Positions 1-64,000 are shown, counted from the first letter of the stretch. The stretch is DNA of 64,000 nt from Ignavibacteria bacterium (GCA_016844745.1 JAERMQ010000018.1:15629-79628); one strand, 5' to 3'. The notes: generated by a model from the sequence alone, not told the origin. Made by a program: numbers and translations.

Positions 1-497
1 CCGGGTAAATCAATTTGATAATTTTATCAGCGGAAGTATTTCTTTTAACGGGATTTTTACAGACAGCGACCGGGATCAATTAGGCTTTGCCTTCAGCTAT
101 GCACACAATTCATATTTATTTAGAACGGAACGGGAGCAAAAGGGATTAAACACTGATGATTTTGAAAAGATATATGAGCTTACTTATAAATATCTTATAA
201 CAGCAAATATTGGAATTCAACCTGATATACAATATATAATTTCACCGAGTAAATTGGAATATCCGGCTAAGCCGCTAATTTTTGGTGTAAGACTTATTTT
301 AATGTTTTGAGATATACAATTAAAGTTTCAGACTTCGATTCCGTGTAATCAAATAATCCGTTAAATCCGTGATTCGGACTTTTCAATAGGTTTATTCAAT
401 CCAATTTGATATTTTTGCATGAATCGTATCATTTAGCAATTGCTCAAATTTCTTAATATGAGCATTTAATTTTTGACAAAACAATTATAGGAAAATT

Positions 498-2405
498 ATG
501 ACCAGTTCCTTAAAAATTATTTATGAAAAACTAACCGAATTAAAGAAAACAAAACCCGGTACTAATTATCAAATACCATCTCTTTGGATGAAACCGTTGA
601 GTACATCAAATAATCCGGTAATTATTCCAGTCGAACCTTTCGATTTTTTTCGTAATAGTATTGATTATATTGTAAATAATAGTAGCCAGTTAATTCAAAA
701 AAAAACTCATCCTTCCATTATCTATAATATGTTCGTTCGCCATGCTACTGCTTTTGACCATAACGGTGATGGGAAAATAAATATACCTTATGATGAATCC
801 GGCTTGCGTGAAACCGGCACTTTCCTGAAAGCCATAGCATTGCTGCCTTATATAAAATGGCTTGGAGCAGATGTTTTATATCTTCTTCCAATTACATCGA
901 TCGGAATTGGTAACAGAAAGGGGAGTCTTGGTTCGCCGTATGCAATTCGCAACCCGTTTAAATTGGATGAAAATTTATCAGAGCCTGCTTTAGGATTGGA
1001 TTGCCATACTCAATTCAAAGCTTTTGTTGAAGCGGCTCATTTGTTAGGAATGAAAGTAGTGCTGGAATTTGTATTCCGTACTGCATCGATTGATAGTGAT
1101 TTAGCTTTGGAACATCCCGAATATTTTTATTGGATTAAATCCGAAATTAAAGACAGAAAGCCCGGAGAAACAGATGAATCAACTTATGGTTCACCTGTTT
1201 TGAAGGAAGAGGAATTAGTAAAAATTAAAGAAAAAATTGAAGCTAAAGACTTAACAAATCTCCCCAAACCTCATAAAATATTTCGCGAGATGTTCTGCGA
1301 ACCACCTTTGAAAGTCGAGAGAGTTAATAATGAAATTATTGCAGATGGCAAAAGGATACCATCAGCATTTGCAGATTGGCCCCCCGACGATATACAGCCC
1401 CCCTGGAGCGATGTAACCTACCTGAGGATGTACAAACATCCCGACTTCAATTATATAGCCTATAATACAATCAGGATGTACGACAAGAAGCTTTCTGCGA
1501 AAAAAAATAAAATTGAAAGCCTTTGGAATAGCATTTCAGATATTATCCCGCATTGGCAGAAAAATTTCCACATCGACGGCGTTATGATTGATATGGGTCA
1601 TGCACTCCCTCACGAACTTAGGGCTGAAATAGTTCGCAGGGCGCGTGCCAATAATAAAGACTTCATTTTTTGGGAGGAGAATTTCAATCTCGATATTAAG
1701 TCTATTAAAGAGGGCTATCAGGCTGTCGTAGGTTATTTAATTTTAGATAATCACGTGCATTGGAAAGTGCGAAATCTGCTATGGAGGCTTCATTTGGAAG
1801 GGATGCCTGTTCCTTTTTTTGCTTCGCCGGAAAATCACAATACTCCGCGGGCTGCAAGCAGACATGGTGGTGAATTATTCTCTGAATTTGCATTAGCTCT
1901 AAATATACTTCTTCCTGCGCCAACGTTTATTCATGCAGGTTTTGAGTTAGGGGAGACCTGTCCGGTAAATACCGGACTTGGATTCGAACCTGAAGATACT
2001 TCGAAATATCCTCAAGAACTATTGCCTCTATTTTCTGAGGCTGCTCTTTGTTGGGGAAATGACACAGGACTAACATTGAGAATTAGGAAATTATTGGAGT
2101 TAAAAAAGCAGTATTTTTCATGCGATTCAGAATTCTTGCCGGAGGATATTATAGTGCTTGAATCAAAAGATGAATACTTGATTGCATTTATTAGAAAGGT
2201 GGAAGCATCTCAATATTTATTTTTAGGTAGTATGGATGCTGATAGGCGTATTGAGACCTATGTTGAATTACCAAATCATTTTTTAAAGCTTGAAAATGTG
2301 GTTGATAATGAAAAATTGGAAATTAATGAGGGCAAATTGGATGTGCGTTTTGAGCCGTTTGAGTATAGGATTTACGCAATTAAAATAGATTATGATTTAA
2401 GATAA
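498..2405 (+). CDS. alpha-amylase family glycosyl hydrolase (GH13-like; possibly GlgE/maltosyltransferase-like)
   Basis: 635-aa ORF. GH13-like regions: 'GVMIDMGHALPHE' resembles the GFRxDxxxH region II, plus 'FIFWEENF' and the 'GSPYAIRNPF' motif. No signal peptide seen. Confidence 0.5.
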   Translation: MTSSLKIIYEKLTELKKTKPGTNYQIPSLWMKPLSTSNNPVIIPVEPFDFFRNSIDYIVNNSSQLIQKKTHPSIIYNMFVRHATAFDHNGDGKINIPYDESGLRETGTFLKAIALLPYIKWLGADVLYLLPITSIGIGNRKGSLGSPYAIRNPFKLDENLSEPALGLDCHTQFKAFVEAAHLLGMKVVLEFVFRTASIDSDLALEHPEYFYWIKSEIKDRKPGETDESTYGSPVLKEEELVKIKEKIEAKDLTNLPKPHKIFREMFCEPPLKVERVNNEIIADGKRIPSAFADWPPDDIQPPWSDVTYLRMYKHPDFNYIAYNTIRMYDKKLSAKKNKIESLWNSISDIIPHWQKNFHIDGVMIDMGHALPHELRAEIVRRARANNKDFIFWEENFNLDIKSIKEGYQAVVGYLILDNHVHWKVRNLLWRLHLEGMPVPFFASPENHNTPRAASRHGGELFSEFALALNILLPAPTFIHAGFELGETCPVNTGLGFEPEDTSKYPQELLPLFSEAALCWGNDTGLTLRIRKLLELKKQYFSCDSEFLPEDIIVLESKDEYLIAFIRKVEASQYLFLGSMDADRRIETYVELPNHFLKLENVVDNEKLEINEGKLDVRFEPFEYRIYAIKIDYDLR

Positions 2406-2408
2406 AAC

Positions 2409-2603
2409 TTAATTGTTAAAAGATTTAGGTAATCCCAATTGTTTTAATATTAATAGCACAATTGTATTTTTGATTTCGTTATGACTTGGAACAGCGGCTT
2501 TTGAACCATTCATTGGATTTGAATATATATCGTGATTTGCACCATACCTATGAAGATAACAACCTTTTGATTCTAATATCCTAATTAATTCTTTTCGTTT
2601 CAA
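2409..2603 (-). CDS. hicA: HicA family type II toxin (mRNA interferase)
   Basis: 64 aa: 'MKRKELIRILESKGCYLHRYGANHDIY...ILKQLGL', typical of HicA/YcfA. Overlaps the upstream partner by 4 nt. Confidence 0.8.
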   Translation of the reverse strand: MKRKELIRILESKGCYLHRYGANHDIYSNPMNGSKAAVPSHNEIKNTIVLLILKQLGLPKSFNN

Positions 2604-2806
2604 ATTTCAACCTGGATTTCCATATAATTTTTGTCTTCTTGCTCCAAAGAATCATCATCAAGTTTGAGAAGATAATACACCTCTTTAATGTTTGAAACCA
2701 ATTGGTCTAATGTTTCAGCCTGAGAAAAGACACCAGGTACTTCAATTAATTTCCCGACAAAGTAATTATCATCCATCCAATATTCTAAAGTAAAGTTTCT
2801 ATTCAT
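2600..2806 (-). CDS. hicB: HicB family antitoxin (UPF0150)
   Basis: 68 aa: 'VPGVFSQAETLDQLVSNIKEV' resembles HicB N-terminal domains. Adjacent to and overlapping hicA, the usual toxin-antitoxin gene layout. Confidence 0.65.
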   Translation of the reverse strand: MNRNFTLEYWMDDNYFVGKLIEVPGVFSQAETLDQLVSNIKEVYYLLKLDDDSLEQEDKNYMEIQVEI

Positions 2807-2976
2807 TCTATAAATTCCTATTTTAAATAATAAATGAAATTTTCTTTTATATATTTTATTTGGAACTTCTTTACAAATATATTTTTTGGAATTATATCCT
2901 CATTTCTTCTTTGTCGAATCGGATAAATTAACTAATTTTGTAAGTTTATGAAATATTTATAATAGAAGGTATATTA

Positions 2977-3297
2977 ATGACAACTTTTCTTCCAACACTT
3001 TTCTTATTCATGCCTCCCGGCGGCGGTCAGCAAGGCGGCGGCGGTTCGATGGTTTCAATGCTTGTTTTAATCGGCGGTATGTTTTTAATCATGTACTTTT
3101 TAATGATTCGCCCGCAGCAGAAGCGCCAGAAAGAACATAAGTTAATGCTCGAATCGGTAAAAAAAGGCGATAAAATTATTACAACTTCCGGTATTCACGG
3201 AACGGTCACTGATATGGATGATAAAACTTTCGAATTGCAGGTTTCCGATAGTACCAAGATGCGTTTCGAAAAGCACGCCATTGCCGGTAAGAAGTAA
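2977..3297 (+). CDS. yajC: preprotein translocase subunit YajC
   Basis: 106 aa with a single TM and 'MIRPQQKRQKEH...KGDKIITTSGIHGTVTDMDD', which matches the YajC family signature. Confidence 0.9.
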   Translation: MTTFLPTLFLFMPPGGGQQGGGGSMVSMLVLIGGMFLIMYFLMIRPQQKRQKEHKLMLESVKKGDKIITTSGIHGTVTDMDDKTFELQVSDSTKMRFEKHAIAGKK

Positions 3298-3327
3298 TAT
3301 TAATTTGTCAGAAAATGCCTACAATCA

Positions 3328-3357
3328 TAAATCAACCATAGGGTTAACCCTATGGTT
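3328..3357. repeat. perfect 28-bp palindrome TCAACCATAGGGTTAACCCTATGGTTGA (terminator-like hairpin); second copy at 51389-51418
   Basis: Read directly in the sequence. Sits just downstream of the yajC stop. The same palindrome recurs between convergent genes near 51.4 kb. Confidence 0.7.
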
Positions 3358-3438
3358 GAAGAGTTTATGCTTGATTTTTTCAAACAAATCTGGTTCTTAA
3401 AAAAAACTCTTCCTTTATTTTTTAGGTAATTATACATC

Positions 3439-4437
3439 ATGCAAGCAAGGACGTTAATCTCTCAATTTTTTCCTTATAGATTATTAAGGAAAATCTCACG
3501 GTCGCGGCTTGCCATGCCACTTTATCACCTTGTTAGCAATCAGACGCCTCCTCATGTCAGGCATTTACATATTGTAAAATCCGAACATGAATTTATTTCA
3601 GAATTGGATTTTTTTCTTAAGGAACACTCTCCAATCGGACTTCAGGACTTAATTGATTATATCATTAATGGCAGGCAGCTTCCTGAACATGCACTATTTC
3701 TATCATTCGATGACGGCTACCGGGAATGTTTCGATATTATCCGACCTATTCTTTTAAAAAAAGGAATCCCGGCAACATTCTTTCTGACAACAGATTTCCT
3801 GGATAATAAAAAGCTGGGATACAAGTGCAAACAGAGCGTTTTAAAAGAAAGTTATTTGATGTTATCAGGAGATAAAGAAATTAATCTGCTTCTTTCCTCA
3901 ATAGGCTTGAATTCGGGTGATTTCAGCAAGGCTGTCGATGCGTTGGAATATCATCATCAAGACAAAATAGATGAATTAGCAGAAATATTAGGAATTGATT
4001 TTAATGGATATTTAGCTCAATCAAAACCGTATCTTGACTCGACACAAGTCGAGCAAATGTTAGAAGAAGGATTTACAATCGGTGCTCATTCGGAAGACCA
4101 TCCGGTATTTGAGAATATTTCAATAAATGAACAAATCCGGCAAACCGAAAACAGTATTAAGTTTTTGGAAGAAAGATTCAAAATCAAATACAGAACATTT
4201 GCTTTTCCATTCTATGATAACGGAGTGGGAAGGAAATTTTTTGATGAAGCATCAAGCCGGCATCTTTTTGATATTTCCTTCGGAACGGCAGGGCTGATGG
4301 ACGACGATATACCAAACAATCTGCAAAGAGTTTGGATGGAAGCAACATCTCAAACAGCAAAAAATATTTTCAAGGAGAAATATTTGACAAAATTTGTTAA
4401 ATTACAAATTCATAAGAATATTATACACAGATTATGA
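3439..4437 (+). CDS. polysaccharide deacetylase family protein (NodB homology)
   Basis: 'LSFDDGYRECFDIIRPILLKKGIPATFFLTTDFL' is the NodB-type motif; 'GAHSEDHP' also present. Confidence 0.75.
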   Translation: MQARTLISQFFPYRLLRKISRSRLAMPLYHLVSNQTPPHVRHLHIVKSEHEFISELDFFLKEHSPIGLQDLIDYIINGRQLPEHALFLSFDDGYRECFDIIRPILLKKGIPATFFLTTDFLDNKKLGYKCKQSVLKESYLMLSGDKEINLLLSSIGLNSGDFSKAVDALEYHHQDKIDELAEILGIDFNGYLAQSKPYLDSTQVEQMLEEGFTIGAHSEDHPVFENISINEQIRQTENSIKFLEERFKIKYRTFAFPFYDNGVGRKFFDEASSRHLFDISFGTAGLMDDDIPNNLQRVWMEATSQTAKNIFKEKYLTKFVKLQIHKNIIHRL

Positions 4438-4455
4438 AAGAATAGGATTAGTGTT

Positions 4456-5652
4456 ATGAATACTATCGAAGAAGCATTAAAAGAACTTGCAGACGGAAAA
4501 ATGATAATCGTAATGGACGACGAAGACCGGGAAAATGAAGGCGATTTAATTATGGCATCCGAACTTTGCACACCGGAAACTGTAAATTTTATGTCAACAA
4601 AAGGTAGAGGACTAATTTGCGTGGCAATTACTACGGAAAGGGCTAAGGAACTGGATTTGGATGTAATGGTACATAATAATTCAGCTATACATGACACTAA
4701 ATTTACTGTTTCGGTTGATTATCTTCATGGAACGAAAACGGGTATTTCTGCTTTTGACCGCGCTGCCACAATTCGCGCTCTTGTTGATAAAGATACCAAA
4801 CCTGAGGATTTAGGACGCCCCGGGCATATTTTTCCTCTTATTGCCGTAGAAGAAGGTGTACTTCGTCGCACCGGTCATACTGAAGCGGCTGCCGACCTTA
4901 TGCGCCTTGCCGGTCTGAAACCTTGTGGTGTTCTTTGCGAAATCATTAAGGATGACGGTGAAATGGCAAGACTACCGGAGTTAATGATATTTGCCATGGA
5001 ATACGGCATGAAAATTATTACGGTAGCTGATTTAATCGCATATAGAAAACGTCGCGAATGTCTTGTTAAATGCGTTGCCACAGCAAACATCCCCAGTTCA
5101 TTCGGTGCCTTTGAAATTAAAGTTTATACTAATATTGTAGATGGCAAAGAGCATGTTGCATTAGTGAAAGGAGTATGGGAATCGGAGGAATCCGTTTTAG
5201 TGCGTGTTCATTCCGAATGTCTTACCGGGGATGTATTCGGTTCATTGCGATGCGATTGTGGCTCTCAACTTCATGCTGCTATGAAAAAAATCGAAAAGGA
5301 AGGCAAAGGGGTTTTGCTATACATGAGACAGGAGGGAAGAGATATTGGCTTAATCAATAAGGTGAAAGCTTATGCATTGCAGGAAAAAGGAATGGATACC
5401 GTTGAAGCGAACCTTGAGTTGGGTTTTGAACCGGACCCGCGGGACTATGGGATCGGAGCTCAAATATTATTCGAATTGGGGGTGAGGAAGATGAAACTTA
5501 TGACAAATAATCCGAAGAAGCGAGTAGGACTCGAAAGCTACGGTTTGGAAGTTACAGAAAGAGTACCGATAGAAGTGGAATCGAATGTCAATAATGCAGA
5601 ATATTTAAAAACAAAAAAATCAAAATTGGGACATTTATTGCATAATTTATAA
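4456..5652 (+). CDS. ribBA: bifunctional 3,4-dihydroxy-2-butanone-4-phosphate synthase / GTP cyclohydrolase II
   Basis: N-terminal 'DDEDRENEGDLIMASE' (RibB) and C-terminal 'RVHSECLTGDVFGSLRCDCGSQL' (RibA zinc site); 398 aa. Confidence 0.95.
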   Translation: MNTIEEALKELADGKMIIVMDDEDRENEGDLIMASELCTPETVNFMSTKGRGLICVAITTERAKELDLDVMVHNNSAIHDTKFTVSVDYLHGTKTGISAFDRAATIRALVDKDTKPEDLGRPGHIFPLIAVEEGVLRRTGHTEAAADLMRLAGLKPCGVLCEIIKDDGEMARLPELMIFAMEYGMKIITVADLIAYRKRRECLVKCVATANIPSSFGAFEIKVYTNIVDGKEHVALVKGVWESEESVLVRVHSECLTGDVFGSLRCDCGSQLHAAMKKIEKEGKGVLLYMRQEGRDIGLINKVKAYALQEKGMDTVEANLELGFEPDPRDYGIGAQILFELGVRKMKLMTNNPKKRVGLESYGLEVTERVPIEVESNVNNAEYLKTKKSKLGHLLHNL

Positions 5653-5687
5653 ATTTTGATTATTTTGCATTTTGTAAGAGGAAAAAA

Positions 5688-5728
5688 TAAAGCCGATGTG
5701 GAAATTGGCTTTATTTTTTTTATTTTTT
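5688..5728 (+). terminator. rho-independent terminator after ribBA
   Basis: Stem AAAGCC...GGCTTT with a 12-nt loop, followed by ATTTTTTTTATTTTTT. Confidence 0.5.
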
Positions 5729-5757
5729 GAACTAACATTTTCGCAACGGAGAATCAA

Positions 5758-6231
5758 ATGACAGACGTTGTTTACATGACTAAAGAAACCGTAATGGAAC
5801 TTGAAAAAGAGTTGCATGAATTGAAAGTTAAAGGTCGTAGGGAAATGGCACAAAAAATTGCTGATGCCCGTTCCCATGGTGATTTATCTGAAAACGCTGA
5901 TTATGATGCCGCAAAAGAAGCTCAACAAATGCTTGAAAGAAAAATTGCCAAAATTGAAACTACTCTTTCTAAAGTTCAAATAATTAGACCGGAAGAATTC
6001 CCAAGTGATAAAATTTATATCTTATCAAAAATTAAAATAAAAAATATAAATACAGGCGGATTTTTGGAATATATAATGGTTAGCGCAGAAGAAGCCGATT
6101 ACGAAAAGAATAAATTATCAGTTACTTCCCCGATTGGTAAGGCATTGATGGGAAAAAAAATTGGTGATAAAGTACAGGTAAAGGTTCCTGCCGGACTGAT
6201 TGACTATGAAGTAATTGAAATAGGAAAATAA
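5758..6231 (+). CDS. greA: transcription elongation factor GreA
   Basis: 157 aa: 'HGDLSENADYDAAKEAQ' coiled-coil N-terminal domain plus a C-terminal FKBP-like domain. Confidence 0.9.
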   Translation: MTDVVYMTKETVMELEKELHELKVKGRREMAQKIADARSHGDLSENADYDAAKEAQQMLERKIAKIETTLSKVQIIRPEEFPSDKIYILSKIKIKNINTGGFLEYIMVSAEEADYEKNKLSVTSPIGKALMGKKIGDKVQVKVPAGLIDYEVIEIGK

Positions 6232-6310
6232 TTTTTTATTACAATTATTTTGGCTTTTTTGAATCAATATGATTGGATACAATTTAATAAAGCGATGTTC
6301 TATTAATTCA

Positions 6311-6400
6311 TATTTTATTGTCATTCTGAACTTGTTTCAGAATCCAAAATCTTTAAAAATCAAGAAGATAGATTCTGAAACAAGTTCAGAATGACAATTT
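6311..6400. mobile_element. small MITE-like hairpin element (27-bp inverted arms TTGTCATTCTGAACTTGTTTCAGAATC)
   Basis: Near-perfect inverted repeat read directly. Its termini match the AATGTCATTCTGAAC ends of larger elements at 23.6 and 57.9 kb. Confidence 0.6.
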
Positions 6401-6427
6401 TTAGAACTACTCTAAAGGGAGACAGTC

Positions 6428-6802
6428 ATGGGATTAATTTTTATAGATGCTTCTTTAAAAAACAACAAAAAGCATAAAGAAATAAATATGTTAGTTGATA
6501 GCGGTGCGAGCTATTCCCTGATAACCCAAAAAAACTGGCAGGAATTAGGACTAAAACCAAAAAGGGAAATGGAATTTGTAATGGCAGATGGCTCCCGAAT
6601 CAGTCGAAAAATTTCCGAATGTTTTATTGAAATTCCGTTTTTAAAATCCGAAGGTCATTCTCCTGTCATACTGGGTGAGGATGGTGACGATGAAAATTTA
6701 CTTGGAGCCGTCACTTTAGAAATATTCGGATTAGTTTTAGACCCTTTGAACCGAACCATTAAGCCTATGAAGGCAATGCTGGCAAAATTAATTAAGAATT
6801 AA
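6428..6802 (+). CDS. retropepsin-like aspartic protease (clan AA, single-domain)
   Basis: 124 aa containing the 'LVDSGASYSLI' D-S/T-G-A catalytic motif of retroviral-type aspartyl proteases. Confidence 0.7.
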   Translation: MGLIFIDASLKNNKKHKEINMLVDSGASYSLITQKNWQELGLKPKREMEFVMADGSRISRKISECFIEIPFLKSEGHSPVILGEDGDDENLLGAVTLEIFGLVLDPLNRTIKPMKAMLAKLIKN

Positions 6803-6980
6803 GAATTAAGAATTAAAAATTAGGGAATTATTGGAACAAATCATGAAAATCACCGTATTAACGCAAATGCACGGCTCCAATTGGAACTTTTTCTAAGGCA
6901 ATTAAAGCAACCGCTGATTGGTTTACTACATTCCCAAAGTGACTGAATGCTATGGATGCGATAATTATTATTAAACTCAA

Positions 6981-7583
6981 ATGGAAAAAAAATTCTTCAT
7001 AATAATTTTTGTTTTTTTCTGCAATCATACGTTTTATTTAAATTTGTATTCTCAATCCGAACGTAATCTCGATAGTATGAAAAAACAATTTTTCTTTATG
7101 GATACTGTTGCGACACAGCAGGATACTATAAGAAAAGCTGATACATCAACAAAATTTACAATGAAAAAATCACCGATTACTGCAATTTTGCTTTCATTAG
7201 CTTTGCCTGGTGCAGGACAAATATATACCGGAAATTATTGGAAAGCTCCAATTTTTATAGCAGGTTCGGGTGCTTTAGTTTATGCTGCGATTTTCAATAA
7301 TAATAAATATAAAAATTACCAGAATTTGTATGATGGTGTAGTTGGTAAAGGTGGTTCATCAAGTTTAGACTCTATGTATTATAAACTCTATAAAGAATTC
7401 TACCGTGATAATCGCGACCGTAGTTTATTTTATCTTGGATGCGTCTATACATTATGTATCATTGATGCTTATGTAGGCGCTCATCTTTATGATTTCACAG
7501 TCAGCGATGATATAACCATGCAGTTAATCCCTAATTTGAATGGTGGATTGTCGGTCTCAATAAGTATGATTTTGAATAGATAG
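6981..7583 (+). CDS. DUF5683-like membrane protein
   Basis: 'LSLALPGAGQIYTGNYWKAP' is typical of the Bacteroidota DUF5683 family. The true start is probably internal (MKKQFF... or MKKSPI...). Confidence 0.5.
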   Translation: MEKKFFIIIFVFFCNHTFYLNLYSQSERNLDSMKKQFFFMDTVATQQDTIRKADTSTKFTMKKSPITAILLSLALPGAGQIYTGNYWKAPIFIAGSGALVYAAIFNNNKYKNYQNLYDGVVGKGGSSSLDSMYYKLYKEFYRDNRDRSLFYLGCVYTLCIIDAYVGAHLYDFTVSDDITMQLIPNLNGGLSVSISMILNR

Positions 7584-7745
7584 GATTTAATTAAGAATTA
7601 CTAATTACTAATTACAAAATTGGCTGAATTAGGATTTATAGGATTAAAAGATTAAAAATTGTCTGAACTATGATTTATAGGATTAAAGGATTATAGGATT
7701 TAGAATACTATACTTTTTATAAACCCTTTATTCATAATTCATAAT

Positions 7746-8684
7746 TTATAATTGTTTTAACGAACCTTGTACTATTCTCGGAATTGACGAAAAATCTTTG
7801 AAGAATACGCAAATGAAGCCTTTTGAAGAAAAGATTTTTTCAATATCATGCGCCATCCCAAATCCGATTTCAAGAAAAAATGTACCGGTTGGTTTTAATA
7901 ATTCCGGAAAAATATCGGCATATCTTTTATAAAATGTAAGACCATCAAACTCATCGGTAAGCGCTGAACGCGGCTCCCAGTCTTTCACTACTTTATCGAG
8001 AAGAGTATAATCATTTAGATTTATATAAGGTGGATTGGAAATAATTATATCGAAACCAGACTCAGCAGGGAGGTTATTGAGTATATCACAATTTTCAAAA
8101 TTTACATTGCTCAATCCATGAAATGCAGCATTGGATTTTGCAATTTCCAAAGCTGAATCCGAATTATCAATTGCCCGGACAGTAACGGATGGTCTTTCTT
8201 TTGCTATCGTAAGTGCGATACAACCTGAACCGGTGCCAATATCAAGAATTTTAGCAATATCATTTTCGATTGAATCAATTGCAATTTTACATAACAACTC
8301 AGTCTCAGGGCGGGGAATCAACACACCCGGTTTGATTTTGAAATCGTAACCAAGGAAATTTACTTTTCCTAAGATATATTGCAAAGGCTCGCCACTGCAG
8401 CGTCTTTCAGTTAGTTCATAAAAATTTTGCGCTTCTTTCCCGGTTAATATTCTGTCGAATTTGGAATACAACCCGATTTTTTTTAATTGAAGAATGTGGC
8501 ATAGAATTAATTCCGCATTCAGTCTTGGAGATTCAACTTTATTATTGGTTAATTGAATAGTACCCCAATCCAAAAGTTCTTTTATTGAATTACGATGATA
8601 CATTGCAAATTTTAGCTTATTGAATTTATTTATATTTAAGACATTCAGTTTGGAAGGGAATTCCTGCATTCGCTGGAATGACAT
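7746..8684 (-). CDS. prmC: release factor glutamine methyltransferase PrmC (HemK)
   Basis: 'IISNPPYI' NPPY motif and 'DIGTGSGCIA' SAM-binding motif. The true start is likely the internal M before 'YHRNSIKELLDWG'. Confidence 0.85.
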   Translation of the reverse strand: MSFQRMQEFPSKLNVLNINKFNKLKFAMYHRNSIKELLDWGTIQLTNNKVESPRLNAELILCHILQLKKIGLYSKFDRILTGKEAQNFYELTERRCSGEPLQYILGKVNFLGYDFKIKPGVLIPRPETELLCKIAIDSIENDIAKILDIGTGSGCIALTIAKERPSVTVRAIDNSDSALEIAKSNAAFHGLSNVNFENCDILNNLPAESGFDIIISNPPYINLNDYTLLDKVVKDWEPRSALTDEFDGLTFYKRYADIFPELLKPTGTFFLEIGFGMAHDIEKIFSSKGFICVFFKDFSSIPRIVQGSLKQL

Positions 8685-8705
8685 TTATTTTAATTAAACT
8701 GAATA

Positions 8706-8741
8706 ATTTATAATTCGTAATTCGTAATTCGTAATTCGTAA
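8706..8741. repeat. heptanucleotide tandem repeat (TAATTCG) x5
   Basis: Read directly: 'taattcgtaattcgtaattcgtaattcgtaatt', between the prmC 5' end and the tRNA. Confidence 0.8.
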
Positions 8742-8750
8742 TTGATTTTG

Positions 8751-8824
8751 TCGGGATGAGAGGATTTGAACCTCCGTCCCCTTGGTCCCGAACCAAGTGC
8801 GCTACCGGGCTGCGCTACATCCCG
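8751..8824 (-). tRNA. tRNA-Pro (anticodon CGG)
   Basis: The reverse complement folds as a cloverleaf. Acceptor CGGGATG/CATCCCG, D-arm GCGC/GCGC, anticodon stem CTTGG/CCAAG with loop TTCGGGA, T-arm GGAGG-TTCAAAT-CCTCT; 74 nt. Confidence 0.85.
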
Positions 8825-8938
8825 AATACCCGTTTGTATTGTATTTTCCAATCACAAAGACTACAAATTTACGAAATTATTTTAATCCTTACAAATGACA
8901 GTTCAGTTGGATTGGCATTACATTAAGATAAAATTTTT

Positions 8939-9451
8939 CTATTTAGATTTGAAAGCACTAAAGAAATAGAAAATAACAGTTCCAAATACCATAATTAGCG
9001 ATAACGGAAGAAACCACCACCCAAGCCCGGAAGTCTTTCCCAAAGCTGTCATACAGGAAAGAATGTTAATTAAAATGAAAATGATAATAATTATTAATTT
9101 CAGGAACCGGATTAGTTTTGTGGCTACCGTATATTGCTTTAAAAGGTTATCAGGTGTAATTTCAACGGGATAGTTAAATTTATGCGGATATTTATTTAGT
9201 ATGGTCAATCCAATAAAAAGAATTGTTCCTATCAGGGGAAGAAGGAAAATAGTTAACTTAGTACCATAGTCATCCGGATTGCCTGCGGCATTGAAATGAA
9301 TCGGGATTGTATCGGGAAGGAGCCTGTAATAATAAATTGTTAATCCCCATAAAATAATCAGCGAGACACGGGCTAACGTTTCAACAAGTCTATCCGATTC
9401 AGAAAGAATGATTTCTATTTTTGGTCTGTCCATATTTATATCCTTATACAA
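8939..9451 (-). CDS. integral membrane protein (DUF1648/SdpI-like)
   Basis: 170 aa with several TM helices. Overlaps the moeA stop, so it is the last gene of the molybdoenzyme operon. Confidence 0.4.
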   Translation of the reverse strand: MYKDINMDRPKIEIILSESDRLVETLARVSLIILWGLTIYYYRLLPDTIPIHFNAAGNPDDYGTKLTIFLLPLIGTILFIGLTILNKYPHKFNYPVEITPDNLLKQYTVATKLIRFLKLIIIIIFILINILSCMTALGKTSGLGWWFLPLSLIMVFGTVIFYFFSAFKSK

Positions 9452-10644
9452 TCTACAATTGAACCGGACTTAATTTCTGTTAACTCTTCAGGAAACATTA
9501 CCATGCAATTGGATTGGCTCAATGTGTACATATTACCGGATGATTGAGTACCTGCCTTTCTGACAAAGTACCTGTCTAAAGCAAAAACGTATTCGTAATA
9601 TCCCATAATGAAATGAAGTTTGTTATCTTTTTTATTTAAGTCTTCAACTATTTCTGCCGTAAAATGGAATTCAGATGCTTTACCATATATATATTTAATT
9701 GAAGGTTTTATAAATATATTAAAATTTACAAAAGATGAGAGTGGATTGCCGGGTAGTCCGAATATATATTTTTTGATGCCGTCTTGCTCAATTATTGAGA
9801 ACAGGAAAGGTTTGCCCGGTTTAATATTAACTCTCCAGAATATTGTTTTAGCTCCCAATTCCTTCAATACATCTTTCAGGTAATCATGTTGCCCGACTGA
9901 TACACCTCCTGTTGTAATTATAACTTCGGCTTTGCTTTCCAGGATTTTTCTGAATGTATTTGCTATTGATTGTTTATCGTCCTTAATTAATCCAAAATTA
10001 ATTGGTTTTATACCGCAATCTTTGATTAAAGATATTATTGAATATAGATTGGTTGCCCGAATTTGAGCATTTTCAGGTTTATTATCAATATCTACAAGTT
10101 CATCACCGGTTGAAATCACTGCTATTCTCAAAGGTTTCTTAACTTTCACTTTCCTTTGTCCGCAAGCGGCTAAAATTGGAATATGTTTTGTTTCAATTAA
10201 AGTACCGGATTTCACAGCCAAAATGCCTATAGGAAGGTCATTACCCATTTCTCTAATATGCTCACCGAATTCCACATGAGCATTATCATTTAGTATTACA
10301 ATATCATTTTGCAGTTCGGCATTTTCTACCGGTATGATTGTATCAGCTCCAATTGGTAATTTTGCGCCTGTCATAATAGAAACAGTTGTAGATTCATCGA
10401 TTGTGAATTCCGATTCGCTTCCGGCGGTTAACTGCCCAATAAGCCTCCATTTCCTGATTTCGGGATTGTATTTGATTGCATATCCATCCATTGCAGAATT
10501 GTCAAACGGAGGGAGGTTAATATCCGGGAAAATATCTTCTGATAAAACATAACCAACGGAATCTTCGAGAGGAACAGAAATATTGGTAATTACGGGCTTG
10601 AATTCCGTTCGCAATAAATCCAGTGCTTCTTTATAAGAAATCAT
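9436..10644 (-). CDS. moeA: molybdopterin molybdotransferase MoeA
   Basis: 402 aa: 'PPFDNSAMDGYA' and 'GGVSVGQHDY' are MoeA/gephyrin motifs. Confidence 0.85.
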   Translation of the reverse strand: MISYKEALDLLRTEFKPVITNISVPLEDSVGYVLSEDIFPDINLPPFDNSAMDGYAIKYNPEIRKWRLIGQLTAGSESEFTIDESTTVSIMTGAKLPIGADTIIPVENAELQNDIVILNDNAHVEFGEHIREMGNDLPIGILAVKSGTLIETKHIPILAACGQRKVKVKKPLRIAVISTGDELVDIDNKPENAQIRATNLYSIISLIKDCGIKPINFGLIKDDKQSIANTFRKILESKAEVIITTGGVSVGQHDYLKDVLKELGAKTIFWRVNIKPGKPFLFSIIEQDGIKKYIFGLPGNPLSSFVNFNIFIKPSIKYIYGKASEFHFTAEIVEDLNKKDNKLHFIMGYYEYVFALDRYFVRKAGTQSSGNMYTLSQSNCMVMFPEELTEIKSGSIVDCIRI

Positions 10645-10781
10645 ATATAAACCCCATCAGGAAAAATTATCAGGTAAATTATGATTAGGAAAAGTTTTCA
10701 ATGGTCAACTGTGAATTGTTTAAGGTTCATTAATAAAATCATGGTAATCCTTAAATCAAGTAAATCAGGGTTCAGACGATT

Positions 10782-11219
10782 TCAATATTCAGTCTTTATT
10801 TCATCATCAACAAATATAAGTCCGCCTTTAATCACTTTGGCAAAAATTCCCTCACGGGGCATAACGCAATCTCCGACAGCATTGTATATAGCACATCTCG
10901 AGTGACATTCTTTTCCTATTTGGGTGATTTCAATTTCCACATCCTTACCAATTTTTACGTGAGAGCCAATTTTTAATTGAAGCAGGTCTATGCCTAAGGT
11001 AGTAAGGTTTTCCGCAAAAATTCCAGGTATTAAATCTACCAAGCCTATTGCTTTCATTTTATTAATACTCTCCATGGCAAGTAAACTAATCTGACGGTGC
11101 CATTCCCCTGCATGAGCGTCGTCTTTAATACCGAAATTTTCGATTAACTCGGCGGAATCTACGTTTGATTTTGGTATTCCTTTTTTTGTACTAATGGAGA
11201 TAGCTTTTAGAGTGCTCAT
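10782..11219 (-). CDS. MOSC domain-containing protein
   Basis: 145 aa: 'GIKDDAHAGEWHRQISL' resembles the MOSC (MoCo sulfurase C-terminal) beta-barrel fold. Confidence 0.55.
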   Translation of the reverse strand: MSTLKAISISTKKGIPKSNVDSAELIENFGIKDDAHAGEWHRQISLLAMESINKMKAIGLVDLIPGIFAENLTTLGIDLLQLKIGSHVKIGKDVEIEITQIGKECHSRCAIYNAVGDCVMPREGIFAKVIKGGLIFVDDEIKTEY

Positions 11220-11221
11220 AA

Positions 11222-12226
11222 TTAGCCTCCTATCTCAATCATGTCATTATTTTCAAAATGAGCTAATTCGCTAACTTCCGGATGATGCAGTTCTTTTCCC
11301 AGCAAATAAATTTTAATCACATTAGAAATTTCAGTATCGGATAGACTGCTATCGAGCAGCTTCTTGATGTCAAGAGATTTATTTTTTAATGAGAATAAGC
11401 AAAGCTTCATTTTTCCTTCGGAGGTGATACGCAAACGGTTGCAATCGCCGCAAAAATGCTCGCTAATCGAAGAAATGAAACCAATTGAATAGTCAGAATC
11501 ATTTACCCTGTAATATTTGGCAACATCATTTGAAGTCCCGTTTAAAGTGAGCTTGTATTGCTTTGAGATTACATCTAACATTTCGATGTAACTTACGAAA
11601 TTATCCTCATTCCATTTGTTCATGCTGAAAGGCATATATTCAATAAAACGAATGGGAATAGTACGTTCAATACCGAATTTAACAAAATCCAACAACTCAC
11701 TAAAATTATTTTGCTTCATAACAACACAATTAATTTTGGGTTTCAGGTTCGGTTCCCTGATAACATAATCAATAGAATCTATTATTTTTCCAAGGTTGTT
11801 ATTACCTGTAATTTTGGTAAAGTTAAGAGCATTTAACGAATCCAGACTTATATTGATACTTGTAAATCCGGTTTTACTAAGAAGCGGGGCTTTTTCCTTT
11901 AGATTCGACCCGTTAGTTGTTATCCCTAACCGGGCATTATAGTTTTTATTTAATTCGTGAAGTTCGGTAACGAGAATATCAAAATCTTTTCTAATCAAAG
12001 GCTCACCGCCGGTCAACCTGATTTTGGTTATACCGTTTTGAAGAAAAATCTTTGTCAAGAGCAAAATTTCATCAACTGATAACTGATTCGTACCGTTCGA
12101 AGGTAAAATTTTATGGACCGGATTGCAATAAACACAGGAGAAATTACAATTATCCGTAATGGATAATCTCAGGTAATCATGCTGTCTGCCGTATTTATCG
12201 ATAAATTTCATATCGTTTTTTATCAC
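11222..12226 (-). CDS. moaA: GTP 3',8-cyclase MoaA (radical SAM)
   Basis: 'CNFSCVYCNP' radical-SAM cluster and 'GGEPLIRKD'; a C-terminal cluster is also present. 334 aa. Confidence 0.9.
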   Translation of the reverse strand: MIKNDMKFIDKYGRQHDYLRLSITDNCNFSCVYCNPVHKILPSNGTNQLSVDEILLLTKIFLQNGITKIRLTGGEPLIRKDFDILVTELHELNKNYNARLGITTNGSNLKEKAPLLSKTGFTSINISLDSLNALNFTKITGNNNLGKIIDSIDYVIREPNLKPKINCVVMKQNNFSELLDFVKFGIERTIPIRFIEYMPFSMNKWNEDNFVSYIEMLDVISKQYKLTLNGTSNDVAKYYRVNDSDYSIGFISSISEHFCGDCNRLRITSEGKMKLCLFSLKNKSLDIKKLLDSSLSDTEISNVIKIYLLGKELHHPEVSELAHFENNDMIEIGG

Positions 12227-12585
12227 TAATCTTTTTTATTTTCTATTACATCATCCACCCAACTTAAGGCAGCCATCATAGAGGGTAATCCAATTGTAGG
12301 AAGCGATAATAATACAGCATGACGAATTTCTTCGGGCGAACAACCTGCTTTCAATGCCTTTCGTGTATGGGAATGAACAGCGCCTTCGAGTCTTGCTCCG
12401 ACCGATATTGAAAGTTTGATTAAAGCCCTTGTTTTGTCATCGAGAGGACCGGCTTTATGAGCTGCATCGCCCATTGCCTCATAAGATTTTGCCACATCGG
12501 GATAATCTTCCGTGAATTTTACATAACGTTTTGGAATAGCCATTATTCGTTTCCTTTTTATTATTAAAAAAGCCCTGTATTGCAT
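12226..12585 (-). CDS. carboxymuconolactone decarboxylase/AhpD-like family protein
   Basis: 119 aa, small all-helical CMD-family pattern ('HTRKALKAGCSPEEIRHAV'). Confidence 0.5.
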   Translation of the reverse strand: MQYRAFLIIKRKRIMAIPKRYVKFTEDYPDVAKSYEAMGDAAHKAGPLDDKTRALIKLSISVGARLEGAVHSHTRKALKAGCSPEEIRHAVLLSLPTIGLPSMMAALSWVDDVIENKKD

Positions 12586-12715
12586 ATAATACAGAGCTGC
12601 GATTGATTCAGTCTATACTCCTTTGCAAATTCGGCAGGCATAGCTGTTTCCGGCTGTACCCTATCGGCTTCAAACCATGTCCGTAGATTTAGGTTGTGAA
12701 GCTCGGAGTTTTATT

Positions 12716-13363
12716 TTAGTTATTACTTATTTTATTATTTATAACCAAATTTAAATTTACAATTATATGATTTAATAATTTTCCTAAATTACAATAAAAT
12801 TCACTTGAAGAATTTTCTATGATTACATTAGCGAAAATTTGAACCCAACTACTAAAATAATTATGATAAAAATTAAATATTATTAAATCAATTAGTTCAG
12901 ACCTATTATAATCACTGATGCTTAAAACTTCATGTTTATTAAAAAATAGGAAATATAAGAATTCTAATTCAGCTATTATATGGTCGGGTAAATCTTTAAA
13001 AGTATTGTTAATTGATAAATCAGCATGGTCATAAATATTCATCACTTGAATTGTTGAATCTCCCATTAATTTACAATCTTCCAAATAATATGAACCATAA
13101 GGAGGCGCAATTACTTTAAAAGGTCCTACAAACAATCTTGCATATTCTACCATTAAATTTTCATTTGGATTTTCAATCAACTGAGATTTCAATTTTTTAA
13201 AAATTTCACCGGTAACAGGTGTGAGTTCCATGAAAGAAATCTCATTTTTTAAAATAAAAATATCGGACAGAAGAAATTCTCTGTTTGGAAATGAGAATAA
13301 ATTCGATAGAACTGAAAATATCAGCTCAATCCTTTTTATTTCGTCAATATTCTTATTCATCAT
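12716..13363 (-). CDS. TorD/DmsD-family redox-enzyme maturation chaperone
   Basis: '[23 protein letters not shown]' is the hallmark of TorD-like chaperones that bind Tat signals of molybdoenzymes. Confidence 0.7.
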
Positions 13364-14151
13364 ACTTTTTGTGTTTCGTACTCTCTAATGTAATAAACAT
13401 TAGGTTTTGTTCCGGGTTCTCCGCTTGAAAGGAAGTCACCTTTATTATTTTTTAGTTGTTTAATGGGATATTTTGCAATCAATTTACTTACTTCACTGTT
13501 GGGGTCATCAAAATCACCAACTGTCCTTGCCCGTGCCGGGCATGAAGCAACACAGTACGGTTCCATGCTGTCTTTCCTTCTATGGTCGCAAAGAATACAC
13601 TTTTCCGTAATATTTGATTTTCGAACGGGTTGATAATCCGAATGTTCGTAAATATTGGCATTAGGAGGAATATTTCCTACTTTTTTTGCAATTTCATCAC
13701 CAGATGCAGTACACCCTGCAATTACTTCTTTTTTATCTCTCCAAAATGGATGTACGGTAAATTCAGTATAGCTAATTACACTATATTGGTCTTTTATTTC
13801 AGTAATGTCTCTGTCGAAGCTGTAAGGGCAAGCATTTTGACACAATCTGCAGCCAATGCATCTTGAGTCATTGTGTAAAGTCAAACCATCAGGCGACTTA
13901 AACATAGCCTTAACTGGAGTAACAGGACAGATGGCAACGCATGGCGCATCGGTGCAATGATTACAAAGAACCGGTAATAATTGATACTTTGTATTTGGGA
14001 ATTGACCCTGGGTAGTGATATGATAATCTGCCCAATTGAATGTTTGGGTAGCTGATCTGTTCATAGTGTTATTTTCGGTTTTACATGCAATAGCACAAGC
14101 TCCACAACCAACGCACTTATGCAGATCTATTACCATTCCAAATCTTGACAT
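13360..14151 (-). CDS. 4Fe-4S ferredoxin-type electron-transfer subunit (DmsB/PsrB-like)
   Basis: Four CxxCxxCxxxCP-type clusters, beginning '[18 protein letters not shown]'. Confidence 0.85.
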
Positions 14152-14177
14152 ATTTTTCTCCTTTTAATATTTTTAAA

Positions 14178-17057
14178 TTATTTTGCTACTACTAATTTTA
14201 CGGCATTTCTCATACCATTTGCTTCGATATTGCAGATATACATTCCACTTTCCAGAATTGATGTATCGATTCTAAGTGTATGGCTTCCAGCTTCTAACAT
14301 GCCATTTGCGATAGTTGTAACTGCTTTACCGTTGGTATTGAACACTCGAATTTTGACGTTCGAAGCAATAGTTAATGTAAAATTGATTGTAGAATAATCT
14401 TTTGCCGGATTGGGATAAATATTGCCCATTATTAAATTGCTTGGTGATGTAGAATTATTTTCAACTATTCCGGTTGTTGCTTTTTCGATTTTAACGCCAA
14501 AGAAGCCACCGTTTCTACAAGTAGAACCGGAAAATCTTTCGTATTCGTCCGGAATAACGTCATTATTGTTCCCACCTCTTGGTGTACCTTTGCTAAAGTC
14601 AAGCGATGCAATTTTACCATAATATTTATGACCTTGTCCATAGGCTTTGGCAACTGTTCCTTCGCGTACTCCTTCCCATAATTTTGCTTTAACTTCGATA
14701 CTGCCGGTTAGTGATGAAATTTTTACCAAATCACCATCTTTAATACCAAGTTTTGCTCCATCTTTAGGATTCAATTTAATAACATCATCCCATGACTCAT
14801 CCCCAGTATCAACTTTATGGAACTCATGATACCAAGCAATATTTGCACTTCTTCCTTCTCTGTTTAATTTTGATTTATAATCAACAAATTCAAACGGGTA
14901 ATCCTTGATATCGCCTTTTCTCATTGGTGGCTCATAATGAGGAACAAATGCCAGTTCGCCTTGTGCAATATAATTATTTGAAGTCATAATATCGTCTATT
15001 GTTGTGGTGTATTTGGTTGCATGTTCGCCTAACACTTTTTTCAAAGTCTCGCTATAAAATTCGAATTTTTTTGTGACAGTACCAAAAGCACCCCAGGTTT
15101 TTTTGTAAGTATATTTGGATGACGATACAATTCCAATCTCTTTAAATTTTTCCCAACCACCTATAGTGTCATAAGCAGGTTTGGATTTTATTTTTGTTGC
15201 AATCTCTGCAAATTCTTCTGCTGTTGTTGGCAAGGCACTTGATTCCGGATCTTTAAATTCTTTTGATAAATAATCATAGAAGTTAGAAAATCCTTTAACT
15301 TTCAATTTTTCTGCAAGTAACCACATAATTTCATTTTCATCTGCTTTTTCATCCCATATTTTCTTAACAATTGGTTGTTGAATTGAATGGAAAGAATATA
15401 AATTAGCAAAGTCATCGCTTGAAGACCATTTTTGTGTAGCAGGATGAGCGGCAGGCAAAACTATATCAGCAAAATGAGTCATTTCTGATGCATTGGTAGT
15501 TATGTGAGCAAAAAATGGAAGCTTTGATAATGCTTCATCCCATCTCTGACCTTGCGTTCCTGAAAAATTGAAGTTACACCAATAACCAATACAAACTTTA
15601 ATATCATAAGGATCCGATTTTATTAACGCATTTGCCACATTATTTGTTACAACTCCACCACCTGATTTACCGCTTGCCATTGCGGGCATATTTTTTGTAC
15701 CTCTTTGGTCAATTTTCTTCTTTGCTGCTCCATCTTTTGCAATTTGGTCAATATAATTAGCATCGCTTGGGAATGAACCTAATGTAACTTTCCCATTTCT
15801 AAGTGTTCCACCTTCATTGTCAATAGAGCCTAATAGACCATTTAAAGCATGTATTGCCATTGAGATGTATGCACCTCTTGGACTCATAACAGGTCCGGGT
15901 CCTAACCACACGCAAGTATTAGGGGCGGCAGCACCCATACCTTTGGCTATTCTAATTATTTGTTCTTTAGGTATTAATGTGATTTTTTCTGCCCAATCCG
16001 GTGTTTTATCTTTTAATTCTAAATTCCACCATTTTACTAACCCACTTGTTTGTGTTTCAGTAAACGAAGATTCATCCACATTCTGACCTGCAACGAAAAG
16101 ATTAGTTCCCCCGTTGAAAGTACCAACAAATTCCTTCGACCACAGACCTTCAGTTAGAATTACATGAGCTAAGGCAGAAGCTAATGCCCCGTCTTCACCC
16201 GGTTTAATTGGAACCCATTCATGTGATTTTACAGCCGAAGCGCTCATTCTTGGGTCAACAGTTACTACAGTTGCCTGGTCTAAAACTGTTCCCATTTTAT
16301 TTATAACATTAGGTATTTGACGATTAGAGCTTAAAGGATCCGATCCCCAAAGAACCAGATATTTTGTTTTCAATAAATCGTAATCACGATAACCCCATAA
16401 ACCTTCAGTATAATATGGTCCAAATTTTTCGGCTTCAGCACACATAGCACTATGTGAAATATAATTAGGAGTACCGAATATTTTTGGTAAATATGTATAT
16501 GGAAAATCAGTCTGCCCTGTTGAATACCTACCTCTCAATAGCATAAATTTTTGAGGTTCATTTGCTGCACGTAGTTCCATCATTTTTGTCGCAATTGTAT
16601 CCAAAGCTTCGTCCCAAGTTATAGGTACAAATCCTGGATTTTCGTTTACACCTTTTTTGGGATTTGTTCTTTTCATAGGAACTTTAACTCTGTCAGGATC
16701 ATATAGTTCCATAATCTGAAGATGTCCTTTGGGACAGCAATAACCTTCATTTGATTTGGATAATTGATTTCCTCTAACTTTGACAACCCTCCCGTTTTGA
16801 ACAAAAAATTCTATTGCGCACCAAGTAGTGCATCCCTGACAAGTAGAAGGTACCCACTTACCTTCATAAGCAAGTAACTTGTCTTTCCCATCACCTTTTT
16901 TTTCAAAAGCTTTGAGTATTGGTGGTGTGGACAAAGCAATAGCTATACCAGCTCCCGTCAATGCAGAAGTTTTAATAAAACTTCTTCTGCTTGAGATAAG
17001 ATTGCTATCCAAGATAGTCTTGTTCTCTAAGGAATCGATTCTTGATTCATTTTGCAT
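14178..17057 (-). CDS. molybdopterin (DMSO-reductase family) oxidoreductase catalytic subunit with Tat signal peptide and T9SS C-terminal sorting domain
   Basis: N-terminal 'SRRSFIKTSALTGAGIAIALS' twin-arginine signal. A C-x2-C-x3-C-x27-C FeS motif and MopB-like body. The last ~85 aa ('IYPNPAKDYSTINF...VFNTNGKAV...AGSHTL...SGMYICNIEANG...KLVVAK') match the type-A T9SS C-terminal domain. Confidence 0.8.
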   Translation of the reverse strand: MQNESRIDSLENKTILDSNLISSRRSFIKTSALTGAGIAIALSTPPILKAFEKKGDGKDKLLAYEGKWVPSTCQGCTTWCAIEFFVQNGRVVKVRGNQLSKSNEGYCCPKGHLQIMELYDPDRVKVPMKRTNPKKGVNENPGFVPITWDEALDTIATKMMELRAANEPQKFMLLRGRYSTGQTDFPYTYLPKIFGTPNYISHSAMCAEAEKFGPYYTEGLWGYRDYDLLKTKYLVLWGSDPLSSNRQIPNVINKMGTVLDQATVVTVDPRMSASAVKSHEWVPIKPGEDGALASALAHVILTEGLWSKEFVGTFNGGTNLFVAGQNVDESSFTETQTSGLVKWWNLELKDKTPDWAEKITLIPKEQIIRIAKGMGAAAPNTCVWLGPGPVMSPRGAYISMAIHALNGLLGSIDNEGGTLRNGKVTLGSFPSDANYIDQIAKDGAAKKKIDQRGTKNMPAMASGKSGGGVVTNNVANALIKSDPYDIKVCIGYWCNFNFSGTQGQRWDEALSKLPFFAHITTNASEMTHFADIVLPAAHPATQKWSSSDDFANLYSFHSIQQPIVKKIWDEKADENEIMWLLAEKLKVKGFSNFYDYLSKEFKDPESSALPTTAEEFAEIATKIKSKPAYDTIGGWEKFKEIGIVSSSKYTYKKTWGAFGTVTKKFEFYSETLKKVLGEHATKYTTTIDDIMTSNNYIAQGELAFVPHYEPPMRKGDIKDYPFEFVDYKSKLNREGRSANIAWYHEFHKVDTGDESWDDVIKLNPKDGAKLGIKDGDLVKISSLTGSIEVKAKLWEGVREGTVAKAYGQGHKYYGKIASLDFSKGTPRGGNNNDVIPDEYERFSGSTCRNGGFFGVKIEKATTGIVENNSTSPSNLIMGNIYPNPAKDYSTINFTLTIASNVKIRVFNTNGKAVTTIANGMLEAGSHTLRIDTSILESGMYICNIEANGMRNAVKLVVAK

Positions 17058-17518
17058 ATACTTACTCCATTTGTAACATTAGATTTATTTATTCCTATTG
17101 TATTTTTAATACTTATCGAACTCTTAGACTTTCTTGCAAAAATTCTTAATTCCTCTGCCTATTCTTTTTGCTAATTATCTTTTTTTATTATATCAAGAAC
17201 ACAAATTATATTACACAAAAAACTTATTGCAAGTTTAATTTTTTTTTTAATTAAAAAAGAAAAAAAAAATTTTTGTAATAATGTGTGGGTATAAATACTT
17301 GCAGAAAGTTTTTCCTGCGGATTCAGAAATCTCCCGAATCAATAAGGGAAGGGATTACTGCATCCTCATAAATGACAGTTTTTAGAACTACCCTTTAAAA
17401 ATTAATTTCAAATATTTTGAGACTTTTTTGCCTTTATTGTGTCTATATAGGTCTGGAATGTGTAAATTTGAAAAAAGTGATTTGGAATATAGATTTTTCA
17501 ACAAACTGAGAAGAAATC

Positions 17519-20425
17519 ATGAAAAAGATTTACTTAATCGTTACCCTCCTGATGGTTATGGCAGCCGAATCCGAAGCGGACTGGAAATTAATTAATCCAT
17601 CGAAAACAGCCTCGAATTTAGTTGCAATTTCATTTACCGATTCTCTTTACGGTTGGGCTGCCGGCGAAGAAGGCACTATTCTTTTTACTTCGGATGGAGG
17701 AGTATCATGGGAATTGCAGAACTCCAATTGGGGAACATTAATAACTTCAATTAAAACTTTAAACAGGAAAAAAGTTTTTGCTATTAGTGACCACACAATA
17801 TTAAAAACTACCAATGGCGGTAAAAATTGGGAATGGGAATTATTCCCTAATGTAATTACAAATCTATATTTCATTAACGATAGTATAGGTTTTATTGAAG
17901 GTAACAAATTATTCCGTACCCAAAATGGAGGTAAAACTTGGGAAGATACCGAACTATTATCTGCTTCTTATGATAACCTAAGCTTCATTGATGAAAATAC
18001 GGGTTTTTACTATTATGCCAATCAAGTAAACAAAACATTCGATAAAGGTAAAAGTTGGTCGTTTTACCCGATTCCCAATAAAAAAAATGTTAGTTATGTT
18101 CGGTTCATTAATGAGAACAATGCATTTGCTATTATTGATAGGACAATTGGTAAAACCACGGATGGTGGGAGAAATTGGCAAAGTATTTATAGTCATTATA
18201 ATGCTTTTTATTCGTTACAGATAATCAATAAAAAGTTAATAAATCTTATAATAGCCGGAGGGCTTTTTATAAAAAGTACGGATGACGGTAAAAATTGGAT
18301 TGTTAAAAAAGTTGGTACTAACTTTCAGCCTAAAAATATTTTCTTTCTCGATAGCCTTCATGGCTGGATTTGCGGAAATGCAGGCTTAATTTATTCTACA
18401 ACCGATGGCGGGGAATCTTGGACTAAACTAACAAAAGGAGTAAGGGAAACTGTCCTTTCATTACATTTTTTCAATAAGGAAAGGGGAATTCTATTTGGGA
18501 ATAATGGTGCTATTATTGAAACTACCGACGGTGGCATTAGTTGGAATGAAAATTCTACAATAACTGACCAAAGAATTCTTTGCAATGATTTTATTAATGA
18601 TAAAATTGGTTGGATTGGTGGTGATAAAGGATTTTTGAATAAAACAACTGACCAAGGAAAATTGTGGTCAACAATAAAAATAGATTCTACTTTATCAATT
18701 GGAGAAATGCATTTCATTGATAATAGTCTCGGTTGGGTCCGTACTTATTATAATATTTACAGAATAGATTCAGGTAGTCCTAATCTGACTCAAATGAATA
18801 TAATTTTTAATAAAGATTTATTTGCCTCAGCTATTCTTTCACGTGGCGTGTATTTGGTTGGAGGAGCGCAGGGTTCATTATTGAAATCCAACGATTCGGG
18901 GAAAACCTGGTTCACAATAAATTCGGGTATAAAAAATAAAATTAAACAAATCAAAGTTTTTAATAATCTGTCATGGTATTTATTAACTGATTCGAATCAA
19001 ATTTATAAAACAACCGATGGCGGCAATTCATGGAATTCATTGCTTATAAATTCAAATAAAGTCGTTAATTATATTAACTTTTCCAATGAGCAAAATGGAT
19101 GGGCTGTTGGTATGGGAGGCAACATTTTGAAAACCACTGATGGCGGCATAAATTGGACAAGCAAACAAGCCAATACTTCAAACAGATTAAATTCGATAAA
19201 TTTTAATACTGCTTCCACAGGATATATTGCCGGATATGGTGGCGCATTGTTTGCCACAACAGATGGAGGTGAGAACTGGAAATTTATTGATTTAAAAGTT
19301 ATTGAAAATATGACAGATATTTTTTTCATAGACACAAAAACAGGATGGATTATCGGTGAAGAAGCTTTTATGAGGAAAACAACCGATGGCGGCTCTTCAT
19401 GGCAAGAAATTGTTTGCGGTGAAAGAAGTCATTTGACGCATATTATCTTTTTTGATACTAAAAACGGGATTTTATCTTCATCAATTGGAAATTTTTGGAT
19501 TACGACCGACGGCGGAGATAATTGGAATCCTTATGGAAGCGGTACAAATAAGTCTATAAACTCATTTTCCTTTTCTGACTCTCAAAATGGAATATATGCA
19601 GGTAATAATGGTAATATTTACAGTACAATTAACGGTGGAAAATCGTGGTCAATAATTAACTCAAGTAAAAATTTGCTACAAGTAATTAGGTTCGGATTTT
19701 TTGATAAACGAAATGGATGGATTTTGGGTAATAGCGGACAATTTTTTGTTACTTTTGATGGAGGCTCTTTTTGGAGCTATCGTTCCAGTTTGCCAAAGAC
19801 AATCAATAACTTATTTATTATTGATAATTACAATTTTTATGGTGTAGGAGATTCGGGAGCTATTGTCAAATCTACTGACGGAGGTATTTCATGGAAATCC
19901 TTAAACACCGGAATATCGAATAAACTAAAATCCGTTCGGTTCTTTGATTTGAATACTGGGATTTGCGTCAGCGAAAGCGGTCAGGTTATTAAAACCACCG
20001 ATGGAGGCTCGTCCTGGAATAAACTCCCAATGAATAAGAATTTAGCTTCATATCAGTTGTATTATTTTATTGTTGATACCGCAACTTGTTACGGTGCAGG
20101 TATCAACGGTTATATTTTCAAATATTCAACACAGTACCAATCCGCAGTGTTCGAGCCACTCACGGCAGGTTTTCCAACATCGATTTTTGTTTATCCGAAT
20201 CCAAGTTCGGGGTTCTTGACTATAAGATTATCAAATGAATCCGAAGACATCAAAAATGTTAAAATAGCCACACCTGATGGGAGATTAATACTTAACCAAG
20301 ACGGCAACAATTCAAATGAAATGAATCTTGATTTGAGCAATACAAATTTATCGAATGGTATGTATTATGCTAGAATTATTACAACCGATAGAACATATTT
20401 TTGCCCGGTTATTAATGTAAAATAA
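17519..20425 (+). CDS. BNR/Asp-box (Ycf48-like) beta-propeller repeat protein with T9SS C-terminal domain
   Basis: More than 15 'T[TN]DGG.[SN]W' repeats; C-terminal 'VYPNPSSGFLTIRL...GMYYARIIT' T9SS sorting domain. Confidence 0.7.
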   Translation: MKKIYLIVTLLMVMAAESEADWKLINPSKTASNLVAISFTDSLYGWAAGEEGTILFTSDGGVSWELQNSNWGTLITSIKTLNRKKVFAISDHTILKTTNGGKNWEWELFPNVITNLYFINDSIGFIEGNKLFRTQNGGKTWEDTELLSASYDNLSFIDENTGFYYYANQVNKTFDKGKSWSFYPIPNKKNVSYVRFINENNAFAIIDRTIGKTTDGGRNWQSIYSHYNAFYSLQIINKKLINLIIAGGLFIKSTDDGKNWIVKKVGTNFQPKNIFFLDSLHGWICGNAGLIYSTTDGGESWTKLTKGVRETVLSLHFFNKERGILFGNNGAIIETTDGGISWNENSTITDQRILCNDFINDKIGWIGGDKGFLNKTTDQGKLWSTIKIDSTLSIGEMHFIDNSLGWVRTYYNIYRIDSGSPNLTQMNIIFNKDLFASAILSRGVYLVGGAQGSLLKSNDSGKTWFTINSGIKNKIKQIKVFNNLSWYLLTDSNQIYKTTDGGNSWNSLLINSNKVVNYINFSNEQNGWAVGMGGNILKTTDGGINWTSKQANTSNRLNSINFNTASTGYIAGYGGALFATTDGGENWKFIDLKVIENMTDIFFIDTKTGWIIGEEAFMRKTTDGGSSWQEIVCGERSHLTHIIFFDTKNGILSSSIGNFWITTDGGDNWNPYGSGTNKSINSFSFSDSQNGIYAGNNGNIYSTINGGKSWSIINSSKNLLQVIRFGFFDKRNGWILGNSGQFFVTFDGGSFWSYRSSLPKTINNLFIIDNYNFYGVGDSGAIVKSTDGGISWKSLNTGISNKLKSVRFFDLNTGICVSESGQVIKTTDGGSSWNKLPMNKNLASYQLYYFIVDTATCYGAGINGYIFKYSTQYQSAVFEPLTAGFPTSIFVYPNPSSGFLTIRLSNESEDIKNVKIATPDGRLILNQDGNNSNEMNLDLSNTNLSNGMYYARIITTDRTYFCPVINVK

Positions 20426-20486
20426 TGAGTTGATATAAAAAATTTTATTAATTTAGAATCGGGTAATTAATAAGTATGGTGATGAA

Positions 20487-21560
20487 ATGAAAATAATTTT
20501 TATTCTAATTCTGTTTTACTCTTCGAGCGCATTTGCTTCTTTAGAAAAGAGCATAATTATAGACCATAAATCCGCCTCTCAATTCGAAAAAATTCCCACT
20601 GAATTTCTATCTGCAACTATTAATTTAAAACACATGTTCAGGCATGCTTCTGTTGGTACTACAATAGACGGCGGGTTGAATTGTCTGCAAGGAACGAAAA
20701 ATAACTGCAAACAATATCCACAATATAAATATGACAGGCGGGCATGGCAGTGCCAGCCAAGGGGCAATTCCGGCTGGTTCGGTAAAGTCGATGATTTTGT
20801 CACTCAAGTTACAGCACAAGAAGAAAATTTTGATATATTTTCATTTAAATATTGCTATCTCGATGGATTAGACCAGGTTGCAGAGCCATGCGGCGGCTAT
20901 CCATCAAAGCCTGATAAAATCAAGAAAGCATGGGATTACCTGAAAGATAATATGTTAACGGTTGAAAATAAATATCCCCAGAAAGTATTTGTATGGTGGA
21001 CTATTCCATTGACTCAAATCGGGCAGTATTGCACTGATGAGTTGAATAAACTTATCCGTGATTATTGCAAAGAAAACAAAAAAATACTATTCGATTTAGC
21101 CGATATTGAGTGCCACGACACAACAGGTGCAATCGTCAAAAATGAACAGGGATTGGAAAAAGCATTCAAACCTTATTGCGGCGAACAAAAACCTGATGCT
21201 GCCGCTTGTCATCCGAACGATTTTGGAGCTTCAATTATTTCGAAAGCATTCTGGGTAATGATGGCTCAAATTGCAGGCTGGGAGCCGGGTATAACATATA
21301 CTAAAGAATTTGATGAAGATAGTAACACTGATATTATTATTTCTCCCAATCCGGTTTCCGATTATTTAGAAATAAGACTCAATTCGATTGCAATTGGAAC
21401 TCAAATTAATGAGATAAGAATTATAAATAGTCTTGGTGAATGTATGAAAAAACAAATCCTATCCGTATCATCAATTCAAAGACTTTCGGTATCAGAATTG
21501 AATACCGGTATATATTTCATTAATATTGGTAACCAAACTTTTAAATTCGTAAAATTATAA
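20487..21560 (+). CDS. secreted hypothetical protein with T9SS C-terminal domain
   Basis: Signal peptide, Cys-rich body, and C-terminal 'ISPNPVSDYLEIRL...GIYFINI' domain. Confidence 0.5.
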   Translation: MKIIFILILFYSSSAFASLEKSIIIDHKSASQFEKIPTEFLSATINLKHMFRHASVGTTIDGGLNCLQGTKNNCKQYPQYKYDRRAWQCQPRGNSGWFGKVDDFVTQVTAQEENFDIFSFKYCYLDGLDQVAEPCGGYPSKPDKIKKAWDYLKDNMLTVENKYPQKVFVWWTIPLTQIGQYCTDELNKLIRDYCKENKKILFDLADIECHDTTGAIVKNEQGLEKAFKPYCGEQKPDAAACHPNDFGASIISKAFWVMMAQIAGWEPGITYTKEFDEDSNTDIIISPNPVSDYLEIRLNSIAIGTQINEIRIINSLGECMKKQILSVSSIQRLSVSELNTGIYFINIGNQTFKFVKL

Positions 21561-21582
21561 GTATTTGTGATACCGAATTTAC

Positions 21583-22125
21583 TTACTTTAGCATTATCGT
21601 CGTAATACAAGACCTGCTGTCATTATAAGTAGGGATTATTTCCTGTCCGGATTTATTATCATACGTTATTTTCAACTCAATATTTTTATTTCTGGTCAAC
21701 CATAACTCGATAAATCCATGCTTCAATGAAGTAATATTTCCATCAAAATAAGTGATGGAGATATTGTCTTTGTCTTTTGCTGTTATCTTGAATTCTTTTT
21801 CGTTGATTTCACCGGTGCAGCTCGATGGATAATGAGTAGAACATTCGTGAGTTTTGTTGATATATGGCGCTATTGCTATATACATTAAGCTATCAGGCAA
21901 AGATTTGCTTGTTTTCCTGCCATCGGGGAATTCAAATTTTACTTCATTCGTTGTTATAAGCGATGTGATTTTCGGGGCTGAATCACGCCATTCGTTAGCC
22001 AATGCTATCGCCTGCTTAGCTTCAAGATTAGCAAGGGCATCGTAATAGCTATTATAATTTGGGTCGGTTGAATTTGAACAGCCGAATATTCCAATTACAC
22101 ATAAGATGATAGGAATGATTTTCAT
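21583..22125 (-). CDS. lipoprotein, unknown function
   Basis: Signal sequence 'ILCVIGIFGCSNS' contains a lipobox. Confidence 0.45.
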   Translation of the reverse strand: MKIIPIILCVIGIFGCSNSTDPNYNSYYDALANLEAKQAIALANEWRDSAPKITSLITTNEVKFEFPDGRKTSKSLPDSLMYIAIAPYINKTHECSTHYPSSCTGEINEKEFKITAKDKDNISITYFDGNITSLKHGFIELWLTRNKNIELKITYDNKSGQEIIPTYNDSRSCITTIMLK

Positions 22126-22225
22126 TATTTCTCCATTAACAAATTGTCTGAACCTTGATTTACAAATTGTCTGAACCTTGATTTACCTGATTAAATGATT
22201 AATATAATTTATATTTTTTTAACTC

Positions 22226-22260
22226 AAAATTTAGTAATTAGTAATTAGTAATTAGTAATT
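22226..22260. repeat. heptanucleotide tandem repeat (TAATTAG) x4
   Basis: Read directly in the sequence. Confidence 0.8.
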
Positions 22261-22280
22261 CTTTCATTAACCATTGACCA

Positions 22281-23576
22281 TTATTTCCTGTAGTGACAGC
22301 ATTTCGGTAATTTATTATAAACCGAGTCTTCCGCTTGAAATTTATCATTGTCGTGTCCAACTGCGGCTATTGATTTTTCAATCCCGCTAATATCAGGCGA
22401 ATTATCCTTGTAGAATATCGTCAGCATCTTGGTTTCGGAATCCCAATCCGATTCTTCAACGTTTTTGAAATCATTGGTTACTTTTTCAATACGGGCTTTG
22501 CACATCTCGCAGTTGCCGGAAATTTTAATTTTCGATGTTAATAGATTTGGGTCATGAATAATTGGCTTTTCTTTGGGAGTTTCCATAGATTCTTCATCCC
22601 CGGAAAAGTTAAAGCTCTTTGAAATCCCTGCCTGTATCGAAAATTTATTGGTTAATTGTTCGCTGTTTACATTTTTATAAATAGGATAGTTAAACTGTGC
22701 GGAAATAATCCATTCCCTTGCTAAAGTATAATTTAGTTGCGGAGATAAAAATGCTATTAGTCCCCCGGATGCATTGATAAAAGAGTAGGAAGAGTATAAT
22801 TGAGTTACTTTATCCTTTGTGCTATTAAGTACTTTATCGCGTATTTCGAATCGTATTTGCAGACGTCCGGCGAGTTCATCTGTCATTTGATAAGCGCCCA
22901 ATAAGGACAAATTATATAGATTACCGTATTTATACATGGTATTGGATGTTTCGATGAACTGGGAAAGTTCAAATGAATTTATTGAATAAACTGAGAACCC
23001 ACTATTTCCAAACCTGTTCGAAAGCATGATTCCCATATTAATTTTATAATTTCCCGATGATGGCTGCAAATCAATTGGCAATTCAACACCATTATACACC
23101 TGATTGAATTCACCAACTGGGATGGTTACCTTAAAAAACTGAACAAAATTGAATTCTTTATTATCACTTTGATAAGTATCATAACTTGCACCGAGGTTCA
23201 AATCTCCGAAACCTGTAGCAATTTTCTCATATCCATATCTTGAGGATTCGGGATTGACGAATTTTTGGGTTTTATTTAAAAAATAACCGATATCTGCTAA
23301 TATCCTCAATTTATTTGACAATCCGAATGATAAAGCCAGGTAAGAGAAATTAAAATCAGTTTCGATATACTTTGTATCAAGTTTTTCCGTACCGTTGTAA
23401 TACATATCTGAATTTGAGTAAACATGTGATATGGAGACCCCTAAAACGTTTTCCCCAAATTCCGTTATTGAACTGTTCGAACTGACGGGATTACCGGCAG
23501 CGCAGCATTGAGCATTGGATTTACTATGAATTGCAAAAATTAGTAAAGCTAAAATAATATATTGTTTTGATTTCAT
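22281..23576 (-). CDS. outer-membrane beta-barrel-like protein with C-terminal HMA-like (GxCxxC) metal-binding domain
   Basis: Signal peptide and a beta-rich aromatic-ended body. The C-terminal ~80 aa carry 'ISGNCEMCKARIEK', resembling the heavy-metal-associated (CopZ-like) fold. Confidence 0.45.
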   Translation of the reverse strand: MKSKQYIILALLIFAIHSKSNAQCCAAGNPVSSNSSITEFGENVLGVSISHVYSNSDMYYNGTEKLDTKYIETDFNFSYLALSFGLSNKLRILADIGYFLNKTQKFVNPESSRYGYEKIATGFGDLNLGASYDTYQSDNKEFNFVQFFKVTIPVGEFNQVYNGVELPIDLQPSSGNYKINMGIMLSNRFGNSGFSVYSINSFELSQFIETSNTMYKYGNLYNLSLLGAYQMTDELAGRLQIRFEIRDKVLNSTKDKVTQLYSSYSFINASGGLIAFLSPQLNYTLAREWIISAQFNYPIYKNVNSEQLTNKFSIQAGISKSFNFSGDEESMETPKEKPIIHDPNLLTSKIKISGNCEMCKARIEKVTNDFKNVEESDWDSETKMLTIFYKDNSPDISGIEKSIAAVGHDNDKFQAEDSVYNKLPKCCHYRK

Positions 23577-23640
23577 GTTTCGATTCTTAATAATGATAAA
23601 TTGTTAATATGACAATAACATGGACTCATAGAAGCTCAAT

Positions 23641-23950
23641 CAAAAATTAAGAAGAAAGTCATTCTGAATCCCAAAATAATGTAACTAATAAAAATATGCA
23701 ATAACAAATTCAAGAGAAACCCCCTAACCCCCTTTGAAAAAGGGGGAATTTATTATTCTTTTCTACTTCTATATTCTATTTCCATGTTCTACTTCTATAA
23801 CCGGGGGTTAGGGGGTTTCTCAATGTTGAAATTGTTGCCATTATTTTGAATCAAGAAAAATCTGTCATTGGTAACGAAGTGAAGAATCAATAAGCGATAT
23901 TGGGACTGGATTCTTCACTTCGTTACCAATGACATTCTTCCATATTGTCA
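23641..23950. mobile_element. composite MITE-like palindromic element (AATGTCATTCTGAA terminus + CCCTAACCC/GGGTTAGGG hairpin + GAAGTGAAGAATC nested palindrome)
   Basis: About 85% identical to the element at 57866-58135. Nested inverted repeats read directly. Confidence 0.6.
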
Positions 23951-23994
23951 TTTTCATTCATTTTCTTTAGCTGTAATGACAAAATTATTTTCAA

Positions 23995-24672
23995 TCACTT
24001 AACAGTCATTTGAATGGAATCTGAAAAACTTCCTTTTTCATTTGAAACCGTACATTTTATAGTTTTCGTTCCAACACAATTCTGTGGTGCAGAATAGGTA
24101 ATTTTCGTATTATCCGATTCATTGACGGTAATATCACCGCAATCGACTACCTTCCAGGCATATTTCAGATTCCCGCCTATTGCATAGCAAACGATATTTG
24201 CTTTTTCGGCAGAGCCGGATTGAATTTCAGTTTTATCAGATTCGATTGTAATTATCTCCGGCTGCTTAATTACTTCCAGTATTGTTACCGTTATGCTTTT
24301 AGAAACAGAACCTTTGCTGTTCGATACGGTGCAGGTGATTATTTTATCACCAACACAACAAGCAGCACCTGTGTAACTTACTTTTGACCGCTCATTATTC
24401 AAAGGTACCAAATCGCCCAAATCGACTTGCCAGACAAATTTCAGATTGCCTCCCGAAGCATTACATGTAATTATTGCTTCGTCCATACCACCATATAATA
24501 TCTGGGTTTTATTGGCATCAATACTTTTTATGGATGGTGCGGTTTCAGGCTCGTTACCCGTAGGACCGTCGTTTTTTTGGCATCCGGATAATATTACCAT
24601 AAATAATATTATTTGTAAGTTCAGTAATATTTGTTTTAATTTCATAATCTTTCTCATTTTTATTATCATCAT
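23995..24672 (-). CDS. lipoprotein with two tandem Ig-like repeat domains
   Basis: 'LSGCQKN' lipobox. Internal duplication ('ITCNASGGNLKFVWQV' / 'IVCYAIGGNLKYAWKV'). Confidence 0.4.
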   Translation of the reverse strand: MMIIKMRKIMKLKQILLNLQIILFMVILSGCQKNDGPTGNEPETAPSIKSIDANKTQILYGGMDEAIITCNASGGNLKFVWQVDLGDLVPLNNERSKVSYTGAACCVGDKIITCTVSNSKGSVSKSITVTILEVIKQPEIITIESDKTEIQSGSAEKANIVCYAIGGNLKYAWKVVDCGDITVNESDNTKITYSAPQNCVGTKTIKCTVSNEKGSFSDSIQMTVK

Positions 24673-24699
24673 TACAAAGATATTTTTTTCAACTCAATC

Positions 24700-24895
24700 A
24701 AGATGATTGAGCTAAAATTTTTTTCGATATTAAAAGAATGACAATCATCCGTTCAATCAAGATGATTGAACTACTAATTTATTAATATTAAAAGTAGGAC
24801 AATCATCCCTGATTGTCAAATCATCCCTGATTGTCAAATCATCCCTGATTGTCAAATCATCCCTGATTGTCAAATCATCCCTGATTGAAATTAGT
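24700..24895. repeat. tandem repeat array: 2 x ~55-bp units containing palindrome TCAATCAAGATGATTGA, then 4.5 x 18-bp GTCAAATCATCCCTGATT
   Basis: Read directly. Lies between two minus-strand genes. Confidence 0.8.
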
Positions 24896-25651
24896 CTATT
24901 TTATTATATAAAAACTCATGGAAACCGGCATTCCGTCAAACTCCGTTAAGATATAATAAACGCCGGATGATAAATCGCTTATGTCCAGATTAAATTCATT
25001 CGAAGTTATTGCAATATCTTTGCAAAGACTGCCATCCAATGCTAAAATTCTAAAATATTTCGGTAATGATGCAGATAACCTAACTGCAAGTTCACGATTA
25101 TTACGAACATCAATCGATATTGGAATCATTCTGTTTTCGGTTACATCGGAAGTTTTCGCAAGGAAGAAATAGGCGCCTTTTGCTAATTCGGATACTTGAA
25201 TTACAACATTGTTCTCATCCAATGTATGCAATAAATTTCCAGGCCAGCAACCGCCCGCACCTTGCGAACCTAATTGGTCTATATCAAAGACTTTGCCGCA
25301 ATTATTGCATCTTAAATTAGTGCCGCTTTGAGAGTACCCCTTATGATAAGGGTAACATACGTCACAAGCATTGAAACATGATTTGATATCGCCATTCGAA
25401 GCTTTTACCAAAATGTATTCCAAATCCTTGTATTGAGAGGGGGATGTTTTGTAAGCATATGAATAATGTTTTGCTGTTGTCGTTACATCCGATGCAGGTT
25501 GAGTGGCTACTTGGGCTATTGCTTTATTAGATTGTCCCAAGAGAGTCATTATTAGCAGAACAAAAATGGTTCTGCTAATAGCATTAAATAGAGCATTTTT
25601 AGTGTGTATGGTCAAAAATATTTGACCAAATATTGTAGGTGTATCTTTCAT
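24896..25651 (-). CDS. Cys-rich secreted protein with T9SS C-terminal domain
   Basis: CxxC pairs ('CFNACDVCYP', 'CNNCGKVF') and C-terminal 'GVYYILTEFDGMPVSMSFYIIK'. Confidence 0.4.
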   Translation of the reverse strand: MKDTPTIFGQIFLTIHTKNALFNAISRTIFVLLIMTLLGQSNKAIAQVATQPASDVTTTAKHYSYAYKTSPSQYKDLEYILVKASNGDIKSCFNACDVCYPYHKGYSQSGTNLRCNNCGKVFDIDQLGSQGAGGCWPGNLLHTLDENNVVIQVSELAKGAYFFLAKTSDVTENRMIPISIDVRNNRELAVRLSASLPKYFRILALDGSLCKDIAITSNEFNLDISDLSSGVYYILTEFDGMPVSMSFYIIK

Positions 25652-25758
25652 TTTATTTTACTCCTAAATTATAAAAAAACTATTATACAATTAACTTATT
25701 AAAATAAATAAAATATTTTAATTTTCCAAACAATAAAGTTAGTTTTAATTAAATAATT

Positions 25759-27324
25759 TTATTTAATACTAAACCCATGTTTTTTTAAATTCTGTTTTGC
25801 CACTTCGAGTGTGACCTCTTTTAATTTCATTTCACACAAAGGGCATTTCCCAGGCTTATCCGAAATAACATTCCAATCCATCGGGTCCTGGAATACTTTG
25901 CCGTCTTTGTTTTTATCAATTCTTTCCAAATCGACTACGCCCTTCCTGACGATTGAACCCTCCGGGGTTCCCGATTGATTTTGCTTATTGCTTGTTTCAC
26001 CTAATGATGACTGACTGCTCTTATTCTTTTCGGGTAATGGGTTTAGGGTATTGGGTTTAGGATTAGGAGGATTGGGTTGGGACTCAACCTTAGCATTTAA
26101 TCCCGCTTCTGTAGGCATACCGGTTTTCAACTGGCTTTCCGAGTCAATCAGATAACCGCCTGTTACTGCTATCTCATCATTCTCATCGATTCCCGACAAT
26201 AGCTGATATTGTGCATTAATTTTCATTCCGATTTTAACTTCCCTCGGTTCGAAAATTCCATCTCCGGTTTTTAGCCAAACGATATTTTTCTTACCTGTAA
26301 ATAAAATCGCATCTGCAGGAACGACCAATCCGGTACCAAAGCTGCGTTCGAAAACAGTTTCCCCGAACATTTGAGGTTTCAATTTTCCATTGAAATTCGA
26401 GAACTCGCATCTTATTTTTATCGTCCTGGTTTGGGCATTTAATACAGGATAAATATACGTTACTTTGCCGGTAAAAATTTCTCCGGGATAAGACTGAATC
26501 GTTAATTTCACCTGACTCCCCAATGATATTGTATTCAAATCCTGCTGATTGATTTCAGCGATATTCCATAGCATGGATAAATCTGCAACATCATAGAGAG
26601 TAGTTCCTTCATTGAAGTACATTCCTTCCTGGACTTTCTTCTCTATTACGATGCCGGAAATAGGGGAGTGGTACTTGATTGTTAATTGTGCTTCCTTAGC
26701 TTGTTCCAACTCTTTAATTTGAGCTTCCGTAAAACCGAAGAGCTTCAATTTTTTTATAGCCGAATTCAAAGTAGTATTCATCCCACTTCCGGAATTCAAA
26801 GCTAAGAGGAAATCGTTTTGAGCCTGAACCAAATCAGGGCTAAATACCTCGAATAAAGGCTGACCGGCATTGATAAAATCACCTGTTTGAGCCACGAGCA
26901 GTTTTTCAATCCTGCCGTTGAATTTGGCAGAAATCACTTTCCTGTTTTGGTCGGCAAAGTCAAGGTAGCTATAAGCAGAAATCCTGTTTTTCAATTCTGC
27001 CTTTTGGATTCGAACAGTTGAAACATTTGCCAGGACAATTTTATTATCGGTCAGCTTGATCTGATTTTTAAGTTTTTCATCCATAGCGCTTTCATCGTCT
27101 GACATTTTGATAAGCTCCATTTCGCAGATGGGGCATACTCCCGGTCTGTCGGATTTTACTTGCGGGTGCATCGTGCATGTCCAGATATCCTTTTTCTCCG
27201 GTTTGGAAAGCTCATGCTGACCATCCTTTTTATGAAAATAGGTGTAATAGACAATGAAAGCACCACCGGCTATTAAAATGATAATCAGGGTGATTATTAA
27301 CAATTTTACTTTTGATTTTTTCAT
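25759..27324 (-). CDS. RND efflux membrane-fusion (periplasmic adaptor) protein, CusB-like, with N- and C-terminal heavy-metal-binding modules
   Basis: HlyD-like body, plus 'CTMHPQVKSDRPGVCPICEMEL' at the N-terminus and 'DKPGKCPLCEMKL' at the C-terminus. Confidence 0.75.
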   Translation of the reverse strand: MKKSKVKLLIITLIIILIAGGAFIVYYTYFHKKDGQHELSKPEKKDIWTCTMHPQVKSDRPGVCPICEMELIKMSDDESAMDEKLKNQIKLTDNKIVLANVSTVRIQKAELKNRISAYSYLDFADQNRKVISAKFNGRIEKLLVAQTGDFINAGQPLFEVFSPDLVQAQNDFLLALNSGSGMNTTLNSAIKKLKLFGFTEAQIKELEQAKEAQLTIKYHSPISGIVIEKKVQEGMYFNEGTTLYDVADLSMLWNIAEINQQDLNTISLGSQVKLTIQSYPGEIFTGKVTYIYPVLNAQTRTIKIRCEFSNFNGKLKPQMFGETVFERSFGTGLVVPADAILFTGKKNIVWLKTGDGIFEPREVKIGMKINAQYQLLSGIDENDEIAVTGGYLIDSESQLKTGMPTEAGLNAKVESQPNPPNPKPNTLNPLPEKNKSSQSSLGETSNKQNQSGTPEGSIVRKGVVDLERIDKNKDGKVFQDPMDWNVISDKPGKCPLCEMKLKEVTLEVAKQNLKKHGFSIK

Positions 27325-27378
27325 TTATTTCCTTATTATTTTGGTTTCTTACATTAATTTTTTTCATTATATAATTGG

Positions 27379-27482
27379 AGAAACCCCCTAACCCGGTTAT
27401 AGAAGTAGAACATAGAAGTAGAACATAGAAGTAGAAAAAAGAATAAGTTCCCCCTTTTTCAAAGGGGGTTAGGGGGTTTTTC
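27379..27482. repeat. CCCTAACCC...GGGTTAGGG hairpin repeat (inverted copy of the 23714-23822 module)
   Basis: The reverse complement of the 23.7-kb copy aligns base for base, including the internal GAAGTAGAACATA tandem motif. Confidence 0.7.
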
Positions 27483-27537
27483 CTTATCTTTGTTATTTTC
27501 AATTGCTTACTATTCCTATTTTAAGAATTTTCAATAT

Positions 27538-28914
27538 TTATTTATTAACTACTCTGCCGACCATCATTTCAATCTCAGCGATTGCCATTTGTTCGTCGGC
27601 TTGTGCCATATAATAATTCATTGATTGCATCAGTAACATTCTGTTTGCATCGATAATCATATTTATACTGGTTTGATTGTTTTGATATTGAGAAATTTGC
27701 GAACTTCTTGCCTGCTCGTAAAGTGGGATTACCTTCCCGGAATAAAGTATAATCAGTTCCCGTGACGTTTTCAACTTTAGCAAAGCTGTTTTAAGCATGA
27801 CATTCATTTCCCTCTGCATATCGTTCTTTTCCGCTTCAATGCTTTGAATATTAGCCAGCAGTTCCTGTTCTTTAGCTTCGTATTTTTCTTTAGTCCAGGG
27901 AGCAAATGGCAGTGTAATCGAAGCCATCAGGCTGTATCCGTAATCCGAACTCCCATCCCATTTACCCATGGATGAACCTGATTTAGCGGTCATGAGCATA
28001 CCCTGAGGCATTCTCATCACCATTGCCTGGAGCATCAGGTCAGGAATTTTGTCCTTGTTATTTGCAATAATCTCGAATTTATTCATTTCTGCCATCGTGT
28101 TCATTTTCTTAAGTGATGGATTATTGCCTGCTAAAATATTTTCCAATTCTTCCTGCTTATACTCAATATGAATGTTCGGTAATGCCTTGGATACCGATAA
28201 TTCCGGCGAATTTAAATCCCTGCCTAACAGCTTATTCATTTTAAATATTTCAGCTTCTTTCTGGTTGGATAAGATTAAAAGCTGGGTTTCATTGAATGCT
28301 ATTTCGCTTTTAATTGTGAAAATATCAGCCGGAGCGCTTTTATTTATTTCAAAAAGATTCGTCAATGAAGTCAGAAGCTGATTCAGCAATACGATGCCTT
28401 CTTGTTGAACCTCGATTTTACGTTCCAACATCCATATATTAAAGAAAATCATTTTAATATTACCTGTCAGATTAACCTTGTAAACATCAATGTTATCCCT
28501 GCTGATTTTAATATTTACTTTTTCTGCATCGGTCATAGCGCCGATTTTGCCTCCCAAATGGAACATCTGGGAAAAAGTTATATTCTGCGAAATAGGCTCA
28601 TTCAGCCAGTTGAGAGTATTGAATGGAACTTGTGATAATTCGAAACCTACGGTCGGAGCAGGATATGAATTTATTGATTTTGCGCGTTCCTCCGATGCTC
28701 TTACCTTTAAATCCAAAGACTTTAAATATGGATTATTGACCAGAGCCTCCTTTATTAGTGAATCCACAGATTGGGAAAAGACATTATTGAAACAGAAAAA
28801 GCATAAAATAATGAGCAAATTCCTAAAAATAGTTTTAACTTTAAAATTCGTAATTCGTAATTCGTAATTCGTAATTAAAAATTTGTAATTCATAATTGAT
28901 AATTCATAATTCAT
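27538..28914 (-). CDS. outer-membrane efflux protein (TolC/CusC-like)
   Basis: TolC-like two-repeat helical/beta architecture. The start was chosen at the ATG 5 nt after the cusA stop. The N-terminal 25 aa are encoded by heptamer repeats. Confidence 0.65.
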   Translation of the reverse strand: MNYELSIMNYKFLITNYELRITNFKVKTIFRNLLIILCFFCFNNVFSQSVDSLIKEALVNNPYLKSLDLKVRASEERAKSINSYPAPTVGFELSQVPFNTLNWLNEPISQNITFSQMFHLGGKIGAMTDAEKVNIKISRDNIDVYKVNLTGNIKMIFFNIWMLERKIEVQQEGIVLLNQLLTSLTNLFEINKSAPADIFTIKSEIAFNETQLLILSNQKEAEIFKMNKLLGRDLNSPELSVSKALPNIHIEYKQEELENILAGNNPSLKKMNTMAEMNKFEIIANNKDKIPDLMLQAMVMRMPQGMLMTAKSGSSMGKWDGSSDYGYSLMASITLPFAPWTKEKYEAKEQELLANIQSIEAEKNDMQREMNVMLKTALLKLKTSRELIILYSGKVIPLYEQARSSQISQYQNNQTSINMIIDANRMLLMQSMNYYMAQADEQMAIAEIEMMVGRVVNK

Positions 28915-28925
28915 AATTTCTATTC
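28845..28925. repeat. heptanucleotide tandem repeats (TAATTCG x4 then TAATTCA/TGATAAT variants)
   Basis: Read directly. Overlaps the first ~25 codons of the TolC-like ORF. Confidence 0.8.
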
Positions 28926-31900
28926 CCCTTCCTTCATCCAGCCTGACATTTTGGATAATTCCAGTTTTCCTTTTTTCAGCGCTCTTTCTTTCATAATAAC
29001 AAAGAGAATAGGAGTTACAACGAGAACATGAATAGCAGAAGTAAGCAAGCCTCCAATCATTGGCGCTGTAAGAGGTTTCATAACATCCGAGCCTGTGCCG
29101 GTTGACCACATAACAGGAACTAATCCAACTATAGCAACGAAAACGGTCATAAGTTTCGGTCTCAATCTCAGGACTGAACCTTCTACGGCAGCTTCGTAAA
29201 TATCTTCTTTTGTAATTTGATGTCTTGCTCCATCCACATGTCCTTTGATTCTTTTGTCTAAAGCTTCGTGAAGGTAAACCACCATCACAACACCGGTTTC
29301 AACAGCAACTCCATATAAAGCAATAAAGCCTACCCAAACAGCGACCGAAAAATTATATCCTAAAATATATATCATGTACATTCCACCGATTAATGCAAAA
29401 GGAACCGACAGCATTACTACTCCGGCTTCTTTATAATCATGCAAGGTGAAAAAGAGCAGAACATAAATTATAAGAAAAACGATAGGCATGATAATTTCAA
29501 TAGTTCGTTGAGCACGCACTTTGCTTTCGTATTGTCCGCTCCACAAATATGTATAACCTGTCGGAAGATTCAGACTATCGGTAATAACTTTCTTTGCATC
29601 TTCCATGACGCTTCCCATATCCCTTCCGCGGGTATTCATAAACACAATCGAGCGGAGCATAGCGCTTTCGCTGTTTATCATAGGAGCGCCGGTCGATACT
29701 GTAATATCTGCTAATTCATATAGCGGCAGGAAAATTTTAGCATTTGTCGATTGCGCTAAAAGACTCGCCGTATTTATATCCGAATTTGATATACTTGAGT
29801 TCTGCTCAGATGAACCCGTCATACTGCTCATGGAACCGGCTCCGGATGATTTTTTAGCTCCGCTGCCCATCGAACTCATCGAAGTAGCAGCCATTCCGGA
29901 TGATGAAGCAACCGGAACAATCAAACTTTTCAAATCTTCTATCGTATTCCGGACATCCCGCTCATATCTCATTCTTACCGGAAACCGCATCCTGCCTTGG
30001 AATACTACGCCAATATTCTCTCCGCCGATAGCCGTCTCAATAATATCCTGAACATCGCTGATATTAATTCCATACCGTGCAATAGATTCCGTCTTTAAAG
30101 CAATATCGAGATAATATCCGCTTTGTGTTCTTTCAGCTACTACATCGGCAGCGCCATGGACGTTTTGCAGTATTCTTTCAGCTTTTATGGCATAATATTC
30201 AAGAGTATCGAGATTGTCGCCGAATATTTTTAATCCGATATCCGTGCGTACTCCGGTTGATAGCATATTTATTCTATTGATTATCGGTTGAGTCCAACCG
30301 TTACGAACACCAGGTATTTGCAGCTTCCTGTCCAATTCTGCAACTATATCGTTTTTCTTAACTCCGGGGCGCCATTGATTCTTCGGTTTTAGTAATATTA
30401 TGGTTTCAATCATGCTAAGTGGTGCATTATCCGTTGCAGTCTCGGCTCTGCCTGCCTTGCCAAGCACATGAGAAACTTCGGGAATACTCATAATGATTTT
30501 ATCCTGAACGAGAAGAATCCTGTTTATCTCGGACATAGAAACGTTTGGCAAGGTAACCGGCATGTAGAGAATAGAGCCTTCATCCAACGGGGGCATAAAT
30601 TCCGAACCGGTTTTCATTATCATAGGTATTGTTATAAGTAATGCTACAACATTTAGAAAAAGAGTAATTTTTCTATGCTTCAGCACCCAATGAATAACCG
30701 GTTCATAGATTTTGATAAAGAACCTTGTTATTGGATTCTTCATTTCGGGGCGGAATTTACCTCTCATCAATAGTGTCATCAGCACCGGAATCAGTGTAAT
30801 TAACACAATCGCTGATGCAGCCAGGGTGAAAGTTTTTGTATAAGCAAGGGGTTTAAATAGTTTTCCTTCTTGTCCGGTTAGAAAAAAGACCGGCAGAAAT
30901 GAAACCAATATAATGAGTTCGGAGAAGAATATTGCCCTGCCGACCTGTTTGGCAGACATAATCGAGATTTTTGTATATTCCTCGCTTGTCAGATGTTCTT
31001 TTTGAGTTAATGCATGAGCTATATTCCGGTAGGCATTCTCGACCATGACAATCGAAGCATCGACTATTACTCCTATCGCCAGAATTATACCTCCCAAACT
31101 CATAATATTAGAAGTAACATTGAAGAGATGCATCAGGATAAAGGCTAATAAAACCGAAATGGGTATTTCGATAATTATACGTAAAATACTTCTGAAATGA
31201 AGAAGGAATAAAGCTACCATAATAGAAACAACGAGCGCTGCTTCCAATAATGCCTGCTCCAGAGTACCAACTGCTTCTTTGATTAAAGTGCTTCTGTCAT
31301 AAGAAGGGATGATATCCACGCCGGGGGGTAATCCCGGTTTTATTTCATTAATTCTTGATTTTACATCATCGATTACCTTACTTGCATTCTCTCCCTGCCT
31401 CATAACGACGATACCTCCGACAACTTGTCCTTTGCCGTTTTTTTCGAGAGAACCGCGCCTGATATCGCCGCCTAATTGTACTTTCGCAATATCTTTCAGC
31501 AGTACCGGAATTCCGTTCGGACCGGCTTTGATTGCAGCATTTTCCAAACTTTCTTTGTCCTGAATATATCCTTGCCCTCTTACGAAATACTCTGCATCAT
31601 TCAATTCCAATAATTTCCCGCCAACCTCATTATTGCTTCGCTGAATTGTATTGACAACATCGGAGGTCGAAACGTTGTAGCTTCTTAGCTTTGAAGGGTC
31701 GATATCAACCTGATATTGCCTTACGTAACCTCCTATGCTTGCTATTTCGGAAACTCCCGGAACGGATACTAATTTATATCTAATAAACCAATCCTGTAGA
31801 GTCCTCAATGTACCTAAATCATATCCTTTGCCTTCGACAGTGTACCAGTAAACATGCCCAACACCGGTTCCGTCCGGTCCTAAAACAGGAGTTACTCCGT

Positions 31901-32267
31901 TCGGGAGCGAAGATGAGATTGTTGCCAATCTTTCCAGCACTCTCGTTCTGGCAAAGTATATATCAACATTATCTTCAAAAATTACGAAAATAAAAGACAT
32001 CCCGAACATTGAAGAAGCCCTGACTGCCTTCACACCGGGCAATCCCTGCAAATTGGTAACTAAGGGATAAGTAACTTGCTGTTCGATTATGTCGGGCGAC
32101 CTTCCCATCCATTCTGTAAATATTATTACCTGATTCTCCGATAGGTCAGGAATTGCATCGATTGGGAGCGTCGCTACCGAATATATGCCAATACCTGTTA
32201 CAACGACATATAATAACAGGACAATGAATCTATTCTGAGCGCTCCATTCGATTAATTTTTCAATCAT
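28920..32267 (-). CDS. cusA: heavy-metal efflux RND pump, CusA/CzcA family
   Basis: 'DAIPDLSENQVIIFTEWMGRSPDIIEQQVTYPL' is diagnostic of the CusA/HME family; 12-TM architecture; 1115 aa. Confidence 0.9.
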   Translation of the reverse strand: MIEKLIEWSAQNRFIVLLLYVVVTGIGIYSVATLPIDAIPDLSENQVIIFTEWMGRSPDIIEQQVTYPLVTNLQGLPGVKAVRASSMFGMSFIFVIFEDNVDIYFARTRVLERLATISSSLPNGVTPVLGPDGTGVGHVYWYTVEGKGYDLGTLRTLQDWFIRYKLVSVPGVSEIASIGGYVRQYQVDIDPSKLRSYNVSTSDVVNTIQRSNNEVGGKLLELNDAEYFVRGQGYIQDKESLENAAIKAGPNGIPVLLKDIAKVQLGGDIRRGSLEKNGKGQVVGGIVVMRQGENASKVIDDVKSRINEIKPGLPPGVDIIPSYDRSTLIKEAVGTLEQALLEAALVVSIMVALFLLHFRSILRIIIEIPISVLLAFILMHLFNVTSNIMSLGGIILAIGVIVDASIVMVENAYRNIAHALTQKEHLTSEEYTKISIMSAKQVGRAIFFSELIILVSFLPVFFLTGQEGKLFKPLAYTKTFTLAASAIVLITLIPVLMTLLMRGKFRPEMKNPITRFFIKIYEPVIHWVLKHRKITLFLNVVALLITIPMIMKTGSEFMPPLDEGSILYMPVTLPNVSMSEINRILLVQDKIIMSIPEVSHVLGKAGRAETATDNAPLSMIETIILLKPKNQWRPGVKKNDIVAELDRKLQIPGVRNGWTQPIINRINMLSTGVRTDIGLKIFGDNLDTLEYYAIKAERILQNVHGAADVVAERTQSGYYLDIALKTESIARYGINISDVQDIIETAIGGENIGVVFQGRMRFPVRMRYERDVRNTIEDLKSLIVPVASSSGMAATSMSSMGSGAKKSSGAGSMSSMTGSSEQNSSISNSDINTASLLAQSTNAKIFLPLYELADITVSTGAPMINSESAMLRSIVFMNTRGRDMGSVMEDAKKVITDSLNLPTGYTYLWSGQYESKVRAQRTIEIIMPIVFLIIYVLLFFTLHDYKEAGVVMLSVPFALIGGMYMIYILGYNFSVAVWVGFIALYGVAVETGVVMVVYLHEALDKRIKGHVDGARHQITKEDIYEAAVEGSVLRLRPKLMTVFVAIVGLVPVMWSTGTGSDVMKPLTAPMIGGLLTSAIHVLVVTPILFVIMKERALKKGKLELSKMSGWMKEGE

Positions 32268-32439
32268 TTTTAACTTTCAATTTATTTTCCATTTTATTTC
32301 AACAAGAGATTCAAAAGCATTAAATTGAGTTCTTATTTATTTTGAATCAGTTTCCTATAAAATCAAATATATAGATTCATAAACAATATCAGCAGACAAC
32401 AAATTTTGAATTTATAGAACTAAATAATTTACCAATTAC

Positions 32440-32826
32440 TTATTTAACATCAATATCATTTTCTTTTAAATTTTTTATTGCCGCTAAATTCTTCACTTTT
32501 TCTAATTCCATACTACAAATAGGACAATTTCCGGGTTTGTCTGAAATTACATTCCAGTGCATCTGGTCTTGATAAACATACCCATCCTTATTAGTGTCAA
32601 TTGCATAGACATCAATTTTTCCTTTTTTGATTAAGGTTGTATCTCCTTCTTTAGCGTCTTTCAGACTATGGTCCGAATGGTCTGAACTCCCGGAGTGACC
32701 TGAGTGGTTTCCATGACCTTTCATACTACAGCACTGAGAATTCAGGCTTGAAATTGATAATGCAAAGATAATGATTATTCCTGCTATCAAAGGAATAATA
32801 ACTTGTTTGAAATCTACTTTGAGCAT
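32440..32826 (-). CDS. periplasmic His-rich metal-binding protein with heavy-metal-binding module (CusF-like chaperone role)
   Basis: Signal/TM, 'HGNHSGHSGSSDHSDHS', and 'HWNVISDKPGNCPICSMEL', the same module found at both ends of the CusB-like protein. Confidence 0.6.
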   Translation of the reverse strand: MLKVDFKQVIIPLIAGIIIIFALSISSLNSQCCSMKGHGNHSGHSGSSDHSDHSLKDAKEGDTTLIKKGKIDVYAIDTNKDGYVYQDQMHWNVISDKPGNCPICSMELEKVKNLAAIKNLKENDIDVK

Positions 32827-32839
32827 TTTGAAATCCTTT

Positions 32840-33496
32840 TTATTTGTTGATAAATATTTGCTTTTCTATCGAAATTGTTGGCGTTTTTAAAATAAGAAAA
32901 TAAACACCTGACGCTAATTCAGAACCATCGAATATAAGAAGATGCTTTCCTTCAATTTGAAGTTCATTAATTAATGATTTGACTAATAATCCTTTCATAT
33001 CGAAAACATTGATAATTACATTCTCACTCACTGGTAAATAATATTTTATCTCTGTATTTGATATAAAAGGATTTGGATTTGCTTGTAATGTTAAACCAAT
33101 AATACCAGAAGCATCATTAACATCGGCTATCGACTTTACCTGAATTTCGATAGGAACTGTTACCGGACCGTGATGTGGGTCGGTAACAATAATATTGGAC
33201 TTATAAGTACCGGATGAAAGTATAGTTGCATCAATCTTTAATACAATAAAAGCAGTGTCATTTATGTTAAGATTGCCGGAGACAGAGTTAAAACTAATCC
33301 AACTTTCGGAAGCGCTGATTTTATAACCCAAATTACCTGAAGGTCCCTGATTTGTTATATGAAAAATCATTGAGCTTTTTTGACCCGCAGGAACCGGAAT
33401 CACTAACTGGTTCGGATGTACGTTCAAACTTGCGAATGCACTTGTTGAGAATAATACAGTAAGTATAATAATTCCCATAAATTTAGCTGACGTCAT
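32840..33496 (-). CDS. secreted beta-sandwich protein with T9SS C-terminal domain
   Basis: Signal peptide; C-terminal 'ANPNPFISNTEIKYYLP...GVYFLILK'. Confidence 0.5.
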   Translation of the reverse strand: MTSAKFMGIIILTVLFSTSAFASLNVHPNQLVIPVPAGQKSSMIFHITNQGPSGNLGYKISASESWISFNSVSGNLNINDTAFIVLKIDATILSSGTYKSNIIVTDPHHGPVTVPIEIQVKSIADVNDASGIIGLTLQANPNPFISNTEIKYYLPVSENVIINVFDMKGLLVKSLINELQIEGKHLLIFDGSELASGVYFLILKTPTISIEKQIFINK

Positions 33497-33539
33497 AATT
33501 CTCCTGTTTTTATTTAAACATATCTACTTTATTATTTTT

Positions 33540-34610
33540 CTATTCGATTTTTAAGGGTAAATACATAGATACTTCTGCTCCTGATTCAATGTTCTTAGCT
33601 TCGACTTTCCCATTATGATATTCCATAATTAATCCTACTATAGCCAGGGAAAGTCCTAATCCCTCAGTATGGTGAAGAATATCATTAACTGTAAATAACT
33701 CAAATATCTGAGGTAAAACTTCTTCTGAGAAACCATTTCCTTTATCCTGAAAACAGAGAATAAAGTAATTACCTTCAATAGTTAAAATCACTTTAATTTC
33801 ACTTCCTTTGTCTGAAAATTTAATAGCATTATTCAAAATACTTTCAATTGAAAAAGCAATCAGGTTTTCATCTATTTCAACATAAATATTTTCAGCGATA
33901 AAATTTTTAGAGATATTTAAAATATTCGAACCATCCAACTCATTGAAATGTATAGTAACGTTATTAACAAAATCATCAAGATTAATTTTAACGGGTGATA
34001 AATTATGTTCCCTGAGTTTTAGTTTAGTAACCATAAGTGCTGTCTCTGAAAATTTGTTTAATCTTTTTGCCGAGTCAAATAAATGCTGTGCAATTTCTTT
34101 ATTATTTGTATTTTCAAGTTCAGTTAGAAGTATATTTGCGAGCCCCATAATACCATTAAGTGGTGTTTTTAATTCATGAGAAATTAAACTTAATATATCG
34201 CTTTTTGATTTACTTAGATGTTCAAGTTTCAAATTCGCATTAGTTAATGCTTCCGTTCTATCAATTACTTTTTGTTCGAGTGTTTTATTAAGTTCATTTA
34301 ATGTATTTTCCGATGATTTTAATTTATATTGCGTTCTATATAAAAATACCATACTGAATAAAAAAGAAATAATCAGAATATATAGTATTCTATGATAAAT
34401 TAGCATTTCAGGTATATTAAAAATTAATAAATCCAAGAAATTCATGTTTTGTGACATTTTGTCCTCAACCATCATCGGTTCAAGGATTGTTGCTAAAATC
34501 CAAACTATAGCCGAAACTAAAAGAATGATGGCTATCGTATTTTCTCTTATTTTTTTAAATTTCATTTTATTTCCTTTTCCTTGAGTTAAGCGTTTTTCTT
34601 GAAGTTCCAC
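33540..34610 (-). CDS. sensor histidine kinase
   Basis: N-terminal TMs, HisKA 'SHELKTPLNGIMG', and an HATPase_c region. Confidence 0.8.
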   Translation of the reverse strand: MELQEKRLTQGKGNKMKFKKIRENTIAIILLVSAIVWILATILEPMMVEDKMSQNMNFLDLLIFNIPEMLIYHRILYILIISFLFSMVFLYRTQYKLKSSENTLNELNKTLEQKVIDRTEALTNANLKLEHLSKSKSDILSLISHELKTPLNGIMGLANILLTELENTNNKEIAQHLFDSAKRLNKFSETALMVTKLKLREHNLSPVKINLDDFVNNVTIHFNELDGSNILNISKNFIAENIYVEIDENLIAFSIESILNNAIKFSDKGSEIKVILTIEGNYFILCFQDKGNGFSEEVLPQIFELFTVNDILHHTEGLGLSLAIVGLIMEYHNGKVEAKNIESGAEVSMYLPLKIE

Positions 34611-34701
34611 CTTGAATCTTCACATATTTCAAGAGTTCCTCTTATCTCAAGGATATATAAACCTGTTGGGTACAAACCGATAAGCAAGTTTATTTAAACA
34701 A

Positions 34702-36192
34702 TTATACCAATTGATATTGTAACATCATGCCATCATCCTCGTGTTCAAGATTGTGGCAATGAAAAACAAATACACCTTTTAATGTTGCAAATGAGATAAT
34801 GATTTTTACTGTTTCACGAGGCAAAACTAAAACGGTATCCTTAAAACCGTTTTCTGAAGCGGTCAACTGTCCCCTTCCTCCGGTTCTTTCCAACACCTGG
34901 AAATTCACTCCGTGCAAATGCATAGGATGAGGTTCATCGCCCTGTGAATTATCAAATACCCATATCTCTGTTGTATTTGCAGAAACAGTTTCATCTATCC
35001 TGTTTTTATCATATATTTTATTATTGATTCTATGAATACCTGTCATATTCATGCCACCGGTCATTTGCGGGGCATTAATAATAAAATTTCTTGTCTTTGA
35101 AGATGATGAAGGTAAAATAGCATTGACAGAAGAAAGCGAAGTCGGTACTTTAAAACTATCACTTACGATTTGTGATACTTTAAACTTCATAATCTTAAAC
35201 GTTTGTTTACCTTGAGCGCTACCACCGTTATCAAATATCCTGTTTTCCAAAAATATCTCTGTACCAGAGGTCAAGCCGGCAAAGTTTACCAGCACATCTA
35301 ATCTTTCTCCGGGAGCTAATAAAATACTTTTTACGGCTATAGGATTTCTTAACAGACCGCCATCATTTCCGATAATTATCATATCAGCATTATTACTTAA
35401 AGCAAGATTATAAATACGGGCATTTGAACCGTTTAATATTCTCAAGCGGTAAAATCTTGTTTCTACTTCACAATAAGGTGAGGCTTCTCCATTTACAATA
35501 ATTGTTTCACCCATATAACCCGACATTATTTCTCCCATAGAAGGATTATATGTAATACCTGATGCTGTAAGCCGCTTGTCCTGTATTACCAAAGGAATTT
35601 CATAATTACCTGACGGCAGATTTAAAGCAGCTTCTTCTGCATCGTTAATGATAAATAAACCTGCTAATCCCTGAAAAGCCTGTCTTGCAGTTGCTCCATC
35701 CGGGTGCGGATGATACCAGCATAGTCCTGCTCTTTGATTAATTATGAATTGGTAATTAAAACTACCTCCGGGATTTATAACAGCTTCCGGATGTCCATCC
35801 ATATTGGCAGGAATTTTTAATCCATGCCAGTGGATATTACTTTTTTCAGAAAGATTATTCTGAAAATTGATATTGGCATTAATTCCATTATTAACACGAA
35901 TTGTAGGTCCCAATATACCGTTTGCCTGGTAACCAAATACTGATTTATTGCTGCCATTAATATTTGCAGTTGTTGCCTGGGCTGTTAATGTTGTATTACC
36001 TGTTACTGTGTTTGGAATGGGGAGTAGCCTGCTGAAATTCCCTTCTGTTACAGGAACCGGTTGACTCCCCATATTCATATCACCGTTGTTCATCACGTTG
36101 CCGCATGATTCTAAAAAAGTGAACATAGAACTACCCACTAATACACTGCCTGCTCCCAGACCTGTGTTTTTTATAAATTCTCTTCGTTTCAT
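34702..36192 (-). CDS. multicopper oxidase (CueO/CopA-like), Tat-exported
   Basis: 'RREFIKNTGLGAGSV' Tat signal. 'HWHGL', 'HPMHLHG' and 'HCHNLEHEDDGMM' are the copper-ligand motifs. Confidence 0.85.
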   Translation of the reverse strand: MKRREFIKNTGLGAGSVLVGSSMFTFLESCGNVMNNGDMNMGSQPVPVTEGNFSRLLPIPNTVTGNTTLTAQATTANINGSNKSVFGYQANGILGPTIRVNNGINANINFQNNLSEKSNIHWHGLKIPANMDGHPEAVINPGGSFNYQFIINQRAGLCWYHPHPDGATARQAFQGLAGLFIINDAEEAALNLPSGNYEIPLVIQDKRLTASGITYNPSMGEIMSGYMGETIIVNGEASPYCEVETRFYRLRILNGSNARIYNLALSNNADMIIIGNDGGLLRNPIAVKSILLAPGERLDVLVNFAGLTSGTEIFLENRIFDNGGSAQGKQTFKIMKFKVSQIVSDSFKVPTSLSSVNAILPSSSSKTRNFIINAPQMTGGMNMTGIHRINNKIYDKNRIDETVSANTTEIWVFDNSQGDEPHPMHLHGVNFQVLERTGGRGQLTASENGFKDTVLVLPRETVKIIISFATLKGVFVFHCHNLEHEDDGMMLQYQLV

Positions 36193-36222
36193 ATATATAT
36201 TTTTATAGTGAATAATAAGTAA

Positions 36223-37194
36223 TTAATCATTGTCCCAATTATAGATACTAATGAAATACGCAATTATGGAATTAATATCCCTGCGCGTCAAATGGTATTC
36301 CCAGGAAGGCATCAATAGAGGCGGTGTAAAGGACTTAGAGTCTGCTTTTTGAACAACGGGCGCACCATTCAATATTTTTTGGGTGATTGAATTATATTGA
36401 GCATAAAACCTGCTGAAACTGGGGAAGGGGGGAGAATCGTTCAGCTTATCAAGGTCTACACCCCGCTCCAACAACTTGATTAAGCTGTCCGCTTCTTTCT
36501 TTTCCCCAATTTTAAGTTTTTTTGCTAACGTAATTAAATCAGGTATGGTTCTATTGACGTAATTCGGATTAAATACGCCACCGATACCGGATTGTCCATG
36601 GCATGTAAAGCATCCCTTATCAATGAAAAGAAGCTGCCCGCGCTTTATGAAAGAAATCGATGAACCCGCAGCTAATGCCGGATTAGGTGCGCAACAATCA
36701 GCACGAACAGTATCTGTAGATAACTTCTTAGCCAATTCTGTATTTTTTATTTGCTCATGGCTCAATACGACTATATTCCCCCGCATATAATTGTGGCAAT
36801 GTCCACAAAATGTAGTGCAGTAATATTCAAATTTACCGGTTACTTTCGGTGTAAATGGAACATCATAGTAGTGACCTGCTTCCACAACGATAGGTCCAAA
36901 GCCTATTTCCGGTGCATAAAAAGTATGTGTTACGTCGGCGCTTGTAAATCTGAAAATTACTTCTTCATCTTGTGTAAGAACTATATTGGCTCTTTTAAAA
37001 GTTTGACTCCCATTATTAGTGGCTGTGACTAAATCTTCAGTCCAGATTCCTTGCGAAGCTAAACCGGTAAGATGTATAACTCTTTTCTTAGTAAGGTTCA
37101 TCCATGGAGCATTTAATGAAATAGCTAATGGCGTTCCAATCAGAATAATTATTACGACAGCGCCGGCAAATATTTCTTTGAACTTGTTTTTCAT
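36223..37194 (-). CDS. CuA-type cupredoxin domain fused to a c-type cytochrome domain (CoxB-like)
   Basis: 'HTF...CTTFCGHCHNYM' fits the CuA C-x3-C-G-x2-H-x2-M pattern. 'CFTCHG' is a heme c site. N-terminal TM. Confidence 0.6.
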   Translation of the reverse strand: MKNKFKEIFAGAVVIIILIGTPLAISLNAPWMNLTKKRVIHLTGLASQGIWTEDLVTATNNGSQTFKRANIVLTQDEEVIFRFTSADVTHTFYAPEIGFGPIVVEAGHYYDVPFTPKVTGKFEYYCTTFCGHCHNYMRGNIVVLSHEQIKNTELAKKLSTDTVRADCCAPNPALAAGSSISFIKRGQLLFIDKGCFTCHGQSGIGGVFNPNYVNRTIPDLITLAKKLKIGEKKEADSLIKLLERGVDLDKLNDSPPFPSFSRFYAQYNSITQKILNGAPVVQKADSKSFTPPLLMPSWEYHLTRRDINSIIAYFISIYNWDND

Positions 37195-37205
37195 TATTAT
37201 TTCCT

Positions 37206-38675
37206 TTATCCAATAAAAAATATTAAAAACGCCATTGTCACAAGCAAGGCAAAACCAGCCATAGGAATTAACCCCATGAGCGCTGCCTTATCTGTTTTAT
37301 ATAATCTAAAGCTAACAAAATAACCACGTGAAATAGCATAGCCTAATCCAACCACCAATAAAATTAACTGGACATAGCCTAAATATTCCGGCAGGAGAGG
37401 CTGCCACTTGAAATCCGCTGTTCCGAATAGATTCCATCCCCATCCGAGAGGGTCGGAAATTACAGAAATGATATATGAACCGTTTATGAACATCAAAGGA
37501 AAACTAAATGCTATCCATGCTAAAAGCCCCAGCGGTACCAAAATATATGAAAAACCTTTAAATATTTCCCTTACAGTTACCGAATCAACACCAGACATTC
37601 GTTTTGACAGATATGAGAACAGATAGAATACTCCCGGAACAATAATCAAAGCCGAAGACCATAATATTCCGGCATAAATGAAAAAGCCGCCCCATAAGCC
37701 TGATTCCGATGCATTAGCCCAATCTTTAACCGTTCCGTTTGTCCCCAATAGTATTACCGAATATGCCATAGCCAATGCAAGCATGATAAATCCTTTAAAG
37801 GACTCGTCGAGGCTTTTGATTTTCGTTTCGGATGCAAATGGTCGAACATTCAGAGCTATGTTATCATTCTTACATGATTTGACGCACTCCATGCACAAAC
37901 CGCAATAATTATTACGTTCCATATTTCCTATGTATTCGAACCACGGGCAAGCCCATCCATCCTCATTTCCGCGAATACATCCCTTATCTTTGCATTTTTT
38001 GCAAACATCTTTATCGCCGCTTCGCAATTCCATAGTCGATGCCATTGAATACAGGCTCAGAAATCCGCTTACCGGGCAAACATAACTGCAAAATACACGC
38101 TGCCGCCAAACTATTGCTAATAAAGTACCTAAAAGCAGCATAGTTCCAAGCACTACTGAAGTAACAAAGGGACGAGTGACCAATACTGCGCTGAATGTGC
38201 ATAATGTCAAGAAGCCAATATTTTGAATCCATATATTCGAAAGAAATTTAGGCCATTTCAGGTTAAATCCGAACATTTTGTTTCTTAAATTAAAAGTCTT
38301 GCCAATCCTCACCATGATTAATGCCATTCGCTGAAATAATTCGCCGAAGAATGGCAGCGGGCATACGGTACACCAGATACGTGATGCAAAGGGAACCATT
38401 ATTGCTATTAACAAAAACCACCACAAAATCCAAATAAATACAATAGCGATATTTCTATTTCCAACAGGTGTGCCTATTAATCCAGCTATGATTATTACAT
38501 AAAACACCAATAAATTCGGCAGGATAACTAAGAACTGGAAAGATCTTGCTTTCAATATTCTCTTAAGCAACGGACTTTTTTTCAATAAATCATGTTTATT
38601 GAATGAATGCTCCTGTTCCGGCAATTTTATTTCAACTGACGGTTGCTTTTCTATTTTATCATCATATATGTACAT
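37206..38675 (-). CDS. membrane polyferredoxin, NapH/MauN/NosR-C-terminal-like 4Fe-4S protein
   Basis: Multiple TMs with 'CTVCP' and 'CSYVCP' motifs and a C-terminal Cys cluster. Confidence 0.6.
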   Translation of the reverse strand: MYIYDDKIEKQPSVEIKLPEQEHSFNKHDLLKKSPLLKRILKARSFQFLVILPNLLVFYVIIIAGLIGTPVGNRNIAIVFIWILWWFLLIAIMVPFASRIWCTVCPLPFFGELFQRMALIMVRIGKTFNLRNKMFGFNLKWPKFLSNIWIQNIGFLTLCTFSAVLVTRPFVTSVVLGTMLLLGTLLAIVWRQRVFCSYVCPVSGFLSLYSMASTMELRSGDKDVCKKCKDKGCIRGNEDGWACPWFEYIGNMERNNYCGLCMECVKSCKNDNIALNVRPFASETKIKSLDESFKGFIMLALAMAYSVILLGTNGTVKDWANASESGLWGGFFIYAGILWSSALIIVPGVFYLFSYLSKRMSGVDSVTVREIFKGFSYILVPLGLLAWIAFSFPLMFINGSYIISVISDPLGWGWNLFGTADFKWQPLLPEYLGYVQLILLVVGLGYAISRGYFVSFRLYKTDKAALMGLIPMAGFALLVTMAFLIFFIG

Positions 38676-38711
38676 AGGCTTATTTACTTTTTATTTCTAA
38701 AGTGGTAATTT

Positions 38712-38812
38712 TTTTTAAAAACCCTCACCCTAACCCTCTCCCAGAGTGAGAGGGAATTATAAATTATTTTCCCTCTCCCTTTGGGAGAGGGTTAGGGTGA
38801 GGGTTCTATATT
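38712..38812. repeat. CCCTAACCC-family hairpin variant with covarying arms (CCCTCACCCTAACCCTCTCCC...GGGAGAGGGTTAGGGTGAGGG)
   Basis: Read directly; the arm substitutions are mirrored on the opposite arm. Confidence 0.7.
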
Positions 38813-38827
38813 TAAATTGATTCCTTT

Positions 38828-39337
38828 TCATGTTCTTGATTTCTTTGTTCTAAAATAAATCATACCTAACATTCCCAAAGCAAAACCAACCGTAGCGCCT
38901 AATCCTGCATTAAATAAAATATTCGGATTAACCAGCATTTCTCCCTGCATGAATGGGTGCATCGTACCGCAAGTGTGAGAGCAGCGGTAACGGAATTTGC
39001 CTCTTTTATTTGCTATGATAACTATTTCGCTTGTGTCCTTCCAATTGAATCCTTCTGATGGGTGTCGTATTTTAAAGGTTTTAAGATTGGCCGGAATTTC
39101 GGCATCCAAATCGTATCCTTCCAAATAGAAGCCATGCATAACATCCAAAGAAACTAATCTAATGTGCAAAGTATCGCCATGATTAACTTCGAATCTGTCC
39201 GGCTCGTAAGAGTATTGACGTGCTTTGACGACGATATCCCTTCTTATGGGTTTTGACGAACCACCACCGGAGACAAACCCGACAACACTTCCGAATATTG
39301 TTATTAGCAGAGGCAGAACTATATATTTTGATTTCAT
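38828..39337 (-). CDS. CuA-like cupredoxin domain protein with C-terminal TM anchor
   Basis: 'CSHTCGTMHPFM' fits C-x3-C-G-x2-H-x2-M. Confidence 0.5.
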   Translation of the reverse strand: MKSKYIVLPLLITIFGSVVGFVSGGGSSKPIRRDIVVKARQYSYEPDRFEVNHGDTLHIRLVSLDVMHGFYLEGYDLDAEIPANLKTFKIRHPSEGFNWKDTSEIVIIANKRGKFRYRCSHTCGTMHPFMQGEMLVNPNILFNAGLGATVGFALGMLGMIYFRTKKSRT

Positions 39338-39370
39338 ACTCTATTCTATTATTTTTTGAATTTCAATTTT

Positions 39371-39970
39371 CTACTTCGCCAATTTAAATACTACATCAAC
39401 CTTAGCGCCAGATACAGTAATTTCCTGAGCCGGACCCTTCAATTTCTCGTTCCATACTTTTAGGGTATATTTACCAGCAGGTACGTTTTTAATTGAAAAA
39501 TTCCCATCCTTATCAGTTGATGAAAAATATGGATTCTGCAATACGACAACGTAAGCCTCCATTTCAGGATGCACATTACACAGAATAACACTTCTGCAGC
39601 CTGTTTGCGAAAATTTATGAGAACGGATTTCTCCCTTTTTCCATGAACCGAGATTGAATTTGTCTGCACAGGCATCCGGTGAAAAAACGTTATGCAGAAC
39701 ATCGTCGTTATTTAAAAAATTGACTGTGGTACCAACCAGCACCGGCATCACTCTTGGAGTGAAGACCAGACTTTTTTGGTTCATTTCGGGATTCTTTGCG
39801 GGGGGCTTAAAATTGCCGTCTGCCTTCTCGATATAAACCACGCAATAGGCTTTATATTTTGTTTTATTAGCATCCGTTTCGATGTGTCCTTTGATTTCAC
39901 CGGCATACATATTAATGTATGCCGATAAAAACAAAAGAAGAATAATTTTATTTAAAATTCTGTTTTTCAT
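39371..39970 (-). CDS. secreted cupredoxin-like + CarboxypepD_reg-like domain protein
   Basis: H...C...'CNVHPEM' ligand-like spacing, plus 'DKDGNFSIKNVPAGKYTLKV'. Confidence 0.4.
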   Translation of the reverse strand: MKNRILNKIILLLFLSAYINMYAGEIKGHIETDANKTKYKAYCVVYIEKADGNFKPPAKNPEMNQKSLVFTPRVMPVLVGTTVNFLNNDDVLHNVFSPDACADKFNLGSWKKGEIRSHKFSQTGCRSVILCNVHPEMEAYVVVLQNPYFSSTDKDGNFSIKNVPAGKYTLKVWNEKLKGPAQEITVSGAKVDVVFKLAK

Positions 39971-39984
39971 TATTCACCAAATAA

Positions 39985-40377
39985 TTATTGAATAGTTATC
40001 GTAAAATCTTTCATACCCATTTCACCGGCGTGGTTATAGTTACATGCGAGTTTATACGTACCCATTTCCTTAAAGGTGTATTCGCATTTAAATACTCCTA
40101 TCGCTTGTTTGGTTGCCGTCAATTTTATTGGTGATTCAGTGCCTTTTGTTACTGTAACATCAACATCGGTAACATCAGCAGGAACCATATTATCCATAAT
40201 TTCAAAAACAAATGTTGTAGGAATGTTGGGGACTATCGGATTTGGAGTATAAGTCATCGTGACTTCTGTTGCATGGTCATTATCGGTACTATGGGATGTT
40301 TCGCCACATGATGTCAGGGTTATTGAAAACAGAATAACAAATGTTATTCCGATGGCTGAATTGATTGATATTTTCAT
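39985..40377 (-). CDS. lipoprotein (FixH/YtkA-like fold?)
   Basis: 'ITLTSCGE' lipobox. The ORF track extends to 40431, but MKISIN at 40377 gives a proper signal peptide. Confidence 0.4.
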   Translation of the reverse strand: MKISINSAIGITFVILFSITLTSCGETSHSTDNDHATEVTMTYTPNPIVPNIPTTFVFEIMDNMVPADVTDVDVTVTKGTESPIKLTATKQAIGVFKCEYTFKEMGTYKLACNYNHAGEMGMKDFTITIQ

Positions 40378-40425
40378 GGTTTTTCCTTTAATATTAAAAA
40401 AGTTATTTAAATTTTTATACCCTCG

Positions 40426-40481
40426 TGTCAAGAGTTTCTCTTGACATCCTTTTTTCGAGTCAAGAGGAACTCTTGACTCGA
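40426..40481. promoter_or_regulatory. tandem palindromes TGTCAAGAG-TTT-CTCTTGACA and GAGTCAAGAG-GAA-CTCTTGACTC (candidate operator); paralogous copy at 42235-42290
   Basis: Read directly. Both copies sit ~50-100 bp upstream of minus-strand redox genes. Confidence 0.5.
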
Positions 40482-40490
40482 GGTTTCCAT

Positions 40491-41780
40491 TTATAATGCG
40501 AAATCAAGTCCTATAAACAAATTAAACATGTCGGTTTTATTTGGATTAATTACAGTTTCTGCTTTTATTTTTACATTAGCTACGAGAAGCGAACTTATAT
40601 GTACCACTATTTGCTTCCCAGAAGGGAGAGTTTTCAGATTCGCCTGCTCGTAACGGACAATTCCTGCAAGCCACGGATAGAACATATATTGCGCTTCACC
40701 GAAAAACAAATTGTATTTCTGGGCATCTGCAGCGCCATCCGAGCCAAGTAATATTCCTCCGGTTACGCGCAGGCTACCCATAATAAAACTAATATCACTG
40801 CCTGCCCGGTAGAAATCATAATCTTCATTTGCAGATAATGTACCAATACCCTTATATCCGAAAGCGCCTAATGAGAAGGATGTTTCTTTCGAATTATCAA
40901 ATTTTTCCGCCGATGTAGTGTCATTTGTGGAAGTTCCGTCGAAAGCCAAGCCACCGAATTTATATGCTAATCTGCCATAAAAATCCCTGCTTGAATTCCT
41001 ATCTGCAGCAACACTATTTCCGTTTACTACACCAATAACGTAACGAAGCCGGCTATGTAAAACACCGCTGACCTCCGCTCCCAATTGAAACTGCTCGATT
41101 CCGAATGTTCCGGTGCCATGAGCATGTCCCGCAACAAATTTATCTCCCATCGATGGGGAGTATGTATTCATCGCATAGGCAGCCTCTGTTAAACTACGGT
41201 GAAATGTAGCGAATGGGACTATTTCAGGGATAAACTGACCCACTTTCAGATATAGGGCTTTCTCCGGCAGCCAGTCTGTCAATAGGTTATCGAACTTCAT
41301 AAAGAAATTATCAATACTGCCGGTCTCGCCGTTTTCGAATAGATGAGCTCCAATCCAAAATGATAAATCCTTACCTAATACGCCAGCGGCTAAAATTTGT
41401 AGAGCAGGCATACCGAATTGGGATGTAGTTTGACCGGACGAATCATCAGTAGATACTGTGAATGCCGACCTTCCACGAAGTGAGAAAGGAGCTGTGCCGG
41501 GGATTGAATTTGGCCAGACCGCATCGGGCCACACTCTTTTATATGCTTCCGCACCCATTGGAACAGGTTTTTCTTTGACATTTTCTTCATCGTCAACCGG
41601 AAATTGATAACCGTTAATCCTGAAGGATTCGCCAAAGGAATTCAATTGCGGATATACTGTATGGCAGGTAACACAGCTTGTCTGGTATTTTCGTGCAAAG
41701 GCCGGATTTGCATAAGAAGTTTGATTAATCAGTAAAGTCCAGATTAATACAACAAACGCTGCAATAATTATTTTTTTCAT
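40491..41780 (-). CDS. fused monoheme cytochrome c / outer-membrane beta-barrel (Cyc2-like)
   Basis: Signal peptide followed directly by 'CVTCH', then ~400 aa of alternating beta-strand-like sequence ending in an aromatic residue. Confidence 0.5.
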   Translation of the reverse strand: MKKIIIAAFVVLIWTLLINQTSYANPAFARKYQTSCVTCHTVYPQLNSFGESFRINGYQFPVDDEENVKEKPVPMGAEAYKRVWPDAVWPNSIPGTAPFSLRGRSAFTVSTDDSSGQTTSQFGMPALQILAAGVLGKDLSFWIGAHLFENGETGSIDNFFMKFDNLLTDWLPEKALYLKVGQFIPEIVPFATFHRSLTEAAYAMNTYSPSMGDKFVAGHAHGTGTFGIEQFQLGAEVSGVLHSRLRYVIGVVNGNSVAADRNSSRDFYGRLAYKFGGLAFDGTSTNDTTSAEKFDNSKETSFSLGAFGYKGIGTLSANEDYDFYRAGSDISFIMGSLRVTGGILLGSDGAADAQKYNLFFGEAQYMFYPWLAGIVRYEQANLKTLPSGKQIVVHISSLLVANVKIKAETVINPNKTDMFNLFIGLDFAL

Positions 41781-41799
41781 ATATATTCTCTGCTTTATA

Positions 41800-42189
41800 T
41801 TAATTATTTTTACTTCCCTGATTTCTCCAGGCTTTTATTTTTGCAATATCACAATCATCGCTGATATAATTACTCATATTGCCAAATCTGATGCTGTTAT
41901 AAAGTTTACCGGATACCGAATTGATTTTGATATTCTCATAACCATCAAGATTAACACCTCCGTATTGACTGGTATTGTTGTGGCAAGTTTTACATCTTTC
42001 ATCTATGATTGGTTTGATAAAATCCTTAAAGGAAACTTTGTTAGTATCACAAGATAGTTTAATCTCCGGAGCTATACCTACGGCATATTGGTCGTTTTCG
42101 CAGGATAGTAATCCGACAACAATGATTAATAGGAGCCAAACAAATCCTCTAAAAGGAATAGTAATTATTCCATGAAATGGTATTTTCAT
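41800..42189 (-). CDS. monoheme c-type cytochrome
   Basis: 'CKTCH'; N-terminal TM/signal. Confidence 0.6.
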   Translation of the reverse strand: MKIPFHGIITIPFRGFVWLLLIIVVGLLSCENDQYAVGIAPEIKLSCDTNKVSFKDFIKPIIDERCKTCHNNTSQYGGVNLDGYENIKINSVSGKLYNSIRFGNMSNYISDDCDIAKIKAWRNQGSKNN

Positions 42190-42353
42190 GACTTTGTCCT
42201 CAAATTTAATAATTATTTTAAAGGTTTTTACCTTGTGTCAAGAGTTCCTCTTGACACTTATTGATTAGTCAAGAGCAGCACTTAACTCGATGATAACAGG
42301 TAAATCGCCCTACATTAAGGTTTTATTTTTAAAAGGATATTTTGCTAAGAATT

Positions 42354-42977
42354 TTAGCAATAGATATTTGAAGGGATGTCGCTATCGCTCCCTTCGTCGG
42401 AGGTAAAATGAATGAAGGATATTATGCCTGATATTGGTTCTTTAAGTGGGTATTGAACCTTCTTAAAGGCAATATTAACAGGTTTATAATTATATAATAA
42501 ATGAGAGAGAACAAAATCGGAATAGGAAAAATGATTAGAAGAAATCAGTTTAAAATGAGATATTGAATTAAATGATGATTTGATTTTGAATTTAAGAAAG
42601 GAATCTTTGCAACATGTAGAATTGTCCTTACCAAAATTAATACTTTTGGAACAACTTGATTTTTTAGAAATATTATCTTTTTTAATCAATTTGGATTTTT
42701 TCTTTATACATGAACCACAATTAAACATGGATTTCTTTCCTGTTTTAGATTTTGAATATTGGGAACTGCTGCCGGATTTTTTTGATTGTTCAATTATACG
42801 ATGTGAACTGCAACATGAATATTCATTATTCTTATGGGAATCAAAAAAAGATATATGCGTTGTTCCATTATGCTTGCATTGGTGTATGGAAACATTCACG
42901 CCCAGAGCCGATATTGGAAATATCGCCATTAAAAACGCTGCTGTTATATATCTTATTTTTCTTATCATACCAAACAA
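42354..42977 (-). CDS. secreted Cys/Lys/Ser-rich low-complexity protein
   Basis: Signal peptide; CC/CxxC pairs within a K/S-rich sequence. Confidence 0.3.
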   Translation of the reverse strand: MFGMIRKIRYITAAFLMAIFPISALGVNVSIHQCKHNGTTHISFFDSHKNNEYSCCSSHRIIEQSKKSGSSSQYSKSKTGKKSMFNCGSCIKKKSKLIKKDNISKKSSCSKSINFGKDNSTCCKDSFLKFKIKSSFNSISHFKLISSNHFSYSDFVLSHLLYNYKPVNIAFKKVQYPLKEPISGIISFIHFTSDEGSDSDIPSNIYC

Positions 42978-43083
42978 ATAACTTTTTTCGTTTACCTTAA
43001 ACGTCCAAATTTAAGAATTATTTTATTGAGTTCCACAAAAAATATAAATACTTTTAGATTATACAAATTTGTTGTTGTTACTA

Positions 43084-44205
43084 CTAAAAATTCATTTTAA
43101 TATTGAATCCTATTTCATTGCTTATATAATTGAAAATACTACTATTTGATGAATTATCAAGATATTGATAATTTAAAGACAGTTTTGTGGCGGTGAAAAC
43201 AAGAAATTGATTATTAAAAACCTTTTCGATATTTAATCCAAAACCATAACTGTTATCTTGCATTTTAACAACATCATTATCATAGCTGAAATCAAAATTG
43301 TAGTTATAATTTTTATCAAAATAAAATCCGCTCAATTGTACTTTATACTCATTATCAAAAAAATGAGTCAGTGTAGCAATGGTTTCCCTGCTTTCGTAAC
43401 TATATGGGTCATCATAAATTTCTTTGTCGAATATTAAGTTTGGATTAAAAGCTGCTTTGATTGCGTTTGAAGAACCTATATTCCAGCTTTGAGAATACAT
43501 AAGACTTAATCCGGTTTTATCAGCCAAAGATTGTCCGACTTTAATATTTGCTGTAAGCTGACTGGCAGTCTCAGACTGATTTTTAGAAAATTTCTGATTG
43601 GAAAAAGAAAATAATTTTCCGGTATAGTTCTTATAACCGAGATTAAGTTCGGAATTAATGCTTGTATTAGTTTCTAAGAATTGTTGAAATCCAATAAATG
43701 CAACCTGGTCGGAAAATGACAGACTTTGAGAATAATAATAATTCTTGTAAATCCCTCTGTAACCAATTCTCCCAATTGAAGATTCTGAAAAATTATTTGA
43801 AAGTGTGCTCAAAACAGATAATGAGAAATTGTTGTATCCGGTCAGGTCACCGGAATTCAAACCAATCCCTAAATATGGTAAGAAACTGAGATTCATCGTA
43901 CCATCCTTATCCAAATCGGTGGTATATGCAAATTGAAAGAAATTATCAGAAACAGATGAATTTGATAATTGAGGAAGAAGTGAATAATTCCCCATAAAAT
44001 TAAAACCAAAGTCAGAACCTGATATATTATTCGATAATTTAATATTGATGGAATGATTTGTCAACGGATTAGAGCCGGCAAAATGAAACGGATTCTCAAT
44101 ATAACTGTTATTAAGACTTACAGAGCCTTTGATTTCGGCATTTGCGCGAATACTAATAAAAACAATTGTGAAAATGACAATTAAATAATTTATTTTCTTT
44201 TTCAT
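43084..44205 (-). CDS. outer-membrane beta-barrel-like protein, unknown function
   Basis: Signal peptide 'IRANA' and an S/N/Y-rich beta-like body ending in F. Confidence 0.4.
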   Translation of the reverse strand: MKKKINYLIVIFTIVFISIRANAEIKGSVSLNNSYIENPFHFAGSNPLTNHSINIKLSNNISGSDFGFNFMGNYSLLPQLSNSSVSDNFFQFAYTTDLDKDGTMNLSFLPYLGIGLNSGDLTGYNNFSLSVLSTLSNNFSESSIGRIGYRGIYKNYYYSQSLSFSDQVAFIGFQQFLETNTSINSELNLGYKNYTGKLFSFSNQKFSKNQSETASQLTANIKVGQSLADKTGLSLMYSQSWNIGSSNAIKAAFNPNLIFDKEIYDDPYSYESRETIATLTHFFDNEYKVQLSGFYFDKNYNYNFDFSYDNDVVKMQDNSYGFGLNIEKVFNNQFLVFTATKLSLNYQYLDNSSNSSIFNYISNEIGFNIKMNF

Positions 44206-44278
44206 GATTACACCAAAAAAAATAATTTTATAAAAAGAACACCGGATGAGGCAATACTCATCCGATGTTTTGTGAATA

Positions 44279-44758
44279 TTACTTTCCCTGAACTGTTGGC
44301 AAAGTCATTGTAGTTCTTTGTTTTGGATTATCGCAAACCCCGTCTCCATCAGCATCGATAAAGTTTGGTTTATTATTACCCTGATTTCTCATTCCTGAAC
44401 CGGTTGTTCCTGTTGTAAAATTATCGCAAACACCATCACCATCGGCATCGATGAAATTTGGTTTATTTTTACCCTGATTTCTCATTCCTGCACCTGTTTT
44501 CCCGGTTGCATTATTATCGCAAATCCCATCACCATTTGCATCGATGAAATTTTTACCGTTCATCCCATTTCTACCCAAACCGGCTCCTGCGGTACCTGTT
44601 GGATTGTTATCGCAGATTCCGTCTCCATTTGCATCGATGAACCTCGCTCCTTTAGAAGCAGCCATTTTACCCTTTCCATGTGGCTGGGCAATTGATATTG
44701 AATTCGATATTACCATTGTTACAACAAACAATGCAATTATTCCAATTAATTTCTTCAT
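44279..44758 (-). CDS. secreted repeat protein: 4 x 'NFIDA[ND]GDG[IV]CDN' (Excalibur/EF-hand-like Ca-binding motif)
   Basis: Signal peptide; four near-identical ~23-aa repeats. Confidence 0.6.
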   Translation of the reverse strand: MKKLIGIIALFVVTMVISNSISIAQPHGKGKMAASKGARFIDANGDGICDNNPTGTAGAGLGRNGMNGKNFIDANGDGICDNNATGKTGAGMRNQGKNKPNFIDADGDGVCDNFTTGTTGSGMRNQGNNKPNFIDADGDGVCDNPKQRTTMTLPTVQGK

Positions 44759-44984
44759 TTTAAAATTCCTTTAAATGTTATAAAAATTTATTTCAAATTA
44801 TGGCGCCAAGTAAATTATACACATGAACTGTGCCAAAGATGTAAATAATTGCATTATAAGGAATTAACGAAATTTTTTGAAATTGATAAATATTGAAAAA
44901 CGACAATTTTGTCGTTAAATAAAGCAAATTTGTTGTAAATATTAAATTTATTTTCAGGAGAAAAGAATTAAGCCTTATTTCAGT

Positions 44985-45125
44985 ATCTCAAACCAATTTT
45001 CTGGTCGTTCGACTGATGCTTCAATAGCCTTTTTTAATTTATCCTTGAATTTCCAGCATGTCATCTGCCGCAGTGAAAGCCGTCTTGCAAACTCATAAGA
45101 AGAAATTTCTGAATCCGAAGTATTT
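44985..45125 (-). mobile_element. remnant of IS1595-family transposase N-terminal region (direct repeat of 49660-49800)
   Basis: About 100 bp are ~99% identical to the 3' part of the 49638-50051 ORF. Confidence 0.7.
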
Positions 45126-45143
45126 AAATATTTTTAAAAAATT

Positions 45144-48100
45144 CTATTTCCTGAAATAATTTGTCTTAAAATACAGAACAAATGAAGATATGAAAAATGT
45201 TAGTATAAAGATTGAAATAAGAATCAGAATATCAATCTCAAGGACAAAAGGAAAATATCCATGCTGCAGCAGCTTTCCGGATTTATCAAAAGTGGGGAAG
45301 TAGCAAGGATAAATCATATTGTAATAGGGGACAATAAACTTATGAAATGGGGATTCAAAATCGACGGTTTTTGAAACCAGATTTACCATAGATTCCAATG
45401 ACCATCGAGATATCGTACAATCCGATATAACCCTCAGGAAATGGTTCATTGAACCAATATGCTTAAAAATACCGGCAAAGATTATCTGAGGAATTAAAAT
45501 TAATGGTAAAAAAGAAATTGCAAATTCAATACTGCTTGCTAAAGAAGAAATACAAAGCCCTATTCCTCCTGCTATAACTGATGTAAGGAGAAGAATTAAA
45601 AAAATATAAATAATATCAGCGGGAAGCATTGGAATAAATAAAAAAAGAACAATTAAAAAAGTTATGATTTGCAGAACCGAAATAATGACTAATGAAACAA
45701 ATTTCGAGCTTATATAATTCATAACCTTGAGTGTATATCTATGTTCCCTGATGAAAATAGCTCTTTCAATCACAACATCTTTTACAGAGTTAGTCATACC
45801 TATCCAAATAAAAGATAAAATCATAATAAACAAAAGGTAGAGCAATTTCTGGGCATGCTCTTTATAACCTGTATCTCCGGTGAAGATGATTTTTTTCTGA
45901 TATGAACCATCGAACCATGAGTATTTCTTATTCTCGACTGTATATTGATATTTTTTAATTTGATTGAAAAATTTATTTTTATCAAATATAGGATTCGTGA
46001 AAGCCAGCACCGAAGACTTTCCGAATAATTTGTATTGCCTGAATAATGAGTCATCCTCTTGAGATTTTTTTCTTCTGTCAGGGAGTATTTTTTCCGTCCA
46101 TAATTTTACTTTCTGGGAATCTTCCAGGGCGTTCCAATCATTGACCGAAACTTGCTTATCGGGGTAATTCAAAATATAATAGAAGCTATTTGTTTTGTTT
46201 TGCGGGGAAAGTTTCATTAAATCAATTAACTTTTCCTTGCCAAGTTGCTTCTCGGAGATTACTAATTTATAATTTCCTGCTTTGATTGGAAAGTAGAGTT
46301 CATTGCCTGATTCCAGTTCCTGTTTGGATATTTGATAAGGTCCGATAACAGAATAATAATTTGAGTCGGGATTGTCGGTCGCCGAAGATTGAGAATATAA
46401 AAACAGGGTTTTTGAAGTCAGGTTCCCGATTTTAATATCTTTGCTGAAAGGCGGCAGATACCTTGAGGTTGATGGTCTGGAATAATTTTCAAGTCTTACA
46501 AATTCTTCTTCCGGCTTAAGGTCGGCGAACCGGCTGCCGTCCTGAATAATTCCGGAAAAAATCATACCTAAGAATAGAGCTATAATTGGAGCCTGAAATA
46601 TCAACAGGAATAATGTAATGATATTATTGAATTTCAACTTAAAATTTCTGAAAATCAAAGTTTTAATTTGGGTAATATTCGAAAATTTTTCAAAAACCGG
46701 TTTTACGATTTGAGCCGCTAAATTTGCAATCGATTGAGCTAATTTCTGGTGCGGATGATGAATATAAAACTCATAAGATTCGGATTCAAGGTACTGTTTT
46801 TTCCAATATTCCGGTGGCTGCGATTCCAATGCTTCCAAAATATAAACAGCAGGATTCATATTTGCATCATATTTAATATTGGAATTTTTTTCAAAAAAAT
46901 CTACCGAACGTTTCACAGAGCCAAAATATGCAATTTCACCTTTTTTTGTCAGGATTAGTATTTTATGGAATTTGCTGAAGATTTTTTTCGAAGGTTGGTG
47001 TATAGTTAAAAAAATTGTATTCCCTACATTACTGATTTTAGTAAGCAGATTGATTAACTTTTCGGAATCGGCAGAAGAAAGTCCGGAAGTAGGTTCGTCT
47101 AAAAATAAAATCGATGGGTCGCTCAATAGCTCTATAGCCAAGTTCACTCTTTTTCTTTGACCGCCCGATAAAGCCCCCCGCTTATTCATATCGCCAATTT
47201 TTTTATTTTTTATTTGAAATGAATAAGTGCCGTCTTCGTGCAATTCAGAGAGGTCAAGGCTGATTAGAACATTATCGATAACAGATTCAATATTATGGGT
47301 AGTCAGGTGTGGTAATCTTAGTTTAGCAGCATATATCAGGCACTGTTCAACAGTTAAATCAGGAAAGAGGATATCGTCCTGAGGCAGATAGGCGGTCGAA
47401 AACCTGAAATGGTAGGGATTTTTTGTAATATTGATGTTATTATACAATAAATTCCCACTAATAGATTTATCATTGATTTTATCCACACCTGATAGAATTT
47501 TCAACAAAGTTGATTTGCCTGCTCCACTTGGACCCATTATTCCAACTATTTCTCCTGCGCCGACAGAGAGCGAAATATTATTTAATAATGGAATCGTATG
47601 CCATGAAAAAGGAAATTTGAAATTTTTGATTTTCTTTGAAATATTTAATGCGTCTAACCTGATTTTTCCTTTTATGTGTTGAATATGGATTATCGCTTTT
47701 TCTTCTTTAAGATTGATGGTCAAAATAAAATCACCGAATATCACCGGTTGATTGTAAGAAATCTCGGCTTCCTTTATTTTTTTATTATCAAGGAAAGTTC
47801 CGTAATAAGAATCGCAATCTTCAATACGAAAATTATCGTTATCGAGTTTTCTTATTTGAATATGTTTGTAAGAAATTTTTTCACTAATCAGCACAATATC
47901 ACAATTGGACTGCCCGATAGTTACTTCTTCTTTGCTGAAATCATCGAAAACAAATTCAAGTGGAAATTTCTCAGTTACAAAAAAAGTGTCGTTATCTTTA
48001 AGGAAATCCGGAATAAGGCTTAAATCTAATTTCACATCTTCGATAACTATACTGTCGTTTTCATCTATTAATTTATAATCACCTAAGGAAAGTTTGAATC

Positions 48101-48653
48101 CGTTGATAAATATTGGAACTGGGCTTCTATAACTATTGACAAACCGGGGATAGCTACAGAAAAAATTCCCTTTGCAATTAATAATAGATGCATAAATTTC
48201 TTTTTTATTTAGTTCGGGAAGAATAATTTCGGAATCCTGGGAATTACCAACTTTGAATTCTTCCGATATATCGAAATCAATTATTAAATTGATTTTAACA
48301 TCTAAATTAAAAAGAGGAGCAATTTTAGGATGATTAAAGTCTAAAATGATATCTTTTATTTTGACCCAATCGGCAATAGAAATGATTTCCTTTTTAGTAA
48401 CAATCCTTCTATTGGTTTCAATATCATGGGAATTTTCGTCTAAATTAATAAGTTCATATTGTTGACTTTCAGGGTTATACGTTATAACGGCAGCAAATTC
48501 GGGGATATCCTGCCTGTTAATTTTAATATTACAATAACCTGAACTTCCAATCCAGGTGGTAAAAGTCTCATTGAAATATTGCAGTTTACAATGAGGACAT
48601 TTTTTACTTACGATATGCTCAATTGTTTCATGGCATTTCGGACAAACAAACAT
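45144..48653 (-). CDS. zinc-ribbon + FHA-domain + ABC ATPase + ABC-2 permease fusion (Rv1747-like FHA-regulated ABC exporter)
   Basis: 'CPKCH...CPHC' ribbon; canonical FHA ('GQSNCDIVL...HIQI...GTFLDN'); Walker A 'GPSGAGKST', 'LSGGQRKR' and 'LFLDEPTSGL'; C-terminal 6-TM ABC-2 domain. Confidence 0.75.
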   Translation of the reverse strand: MFVCPKCHETIEHIVSKKCPHCKLQYFNETFTTWIGSSGYCNIKINRQDIPEFAAVITYNPESQQYELINLDENSHDIETNRRIVTKKEIISIADWVKIKDIILDFNHPKIAPLFNLDVKINLIIDFDISEEFKVGNSQDSEIILPELNKKEIYASIINCKGNFFCSYPRFVNSYRSPVPIFINGFKLSLGDYKLIDENDSIVIEDVKLDLSLIPDFLKDNDTFFVTEKFPLEFVFDDFSKEEVTIGQSNCDIVLISEKISYKHIQIRKLDNDNFRIEDCDSYYGTFLDNKKIKEAEISYNQPVIFGDFILTINLKEEKAIIHIQHIKGKIRLDALNISKKIKNFKFPFSWHTIPLLNNISLSVGAGEIVGIMGPSGAGKSTLLKILSGVDKINDKSISGNLLYNNINITKNPYHFRFSTAYLPQDDILFPDLTVEQCLIYAAKLRLPHLTTHNIESVIDNVLISLDLSELHEDGTYSFQIKNKKIGDMNKRGALSGGQRKRVNLAIELLSDPSILFLDEPTSGLSSADSEKLINLLTKISNVGNTIFLTIHQPSKKIFSKFHKILILTKKGEIAYFGSVKRSVDFFEKNSNIKYDANMNPAVYILEALESQPPEYWKKQYLESESYEFYIHHPHQKLAQSIANLAAQIVKPVFEKFSNITQIKTLIFRNFKLKFNNIITLFLLIFQAPIIALFLGMIFSGIIQDGSRFADLKPEEEFVRLENYSRPSTSRYLPPFSKDIKIGNLTSKTLFLYSQSSATDNPDSNYYSVIGPYQISKQELESGNELYFPIKAGNYKLVISEKQLGKEKLIDLMKLSPQNKTNSFYYILNYPDKQVSVNDWNALEDSQKVKLWTEKILPDRRKKSQEDDSLFRQYKLFGKSSVLAFTNPIFDKNKFFNQIKKYQYTVENKKYSWFDGSYQKKIIFTGDTGYKEHAQKLLYLLFIMILSFIWIGMTNSVKDVVIERAIFIREHRYTLKVMNYISSKFVSLVIISVLQIITFLIVLFLFIPMLPADIIYIFLILLLTSVIAGGIGLCISSLASSIEFAISFLPLILIPQIIFAGIFKHIGSMNHFLRVISDCTISRWSLESMVNLVSKTVDFESPFHKFIVPYYNMIYPCYFPTFDKSGKLLQHGYFPFVLEIDILILISIFILTFFISSFVLYFKTNYFRK

Positions 48654-48676
48654 AGACCTCTTTTGTTATTTAACCT

Positions 48677-49456
48677 TTAATCACAATCAACTTTTGTATA
48701 ATTTTTTATAATCTCATCAATACCCAGTTCCATAAATCCTTCCGGTTTTTTCTTATCTATATATTCATAATCAAATTTCAAGTTGATTTTGACAGTATTG
48801 GGCAGGTCTGAATGTGAAAAAATTAGCTTAAATCCGCTTCTTTTAGCAAGGTCATTATCAATAATAATATTTCCTTTGAGGACTAATACACCTCCTAAAG
48901 TTTCTATAGTACCCTCGAGTACTTTAGGTTCGCTTGTGACACCGAAGGATACTATGTCCATCCCTTTTTCTTTATAAGTTTTCAGTTTTTTCAAGGCAAA
49001 TTTGATATTCTGGTATTTCTTTTCAACAACTCCTGATTTCAGGATTTTCGCATAACCCCTTAATACCATTGGAAAAAGAGTATTGTTTATATTGGTTTCA
49101 ACACAATATTCCTTTTTGATAATATTAGCAGTAATTAATGCAGTTGGGTCGGACCAATAAGATACTTTGAATATTCCTTTATTGCTTTGCGAGTAAAAGG
49201 ATTCGTAAATTCCGTTCTTGAAGAATTGTCTGTATATTTTTCCCTTATCGATAAATTGTTCGTTAGCAGAAACTTCGAAATTATGAACAATGAACTTCAT
49301 TTCGTCTTTATAAATTGCATTTTCTTTAACTTTTACCTTATAATCAGAAACATCTTTAGGATTTAAATAATCCTTAAGTTTCAAGGACTGGGAAAATATT
49401 ATTCCGAAGCTGAGGAAACAAATAATTAAAGTGCCGATAAAATAATTTTTTTTCAT
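48677..49456 (-). CDS. secreted hypothetical protein (co-transcribed upstream of the FHA-ABC gene)
   Basis: Signal peptide; 24-bp gap to the downstream gene. Confidence 0.35.
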   Translation of the reverse strand: MKKNYFIGTLIICFLSFGIIFSQSLKLKDYLNPKDVSDYKVKVKENAIYKDEMKFIVHNFEVSANEQFIDKGKIYRQFFKNGIYESFYSQSNKGIFKVSYWSDPTALITANIIKKEYCVETNINNTLFPMVLRGYAKILKSGVVEKKYQNIKFALKKLKTYKEKGMDIVSFGVTSEPKVLEGTIETLGGVLVLKGNIIIDNDLAKRSGFKLIFSHSDLPNTVKINLKFDYEYIDKKKPEGFMELGIDEIIKNYTKVDCD

Positions 49457-49637
49457 AACGTTAAATCTTTTTTATGTTCATAATAATTTAATTTTCAAAA
49501 TCATAAAATTACTTTTAATTAAAACTACAAAATAATATTATAAAATGCAAAAAAAATGAAGTTTCTGTTTACACTTAGTTGCTGGGTATTCAAAAATGTT
49601 ATTTCAAGGAATTGGATTGAGAGAATTGAAGACAAGT

Positions 49638-50051
49638 TTACTTCAGAATCTCAATCCAATTAGCTGCGCTTTCGCCCGATGCTTCAATAGCCTTTTTTAA
49701 TTTATCCTTGAATTTCCAGCATGTCATCTGTCGCAGTGAAAGCCGTCTTGCAAACTCATAAGAAGAAATTTCATCATTGCCTTTGCATACGCTATAAGCA
49801 ATATAGAAAGCCTTACTAATCGAAAATCTGCAATGATGGAAAATTGTACCGGCAGTTGCCGACTCTTCCTTTTTGCATTTGGTACACCTTCTTGAGAAAT
49901 GAGTTTTCCCAGGGCAGCTATTTGTGTTGCCGCATTTTTTGCAAGTAAATCCGGCTGACCACTTCAAATCAGCCAAAAATTCATAACATGCCAAATCGCT
50001 TGTAAACAGGCTTTCTATTTGAGCTTGAGTTAATTCTTTATAAAATATCAT
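49638..50051 (-). CDS. IS1595-family transposase, N-terminal zinc-ribbon/HTH fragment only (no DDE domain)
   Basis: 'CKKCGNT...CPGKTHFSRRCTKCKKEESATAGTIFHHCRFSISKAF' matches the IS1595 N-terminal domain. Truncated at 137 aa. Confidence 0.6.
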   Translation of the reverse strand: MIFYKELTQAQIESLFTSDLACYEFLADLKWSAGFTCKKCGNTNSCPGKTHFSRRCTKCKKEESATAGTIFHHCRFSISKAFYIAYSVCKGNDEISSYEFARRLSLRQMTCWKFKDKLKKAIEASGESAANWIEILK

Positions 50052-50089
50052 TGCAATTCAAAAATACGAATATAATCTTTAATTAAACA

Positions 50090-50185
50090 AGAAAAACCCC
50101 CTAACCCCGGTTTTAGTAGTAGAACAGGGAAGTAGAAATAGAAGTAGAAAAATTCCCACTTTTTCAAAGGCGGTTAGGGATTTTT
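50090..50185. repeat. CCCTAACCC...GGTTAGGG hairpin repeat copy
   Basis: Read directly; shares the internal GTAGAA tandem motif. Confidence 0.7.
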
Positions 50186-50303
50186 CTTGTTTAATAATTT
50201 CAATGATAAAAAAATATTTACAATAAAAGTGATACTTATACGATTTAATAATTAACAAATATGTAATTTTGAAAAATATTTATTTGATAAATGAAAGGAA
50301 GTA

Positions 50304-50546
50304 ATGGAAAACAACTGTAAAATTGAAGAGGGCCCAAAAAATTTTAAGGATAGAATAAAATCCTGCGCTTTTCGCAAGACATTAATAGGGATTGTTTTAG
50401 GTGGATTAGGAGGTTTCCTGTATTATTATTTTATCGGCTGCTCCACCGGAAGCTGCGGTATTGCAAGCAATCCTTACTATAGTACCCTCTGGGGAAGTTT
50501 ATTCGGGTTTCTGATTGTTAAAAGCCCATGTCGAAAATGCAATTAA
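50304..50546 (+). CDS. small membrane protein with CxxxxC pairs (unknown)
   Basis: 80 aa, one TM, 'CSTGSCGI'. Located upstream of the TlpA-like gene. Confidence 0.35.
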   Translation: MENNCKIEEGPKNFKDRIKSCAFRKTLIGIVLGGLGGFLYYYFIGCSTGSCGIASNPYYSTLWGSLFGFLIVKSPCRKCN

Positions 50547-50588
50547 TATTAACTTAAATATTACTAAAAAATAATTAAAAGGAAAATA

Positions 50589-51194
50589 ATGAAAATCTAT
50601 AAAAATGGAATCATTTTATTAACATTAATGTCATTTTCAATGTTTTACTCCTGCTCGAAAAACGAGGATGCTCAGGATAAAAATAAACCGAATGTTGAGC
50701 AGAATAGCGCATCAACAGGCAAGTCATCGGTTTTTCCGGTCATCAAGGTCGATGCACCAATAGGTAAACAAGCAGCTAATTTTTCTTGGAAAGAAGATAA
50801 TCAGGCTGTCAATTTTGCGGAATTTACCAAAGGAAAATTTGTATTCCTGAACTTCTGGGGAACATGGTGCCCGCCATGCAGGAGGGAAATTCCGGATATT
50901 GTGCAACTTGCAGCAGAGATGAAAAATAAAAACCTTGTAGTTATTGGAGTTGCTTTGGAACGAGTAAATACAGTTGAAGAAGCAATAGATGTAGTTTCCA
51001 GGTTTTCCAGTAGTAATAATATGGGCTACACTAACGTTATAGCTACACAACAATTAACTGAAGCTTTCGGTGGTATTGAGTCGGTTCCAACTACCTTTCT
51101 CATCGATGATAAAGGAATGATTGCTCAAGTTATTCAGGGCTCCCAGAGTAAAGAGGCATTCATGACAGAAATAAATAAAATGATGAAAAAGTAA
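50589..51194 (+). CDS. TlpA/ResA-like thiol:disulfide oxidoreductase lipoprotein (thioredoxin fold)
   Basis: 'FWGTWCPPCRRE' and an 'FYSC' lipobox. Confidence 0.8.
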   Translation: MKIYKNGIILLTLMSFSMFYSCSKNEDAQDKNKPNVEQNSASTGKSSVFPVIKVDAPIGKQAANFSWKEDNQAVNFAEFTKGKFVFLNFWGTWCPPCRREIPDIVQLAAEMKNKNLVVIGVALERVNTVEEAIDVVSRFSSSNNMGYTNVIATQQLTEAFGGIESVPTTFLIDDKGMIAQVIQGSQSKEAFMTEINKMMKK

Positions 51195-51212
51195 AATCAT
51201 TATAAGAGACAT

Positions 51213-51300
51213 CTGAAAATTGTCTTTCGTAAGCGAAGTGAAGAATCCGGGAACCGCATTGGGACTGGATTCTTCACTTCGTTCAGAATGACATTCTTCT
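51213..51300. repeat. MITE-family nested palindrome (GAAGTGAAGAATCC...GGATTCTTCACTTCG + TTCAGAATGACATTC terminus)
   Basis: Read directly; homologous to 23870-23950. Confidence 0.65.
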
Positions 51301-51454
51301 TGGCTTTTGAGACAACCTCACTTTTTATATTAAACTCATCCATGTTAGTTTCCAATAGGGAATACAAATGAACTTTTAGTCAGAAAATAAATCAACCATA
51401 TGGTTAACCCTATGGTTGATGTAATATACAAATTCAATCATTTCTTATATCAGA

Positions 51455-52456
51455 TTATTTTACGATTTCATAGTTCTGACATTCAGACTCTTTCCAGGCA
51501 GATTTATTCTTAGCAATCATTGCATCATAGAATAATGCGTTACCGCCATAAGATATAGATTTTATATCATATCCCATTACTTTAAGGAATGCTGTAGCAT
51601 ATCCGGCAGTATGACCGGTATAGCAATAGATTGCACAGGTTTTATTTGTTGGGATTGTCTTCAAGAAATTAGCTAATTTAAAATCGGATTTTGGCACATA
51701 ATTAATTGCTCCCTGCAAATGACCGGGGTCTTTATAATCGGCAACCGTCCAATAAGCCATAATAAAATAATTGGCTAAATTACCAATAACGACATCTTGC
51801 TTGACTGATGGAAATCCGTCAATGAAAAGCTGTGCAATCCTTGCATCTAAGATTTCCTTGCCGATTGCTTTTCCTGTACTTAATGTTGGTAGCGAACCTA
51901 AAGCGGGTTTTGGAATTGAATCCTGCTTTAAATATGCCTGTCCGCCATTACCTACACCATTTGTCCATGTAGCTTTAAAATCCGAATGCCAGGAAGCCAT
52001 GCCGAACTTCATGCTGAATACATTTCCATATCCGGATAATCTGAGCAAACATGTAGAATAAGCAGCAGATTGACCTGAAAAACAGACCATATAAACTTTG
52101 GTATATTTTGTCATATCATTTGCCTTAAAATAATTCAGGATTTCTTTAAATTGAACATTTATAGCTCCTGCAATATGTCCTTTTGCGAAGGTTGCCGTAT
52201 CGCGAATATCCATTACGAAGTACTTCGCAGGGTCGGCAGTTATGTTTTGCTTGACTTCGGTAGTCGGCGCAATATTACTGCCGGTTACGTTAATATAGTC
52301 TCCGCCTGTACTTTCGAGATACTGGACAAGTATCTCGGATTCATTTACCTTTGTAGGTTCAGTTGAATTATCATCGCTGCAACCGATGAACATGAATACT
52401 ACCAACGAGAATAATAAAGCTAATAAAGCTTTTCGGTCATTAATTTTACAAATCAT
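51455..52456 (-). CDS. tandem rhodanese-domain sulfurtransferase lipoprotein
   Basis: Two rhodanese-like halves with Cys loops ('CFSGQSAAY' and 'CYTGHTAGY'); 'FIGC' lipobox. Confidence 0.65.
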   Translation of the reverse strand: MICKINDRKALLALLFSLVVFMFIGCSDDNSTEPTKVNESEILVQYLESTGGDYINVTGSNIAPTTEVKQNITADPAKYFVMDIRDTATFAKGHIAGAINVQFKEILNYFKANDMTKYTKVYMVCFSGQSAAYSTCLLRLSGYGNVFSMKFGMASWHSDFKATWTNGVGNGGQAYLKQDSIPKPALGSLPTLSTGKAIGKEILDARIAQLFIDGFPSVKQDVVIGNLANYFIMAYWTVADYKDPGHLQGAINYVPKSDFKLANFLKTIPTNKTCAIYCYTGHTAGYATAFLKVMGYDIKSISYGGNALFYDAMIAKNKSAWKESECQNYEIVK

Positions 52457-52536
52457 AAAATCTCCATATTTAAATTTAACATATATTGTGTATTAGAAAT
52501 TACTTATGTAAATACAACAAGTAATTCATAAATTTT

Positions 52537-53844
52537 CTATTTCAACCAACTTTGTGGTAATTTATCATCTACAGCAATTTTATTAGATGATGATTTTTCC
52601 CAATCAAATTTAAAATCAGACTGGAATAAATAGAATTGTTTGTTCCTAAATTCATTTCCATCATTAATAATATGACAAGCATCGTAACAGGGTTTTCCAT
52701 TCGCAACCTTTGTTCTGTCTGTCCATTTTAAAGTATTATGAGGTGTTGCATAATTATAAACAGGCAATGCATCGAAATTTGGTAAATTCGGTACACCATA
52801 CAGCACCCAGCTATCGGGAGCCATTAGAGTATGCCTAACTAAAGCAAATTTAAATTCCGGTTTGGCGTCCGGTATTGGATTCAATGCAATTTTAAAATCC
52901 TGATAAGATGCAATTCTGGCGCCATCTCCATTTATATGGCAGCTTCCGCAATTATTATAAGCCTGCGAATGGCAGGTATTGCAGCTAAATGAATTATAGT
53001 GTATTGAATGATACTGATTTTTTGACTCCAAGCCGGTATGACAATTCTTACACTTTGGCAGGTGCTCATACTTATATCTTTGTTCGATAAATTTCCCGGA
53101 GCCATGAATTTCATCTTTAGTATGGCAACTGACGCAGGTAAAGCCCGATTTACTTAAATGAACATCCGGCTGTGTCCCCGATGCCACTCCGAGAAATGCA
53201 TGTCCTCCCCGGGAAGTATGGCAACCGACACAGGTGTTAATCATATCCGGTTTCCCTGAAAAATCGTGACCATTCATAAGTCCGCCGCCTTGCGCTTTTG
53301 GTCTGTTCACATGACAATCGCCACAAGTAGATGCATGGCATTTCGCGCAGTTATATTCATATCCGTCTTTTACTTTCTGGGGAAGCTGCGTGAATTCAGT
53401 CGCATCCTTTAATCCCATCCTTAAGCAGACTTTTCTCTTTTGCCCCCAACCCATTTGATGAAGACTGTTGCTGTGGTTAAGAACTGCCGATTCATGGCAG
53501 CTTTTGCACTTTTCGGAGGCGAAATCTTTAGTCGGATGAGCAAGGAAATTTCCACTGTGGGCTTTATTCTTATCATCTGTGTTGCCAATACCATTATGAC
53601 ATCCAACGCAACCTATGGGATAATGCTTTGATTTTTTGAAAGACTCGTAGCCTACACCGCTAATAAAAACCCTGTCGAATGGTTCGTAATGAGGAGTTTC
53701 ACCACCACAGCTCGACCCTCCGCTACCGGTATCGGGGGTAAATACCTGCTTTAGGTGTGCATAATTAGTATGGCAGCCTTCACATGAAGCAACGGTCTTA
53801 TTATCGGGTTCTACAGGATTACCTGAATTGTTGCATCCTACCAA
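52537..53844 (-). CDS. multiheme c-type cytochrome (~10 CxxCH), lipoprotein; annotated from a TTG start because of an upstream in-frame TAA
   Basis: Ten or more CxxCH motifs. In the same frame upstream: ATG(53889)...TAA(53862-53860)...'LLILFLVGC'. Confidence 0.7.
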   Translation of the reverse strand: MVGCNNSGNPVEPDNKTVASCEGCHTNYAHLKQVFTPDTGSGGSSCGGETPHYEPFDRVFISGVGYESFKKSKHYPIGCVGCHNGIGNTDDKNKAHSGNFLAHPTKDFASEKCKSCHESAVLNHSNSLHQMGWGQKRKVCLRMGLKDATEFTQLPQKVKDGYEYNCAKCHASTCGDCHVNRPKAQGGGLMNGHDFSGKPDMINTCVGCHTSRGGHAFLGVASGTQPDVHLSKSGFTCVSCHTKDEIHGSGKFIEQRYKYEHLPKCKNCHTGLESKNQYHSIHYNSFSCNTCHSQAYNNCGSCHINGDGARIASYQDFKIALNPIPDAKPEFKFALVRHTLMAPDSWVLYGVPNLPNFDALPVYNYATPHNTLKWTDRTKVANGKPCYDACHIINDGNEFRNKQFYLFQSDFKFDWEKSSSNKIAVDDKLPQSWLK

Positions 53845-53903
53845 AAAAAGAATAAGTAATTAAATACTAAGAATTGATAGATTTTTCATTTAAACACCTA
53901 AAT

Positions 53904-54374
53904 TTAATTAATATGGTTCCTTGACCACGCAGTAAGGGAGTTCAATAGTTCTTCTATTGCCACCAATACCGAATCCCTCGCTTCCAATGGTATATGTTCT
54001 AATACTTTTTCATGTAATAACACATGCTGTTCGATTACTTGCTTTATAAATGGCTGCGCAGTTTCCGTGAGCCTGACTTTGATATTTCGTCTGTCGTTTA
54101 AATCTATTTCTCTTGAGATATAATTTTTCTTTTCCAATGAAGTTATAATTTGAGTTATCCTGCCGGAAGTTAATCCCATAATTTTTGCCAATTCTTTTAC
54201 GGAAAACAGGCATTCACAATCCAAAAACCTCATGCAGCGAAACTCGGCATTTGTCAATCCAAACAGTTTTGTGAAATATTGTTCCTTATCTTCACAGGCA
54301 CGAGCTAACAAAAATGTCAATTGAGCGAGTTTTGCAGCTTGTGCTAGCCTTTTTTCTTTTTTTTCTTTAGTCAT
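53904..54374 (-). CDS. MarR-family transcriptional regulator
   Basis: Winged-helix 'LTSGRITQIITSLEKKNYISR'. Confidence 0.75.
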   Translation of the reverse strand: MTKEKKEKRLAQAAKLAQLTFLLARACEDKEQYFTKLFGLTNAEFRCMRFLDCECLFSVKELAKIMGLTSGRITQIITSLEKKNYISREIDLNDRRNIKVRLTETAQPFIKQVIEQHVLLHEKVLEHIPLEARDSVLVAIEELLNSLTAWSRNHIN

Positions 54375-54617
54375 AATTAAATCTCAAAATAGTTAAACCT
54401 CTAAATAATTTAAGTTATAAATAATTTAAACTATAAATAATTTAGTCACTAAACTATTATTGCAAATTTAATAACAATTTTACTATTTTGCAAAGGATTT
54501 TTTTTTGTAAATATTTTGTGTAGAAATAAATATTGAGTTTGTTCTGTAAAATAATAACATGGCATTACTTCATTCGAGGTTGTGTGAAAAGTAAAAACAG
54601 TGATGAAAATAAGGATA

Positions 54618-54705
54618 ATGAAGAACCCCTCCCTAACCCTCCCCGAAGGGGAGGGAATTGATAAATAAGACCTCTCCTTCGGGGAGGGTTAGGGAGGGGT
54701 TCTTC
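54618..54705. repeat. CCCTAACCC-family hairpin variant (CCCCTCCCTAACCCTCCCCGAAGGGGAGGG...)
   Basis: Read directly; the arms covary. Confidence 0.7.
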
Positions 54706-54788
54706 ATTTAGTTAAATATTGAAGTAAATATGGTTTTCACACAGCCTAATTCACAGGTATGACAATTTTTAGAACATCCCAATAATTC

Positions 54789-56813
54789 TTGAATTTTCAA
54801 AGTATGACTATAAAACCAAATATAAAAACGATTCTTTTCGGTACCCTTATAATTGCTACACTCATATTTATTTTTGTTATCATTGAATATCTCGAAAGCC
54901 GCGGTGAGTTATTATCTTTGTTAAAAAAACAAGCAGGTAACCTGACCGAGTCATTATCCCTGAGTTTTGAGAATACGATTACAAGTAATATTGAAGCAGA
55001 AAACTTATTAACTGATAAACTTAATTCTGTAGCTTTTCTTGTTGCTCAATATCAATCACGGAACAAAAATATTGAACCGGAATTAAAAGAATTAGTAAGA
55101 GAATTTCAGGTTGACGGAATCAATATAGTAAATTCAAAAGGTGTTATACTATTTAGCACGATATGGGAGGAACCTCATGGACGGCTGGACGATGAATTGT
55201 TAACTCAACTGAAACCGATATTCGATGGAGATTATCAATGGTTGAACATGGGATTATTACCTGTAAAGCCTGATGAACGGCAGAAATATATTTTTGCAAG
55301 AATTGGTAAAGATAAAAATACTATTGTAATCATTTTCATCGATGCAGATAAGATATTACATTACAGGAAGAAATTCGGTATTGGTGCCCAGATTCGTCAG
55401 ATAGCAGATAATGATGATATTGAATACCTGTTGCTTCAGGATAAAGATGGAATTGTTTCGGCATCGAAAGGTATAGATGATATTTCATCGATAGAGTCCG
55501 ATACATTTGTCAGGGATGCATTTCAATCCGGAAGAATCAGCACCAGACTTATTGATTATAAAGACAAAAAGATTTTCGAGATAGCCAAAACCCTTATATT
55601 ACCGGACAATTCTATACTATTGCTTCGTTTAGCCCTTTCGACTGAAAATATCAGGGCGATACAACAACGCTCAATGAGAAGAGTTATAATTATAGGTATA
55701 GGAATTTTTATATTATTTTCAATTCTTTATGCATACATTATAATAAGAAAGGGATATTCCAGGCTCAAGGTCGAACACCGGAAGATTGTCAACCTTGCAG
55801 ATTTGGTTTTGGATAATATGGCAGATGCGGTAATAGCTGTAAACGGTGAAAAAATAATTCTATATTTCAATAATTCTGCATCCAGAATAACCGGTTTAGA
55901 ACCACTGGAAGTAATTGGTAAAAGTTATCAAAACGTTTTTTCAGGTTATAAACAAATCTTGTCTGTTCTTACAGGTGAGGGACCGGTTGTTAATCAGGAG
56001 CTTGAAATTATAAATTCCAAAAATGAAAAGATAACATTGGAAATTAGTATTTCAAATATTTTGAATGGAAATTTGGAACCTGAGCTTTCAATTATTATAT
56101 TCAAAGACCTAACTGAAAAAAAGCGGCTGAGAACTCAATTGGAAAGAAATGAAAAGCTTAGTGCAATGGGTGAGCTTGCTGCCGGTGTTGCACATGAAAT
56201 TAGAAACCCTCTTAATTCTATTAATATTATTGCTCAAAGGATTCAAAGAGAGTTCCAGCCAAAGGAAAAGAAAGATGATTTCGAAAAATTTATGCAAACT
56301 ATCCGTTCTGAGATTGTGAGAGTCAATAATATTGTCAAACAATTTTTAGAATTTTCCAAACCACAGAAATTGCTGATATCAAAAGAAAACGTCATTGGAA
56401 TAATTGAAGAATGTCAGGCTGTATTTGAGTCGGAAGCAAAATTGAATAATATTTTAATTATTAATGATTTTCCCGGTATTCCTTTATTATCTCTCGATAA
56501 AGGAAAAATGAAGCAGGTATTTATCAATTTATATAAAAACTCCATAGACTCTATTGGCTCCAACGGTTCTGTTAACAGCGCTCTTCAAATTCGGAACAAT
56601 TCTGTAGAAATTAAAATTGCAGATACAGGAAAAGGAATACCTGATGAATTAATATCAAAAGTATTTAACTTATATTTTACAACCAAACCTCATGGAACCG
56701 GGTTAGGTTTGAGTATTGTTCATCAAATAATAAGCGAACATAACGGAAGTATTAGTTTGACAAGCCAGGAAAATATCGGTACCGAAGTTATCATTAATTT
56801 ACCGGTTGAATAA
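54789..56813 (+). CDS. sensor histidine kinase (periplasmic sensor + PAS + HisKA + HATPase)
   Basis: Two TMs flank a ~270-aa sensor; 'AHEIRNPLNSI' and 'GTGLGLSIV'. Confidence 0.85.
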   Translation: MNFQSMTIKPNIKTILFGTLIIATLIFIFVIIEYLESRGELLSLLKKQAGNLTESLSLSFENTITSNIEAENLLTDKLNSVAFLVAQYQSRNKNIEPELKELVREFQVDGINIVNSKGVILFSTIWEEPHGRLDDELLTQLKPIFDGDYQWLNMGLLPVKPDERQKYIFARIGKDKNTIVIIFIDADKILHYRKKFGIGAQIRQIADNDDIEYLLLQDKDGIVSASKGIDDISSIESDTFVRDAFQSGRISTRLIDYKDKKIFEIAKTLILPDNSILLLRLALSTENIRAIQQRSMRRVIIIGIGIFILFSILYAYIIIRKGYSRLKVEHRKIVNLADLVLDNMADAVIAVNGEKIILYFNNSASRITGLEPLEVIGKSYQNVFSGYKQILSVLTGEGPVVNQELEIINSKNEKITLEISISNILNGNLEPELSIIIFKDLTEKKRLRTQLERNEKLSAMGELAAGVAHEIRNPLNSINIIAQRIQREFQPKEKKDDFEKFMQTIRSEIVRVNNIVKQFLEFSKPQKLLISKENVIGIIEECQAVFESEAKLNNILIINDFPGIPLLSLDKGKMKQVFINLYKNSIDSIGSNGSVNSALQIRNNSVEIKIADTGKGIPDELISKVFNLYFTTKPHGTGLGLSIVHQIISEHNGSISLTSQENIGTEVIINLPVE

Positions 56814-56942
56814 TACCGACAATTATTTCCTAAAAACCTACAAAATTGTCGTTAAAGAACTTTTATTAATTAATCTTAAATACCATTATTTTCTTCTATA
56901 TCAATAATTTATCTCTTTGGCATAACTTTTGAATATACTCTT

Positions 56943-57701
56943 TTGAAAATAATTATTAATTTATTAAGGTGTATTATGAAAAAATATTTCAGTTTTCTAT
57001 TTCTTTTGACATTAATTGCTTTATTTGTAAATGTTACAAATTCGTATTCTCAAAAGGGCAAAGGGCATGGACAATGCTGTGCTAAGGGTTCCGATGCAAC
57101 ATGTAAATTTGTCGATGCAAACGGCGATGGTAAATGCGACAATTTTGTCGATGCAAACGAAGACGGTAAATGTGATAATTGCAAAGGAAACGGTCAATGT
57201 ACCGGCACGGGTAATTGCAAAGGTAAAGGCAACGGAAATTGCAATGCAGCAGGAACCGGCAAAGGAAATTGCTGCAATTTTGTAGATGCCGACAACGACG
57301 GCAAGTGCGATAAATTTGTAGATGCGGATAACGACGGCAAGTGCGACCTTCGTGGCTCGAAGGGAAAAGGATGCGCCAAAGGAATGGGACATGGCAACAA
57401 AAATTGCAAATTCGGAACAAATAAATCGAATACTCAATCGAAATTTACAATTAACCAGAATGCTCCGAATCCGGTTAGTAATTTCACAAAATTATCATTC
57501 AATTTAAAAGAAACAAATAGTGTTAAGGTAGAACTATATGATAGTTACGGGAAAAAAGTAAAAGAAGTATTCGAAGGCAAGCTTCCGGCAGGGGATAATA
57601 CAGTAGATTTAAATACAACAGAAGTGACACCGGGTAATTATTTCTATACTGTTGAAGTAGCAGGTAAAGTGCAGTCAAAACAATTGATTATTTTAAAATA
57701 G
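56943..57701 (+). CDS. secreted repeat protein: 4 x 'FVDA[ND][NE]DGKCD[NK]' Ca-binding-like motifs + Gly/Lys/Cys-rich linker + T9SS C-terminal domain
   Basis: Repeats read directly. C-terminal 'APNPVSNFTKLSF...GNYFYTVEVAGK'. Confidence 0.6.
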   Translation: MKIIINLLRCIMKKYFSFLFLLTLIALFVNVTNSYSQKGKGHGQCCAKGSDATCKFVDANGDGKCDNFVDANEDGKCDNCKGNGQCTGTGNCKGKGNGNCNAAGTGKGNCCNFVDADNDGKCDKFVDADNDGKCDLRGSKGKGCAKGMGHGNKNCKFGTNKSNTQSKFTINQNAPNPVSNFTKLSFNLKETNSVKVELYDSYGKKVKEVFEGKLPAGDNTVDLNTTEVTPGNYFYTVEVAGKVQSKQLIILK

Positions 57702-57865
57702 AGAAAAAATTTTAAATGATATGTTTAGCTTACTATCATTAGAACCGGAAATAATACAATTTCCGGTTCTTTGTTTTTCTAAAGCTATAGTTAATTTAAT
57801 TAATGCTGGGGCTGTCTCATAAGTATAAATAGTTGTCTTTACTGCGAAAGAGGTTTCTGAAAAGT

Positions 57866-58135
57866 CAGGAAGAATGTCATTCTGAACTCTAAAATAATGG
57901 AATTAATAAAAATACACAATGACAAAATCAAGAGAAACCCCCTAACCCCCTTTGAAAAAGGGGGAATTGATTATCCCCCCTTTTTCAAAGGGGGTTAGGG
58001 GGTTTCTCAATGTTGAAGTAGTTACCATTATTTTGTATCAAGAAAAATCTGTCATTGGTAACTTGATTCAGAATCCATAAACCGCACTGGGAGTGGATTC
58101 TGAATCAAGTTCTGAATGACATTACATAATTTTTT
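57866..58135. mobile_element. composite MITE-like element with ~15-bp terminal inverted repeats AATGTCATTCTGAAC
   Basis: Left end 'gaatgtcattctgaac', right end 'gttctgaatgacatt'. Internal CCCTAACCC hairpin plus a nested palindrome. Homologous to 23641-23950. Confidence 0.65.
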
Positions 58136-58191
58136 ATTAACTTTGTTTTTTATATTTGAAATAACCTATAATATATGGGTACAAAAGTAAG

Positions 58192-59568
58192 TTGATGAAG
58201 AAATATAAAATATTATTGGTTGATGATGAGGAATCGCAAAGGGAGGCAATAAAAGGCTTTCTCGAGGTTGAGGGATATACTGTGTTCCCGGCATTTTCCC
58301 ATTCTGAAGCTATAAAGTTATTTCAGGTTCATGATTTGGATTTAGTTCTTACGGATTTCAGGTTACTTGATAAAACGGGTTTGGATGTACTTAAAGATGT
58401 AAAATCCATAAATCCATTAGTACCCGTAATTGTTATGACAGCATTCGGGACTATTGACAGCGCAGTTAATTTAATGAAACAAGGCGCTTTCGATTATCTT
58501 CAAAAGCCAATCGAGTTAGATGAGTTGCTTCTTTCAATACAGAAATGTGAAGAACTATCTTATCTGAAATCCGAAAATAAGCAGTTGAAAGAACTTTTAT
58601 CCGAAAAATTCTCATTCGAATCAATAATTTCCCAAAGCGGTGAGATGGAATCAATTCTTAGTATGGCAACCAGGGTAGCAAATTCAAAGGCAACCGTATT
58701 GGTCAGGGGAGAAAGCGGTACCGGCAAGGAATTGATTGCAAGAGCCATCCACTTTGCTTCCGATAGGAAAGATAAACCATTTATTGTTGTTAATTGTGCA
58801 GCAATGCCGGAAACATTATTTGAAAGCGAATTATTCGGTCATGAAAAAGGAGCTTTTACCGGCGCTGAGAGGCAAAGACTCGGGAAATTCGAATTAGCTT
58901 CTCAAGGTACATTATTTATCGATGAAGTTGGTGATATACCTGCTGCAATACAGGTCAAATTGCTCCGGGCGATTCAATTCGGTCAGTTTGAGCGGCTCGG
59001 TGGAAATAAAGTTATTAATACCGATGTTAGAATAATCACTGCTACTAACCGAAATCTTGAAGAAATGATTCGTAAAAATGAGTTCAGGGAAGATTTATAT
59101 TATAGATTCAATGTAGTACCGATTTTCATTCCTCCTTTGAGAGCTCGTAAAGTCGATATTCCCGTCCTGACAAATTATTTTATAAAAAAATATGCTGCTC
59201 AGAATGAAAAAGAAGTCAAATCAATATCAAAAGAAGCTATGAATGCCCTAATGAAATATGATTTCCCCGGTAATATTCGCGAGCTTGAGAATATGCTCCA
59301 AAGATCTGTGGTACTTACCCGGAATAATTTTATTTCAATAAATGATTTACCCAATCATATTACCGAACCTGCTTATTTTGAAAATAAAGACCTCGATTTG
59401 GAAAATCTCGAAATAGGCGATATGTCAAGAAAAGTTGAAGAGTTAGAGAAAGCGCTTATTGAATTGGCTCTGAAGAAAACCGGCGGCGTTCAGGTGAAAG
59501 CAGCCGAACTTCTGAATATCTCCGATAGGATGTTCAGGTATAAATTTAAAAAATATAAGGGTGGATAA
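58192..59568 (+). CDS. sigma-54-dependent response regulator (REC + AAA+ activator + Fis-type HTH), NtrC family
   Basis: 'LLVDDE...D' receiver, 'GESGTGKE', 'GAFTGA', the 'ESELFGHEKGAF' GAFTGA-loop region, and a C-terminal HTH. Confidence 0.9.
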   Translation: MMKKYKILLVDDEESQREAIKGFLEVEGYTVFPAFSHSEAIKLFQVHDLDLVLTDFRLLDKTGLDVLKDVKSINPLVPVIVMTAFGTIDSAVNLMKQGAFDYLQKPIELDELLLSIQKCEELSYLKSENKQLKELLSEKFSFESIISQSGEMESILSMATRVANSKATVLVRGESGTGKELIARAIHFASDRKDKPFIVVNCAAMPETLFESELFGHEKGAFTGAERQRLGKFELASQGTLFIDEVGDIPAAIQVKLLRAIQFGQFERLGGNKVINTDVRIITATNRNLEEMIRKNEFREDLYYRFNVVPIFIPPLRARKVDIPVLTNYFIKKYAAQNEKEVKSISKEAMNALMKYDFPGNIRELENMLQRSVVLTRNNFISINDLPNHITEPAYFENKDLDLENLEIGDMSRKVEELEKALIELALKKTGGVQVKAAELLNISDRMFRYKFKKYKGG

Positions 59569-59917
59569 AGTTATGAAAAGGTTTTTCCCAATCACCGGAA
59601 AAGTATTATTTATACTGATTTTGACTTTGGTCACATACGGTATAACCTATTCGCAATCCGGCAAATCAACCGGAATAGCAAAGAAGAATAAAAAGAAATC
59701 AGAAAAAGTTACCGATTCCTGCTATTCTAAATCCATAAATGATTCATGTATGCACTGGAAGGGAAATAAAGGATTTTGCAAGGATGGTAAACAACCATGC
59801 AGAATGAGGGACAAATTTATCGATAACGACAGCGATGGTATTAACGACGAACGATGTATGGGATTAGGATTGGGAAATAAACACAGAAAAGGAAAATGCT
59901 GTGAAAAGAAAAAATGA
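59561..59917 (+). CDS. small secreted Cys-rich protein with one 'FIDNDSDGINDERC' Ca-binding-like motif
   Basis: Signal peptide. Overlaps the response-regulator stop by 8 nt, implying translational coupling. Confidence 0.45.
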   Translation: MDKVMKRFFPITGKVLFILILTLVTYGITYSQSGKSTGIAKKNKKKSEKVTDSCYSKSINDSCMHWKGNKGFCKDGKQPCRMRDKFIDNDSDGINDERCMGLGLGNKHRKGKCCEKKK

Positions 59918-60270
59918 TTTTCTATTTTGTTAAAAATTTTACAACAAAAAATTATACAGAATTTAATTCTACAATTTAAAAAAATATAAAAACCTCCCAA
60001 AATAATCACACAAAAATGATTATTCAATGAAAGAAATATGAATTAATTTCAATAAGAAATTAACTTCAATTCACTTAAATCATTCTTTTTTCTTATTTTT
60101 TATTCTTCAATTAGAAAACAAATGAATTATTAGAATTAACTAATATATTATTAAGTATTATCTAATTTATATATTATCAATAACTTACAAGGTGAAATTA
60201 TTTTGTTATTAATTTCACAATCTATATTTTTGTATTGTTAAATTGTAGATTTTAAAATATAGGTAATAAA

Positions 60271-60723
60271 ATGAAAATACATAATGAAATTGAGATTGAT
60301 AATAATACACCACTGTATGCTATTGGTGTTGTTGCTCAATTATTGGATGTTTCAGTCCATGTAATCAGGATGTATGAAATGGAAGGTTTGATTATTCCTT
60401 TCAAAAAGGATTCCCGGCACCGGCTTTATTCAAATAATGATATAACCCGGCTTAAGTGTATTCGCAGTGGCATTAATGAACACAAACTTTCAATAGCTTC
60501 CATTAAAACACTTTATTCAATGATACCCTGCTGGAGTATTAAAAATTGTTCTCCCGAAGAAAGAAATGTATGCGAAGCATTTTCAGGTAGTAATTTGCCC
60601 TGTTGGAGTTATAAGCATAAAAATAATCTGTGCGAATTGCAGGAATGTAAGAATTGCGAAGTTTACACTAATCATACCAATTGTGAAAGTATTAAAGACT
60701 CAATAAAACTGGCAACGAGGTAA
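60271..60723 (+). CDS. MerR-family HTH regulator with Cys-rich C-terminal domain (9 Cys)
   Basis: 'YAIGVVAQLLDVSVHVIRMYEMEGLI' MerR HTH, and 'CWSIKNC...C...CWSYK...C...C..C...C'. Confidence 0.6.
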   Translation: MKIHNEIEIDNNTPLYAIGVVAQLLDVSVHVIRMYEMEGLIIPFKKDSRHRLYSNNDITRLKCIRSGINEHKLSIASIKTLYSMIPCWSIKNCSPEERNVCEAFSGSNLPCWSYKHKNNLCELQECKNCEVYTNHTNCESIKDSIKLATR

Positions 60724-60725
60724 AA

Positions 60726-62936
60726 ATGAATTCATTGTCAAGACGGAAATTCCTTCAAATCTCAGGCTCAACCTTTGCCGCAGCCTCTGCCATCGGAGCA
60801 TTGGGCTATGCTGCAAAAGGCTCGCTGGCACTTGCCGAAGAGAAGAAGGAATCCGGCATTAAAAAAATACCGACTTATTGTAATTTATGTTTTTGGAAAT
60901 GCGGCGCAATTGCCTGGCTGAAAGACGGTCAATTGTGGAAAATAACAGGCAATCCATTAGACCCTCTCAGTAACGGAAGATTATGCCCGAGAGGCACAGG
61001 CGGAATAGGAACCAATACAGATCCCAACAGGCTCAAAGCTCCACTAATTCGCACAAAGAAAAGGGGAGAGGATGCATGGAGTGTTGTAACATGGGACGAA
61101 GCTCTCAATTATATTGCCGGGAAATTAAATAAAATAAAGAGCGAGTTAGGTCCAGAATCAGTTGCTTTGTTTAGCCATGGAATAGGGGGAAATTTTATTA
61201 AACATACTTTCTTAGCTTACGGCACACCACACATCTTCGCACCATCCTATGCCCAATGCCGTGGACCCCGCGATGTGGGATTTGAACTAACATTTGGAGA
61301 AGGAATAGGTTCGCCTGAACGCACAGATATAAAAAATACAAGATGTATGGCTCTTATCGGCTCGCATTTAGGCGAAAACATGCATAATTCACAGGTTCAG
61401 GAATTGTCAGTTGCCGTTGATAATGGTGCTTCAATCATCGTTGTTGACCCACGGTTCTCAATCGTAGCAGGAAAAGCAAAATATTACCTGCCTATCAAGC
61501 CCGGAACCGATATGGCGTTATTATTAGCATGGGCTAATGTTATAATCAAAGAAAAAAAATATGATGTCGAATTTGTCGAGCTATATGGTTTGGGATTCGA
61601 GCAGTTCGCCGCTTCCGTAGCTCAATATACTCCGGAATGGGCATATACCGAAACAGGAATCGAACCACAACTAATTATTGAAACGGCGTTGGAATTGGCT
61701 CGCAATAAGCCAGCTTCTTTCATTCATCCGGGCAGACATACAACCTGGTATGGCGACGATACTCAAAGAAGCCGTACAATTGCTTTAGTCAATGCTTTGC
61801 TTGGTAACTGGAATCATAAAGGCGCCTTTTTCAAGCCTGTGAAGTTGAAAGTTCCGTCATATCCTTACCCTGATTATCCCGAATCGACAAGAGGCAGGGC
61901 TGATAATCCTGGCAAGAAATATCCCTGGGCGGGTGAAGACGAAGGATTGACGAACGGTATCCGTGAAGCTACAATAACTGGCAAGCCATATCCAATAAAG
62001 GCTTGGGTAACATACTCAACTAATTTAATTAATGCACTACCAAATCAACAGGAGACTATCAAGGCAATTCAGAATCTTGATTTAATGGTTGCAATTGATA
62101 TTTTGCCAAGTGAAATTGCAGGCTGGGCAGATGTTGTTCTTCCCGAAGCAACCTACTTAGAAAGATTCGATGATTTGCACAGTTCGCCATTTACGACCCC
62201 GTTTCTTGGAATTCGTCAGCCGGCAGTTAAACCACCGGAAGATCAAAAGCCAGGTTGGTGGATAGCAAAAAAATTAGCTGATAAATTAGGATTAGGTCAA
62301 TATTTCCCCTGGAAAGATATTGAAGAATATTTGAAATACAGAGTTGAAAGCGCAGGTTTATCTTATGATGAACTAAAAGAAAACGGTATTATTCTTGGTG
62401 AAAAATTGCCTAATTATGTAGAAGAAGGATTAGAGCAATCATTTCCCACACCAAGCGGAAAGGTTGAATTCTATTCACCTCAGTTAGAAGAAAAAGGATT
62501 TCCACCGATACCTGTATATACAAAACATGAGAATCCGCATGACGGTTATTTCAGACTGCTTTTCGGAAGAACGCCGGTTCATACATTCAGCTTCACCCAG
62601 TCAAATCCTATTCTTCAGGAAATGTTCGAAGAAAACGAAGTATGGATTAATGCCGATATTGCAAAATCATATAACCTTAAATCAGGAGATTACATCAAAC
62701 TAAAAAATCAGGATGGTGTTGTTTCAAACAAGCTGAAAGTCAGGGCAACTGAACGTATCCGAACTGATTGTGTCTATATGGTTCACGGATTCGGACATCA
62801 ATCTAAGGCTTTAAAGACAACATACAATAAAGGAGCAAATGATGCTCAATTAGTAACAAAATATAAAATTGACCCGATAATGGGCGGGACTGGGATGAAC
62901 GTGAATTTCGTTACATTTATTCAGGAGGGTGTATAA
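60726..62936 (+). CDS. molybdopterin oxidoreductase catalytic subunit, PsrA/PhsA/TtrA/ArrA-like (Tat-exported)
   Basis: 'RRKFLQISGSTFAAASAIG' Tat signal. C-x2-C-x3-C-x28-C cluster; 736 aa. Confidence 0.8.
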   Translation: MNSLSRRKFLQISGSTFAAASAIGALGYAAKGSLALAEEKKESGIKKIPTYCNLCFWKCGAIAWLKDGQLWKITGNPLDPLSNGRLCPRGTGGIGTNTDPNRLKAPLIRTKKRGEDAWSVVTWDEALNYIAGKLNKIKSELGPESVALFSHGIGGNFIKHTFLAYGTPHIFAPSYAQCRGPRDVGFELTFGEGIGSPERTDIKNTRCMALIGSHLGENMHNSQVQELSVAVDNGASIIVVDPRFSIVAGKAKYYLPIKPGTDMALLLAWANVIIKEKKYDVEFVELYGLGFEQFAASVAQYTPEWAYTETGIEPQLIIETALELARNKPASFIHPGRHTTWYGDDTQRSRTIALVNALLGNWNHKGAFFKPVKLKVPSYPYPDYPESTRGRADNPGKKYPWAGEDEGLTNGIREATITGKPYPIKAWVTYSTNLINALPNQQETIKAIQNLDLMVAIDILPSEIAGWADVVLPEATYLERFDDLHSSPFTTPFLGIRQPAVKPPEDQKPGWWIAKKLADKLGLGQYFPWKDIEEYLKYRVESAGLSYDELKENGIILGEKLPNYVEEGLEQSFPTPSGKVEFYSPQLEEKGFPPIPVYTKHENPHDGYFRLLFGRTPVHTFSFTQSNPILQEMFEENEVWINADIAKSYNLKSGDYIKLKNQDGVVSNKLKVRATERIRTDCVYMVHGFGHQSKALKTTYNKGANDAQLVTKYKIDPIMGGTGMNVNFVTFIQEGV

Positions 62937-63475
62937 TGGCTCGTTACGGAATGGCGATTGATACTAAAAAATGCGTTGGCTGCATGGATTGCGTCGTTGC
63001 CTGCAAAACGGAAAATAACGTACCGGAAGGCTACAACAGGGATTGGATAACGAATGAAACTGCTGGAAAATTCCCGGCATTGCGGCAGGAAATCAGGACG
63101 GAAAGATGCAACCAATGTGATAATCCACCCTGCGTTTATTGCTGCCCAACGGGAGCAAGTCATATTTCCGATACCGGAGGTATTGTTATGATAGATAAGA
63201 ATAAATGTATCGGATGTAAAGCATGTTTAGCGGCATGTCCCTATAATGCGAGGTTCGTTCATCCCGAAGGCTTCGCATCGAAATGCACTTTCTGCGAGCA
63301 AAGGGTTATTCAGGGAGAAAAGCCAGCCTGCGTTGAAGTATGTCCGACATATTGTATGAATTTCGGTGATTTGGACGACCCGCTAAGCATTGTAAGCCAG
63401 CTTATTTCGAAAAGACCAAATCATGCGTTGCTTCCTCCTGCCGGCACCAAACCACAAATATTTTATTTAACGTGA
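62936..63475 (+). CDS. 4Fe-4S electron-transfer subunit (PsrB/NrfC-like)
   Basis: 'KKCVGCMDCVVACKTENN' and three further Cys clusters. The start overlaps the catalytic-subunit stop. Confidence 0.85.
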   Translation: MARYGMAIDTKKCVGCMDCVVACKTENNVPEGYNRDWITNETAGKFPALRQEIRTERCNQCDNPPCVYCCPTGASHISDTGGIVMIDKNKCIGCKACLAACPYNARFVHPEGFASKCTFCEQRVIQGEKPACVEVCPTYCMNFGDLDDPLSIVSQLISKRPNHALLPPAGTKPQIFYLT

Positions 63476-63486
63476 GGAATCAAAAA

Positions 63487-64000
63487 TGCACGAATTATTA
63501 AATTCAAGACACAATCTGCAAATAGACCCTCAACTTCATATCTGGGGATGGGAAATTGCAGTATATTTATTCTTAGGCGGCTTGGTTGCAGGTATTATGA
63601 TTATTTCCGGTTATTTTATCTTTAAAGGAAGAGCAAAAAATACCGGCTGTTCCTGTCATAATACACCGTTTATAGCATTAATAGCAATCACATTAGGTAT
63701 GCTTGCATTATTCCTCGACCTGGAACATAAACTCTACTTCTGGAGGGTATATCTTAGCTTCAAGGTTACTTCGCCAATGTCCTGGGGAAGCTGGATTTTA
63801 TTATTGGTTTATCCGATTTTAGTATTCAATACTTTAATTAAACTGCCGCATTGGTTATCAAAGATTTTCCCAATACTTAAAAAATTATCAGAAAAAATCA
63901 ATAATAATTTATCATTAATAAAATTCGCAGGCTTGTTCAGTATGGTGATTGGAACAGCATTGGGAATGTACACCGGGATATTATTAAGCACATTATCGGC
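63487..64000 (+). CDS. NrfD/PsrC-family membrane quinol-oxidising anchor subunit (5' partial, runs off window)
   Basis: ATG at 63487 opens a hydrophobic multi-TM ORF ('WEIAVYLFLGGLVAGIMI...'). Absent from the ORF track because there is no stop codon inside the window. Confidence 0.65.

What the first reader, a model, noticed from the sequence alone, without database searches (positions are those of the whole stretch)
54789..59917. Sigma-54 two-component locus interleaved with secreted 'FxDAxGDGxCDN' repeat proteins
A sensor kinase (54789-56813) and an NtrC-family sigma-54 activator (58192-59568) flank a T9SS-secreted protein built from four 'F[IV]DA[ND][GN][DE]DG[KI]CD[NK]' repeats (56943-57701). 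The response regulator is translationally coupled to a small secreted Cys-rich protein (59561-59917) carrying one such motif.

The motif resembles the Excalibur / EF-hand DxDxDG calcium-binding loop but is one residue shorter and always followed by Cys. A candidate -24/-12-like element, TGGCAT-N4-TTTGA, sits at 56917-56933 upstream of the repeat gene.

This looks like a dedicated signalling circuit controlling secreted Ca/metal-binding repeat proteins. I do not recognise the repeat as a described family.
Basis: partly seen in the sequence, partly recalled or inferred. Interest (0 to 1): 0.6.

Follow-up and report, generated by a model that had tools for sequence, protein, structure and literature searches.

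The report
Sigma-54 circuit driving secreted Asp/Cys-repeat proteins
An Ignavibacteria genome carries a sensor kinase and sigma-54 activator that appear, from conserved promoters and operator sites, to switch on three small secreted proteins built from a calcium-loop-like "FVDxxGDGxCDN" repeat. That repeat family is large, unstudied, and sits next to envelope signalling genes in many anaerobic phyla.

Summary
The kinase (54789-56813), the T9SS-tailed protein with four repeats (REP, best start 56976, to 57701), the NtrC-type activator (58192-59568) and the small secreted protein (SMALL, best start 59573, to 59917) are all present.

Comparative data support a dedicated circuit.
- The cassette recurs in relatives with unrelated flanks.
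- A -24/-12 element (TGGCAY-N5-TTGN) and an upstream palindrome (CGACA-N4-TGTCG) are conserved in front of the repeat genes.
- In 13 of 13 metagenome loci with usable upstream sequence, SMALL lies directly after the orthologous activator.
- The interleaved kinase-REP-activator order is a sub-lineage variant. The commoner order is kinase-activator-promoter-repeat gene(s).

The repeat is an exact Dx[DN]xDG calcium-loop motif with a near-invariant Cys. It fails the EF-hand, Excalibur and thrombospondin-3 models, and AlphaFold2 models it as disordered. Metal binding is therefore inferred, not shown.

The family has at least 883 clusters. About half of 79 genome loci sit beside sigma-54 or OmpR two-component systems or ECF sigma/anti-sigma pairs. 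No paper was found. I rate it a new variant of known kinds, of moderate interest.

The parts
54789..56813 (+). Sensor histidine kinase (HK). It has two transmembrane segments flanking a periplasmic domain of about 260 aa, followed by PAS, HisKA and HATPase_c.
   Evidence: Pfam and NCBIfam. The kinase core is closest to ThkA (3a0r) and ZraS (9jfj) among solved structures. The periplasmic domains of orthologues weakly match dCache_3 (4 of 6 members, best E 3.9e-4) and sCache_3_2 (one member, 2.5e-6).
56817..56821 (+). Upstream CGACA half-site (box 1 of the putative enhancer).
   Evidence: Invariant in the six-locus alignment A2.
56838..56851 (+). Putative EBP-binding palindrome CTACAAAATTGTCG. 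The consensus is CGACA-N4-TGTCG, and this copy has one mismatch.
   Evidence: Exact palindromes occupy the same position in L002, L006, L007, L008, L005 and L024.
56918..56932 (+). Sigma-54 type -24/-12 element, TGGCATAACTTTTGA, 58 nt upstream of the REP start codon.
   Evidence: TTGGCA and TTG are invariant across orthologous loci.
56976..57701 (+). REP, a 241-aa secreted protein. It consists of a signal peptide, a Cys/Gly/Lys/Asn-rich region of about 139 aa with two pairs of FVDxxxDGKCDx motifs, and a T9SS type A C-terminal domain.
57741..57778 (+). Intrinsic terminator (12-bp stem followed by a T-run) that makes REP a monocistronic unit.
   Evidence: Equivalent hairpins follow REP in L001, L002, L006 and L008.
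58192..59568 (+). NtrC-family sigma-54 enhancer-binding response regulator (EBP), with receiver, AAA+ (GAFTGA) and HTH_8 domains.
59573..59917 (+). SMALL, a 114-aa secreted basic Cys-containing protein. Its conserved core is CRM(K/R)DxFIDxDxDGINDxRCxG(M/L)GLG, and it is co-transcribed with the EBP.
   Evidence: The orthologous EBP lies immediately upstream in 13 of 13 informative metagenome loci.
44279..44758 (-). REP2, a 159-aa secreted protein with four FIDA(N/D)GDG(I/V)CDN motifs separated by Gly/Thr/Asn linkers. It is a third predicted member of the regulon.
   Evidence: Orthologues lie next to the cassette in L006, L008 and L009.
44821..44835 (-). -24/-12 element of REP2, TGGCACAGTTCATGT.
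   Evidence: It is conserved in L006 (TGGCACGAATAATGA) and L009 (TGGCACGCAAAATGT).
44901..44914 (-). Exact palindrome CGACAAAATTGTCG upstream of the REP2 promoter.

Best explanation
This is a self-contained sigma-54-dependent two-component regulon. Its output is a small set of exported proteins built from one 12-residue repeat, [FY]-[VI]-D-x-[DN]-G-D-G-[VIK]-C-D-N.

Proposed mechanism:
1. The membrane kinase senses an extracytoplasmic signal through a periplasmic, probably Cache-type, domain of about 260 aa.
2. It phosphorylates the NtrC-type activator.
3. The activator binds a CGACA-N4-TGTCG palindrome (plus an extra CGACA half-site) roughly 60-75 nt upstream of a -24/-12 promoter.
4. It remodels RpoN-holoenzyme there and switches on REP (exported by Sec, then T9SS, to the cell surface or medium) and REP2 (Sec-exported).
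5. SMALL carries a variant of the same motif. In this lineage it is co-transcribed with the activator. In most other lineages it is itself the first gene behind the same operator and promoter.

The repeat is an exact Dx[DN]xDG loop with a further Asp at position 9, so the proteins most likely bind Ca2+ or a similar divalent cation. They probably fold only on binding, as thrombospondin type-3 repeats do. The conserved Cys would serve as a disulfide staple or an extra ligand. By analogy with ZraP/ZraSR, SMALL may feed back on the kinase in the periplasm.

Basis of each step:
- Shown by sequence comparison: domain architectures, synteny, conserved promoter and operator, export signals.
- Inferred: the phosphorelay, operator occupancy, the ion bound, the stimulus sensed, and any feedback.
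For: - Domains of the kinase, activator and T9SS tail.
- The four-gene cassette is conserved with unrelated flanks in L001/L009, L002, L006, L007, L008 and L088.
- A -24/-12 element lies 42-127 nt upstream of repeat genes in Ignavibacteria, Hydrogenedentes, Nitrospiraceae, Melioribacter, Chloroherpeton, Desulfobacterota and Omnitrophota. 24 of 84 repeat genes carry it, against about 4 expected from the background rate.
- The operator occurs 3 times in the window at up to one mismatch, against 0.47 expected, and two of the three are upstream of REP and REP2.
- In related loci, exact palindromes lie mostly just upstream of repeat genes, including loci with no adjacent two-component system (L005, L024). 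Two exceptions were seen: one inside the kinase ORF of L085 and one downstream of SMALL in L087.
- A terminator follows REP in all orthologues examined.
- SMALL lies directly downstream of the orthologous activator in 13 of 13 informative loci. The same operator and promoter sit in the gap in L090, L095 and L099. L100 has the palindrome with a TGGTAT-type -24/-12. L087 and L093 have CGACA half-sites plus a -24/-12. L097 has a -24/-12 only.
- Motif logo from 695 units: D1 100%, [DN]3 99%, D5 95%, G6 100%, C8 85%, D9 98%. This matches the Dx[DN]xDG calcium-binding class (PMC3123361).
- The REP2 motifs align onto the two calmodulin EF loops, though not significantly (E 0.02). REP2 also has sub-threshold similarity to the thrombospondin-3-like CglD and MtsD.
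- The repeat region is modelled as disordered while the C-terminal domain is confident.
Against: - No experiment bears on any step.
- No rpoN gene is in the window, so sigma-54 presence is assumed from the activator.
- The -12 element here is TTGA, not TTGC. The C of the consensus GC is missing throughout the Ignavibacteria-type loci.
- The repeat fails the EF-hand, Excalibur, dockerin and TSP3 HMMs, and no structure supports a Ca2+ site.
- REP is 11% Cys in its repeat region, and some relatives have Gly/His tails or CDF transporter neighbours. These features point to softer metals.
- The Cache assignment of the sensor is weak, and the window protein itself does not hit.
- Related T9SS-tailed repeat genes in L003 and in Kapabacteria (L013) lack both an adjacent two-component system and the promoter.
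Confidence: 0.6

Rival explanations
1. The regulatory circuit is the same, but the proteins are thiophilic or transition-metal binders (Zn, Cd, Cu, Ni or Fe), acting as metallothionein-like buffers or envelope-stress proteins. On this reading the system is a functional analogue of ZraPSR, and the kinase senses metal or envelope stress.
For: - 15 Cys in the 139-aa REP repeat region, with CxxC-like CDNC spacing.
- Many Firmicute relatives end in Gly/His-rich tails such as ...HHGGGHHGGRW.
- CDF cation-efflux genes lie immediately downstream in 3 Kapabacteria-type loci, and Mrp/NBP35 genes lie upstream in 4 loci.
- The kinase core and the activator score well against ZraS and ZraR models.
Against: - The invariant positions are Asp, Asn and Gly, which are hard-cation ligands. 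There is only one Cys per motif.
- REP2 has exactly one Cys per repeat and no His-rich tail. SMALL replaces the motif Cys with Asn.
- ZraS and ZraR scores are far below the equivalog cutoffs, and AtoS/AtoC score higher.
- His-rich tails occur in only 9 of 178 sampled proteins.
Confidence: 0.22
2. The repeat proteins are structural surface or matrix components, such as adhesins or Ca-bridged coat material. The two-component system would respond to a nutritional or surface cue unrelated to metal ions, and the cation would have only a structural role.
For: - T9SS type A C-terminal domains typically anchor cargo to the cell surface (family knowledge).
- The closest described sequence relatives are Myxococcus surface proteins with thrombospondin-3-like repeats, CglD and MtsC/D (bioRxiv 10.1101/2023.10.19.562135).
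- A Cache-type sensor would suggest a small-molecule ligand.
Against: - REP2 and SMALL lack any anchoring domain and are very small.
- The strict linkage of SMALL to the activator, and of Firmicute family members to ECF sigma/anti-sigma operons, looks more like a signalling accessory than bulk matrix.
Confidence: 0.12
3. The adjacency is fortuitous. The kinase and activator regulate other genes, and REP was inserted between them.
For: - A 490-nt spacer with a MITE-like insertion lies between REP and the activator gene.
- In most related loci the kinase and activator genes are adjacent, with nothing between them.
Against: - The operator and promoter are conserved in front of repeat genes, and apart from two stray palindromes (L085, L087) were found nowhere else in the loci examined.
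- The cassette is conserved with different flanks.
- SMALL is linked to the activator in 13 of 13 loci.
Confidence: 0.03
4. The repeat proteins are precursors of modified peptides (RiPPs or bacteriocins) in which the conserved Cys is cross-linked.
For: They are small, repetitive, Cys-bearing and low in complexity.
Against: - They have classical Sec signal peptides and a T9SS C-terminal domain.
- No radical-SAM, lanthipeptide or protease/transporter genes appear among the conserved neighbours.
Confidence: 0.03

Closest known systems
ZraS/ZraR/ZraP of E. coli and Salmonella, a sigma-54 two-component system with a periplasmic metal-binding accessory protein (PMC4987338)
   Same: - Membrane histidine kinase plus NtrC-type sigma-54 activator.
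- The main target is an adjacent gene for a small exported, metal-associated protein.
- The kinase core and the activator score against the ZraS and ZraR models, and solved ZraS is the second-best PDB hit.
   Different: - Scores are far below the equivalog cutoffs: ZraR 414 against 760, ZraS 198 against 479. AtoC and AtoS score higher.
- The targets share no detectable similarity to ZraP (no Pfam or NCBIfam hit to any chaperone family).
- The sensor domain is a different, Cache-like domain of about 260 aa.
- Gene order differs, one target is a T9SS cargo, and the operator differs.
Dx[DN]xDG calcium-binding loops: EF-hand, dockerin, thrombospondin type 3, integrin/FG-GAP and Excalibur contexts (PMC3123361)
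   Same: - Every unit contains an exact D-x-[DN]-x-D-G, with Asp again at position 9 and a hydrophobic residue at position 7.
- REP2 motifs align residue-for-residue with the calmodulin loops.
- As with TSP3 repeats, the region has no predicted secondary structure and contains Cys.
   Different: - No flanking helices, so it is not an EF-hand.
- The Cys falls at loop position 8, not 9 as in the Excalibur motif DxDxDGxxCE.
- No significant hit to the EF-hand, Excalibur, Dockerin_1 or TSP_3 models.
- The 12-residue units are often directly abutting pairs (CDNFVD junction).
Myxococcus thrombospondin-3-like repeat proteins CglD, MtsC and MtsD (NCBIfam NF033765, NF047638, NF047639; bioRxiv 10.1101/2023.10.19.562135)
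   Same: These are the best described-family similarity for the repeat. REP2 hits CglD at E 4.9e-6, and a large family member, P0078, hits MtsC and CglD at about 1e-15. They are acidic Asp/Gly repeats in exported envelope proteins.
   Different: - The matches are local and sub-threshold (24.6 bits against a cutoff of 400).
- The proteins here are about 100-250 aa, not proteins of up to about 1100 aa with additional domains.
- Regulation by a dedicated sigma-54 two-component system is not a feature of those proteins, as far as I know.
Pfam PF27309 'MJ0753_N'
   Same: It is listed in the precomputed annotation for nearly all REP homologues.
   Different: All hits are flagged 'faint'. The model is absent from the local Pfam copy, so membership could not be scored. 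It is named after an uncharacterised archaeal ORF, and no literature was found.

Membership tests
NtrC-family sigma-54 enhancer-binding response regulator | Receiver domain + AAA+ sigma-54 interaction domain with a GAFTGA loop + C-terminal Fis-type HTH | tested here: met
   Response_reg 4.2e-25, Sigma54_activat 6.7e-72, HTH_8 2.6e-11. GAFTGA at 58849.
AtoC / ZraR / NtrC orthologue (NCBIfam equivalogs) | Whole-protein score at or above the curated cutoff | tested here: not met
   AtoC 490.8 against 714, NtrC 420.4 against 558.6, ZraR 413.9 against 760.
Two-component sensor histidine kinase | HisKA phospho-acceptor domain and HATPase_c | tested here: met
   HisKA 7.6e-14, HATPase_c 3e-21, PAS 3.6e-11. 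AtoS and ZraS equivalog cutoffs are not reached.
Cache-type extracytoplasmic sensor domain | Significant match of the periplasmic domain to a Cache model or fold | tested here: inconclusive
   Orthologues hit dCache_3 (4 of 6 members, best E 3.9e-4) and sCache_3_2 (one member, 2.5e-6). The window protein itself does not hit. There is no PDB relative, and the single-sequence AlphaFold2 model is unusable at pLDDT 39.
T9SS type A C-terminal sorting domain cargo | C-terminal Por_Secre_tail / TIGR04183 domain above cutoff, plus an N-terminal signal peptide | tested here: met
   37.6 bits against 27 and 39.1 against 23. The beta-sandwich is modelled at pLDDT above 90. A hydrophobic N-terminus is present.
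Sigma-54 (-24/-12) promoter | GG and GC dinucleotides 10 nt apart (TGGCAC-N5-TTGCW) upstream of the gene | tested here: inconclusive
   GG-N10-G spacing and the TGGCA/TTG bases are present and conserved in all orthologues. The -12 C is replaced (TTGA or TTGT) in Ignavibacteria-type loci, while Hydrogenedentes and Nitrospiraceae loci have canonical TTGC.
Sigma-54 (-24/-12) promoter | rpoN present in the genome, and transcription start and dependence shown | not testable with these tools
   No RpoN box is encoded in the window, and the whole genome is not available.
Excalibur (PF05901) | DxDxDGxxCE motif and an HMM match above 22 bits | tested here: not met
   No hit for REP. The REP2 orthologue P0025 scores 10.8 bits, E 0.66. 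The Cys lies one position earlier.
EF-hand | Helix-loop-helix around a 12-residue loop ending in Glu, and an HMM match above about 25 bits | tested here: not met
   EF-hand_1 scores 13 bits, E 0.076, over loop positions only. No helices are predicted. Loop position 12 is Val, Asn or Gly rather than Glu.
Thrombospondin type 3 repeat (PF02412; NCBIfam throspo3 families) | HMM match above cutoff | tested here: not met
   No TSP_3 hit at E up to 10. CglD scores 24.6 against 400 and MtsD 13.9 against 800.
Dx[DN]xDG calcium-binding linear motif class | The linear motif D-x-[DN]-x-D-G plus a nearby extra acidic ligand | tested here: met
   Present in all 4 REP units, all 4 REP2 units and the 1 SMALL unit. 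The logo from 695 units is. The class definition is in PMC3123361.
Dx[DN]xDG calcium-binding linear motif class | Actual Ca2+ coordination | not testable with these tools
   This needs ITC, a crystal or NMR structure, or modelling with ions.
Pfam PF27309 MJ0753_N | Score at or above the family gathering threshold | tested here: inconclusive
   Only precomputed 'faint' hits are available. The model is not in the local library.
ZraP / CpxP / Spy periplasmic chaperone family | Sequence membership of the secreted partner | tested here: not met
   No Pfam or NCBIfam family hit for SMALL. REP hits only T9SS and FlgD-type models, and REP2 was scanned against NCBIfam only, with no chaperone-family hit.

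The most novel reading that the evidence does not exclude
The FVDxxGDGxCDN repeat proteins may be a previously unrecognised, very widespread class of extracytoplasmic ion-binding accessory modules, acting as co-sensors or feedback ligands. Bacteria and some archaea would plug them into three unrelated kinds of transmembrane signalling system: sigma-54 two-component systems, OmpR-type two-component systems, and ECF sigma/anti-sigma pairs. The Ignavibacteria cassette, with its defined operator, would be the cleanest entry point for studying them.
Probability: 0.2. Interest if true: 0.75.

Novelty: new variant of a known kind. Interest (0 to 1): 0.55.

Why it matters
If the model holds, it defines three things at once:
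- a complete and easily testable regulon in a poorly studied phylum, comprising a sensor, an activator, a 14-bp operator, a sigma-54 promoter and three exported targets;
- a function-linked context for a large family of small secreted repeat proteins that currently has no literature. A single-sequence search found at least 883 clusters at 50% identity, many from gut Firmicutes, sulfate reducers and candidate phyla;
- a possible calcium or metal sensing and buffering module at the cell envelope of anaerobes.

The recurrent pairing of this family with three different classes of envelope signalling systems suggests a general accessory role. That would interest people working on envelope stress, metal homeostasis and T9SS cargo.

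Tried and rejected
- Literature searches for MJ0753, PF27309 and six motif strings returned nothing. A search for Ignavibacteria plus sigma-54 returned nothing relevant.
- A homology search with SMALL alone found only itself.
- A search with the kinase sensor domain returned no hit at all, not even the source protein. That search was wasted, and it left no permitted alignment for structure prediction.
- The single-sequence AlphaFold2 model of the sensor domain was unusable at pLDDT 39, so I ran no fold search.
- AlphaFold2 on REP gave no fold for the repeat region (pLDDT below 50), so structure comparison was pointless there too.
- A profile search of the sensor domain against PDB sequences gave only chance-level hits.
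- An exact copy of the operator palindrome lies inside the REP coding sequence (57137-57150, codons for C-D-N-F-V-D). I considered it as an intragenic binding site or as the origin of the operator. I rejected this because orthologues encode the same peptide with non-palindromic codons.
- The only other -24/-12-like match in the window (16950, minus strand) lies inside a molybdopterin oxidoreductase ORF and is probably chance.
- I considered a functional link to the neighbouring sulfur and redox genes (multihaem cytochrome, PhsA-like reductase, rhodanese, MarR, MerR). I set it aside because the flanks differ in every orthologous locus.
- Rfam found no known RNA in the locus.

Full report
**1. 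What is in the window**

The region holds, all on the + strand:
- a 674-aa histidine kinase (HK, 54789-56813);
- a 241/252-aa protein (REP, ORF 56943-57701);
- a 458-aa response regulator (EBP, 58192-59568);
- a 114/118-aa protein (SMALL, ORF 59561-59917).

Pfam and NCBIfam give PAS + HisKA + HATPase_c for the kinase. For the regulator they give Response_reg + Sigma54_activat (6.7e-72) + AAA_lid_14 + HTH_8, and the GAFTGA loop is present. The best NCBIfam models are AtoS/AtoC, then ZraS/ZraR and NtrC. All score well below their equivalog cutoffs, so the pair belongs to the NtrC class but is not an orthologue of a named system.

REP has a signal peptide and a 139-aa region containing 15 Cys, 15 Asp, 26 Gly, 20 Lys and 20 Asn. 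It ends in a T9SS type A C-terminal domain that passes both curated thresholds. The repeat finder recovers four 36-nt repeats in REP and a fifth, 72%-identical copy in SMALL.

An identical REP protein is deposited from an Ignavibacteria MAG.

Orthologue N-termini put the likely starts at ATG 56976 for REP and ATG 59573 for SMALL. The SMALL start is 4 nt after the EBP stop codon.

**2. Is the kinase/regulator pair really tied to the repeat genes?**

Yes, on three lines of comparative evidence.

(a) Synteny.
- The order HK-REP-EBP-SMALL recurs in L001/L009, L002, L006, L007, L008 and, truncated, L088. The flanking genes differ in each case: TehB-type methyltransferase and GlnRS in one, GDPD and NA37 in another.
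- I anchored an independent metagenome scan on SMALL. All 13 loci with upstream sequence have the orthologous EBP immediately upstream of SMALL (E down to 1e-213).
- In most of those loci the order is HK-EBP-(REP2-like)-SMALL. The interleaved order in the window is therefore a sub-lineage variant.

(b) Promoter.
- Alone it is not significant, with 1 match against 0.66 expected.
- The same element sits 42-127 nt upstream of the repeat gene in the other Ignavibacteria cassette loci (TGGCAC/T-N5-TTGA/T).
- It appears in canonical TGGCAC-N5-TTGC form in Hydrogenedentes (L004, L023, L040), Nitrospiraceae (L028), Omnitrophota (L083) and Desulfobacterota (L042, L076).
- It also appears in loci without an adjacent two-component system (L005, L011, L024).
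- Overall, 24 of 84 repeat genes carry the pattern, against about 4 expected from the background rate of 1.5e-4 per nt.

(c) Operator.
- Alignment of six HK-REP intergenic regions shows an invariant CGACA. About 16 nt downstream lies a (T)CGACA-N4-TGTCG(A) palindrome, roughly 65-75 nt upstream of the -24 element.
- With up to one mismatch, the palindrome occurs three times in the window against 0.47 expected.
- One copy is upstream of REP. One is upstream of a third repeat gene. One is inside the REP coding sequence; this last copy is not conserved in orthologues and is a codon coincidence.
- In the related loci, exact palindromes lie mostly just upstream of repeat genes, including L005 and the Chloroherpeton locus L024. 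The exceptions are one inside the kinase ORF of L085 and one downstream of SMALL in L087.
- In the HK-EBP-SMALL type loci, the EBP-SMALL gap carries related elements. L090, L095 and L099 have half-site + palindrome + -24/-12. L100 has the palindrome with a TGGTAT-type -24/-12. L087 and L093 have half-sites plus a -24/-12. L097 has a -24/-12 only.

**3.

REP2 (44279-44758, minus strand; 159 aa) has a signal peptide and four FIDA(N/D)GDG(I/V)CDN units separated by Gly/Thr/Asn linkers. It has its own exact palindrome (44901-44914) and a TGGCAC-N5-ATGT element (44835-44821). Both are conserved upstream of its orthologues in L006 and L009, where the gene lies 2-4 kb from the cassette.

**4. Transcription units**

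REP is followed by a 12-bp-stem terminator (57741-57778), as are its orthologues. REP is therefore a monocistronic sigma-54 unit nested between the kinase and regulator genes.

The unusually long REP-EBP spacer in the window is explained by a MITE-like insertion of about 250 bp with 16-nt terminal inverted repeats (57873-58123). L002 has a different repeated insertion at the same spot.

EBP and SMALL are separated by about 2-13 nt in this sub-lineage and are presumably co-transcribed.

**5. What is the repeat?**

A logo from 695 units in 176 proteins gives [FY]-[VI]-D-[AE]-[DN]-G-D-G-[VIK]-C-D-N. The frequencies are D1 100%, G6 100%, D5 95%, D9 98% and C8 85%. This is an exact instance of the Dx[DN]xDG linear motif, which at least a dozen unrelated folds use to bind Ca2+ in a near-identical way (PMC3123361).

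Membership of the named families fails.
- At E up to 10, the only Pfam matches are loop-only EF-hand hits (13-15 bits against cutoffs of about 25) and an Excalibur hit of 10.8 bits. There is no TSP_3 hit, and the only Dockerin_1 hit is at chance level (7.5 bits, E 6.3, on P0025).
- NCBIfam gives only sub-threshold local similarity of REP2 to the thrombospondin-3-like Myxococcus proteins CglD (4.9e-6, 24.6 bits against 400) and MtsD.
- Against PDB sequences, the REP2 motifs align onto the two EF loops of the calmodulin N-lobe at E 0.02, which is not significant. REP has no hit.
- AlphaFold2 with an 18-sequence alignment models the repeat region as disordered (pLDDT below 50), while the T9SS domain scores above 90. 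That result fits either metal-dependent folding or intrinsic disorder and does not discriminate between them.
- Precomputed annotation shows 'faint' hits to a recent Pfam entry, PF27309 'MJ0753_N'. That model is not in the local Pfam copy, and no paper mentions it or the motif.

**6. How big is the family, and what company does it keep?**

They come from Ignavibacteria, Kapabacteria, Chloroherpeton, Hydrogenedentes, Nitrospirota, Desulfobacterota, Omnitrophota, Acidobacteria, Actinomycetota, many Lachnospiraceae and Oscillospiraceae, and a Methanosarcinales MAG.
- A full HMMER scan with REP2 alone found 883 cluster representatives at E up to 1e-3, mostly 110-260 aa.
- Among 79 distinct genome loci, the gene immediately downstream is an ECF sigma factor in 22 of the 75 scanned, a sigma-54 EBP in 4, RsgI-like in 4 and a CDF cation exporter in 3.
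- The gene immediately upstream is a histidine kinase in 11 of the 77 scanned.
- Counting by locus, 12 have an adjacent sigma-54 two-component system and 5 have an adjacent OmpR-type two-component system. About half of all loci are therefore next to a transmembrane signalling system.
- In Firmicutes the layout is repeat gene, ECF sigma, anti-sigma, with gaps of 15-27 nt between the repeat gene and the sigma gene, which suggests one operon.

**7. Mechanism proposed**

Shown by sequence comparison:
- a kinase with a large periplasmic domain;
- an NtrC-type activator;
- a conserved operator and -24/-12 promoter in front of REP and REP2, and in front of SMALL in other lineages;
- Sec and T9SS export signals.

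Inferred:
- the phosphorelay;
- binding of the activator to CGACA-N4-TGTCG;
- RpoN dependence;
- binding of Ca2+ or another divalent cation by the repeats;
- a ZraP-like periplasmic feedback role for SMALL. ZraP is the zinc-binding periplasmic partner of ZraSR and is reported to repress that system (PMC4987338).

The stimulus is unknown. The sensor domain of orthologues weakly resembles dCache_3 and sCache_3_2, but I could get no reliable structure.

The main rival keeps the circuit but makes the proteins soft-metal binders. It rests on the Cys content, on Gly/His tails in some relatives, and on CDF neighbours. I give it about 0.2.

**8. Verdict**

The biochemical function remains an inference.

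It is not categorically new. It combines a known regulatory kind (a sigma-54 two-component system with an adjacent secreted partner) with a known motif class (Dx[DN]xDG). What appears undescribed is the repeat family, its defined operator, and its recurrent wiring to three classes of envelope signalling systems. I rate interest at 0.55.

Noticed in passing
window 57873-58123: A MITE-like insertion of about 250 bp between REP and the EBP gene. It has 16-nt terminal inverted repeats (AATGTCATTCTGAACT / AGTTCTGAATGACATT) enclosing a GC-rich 36-nt-arm palindrome (57932-58008) and a second hairpin (58050-58121). L002 carries a different duplicated element at the same intergenic spot.
   Followed up: partly
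window 54617-54708: A second GC-rich perfect hairpin with 38-nt arms (GAAGAACCCCTCCCTAACCCTCCCC...) in the AT-rich spacer upstream of the kinase gene. It is similar in style to the one at 57932-58008 and may belong to a REP/MITE-like repeat family of this genome.
   Followed up: no
window 54373-54452: About five tandem copies of a 16-nt unit (ATAATTTAAACTATAA-like), directly upstream of the divergently oriented MarR-family gene (53904-54374, minus strand). They may be operator repeats.
   Followed up: no
window 44792-44799 (minus strand): A conserved TTGGCGCC box about 20 nt downstream of the REP2 -24/-12 element. It is also present in the REP2 leaders of L006 and L009. Its function is unknown; it could be a 5'-UTR element or a second protein-binding site.
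   Followed up: partly
window 57137-57150: An exact copy of the operator palindrome CGACAATTTTGTCG inside the REP coding sequence, where it encodes the motif junction C-D-N-F-V-D. Orthologues use non-palindromic codons, so I judged it a coincidence.
   Followed up: yes
window 12602-12720 (minus strand): A molybdenum cofactor (Moco) riboswitch, Rfam RF01055, at 80 bits. It fits the several molybdopterin oxidoreductase genes in the window.
   Followed up: no
window 8751-8824 (minus strand): A tRNA gene, Rfam RF00005, at 66.6 bits. It has no evident connection to the finding.
   Followed up: no
window 14178-17057 (minus strand): A 959-aa molybdopterin oxidoreductase that appears to end in a T9SS-type C-terminal tail (...IYPNPAKDYSTINFTL...). 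This would be an unusual pairing of a Tat-type redox enzyme with a T9SS sorting domain.
   Followed up: no
window 60271-60723 and 60726-63475: A MerR-family regulator with a Cys-rich C-terminal half, directly upstream of a PhsA-like thiosulfate/polysulfide reductase and its 4Fe-4S subunit. Multihaem cytochrome, rhodanese and thioredoxin-like genes lie on the other side (50589-53844). This looks like a sulfur-respiration neighbourhood that is not conserved next to the cassette in relatives.
   Followed up: partly
window 44975-45150 (minus strand) and 49638-50051 (minus strand): The sequence just upstream of the REP2 promoter encodes a fragment (...SSYEFARRLSLRQMTCWKFKDKLKKAIEAS...) nearly identical to the C-terminus of the 137-aa zinc-ribbon ORF at 49638-50051. 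It is probably a duplicated or truncated gene, possibly from a mobile element.
   Followed up: no
L071, L070, L048 and about 20 other Firmicute loci: In Lachnospiraceae, Oscillospiraceae and related genomes, the repeat-protein gene is the first gene of an apparent operon with an ECF sigma factor and a membrane anti-sigma factor. Gaps between the repeat gene and the sigma gene are 15-27 nt. In L022, L037, L046, L049 and L057 it instead follows an OmpR-type response regulator and kinase pair.
   Followed up: partly
L013, L015, L016 (Kapabacteria): T9SS-tailed repeat proteins flanked by a divergent Mrp/NBP35 Fe-S-assembly ATPase gene and a downstream CDF cation-efflux gene. L013 has no sigma-54 promoter; L015 and L016 were not checked. 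This hints at a link to transition-metal homeostasis in that lineage.
   Followed up: partly
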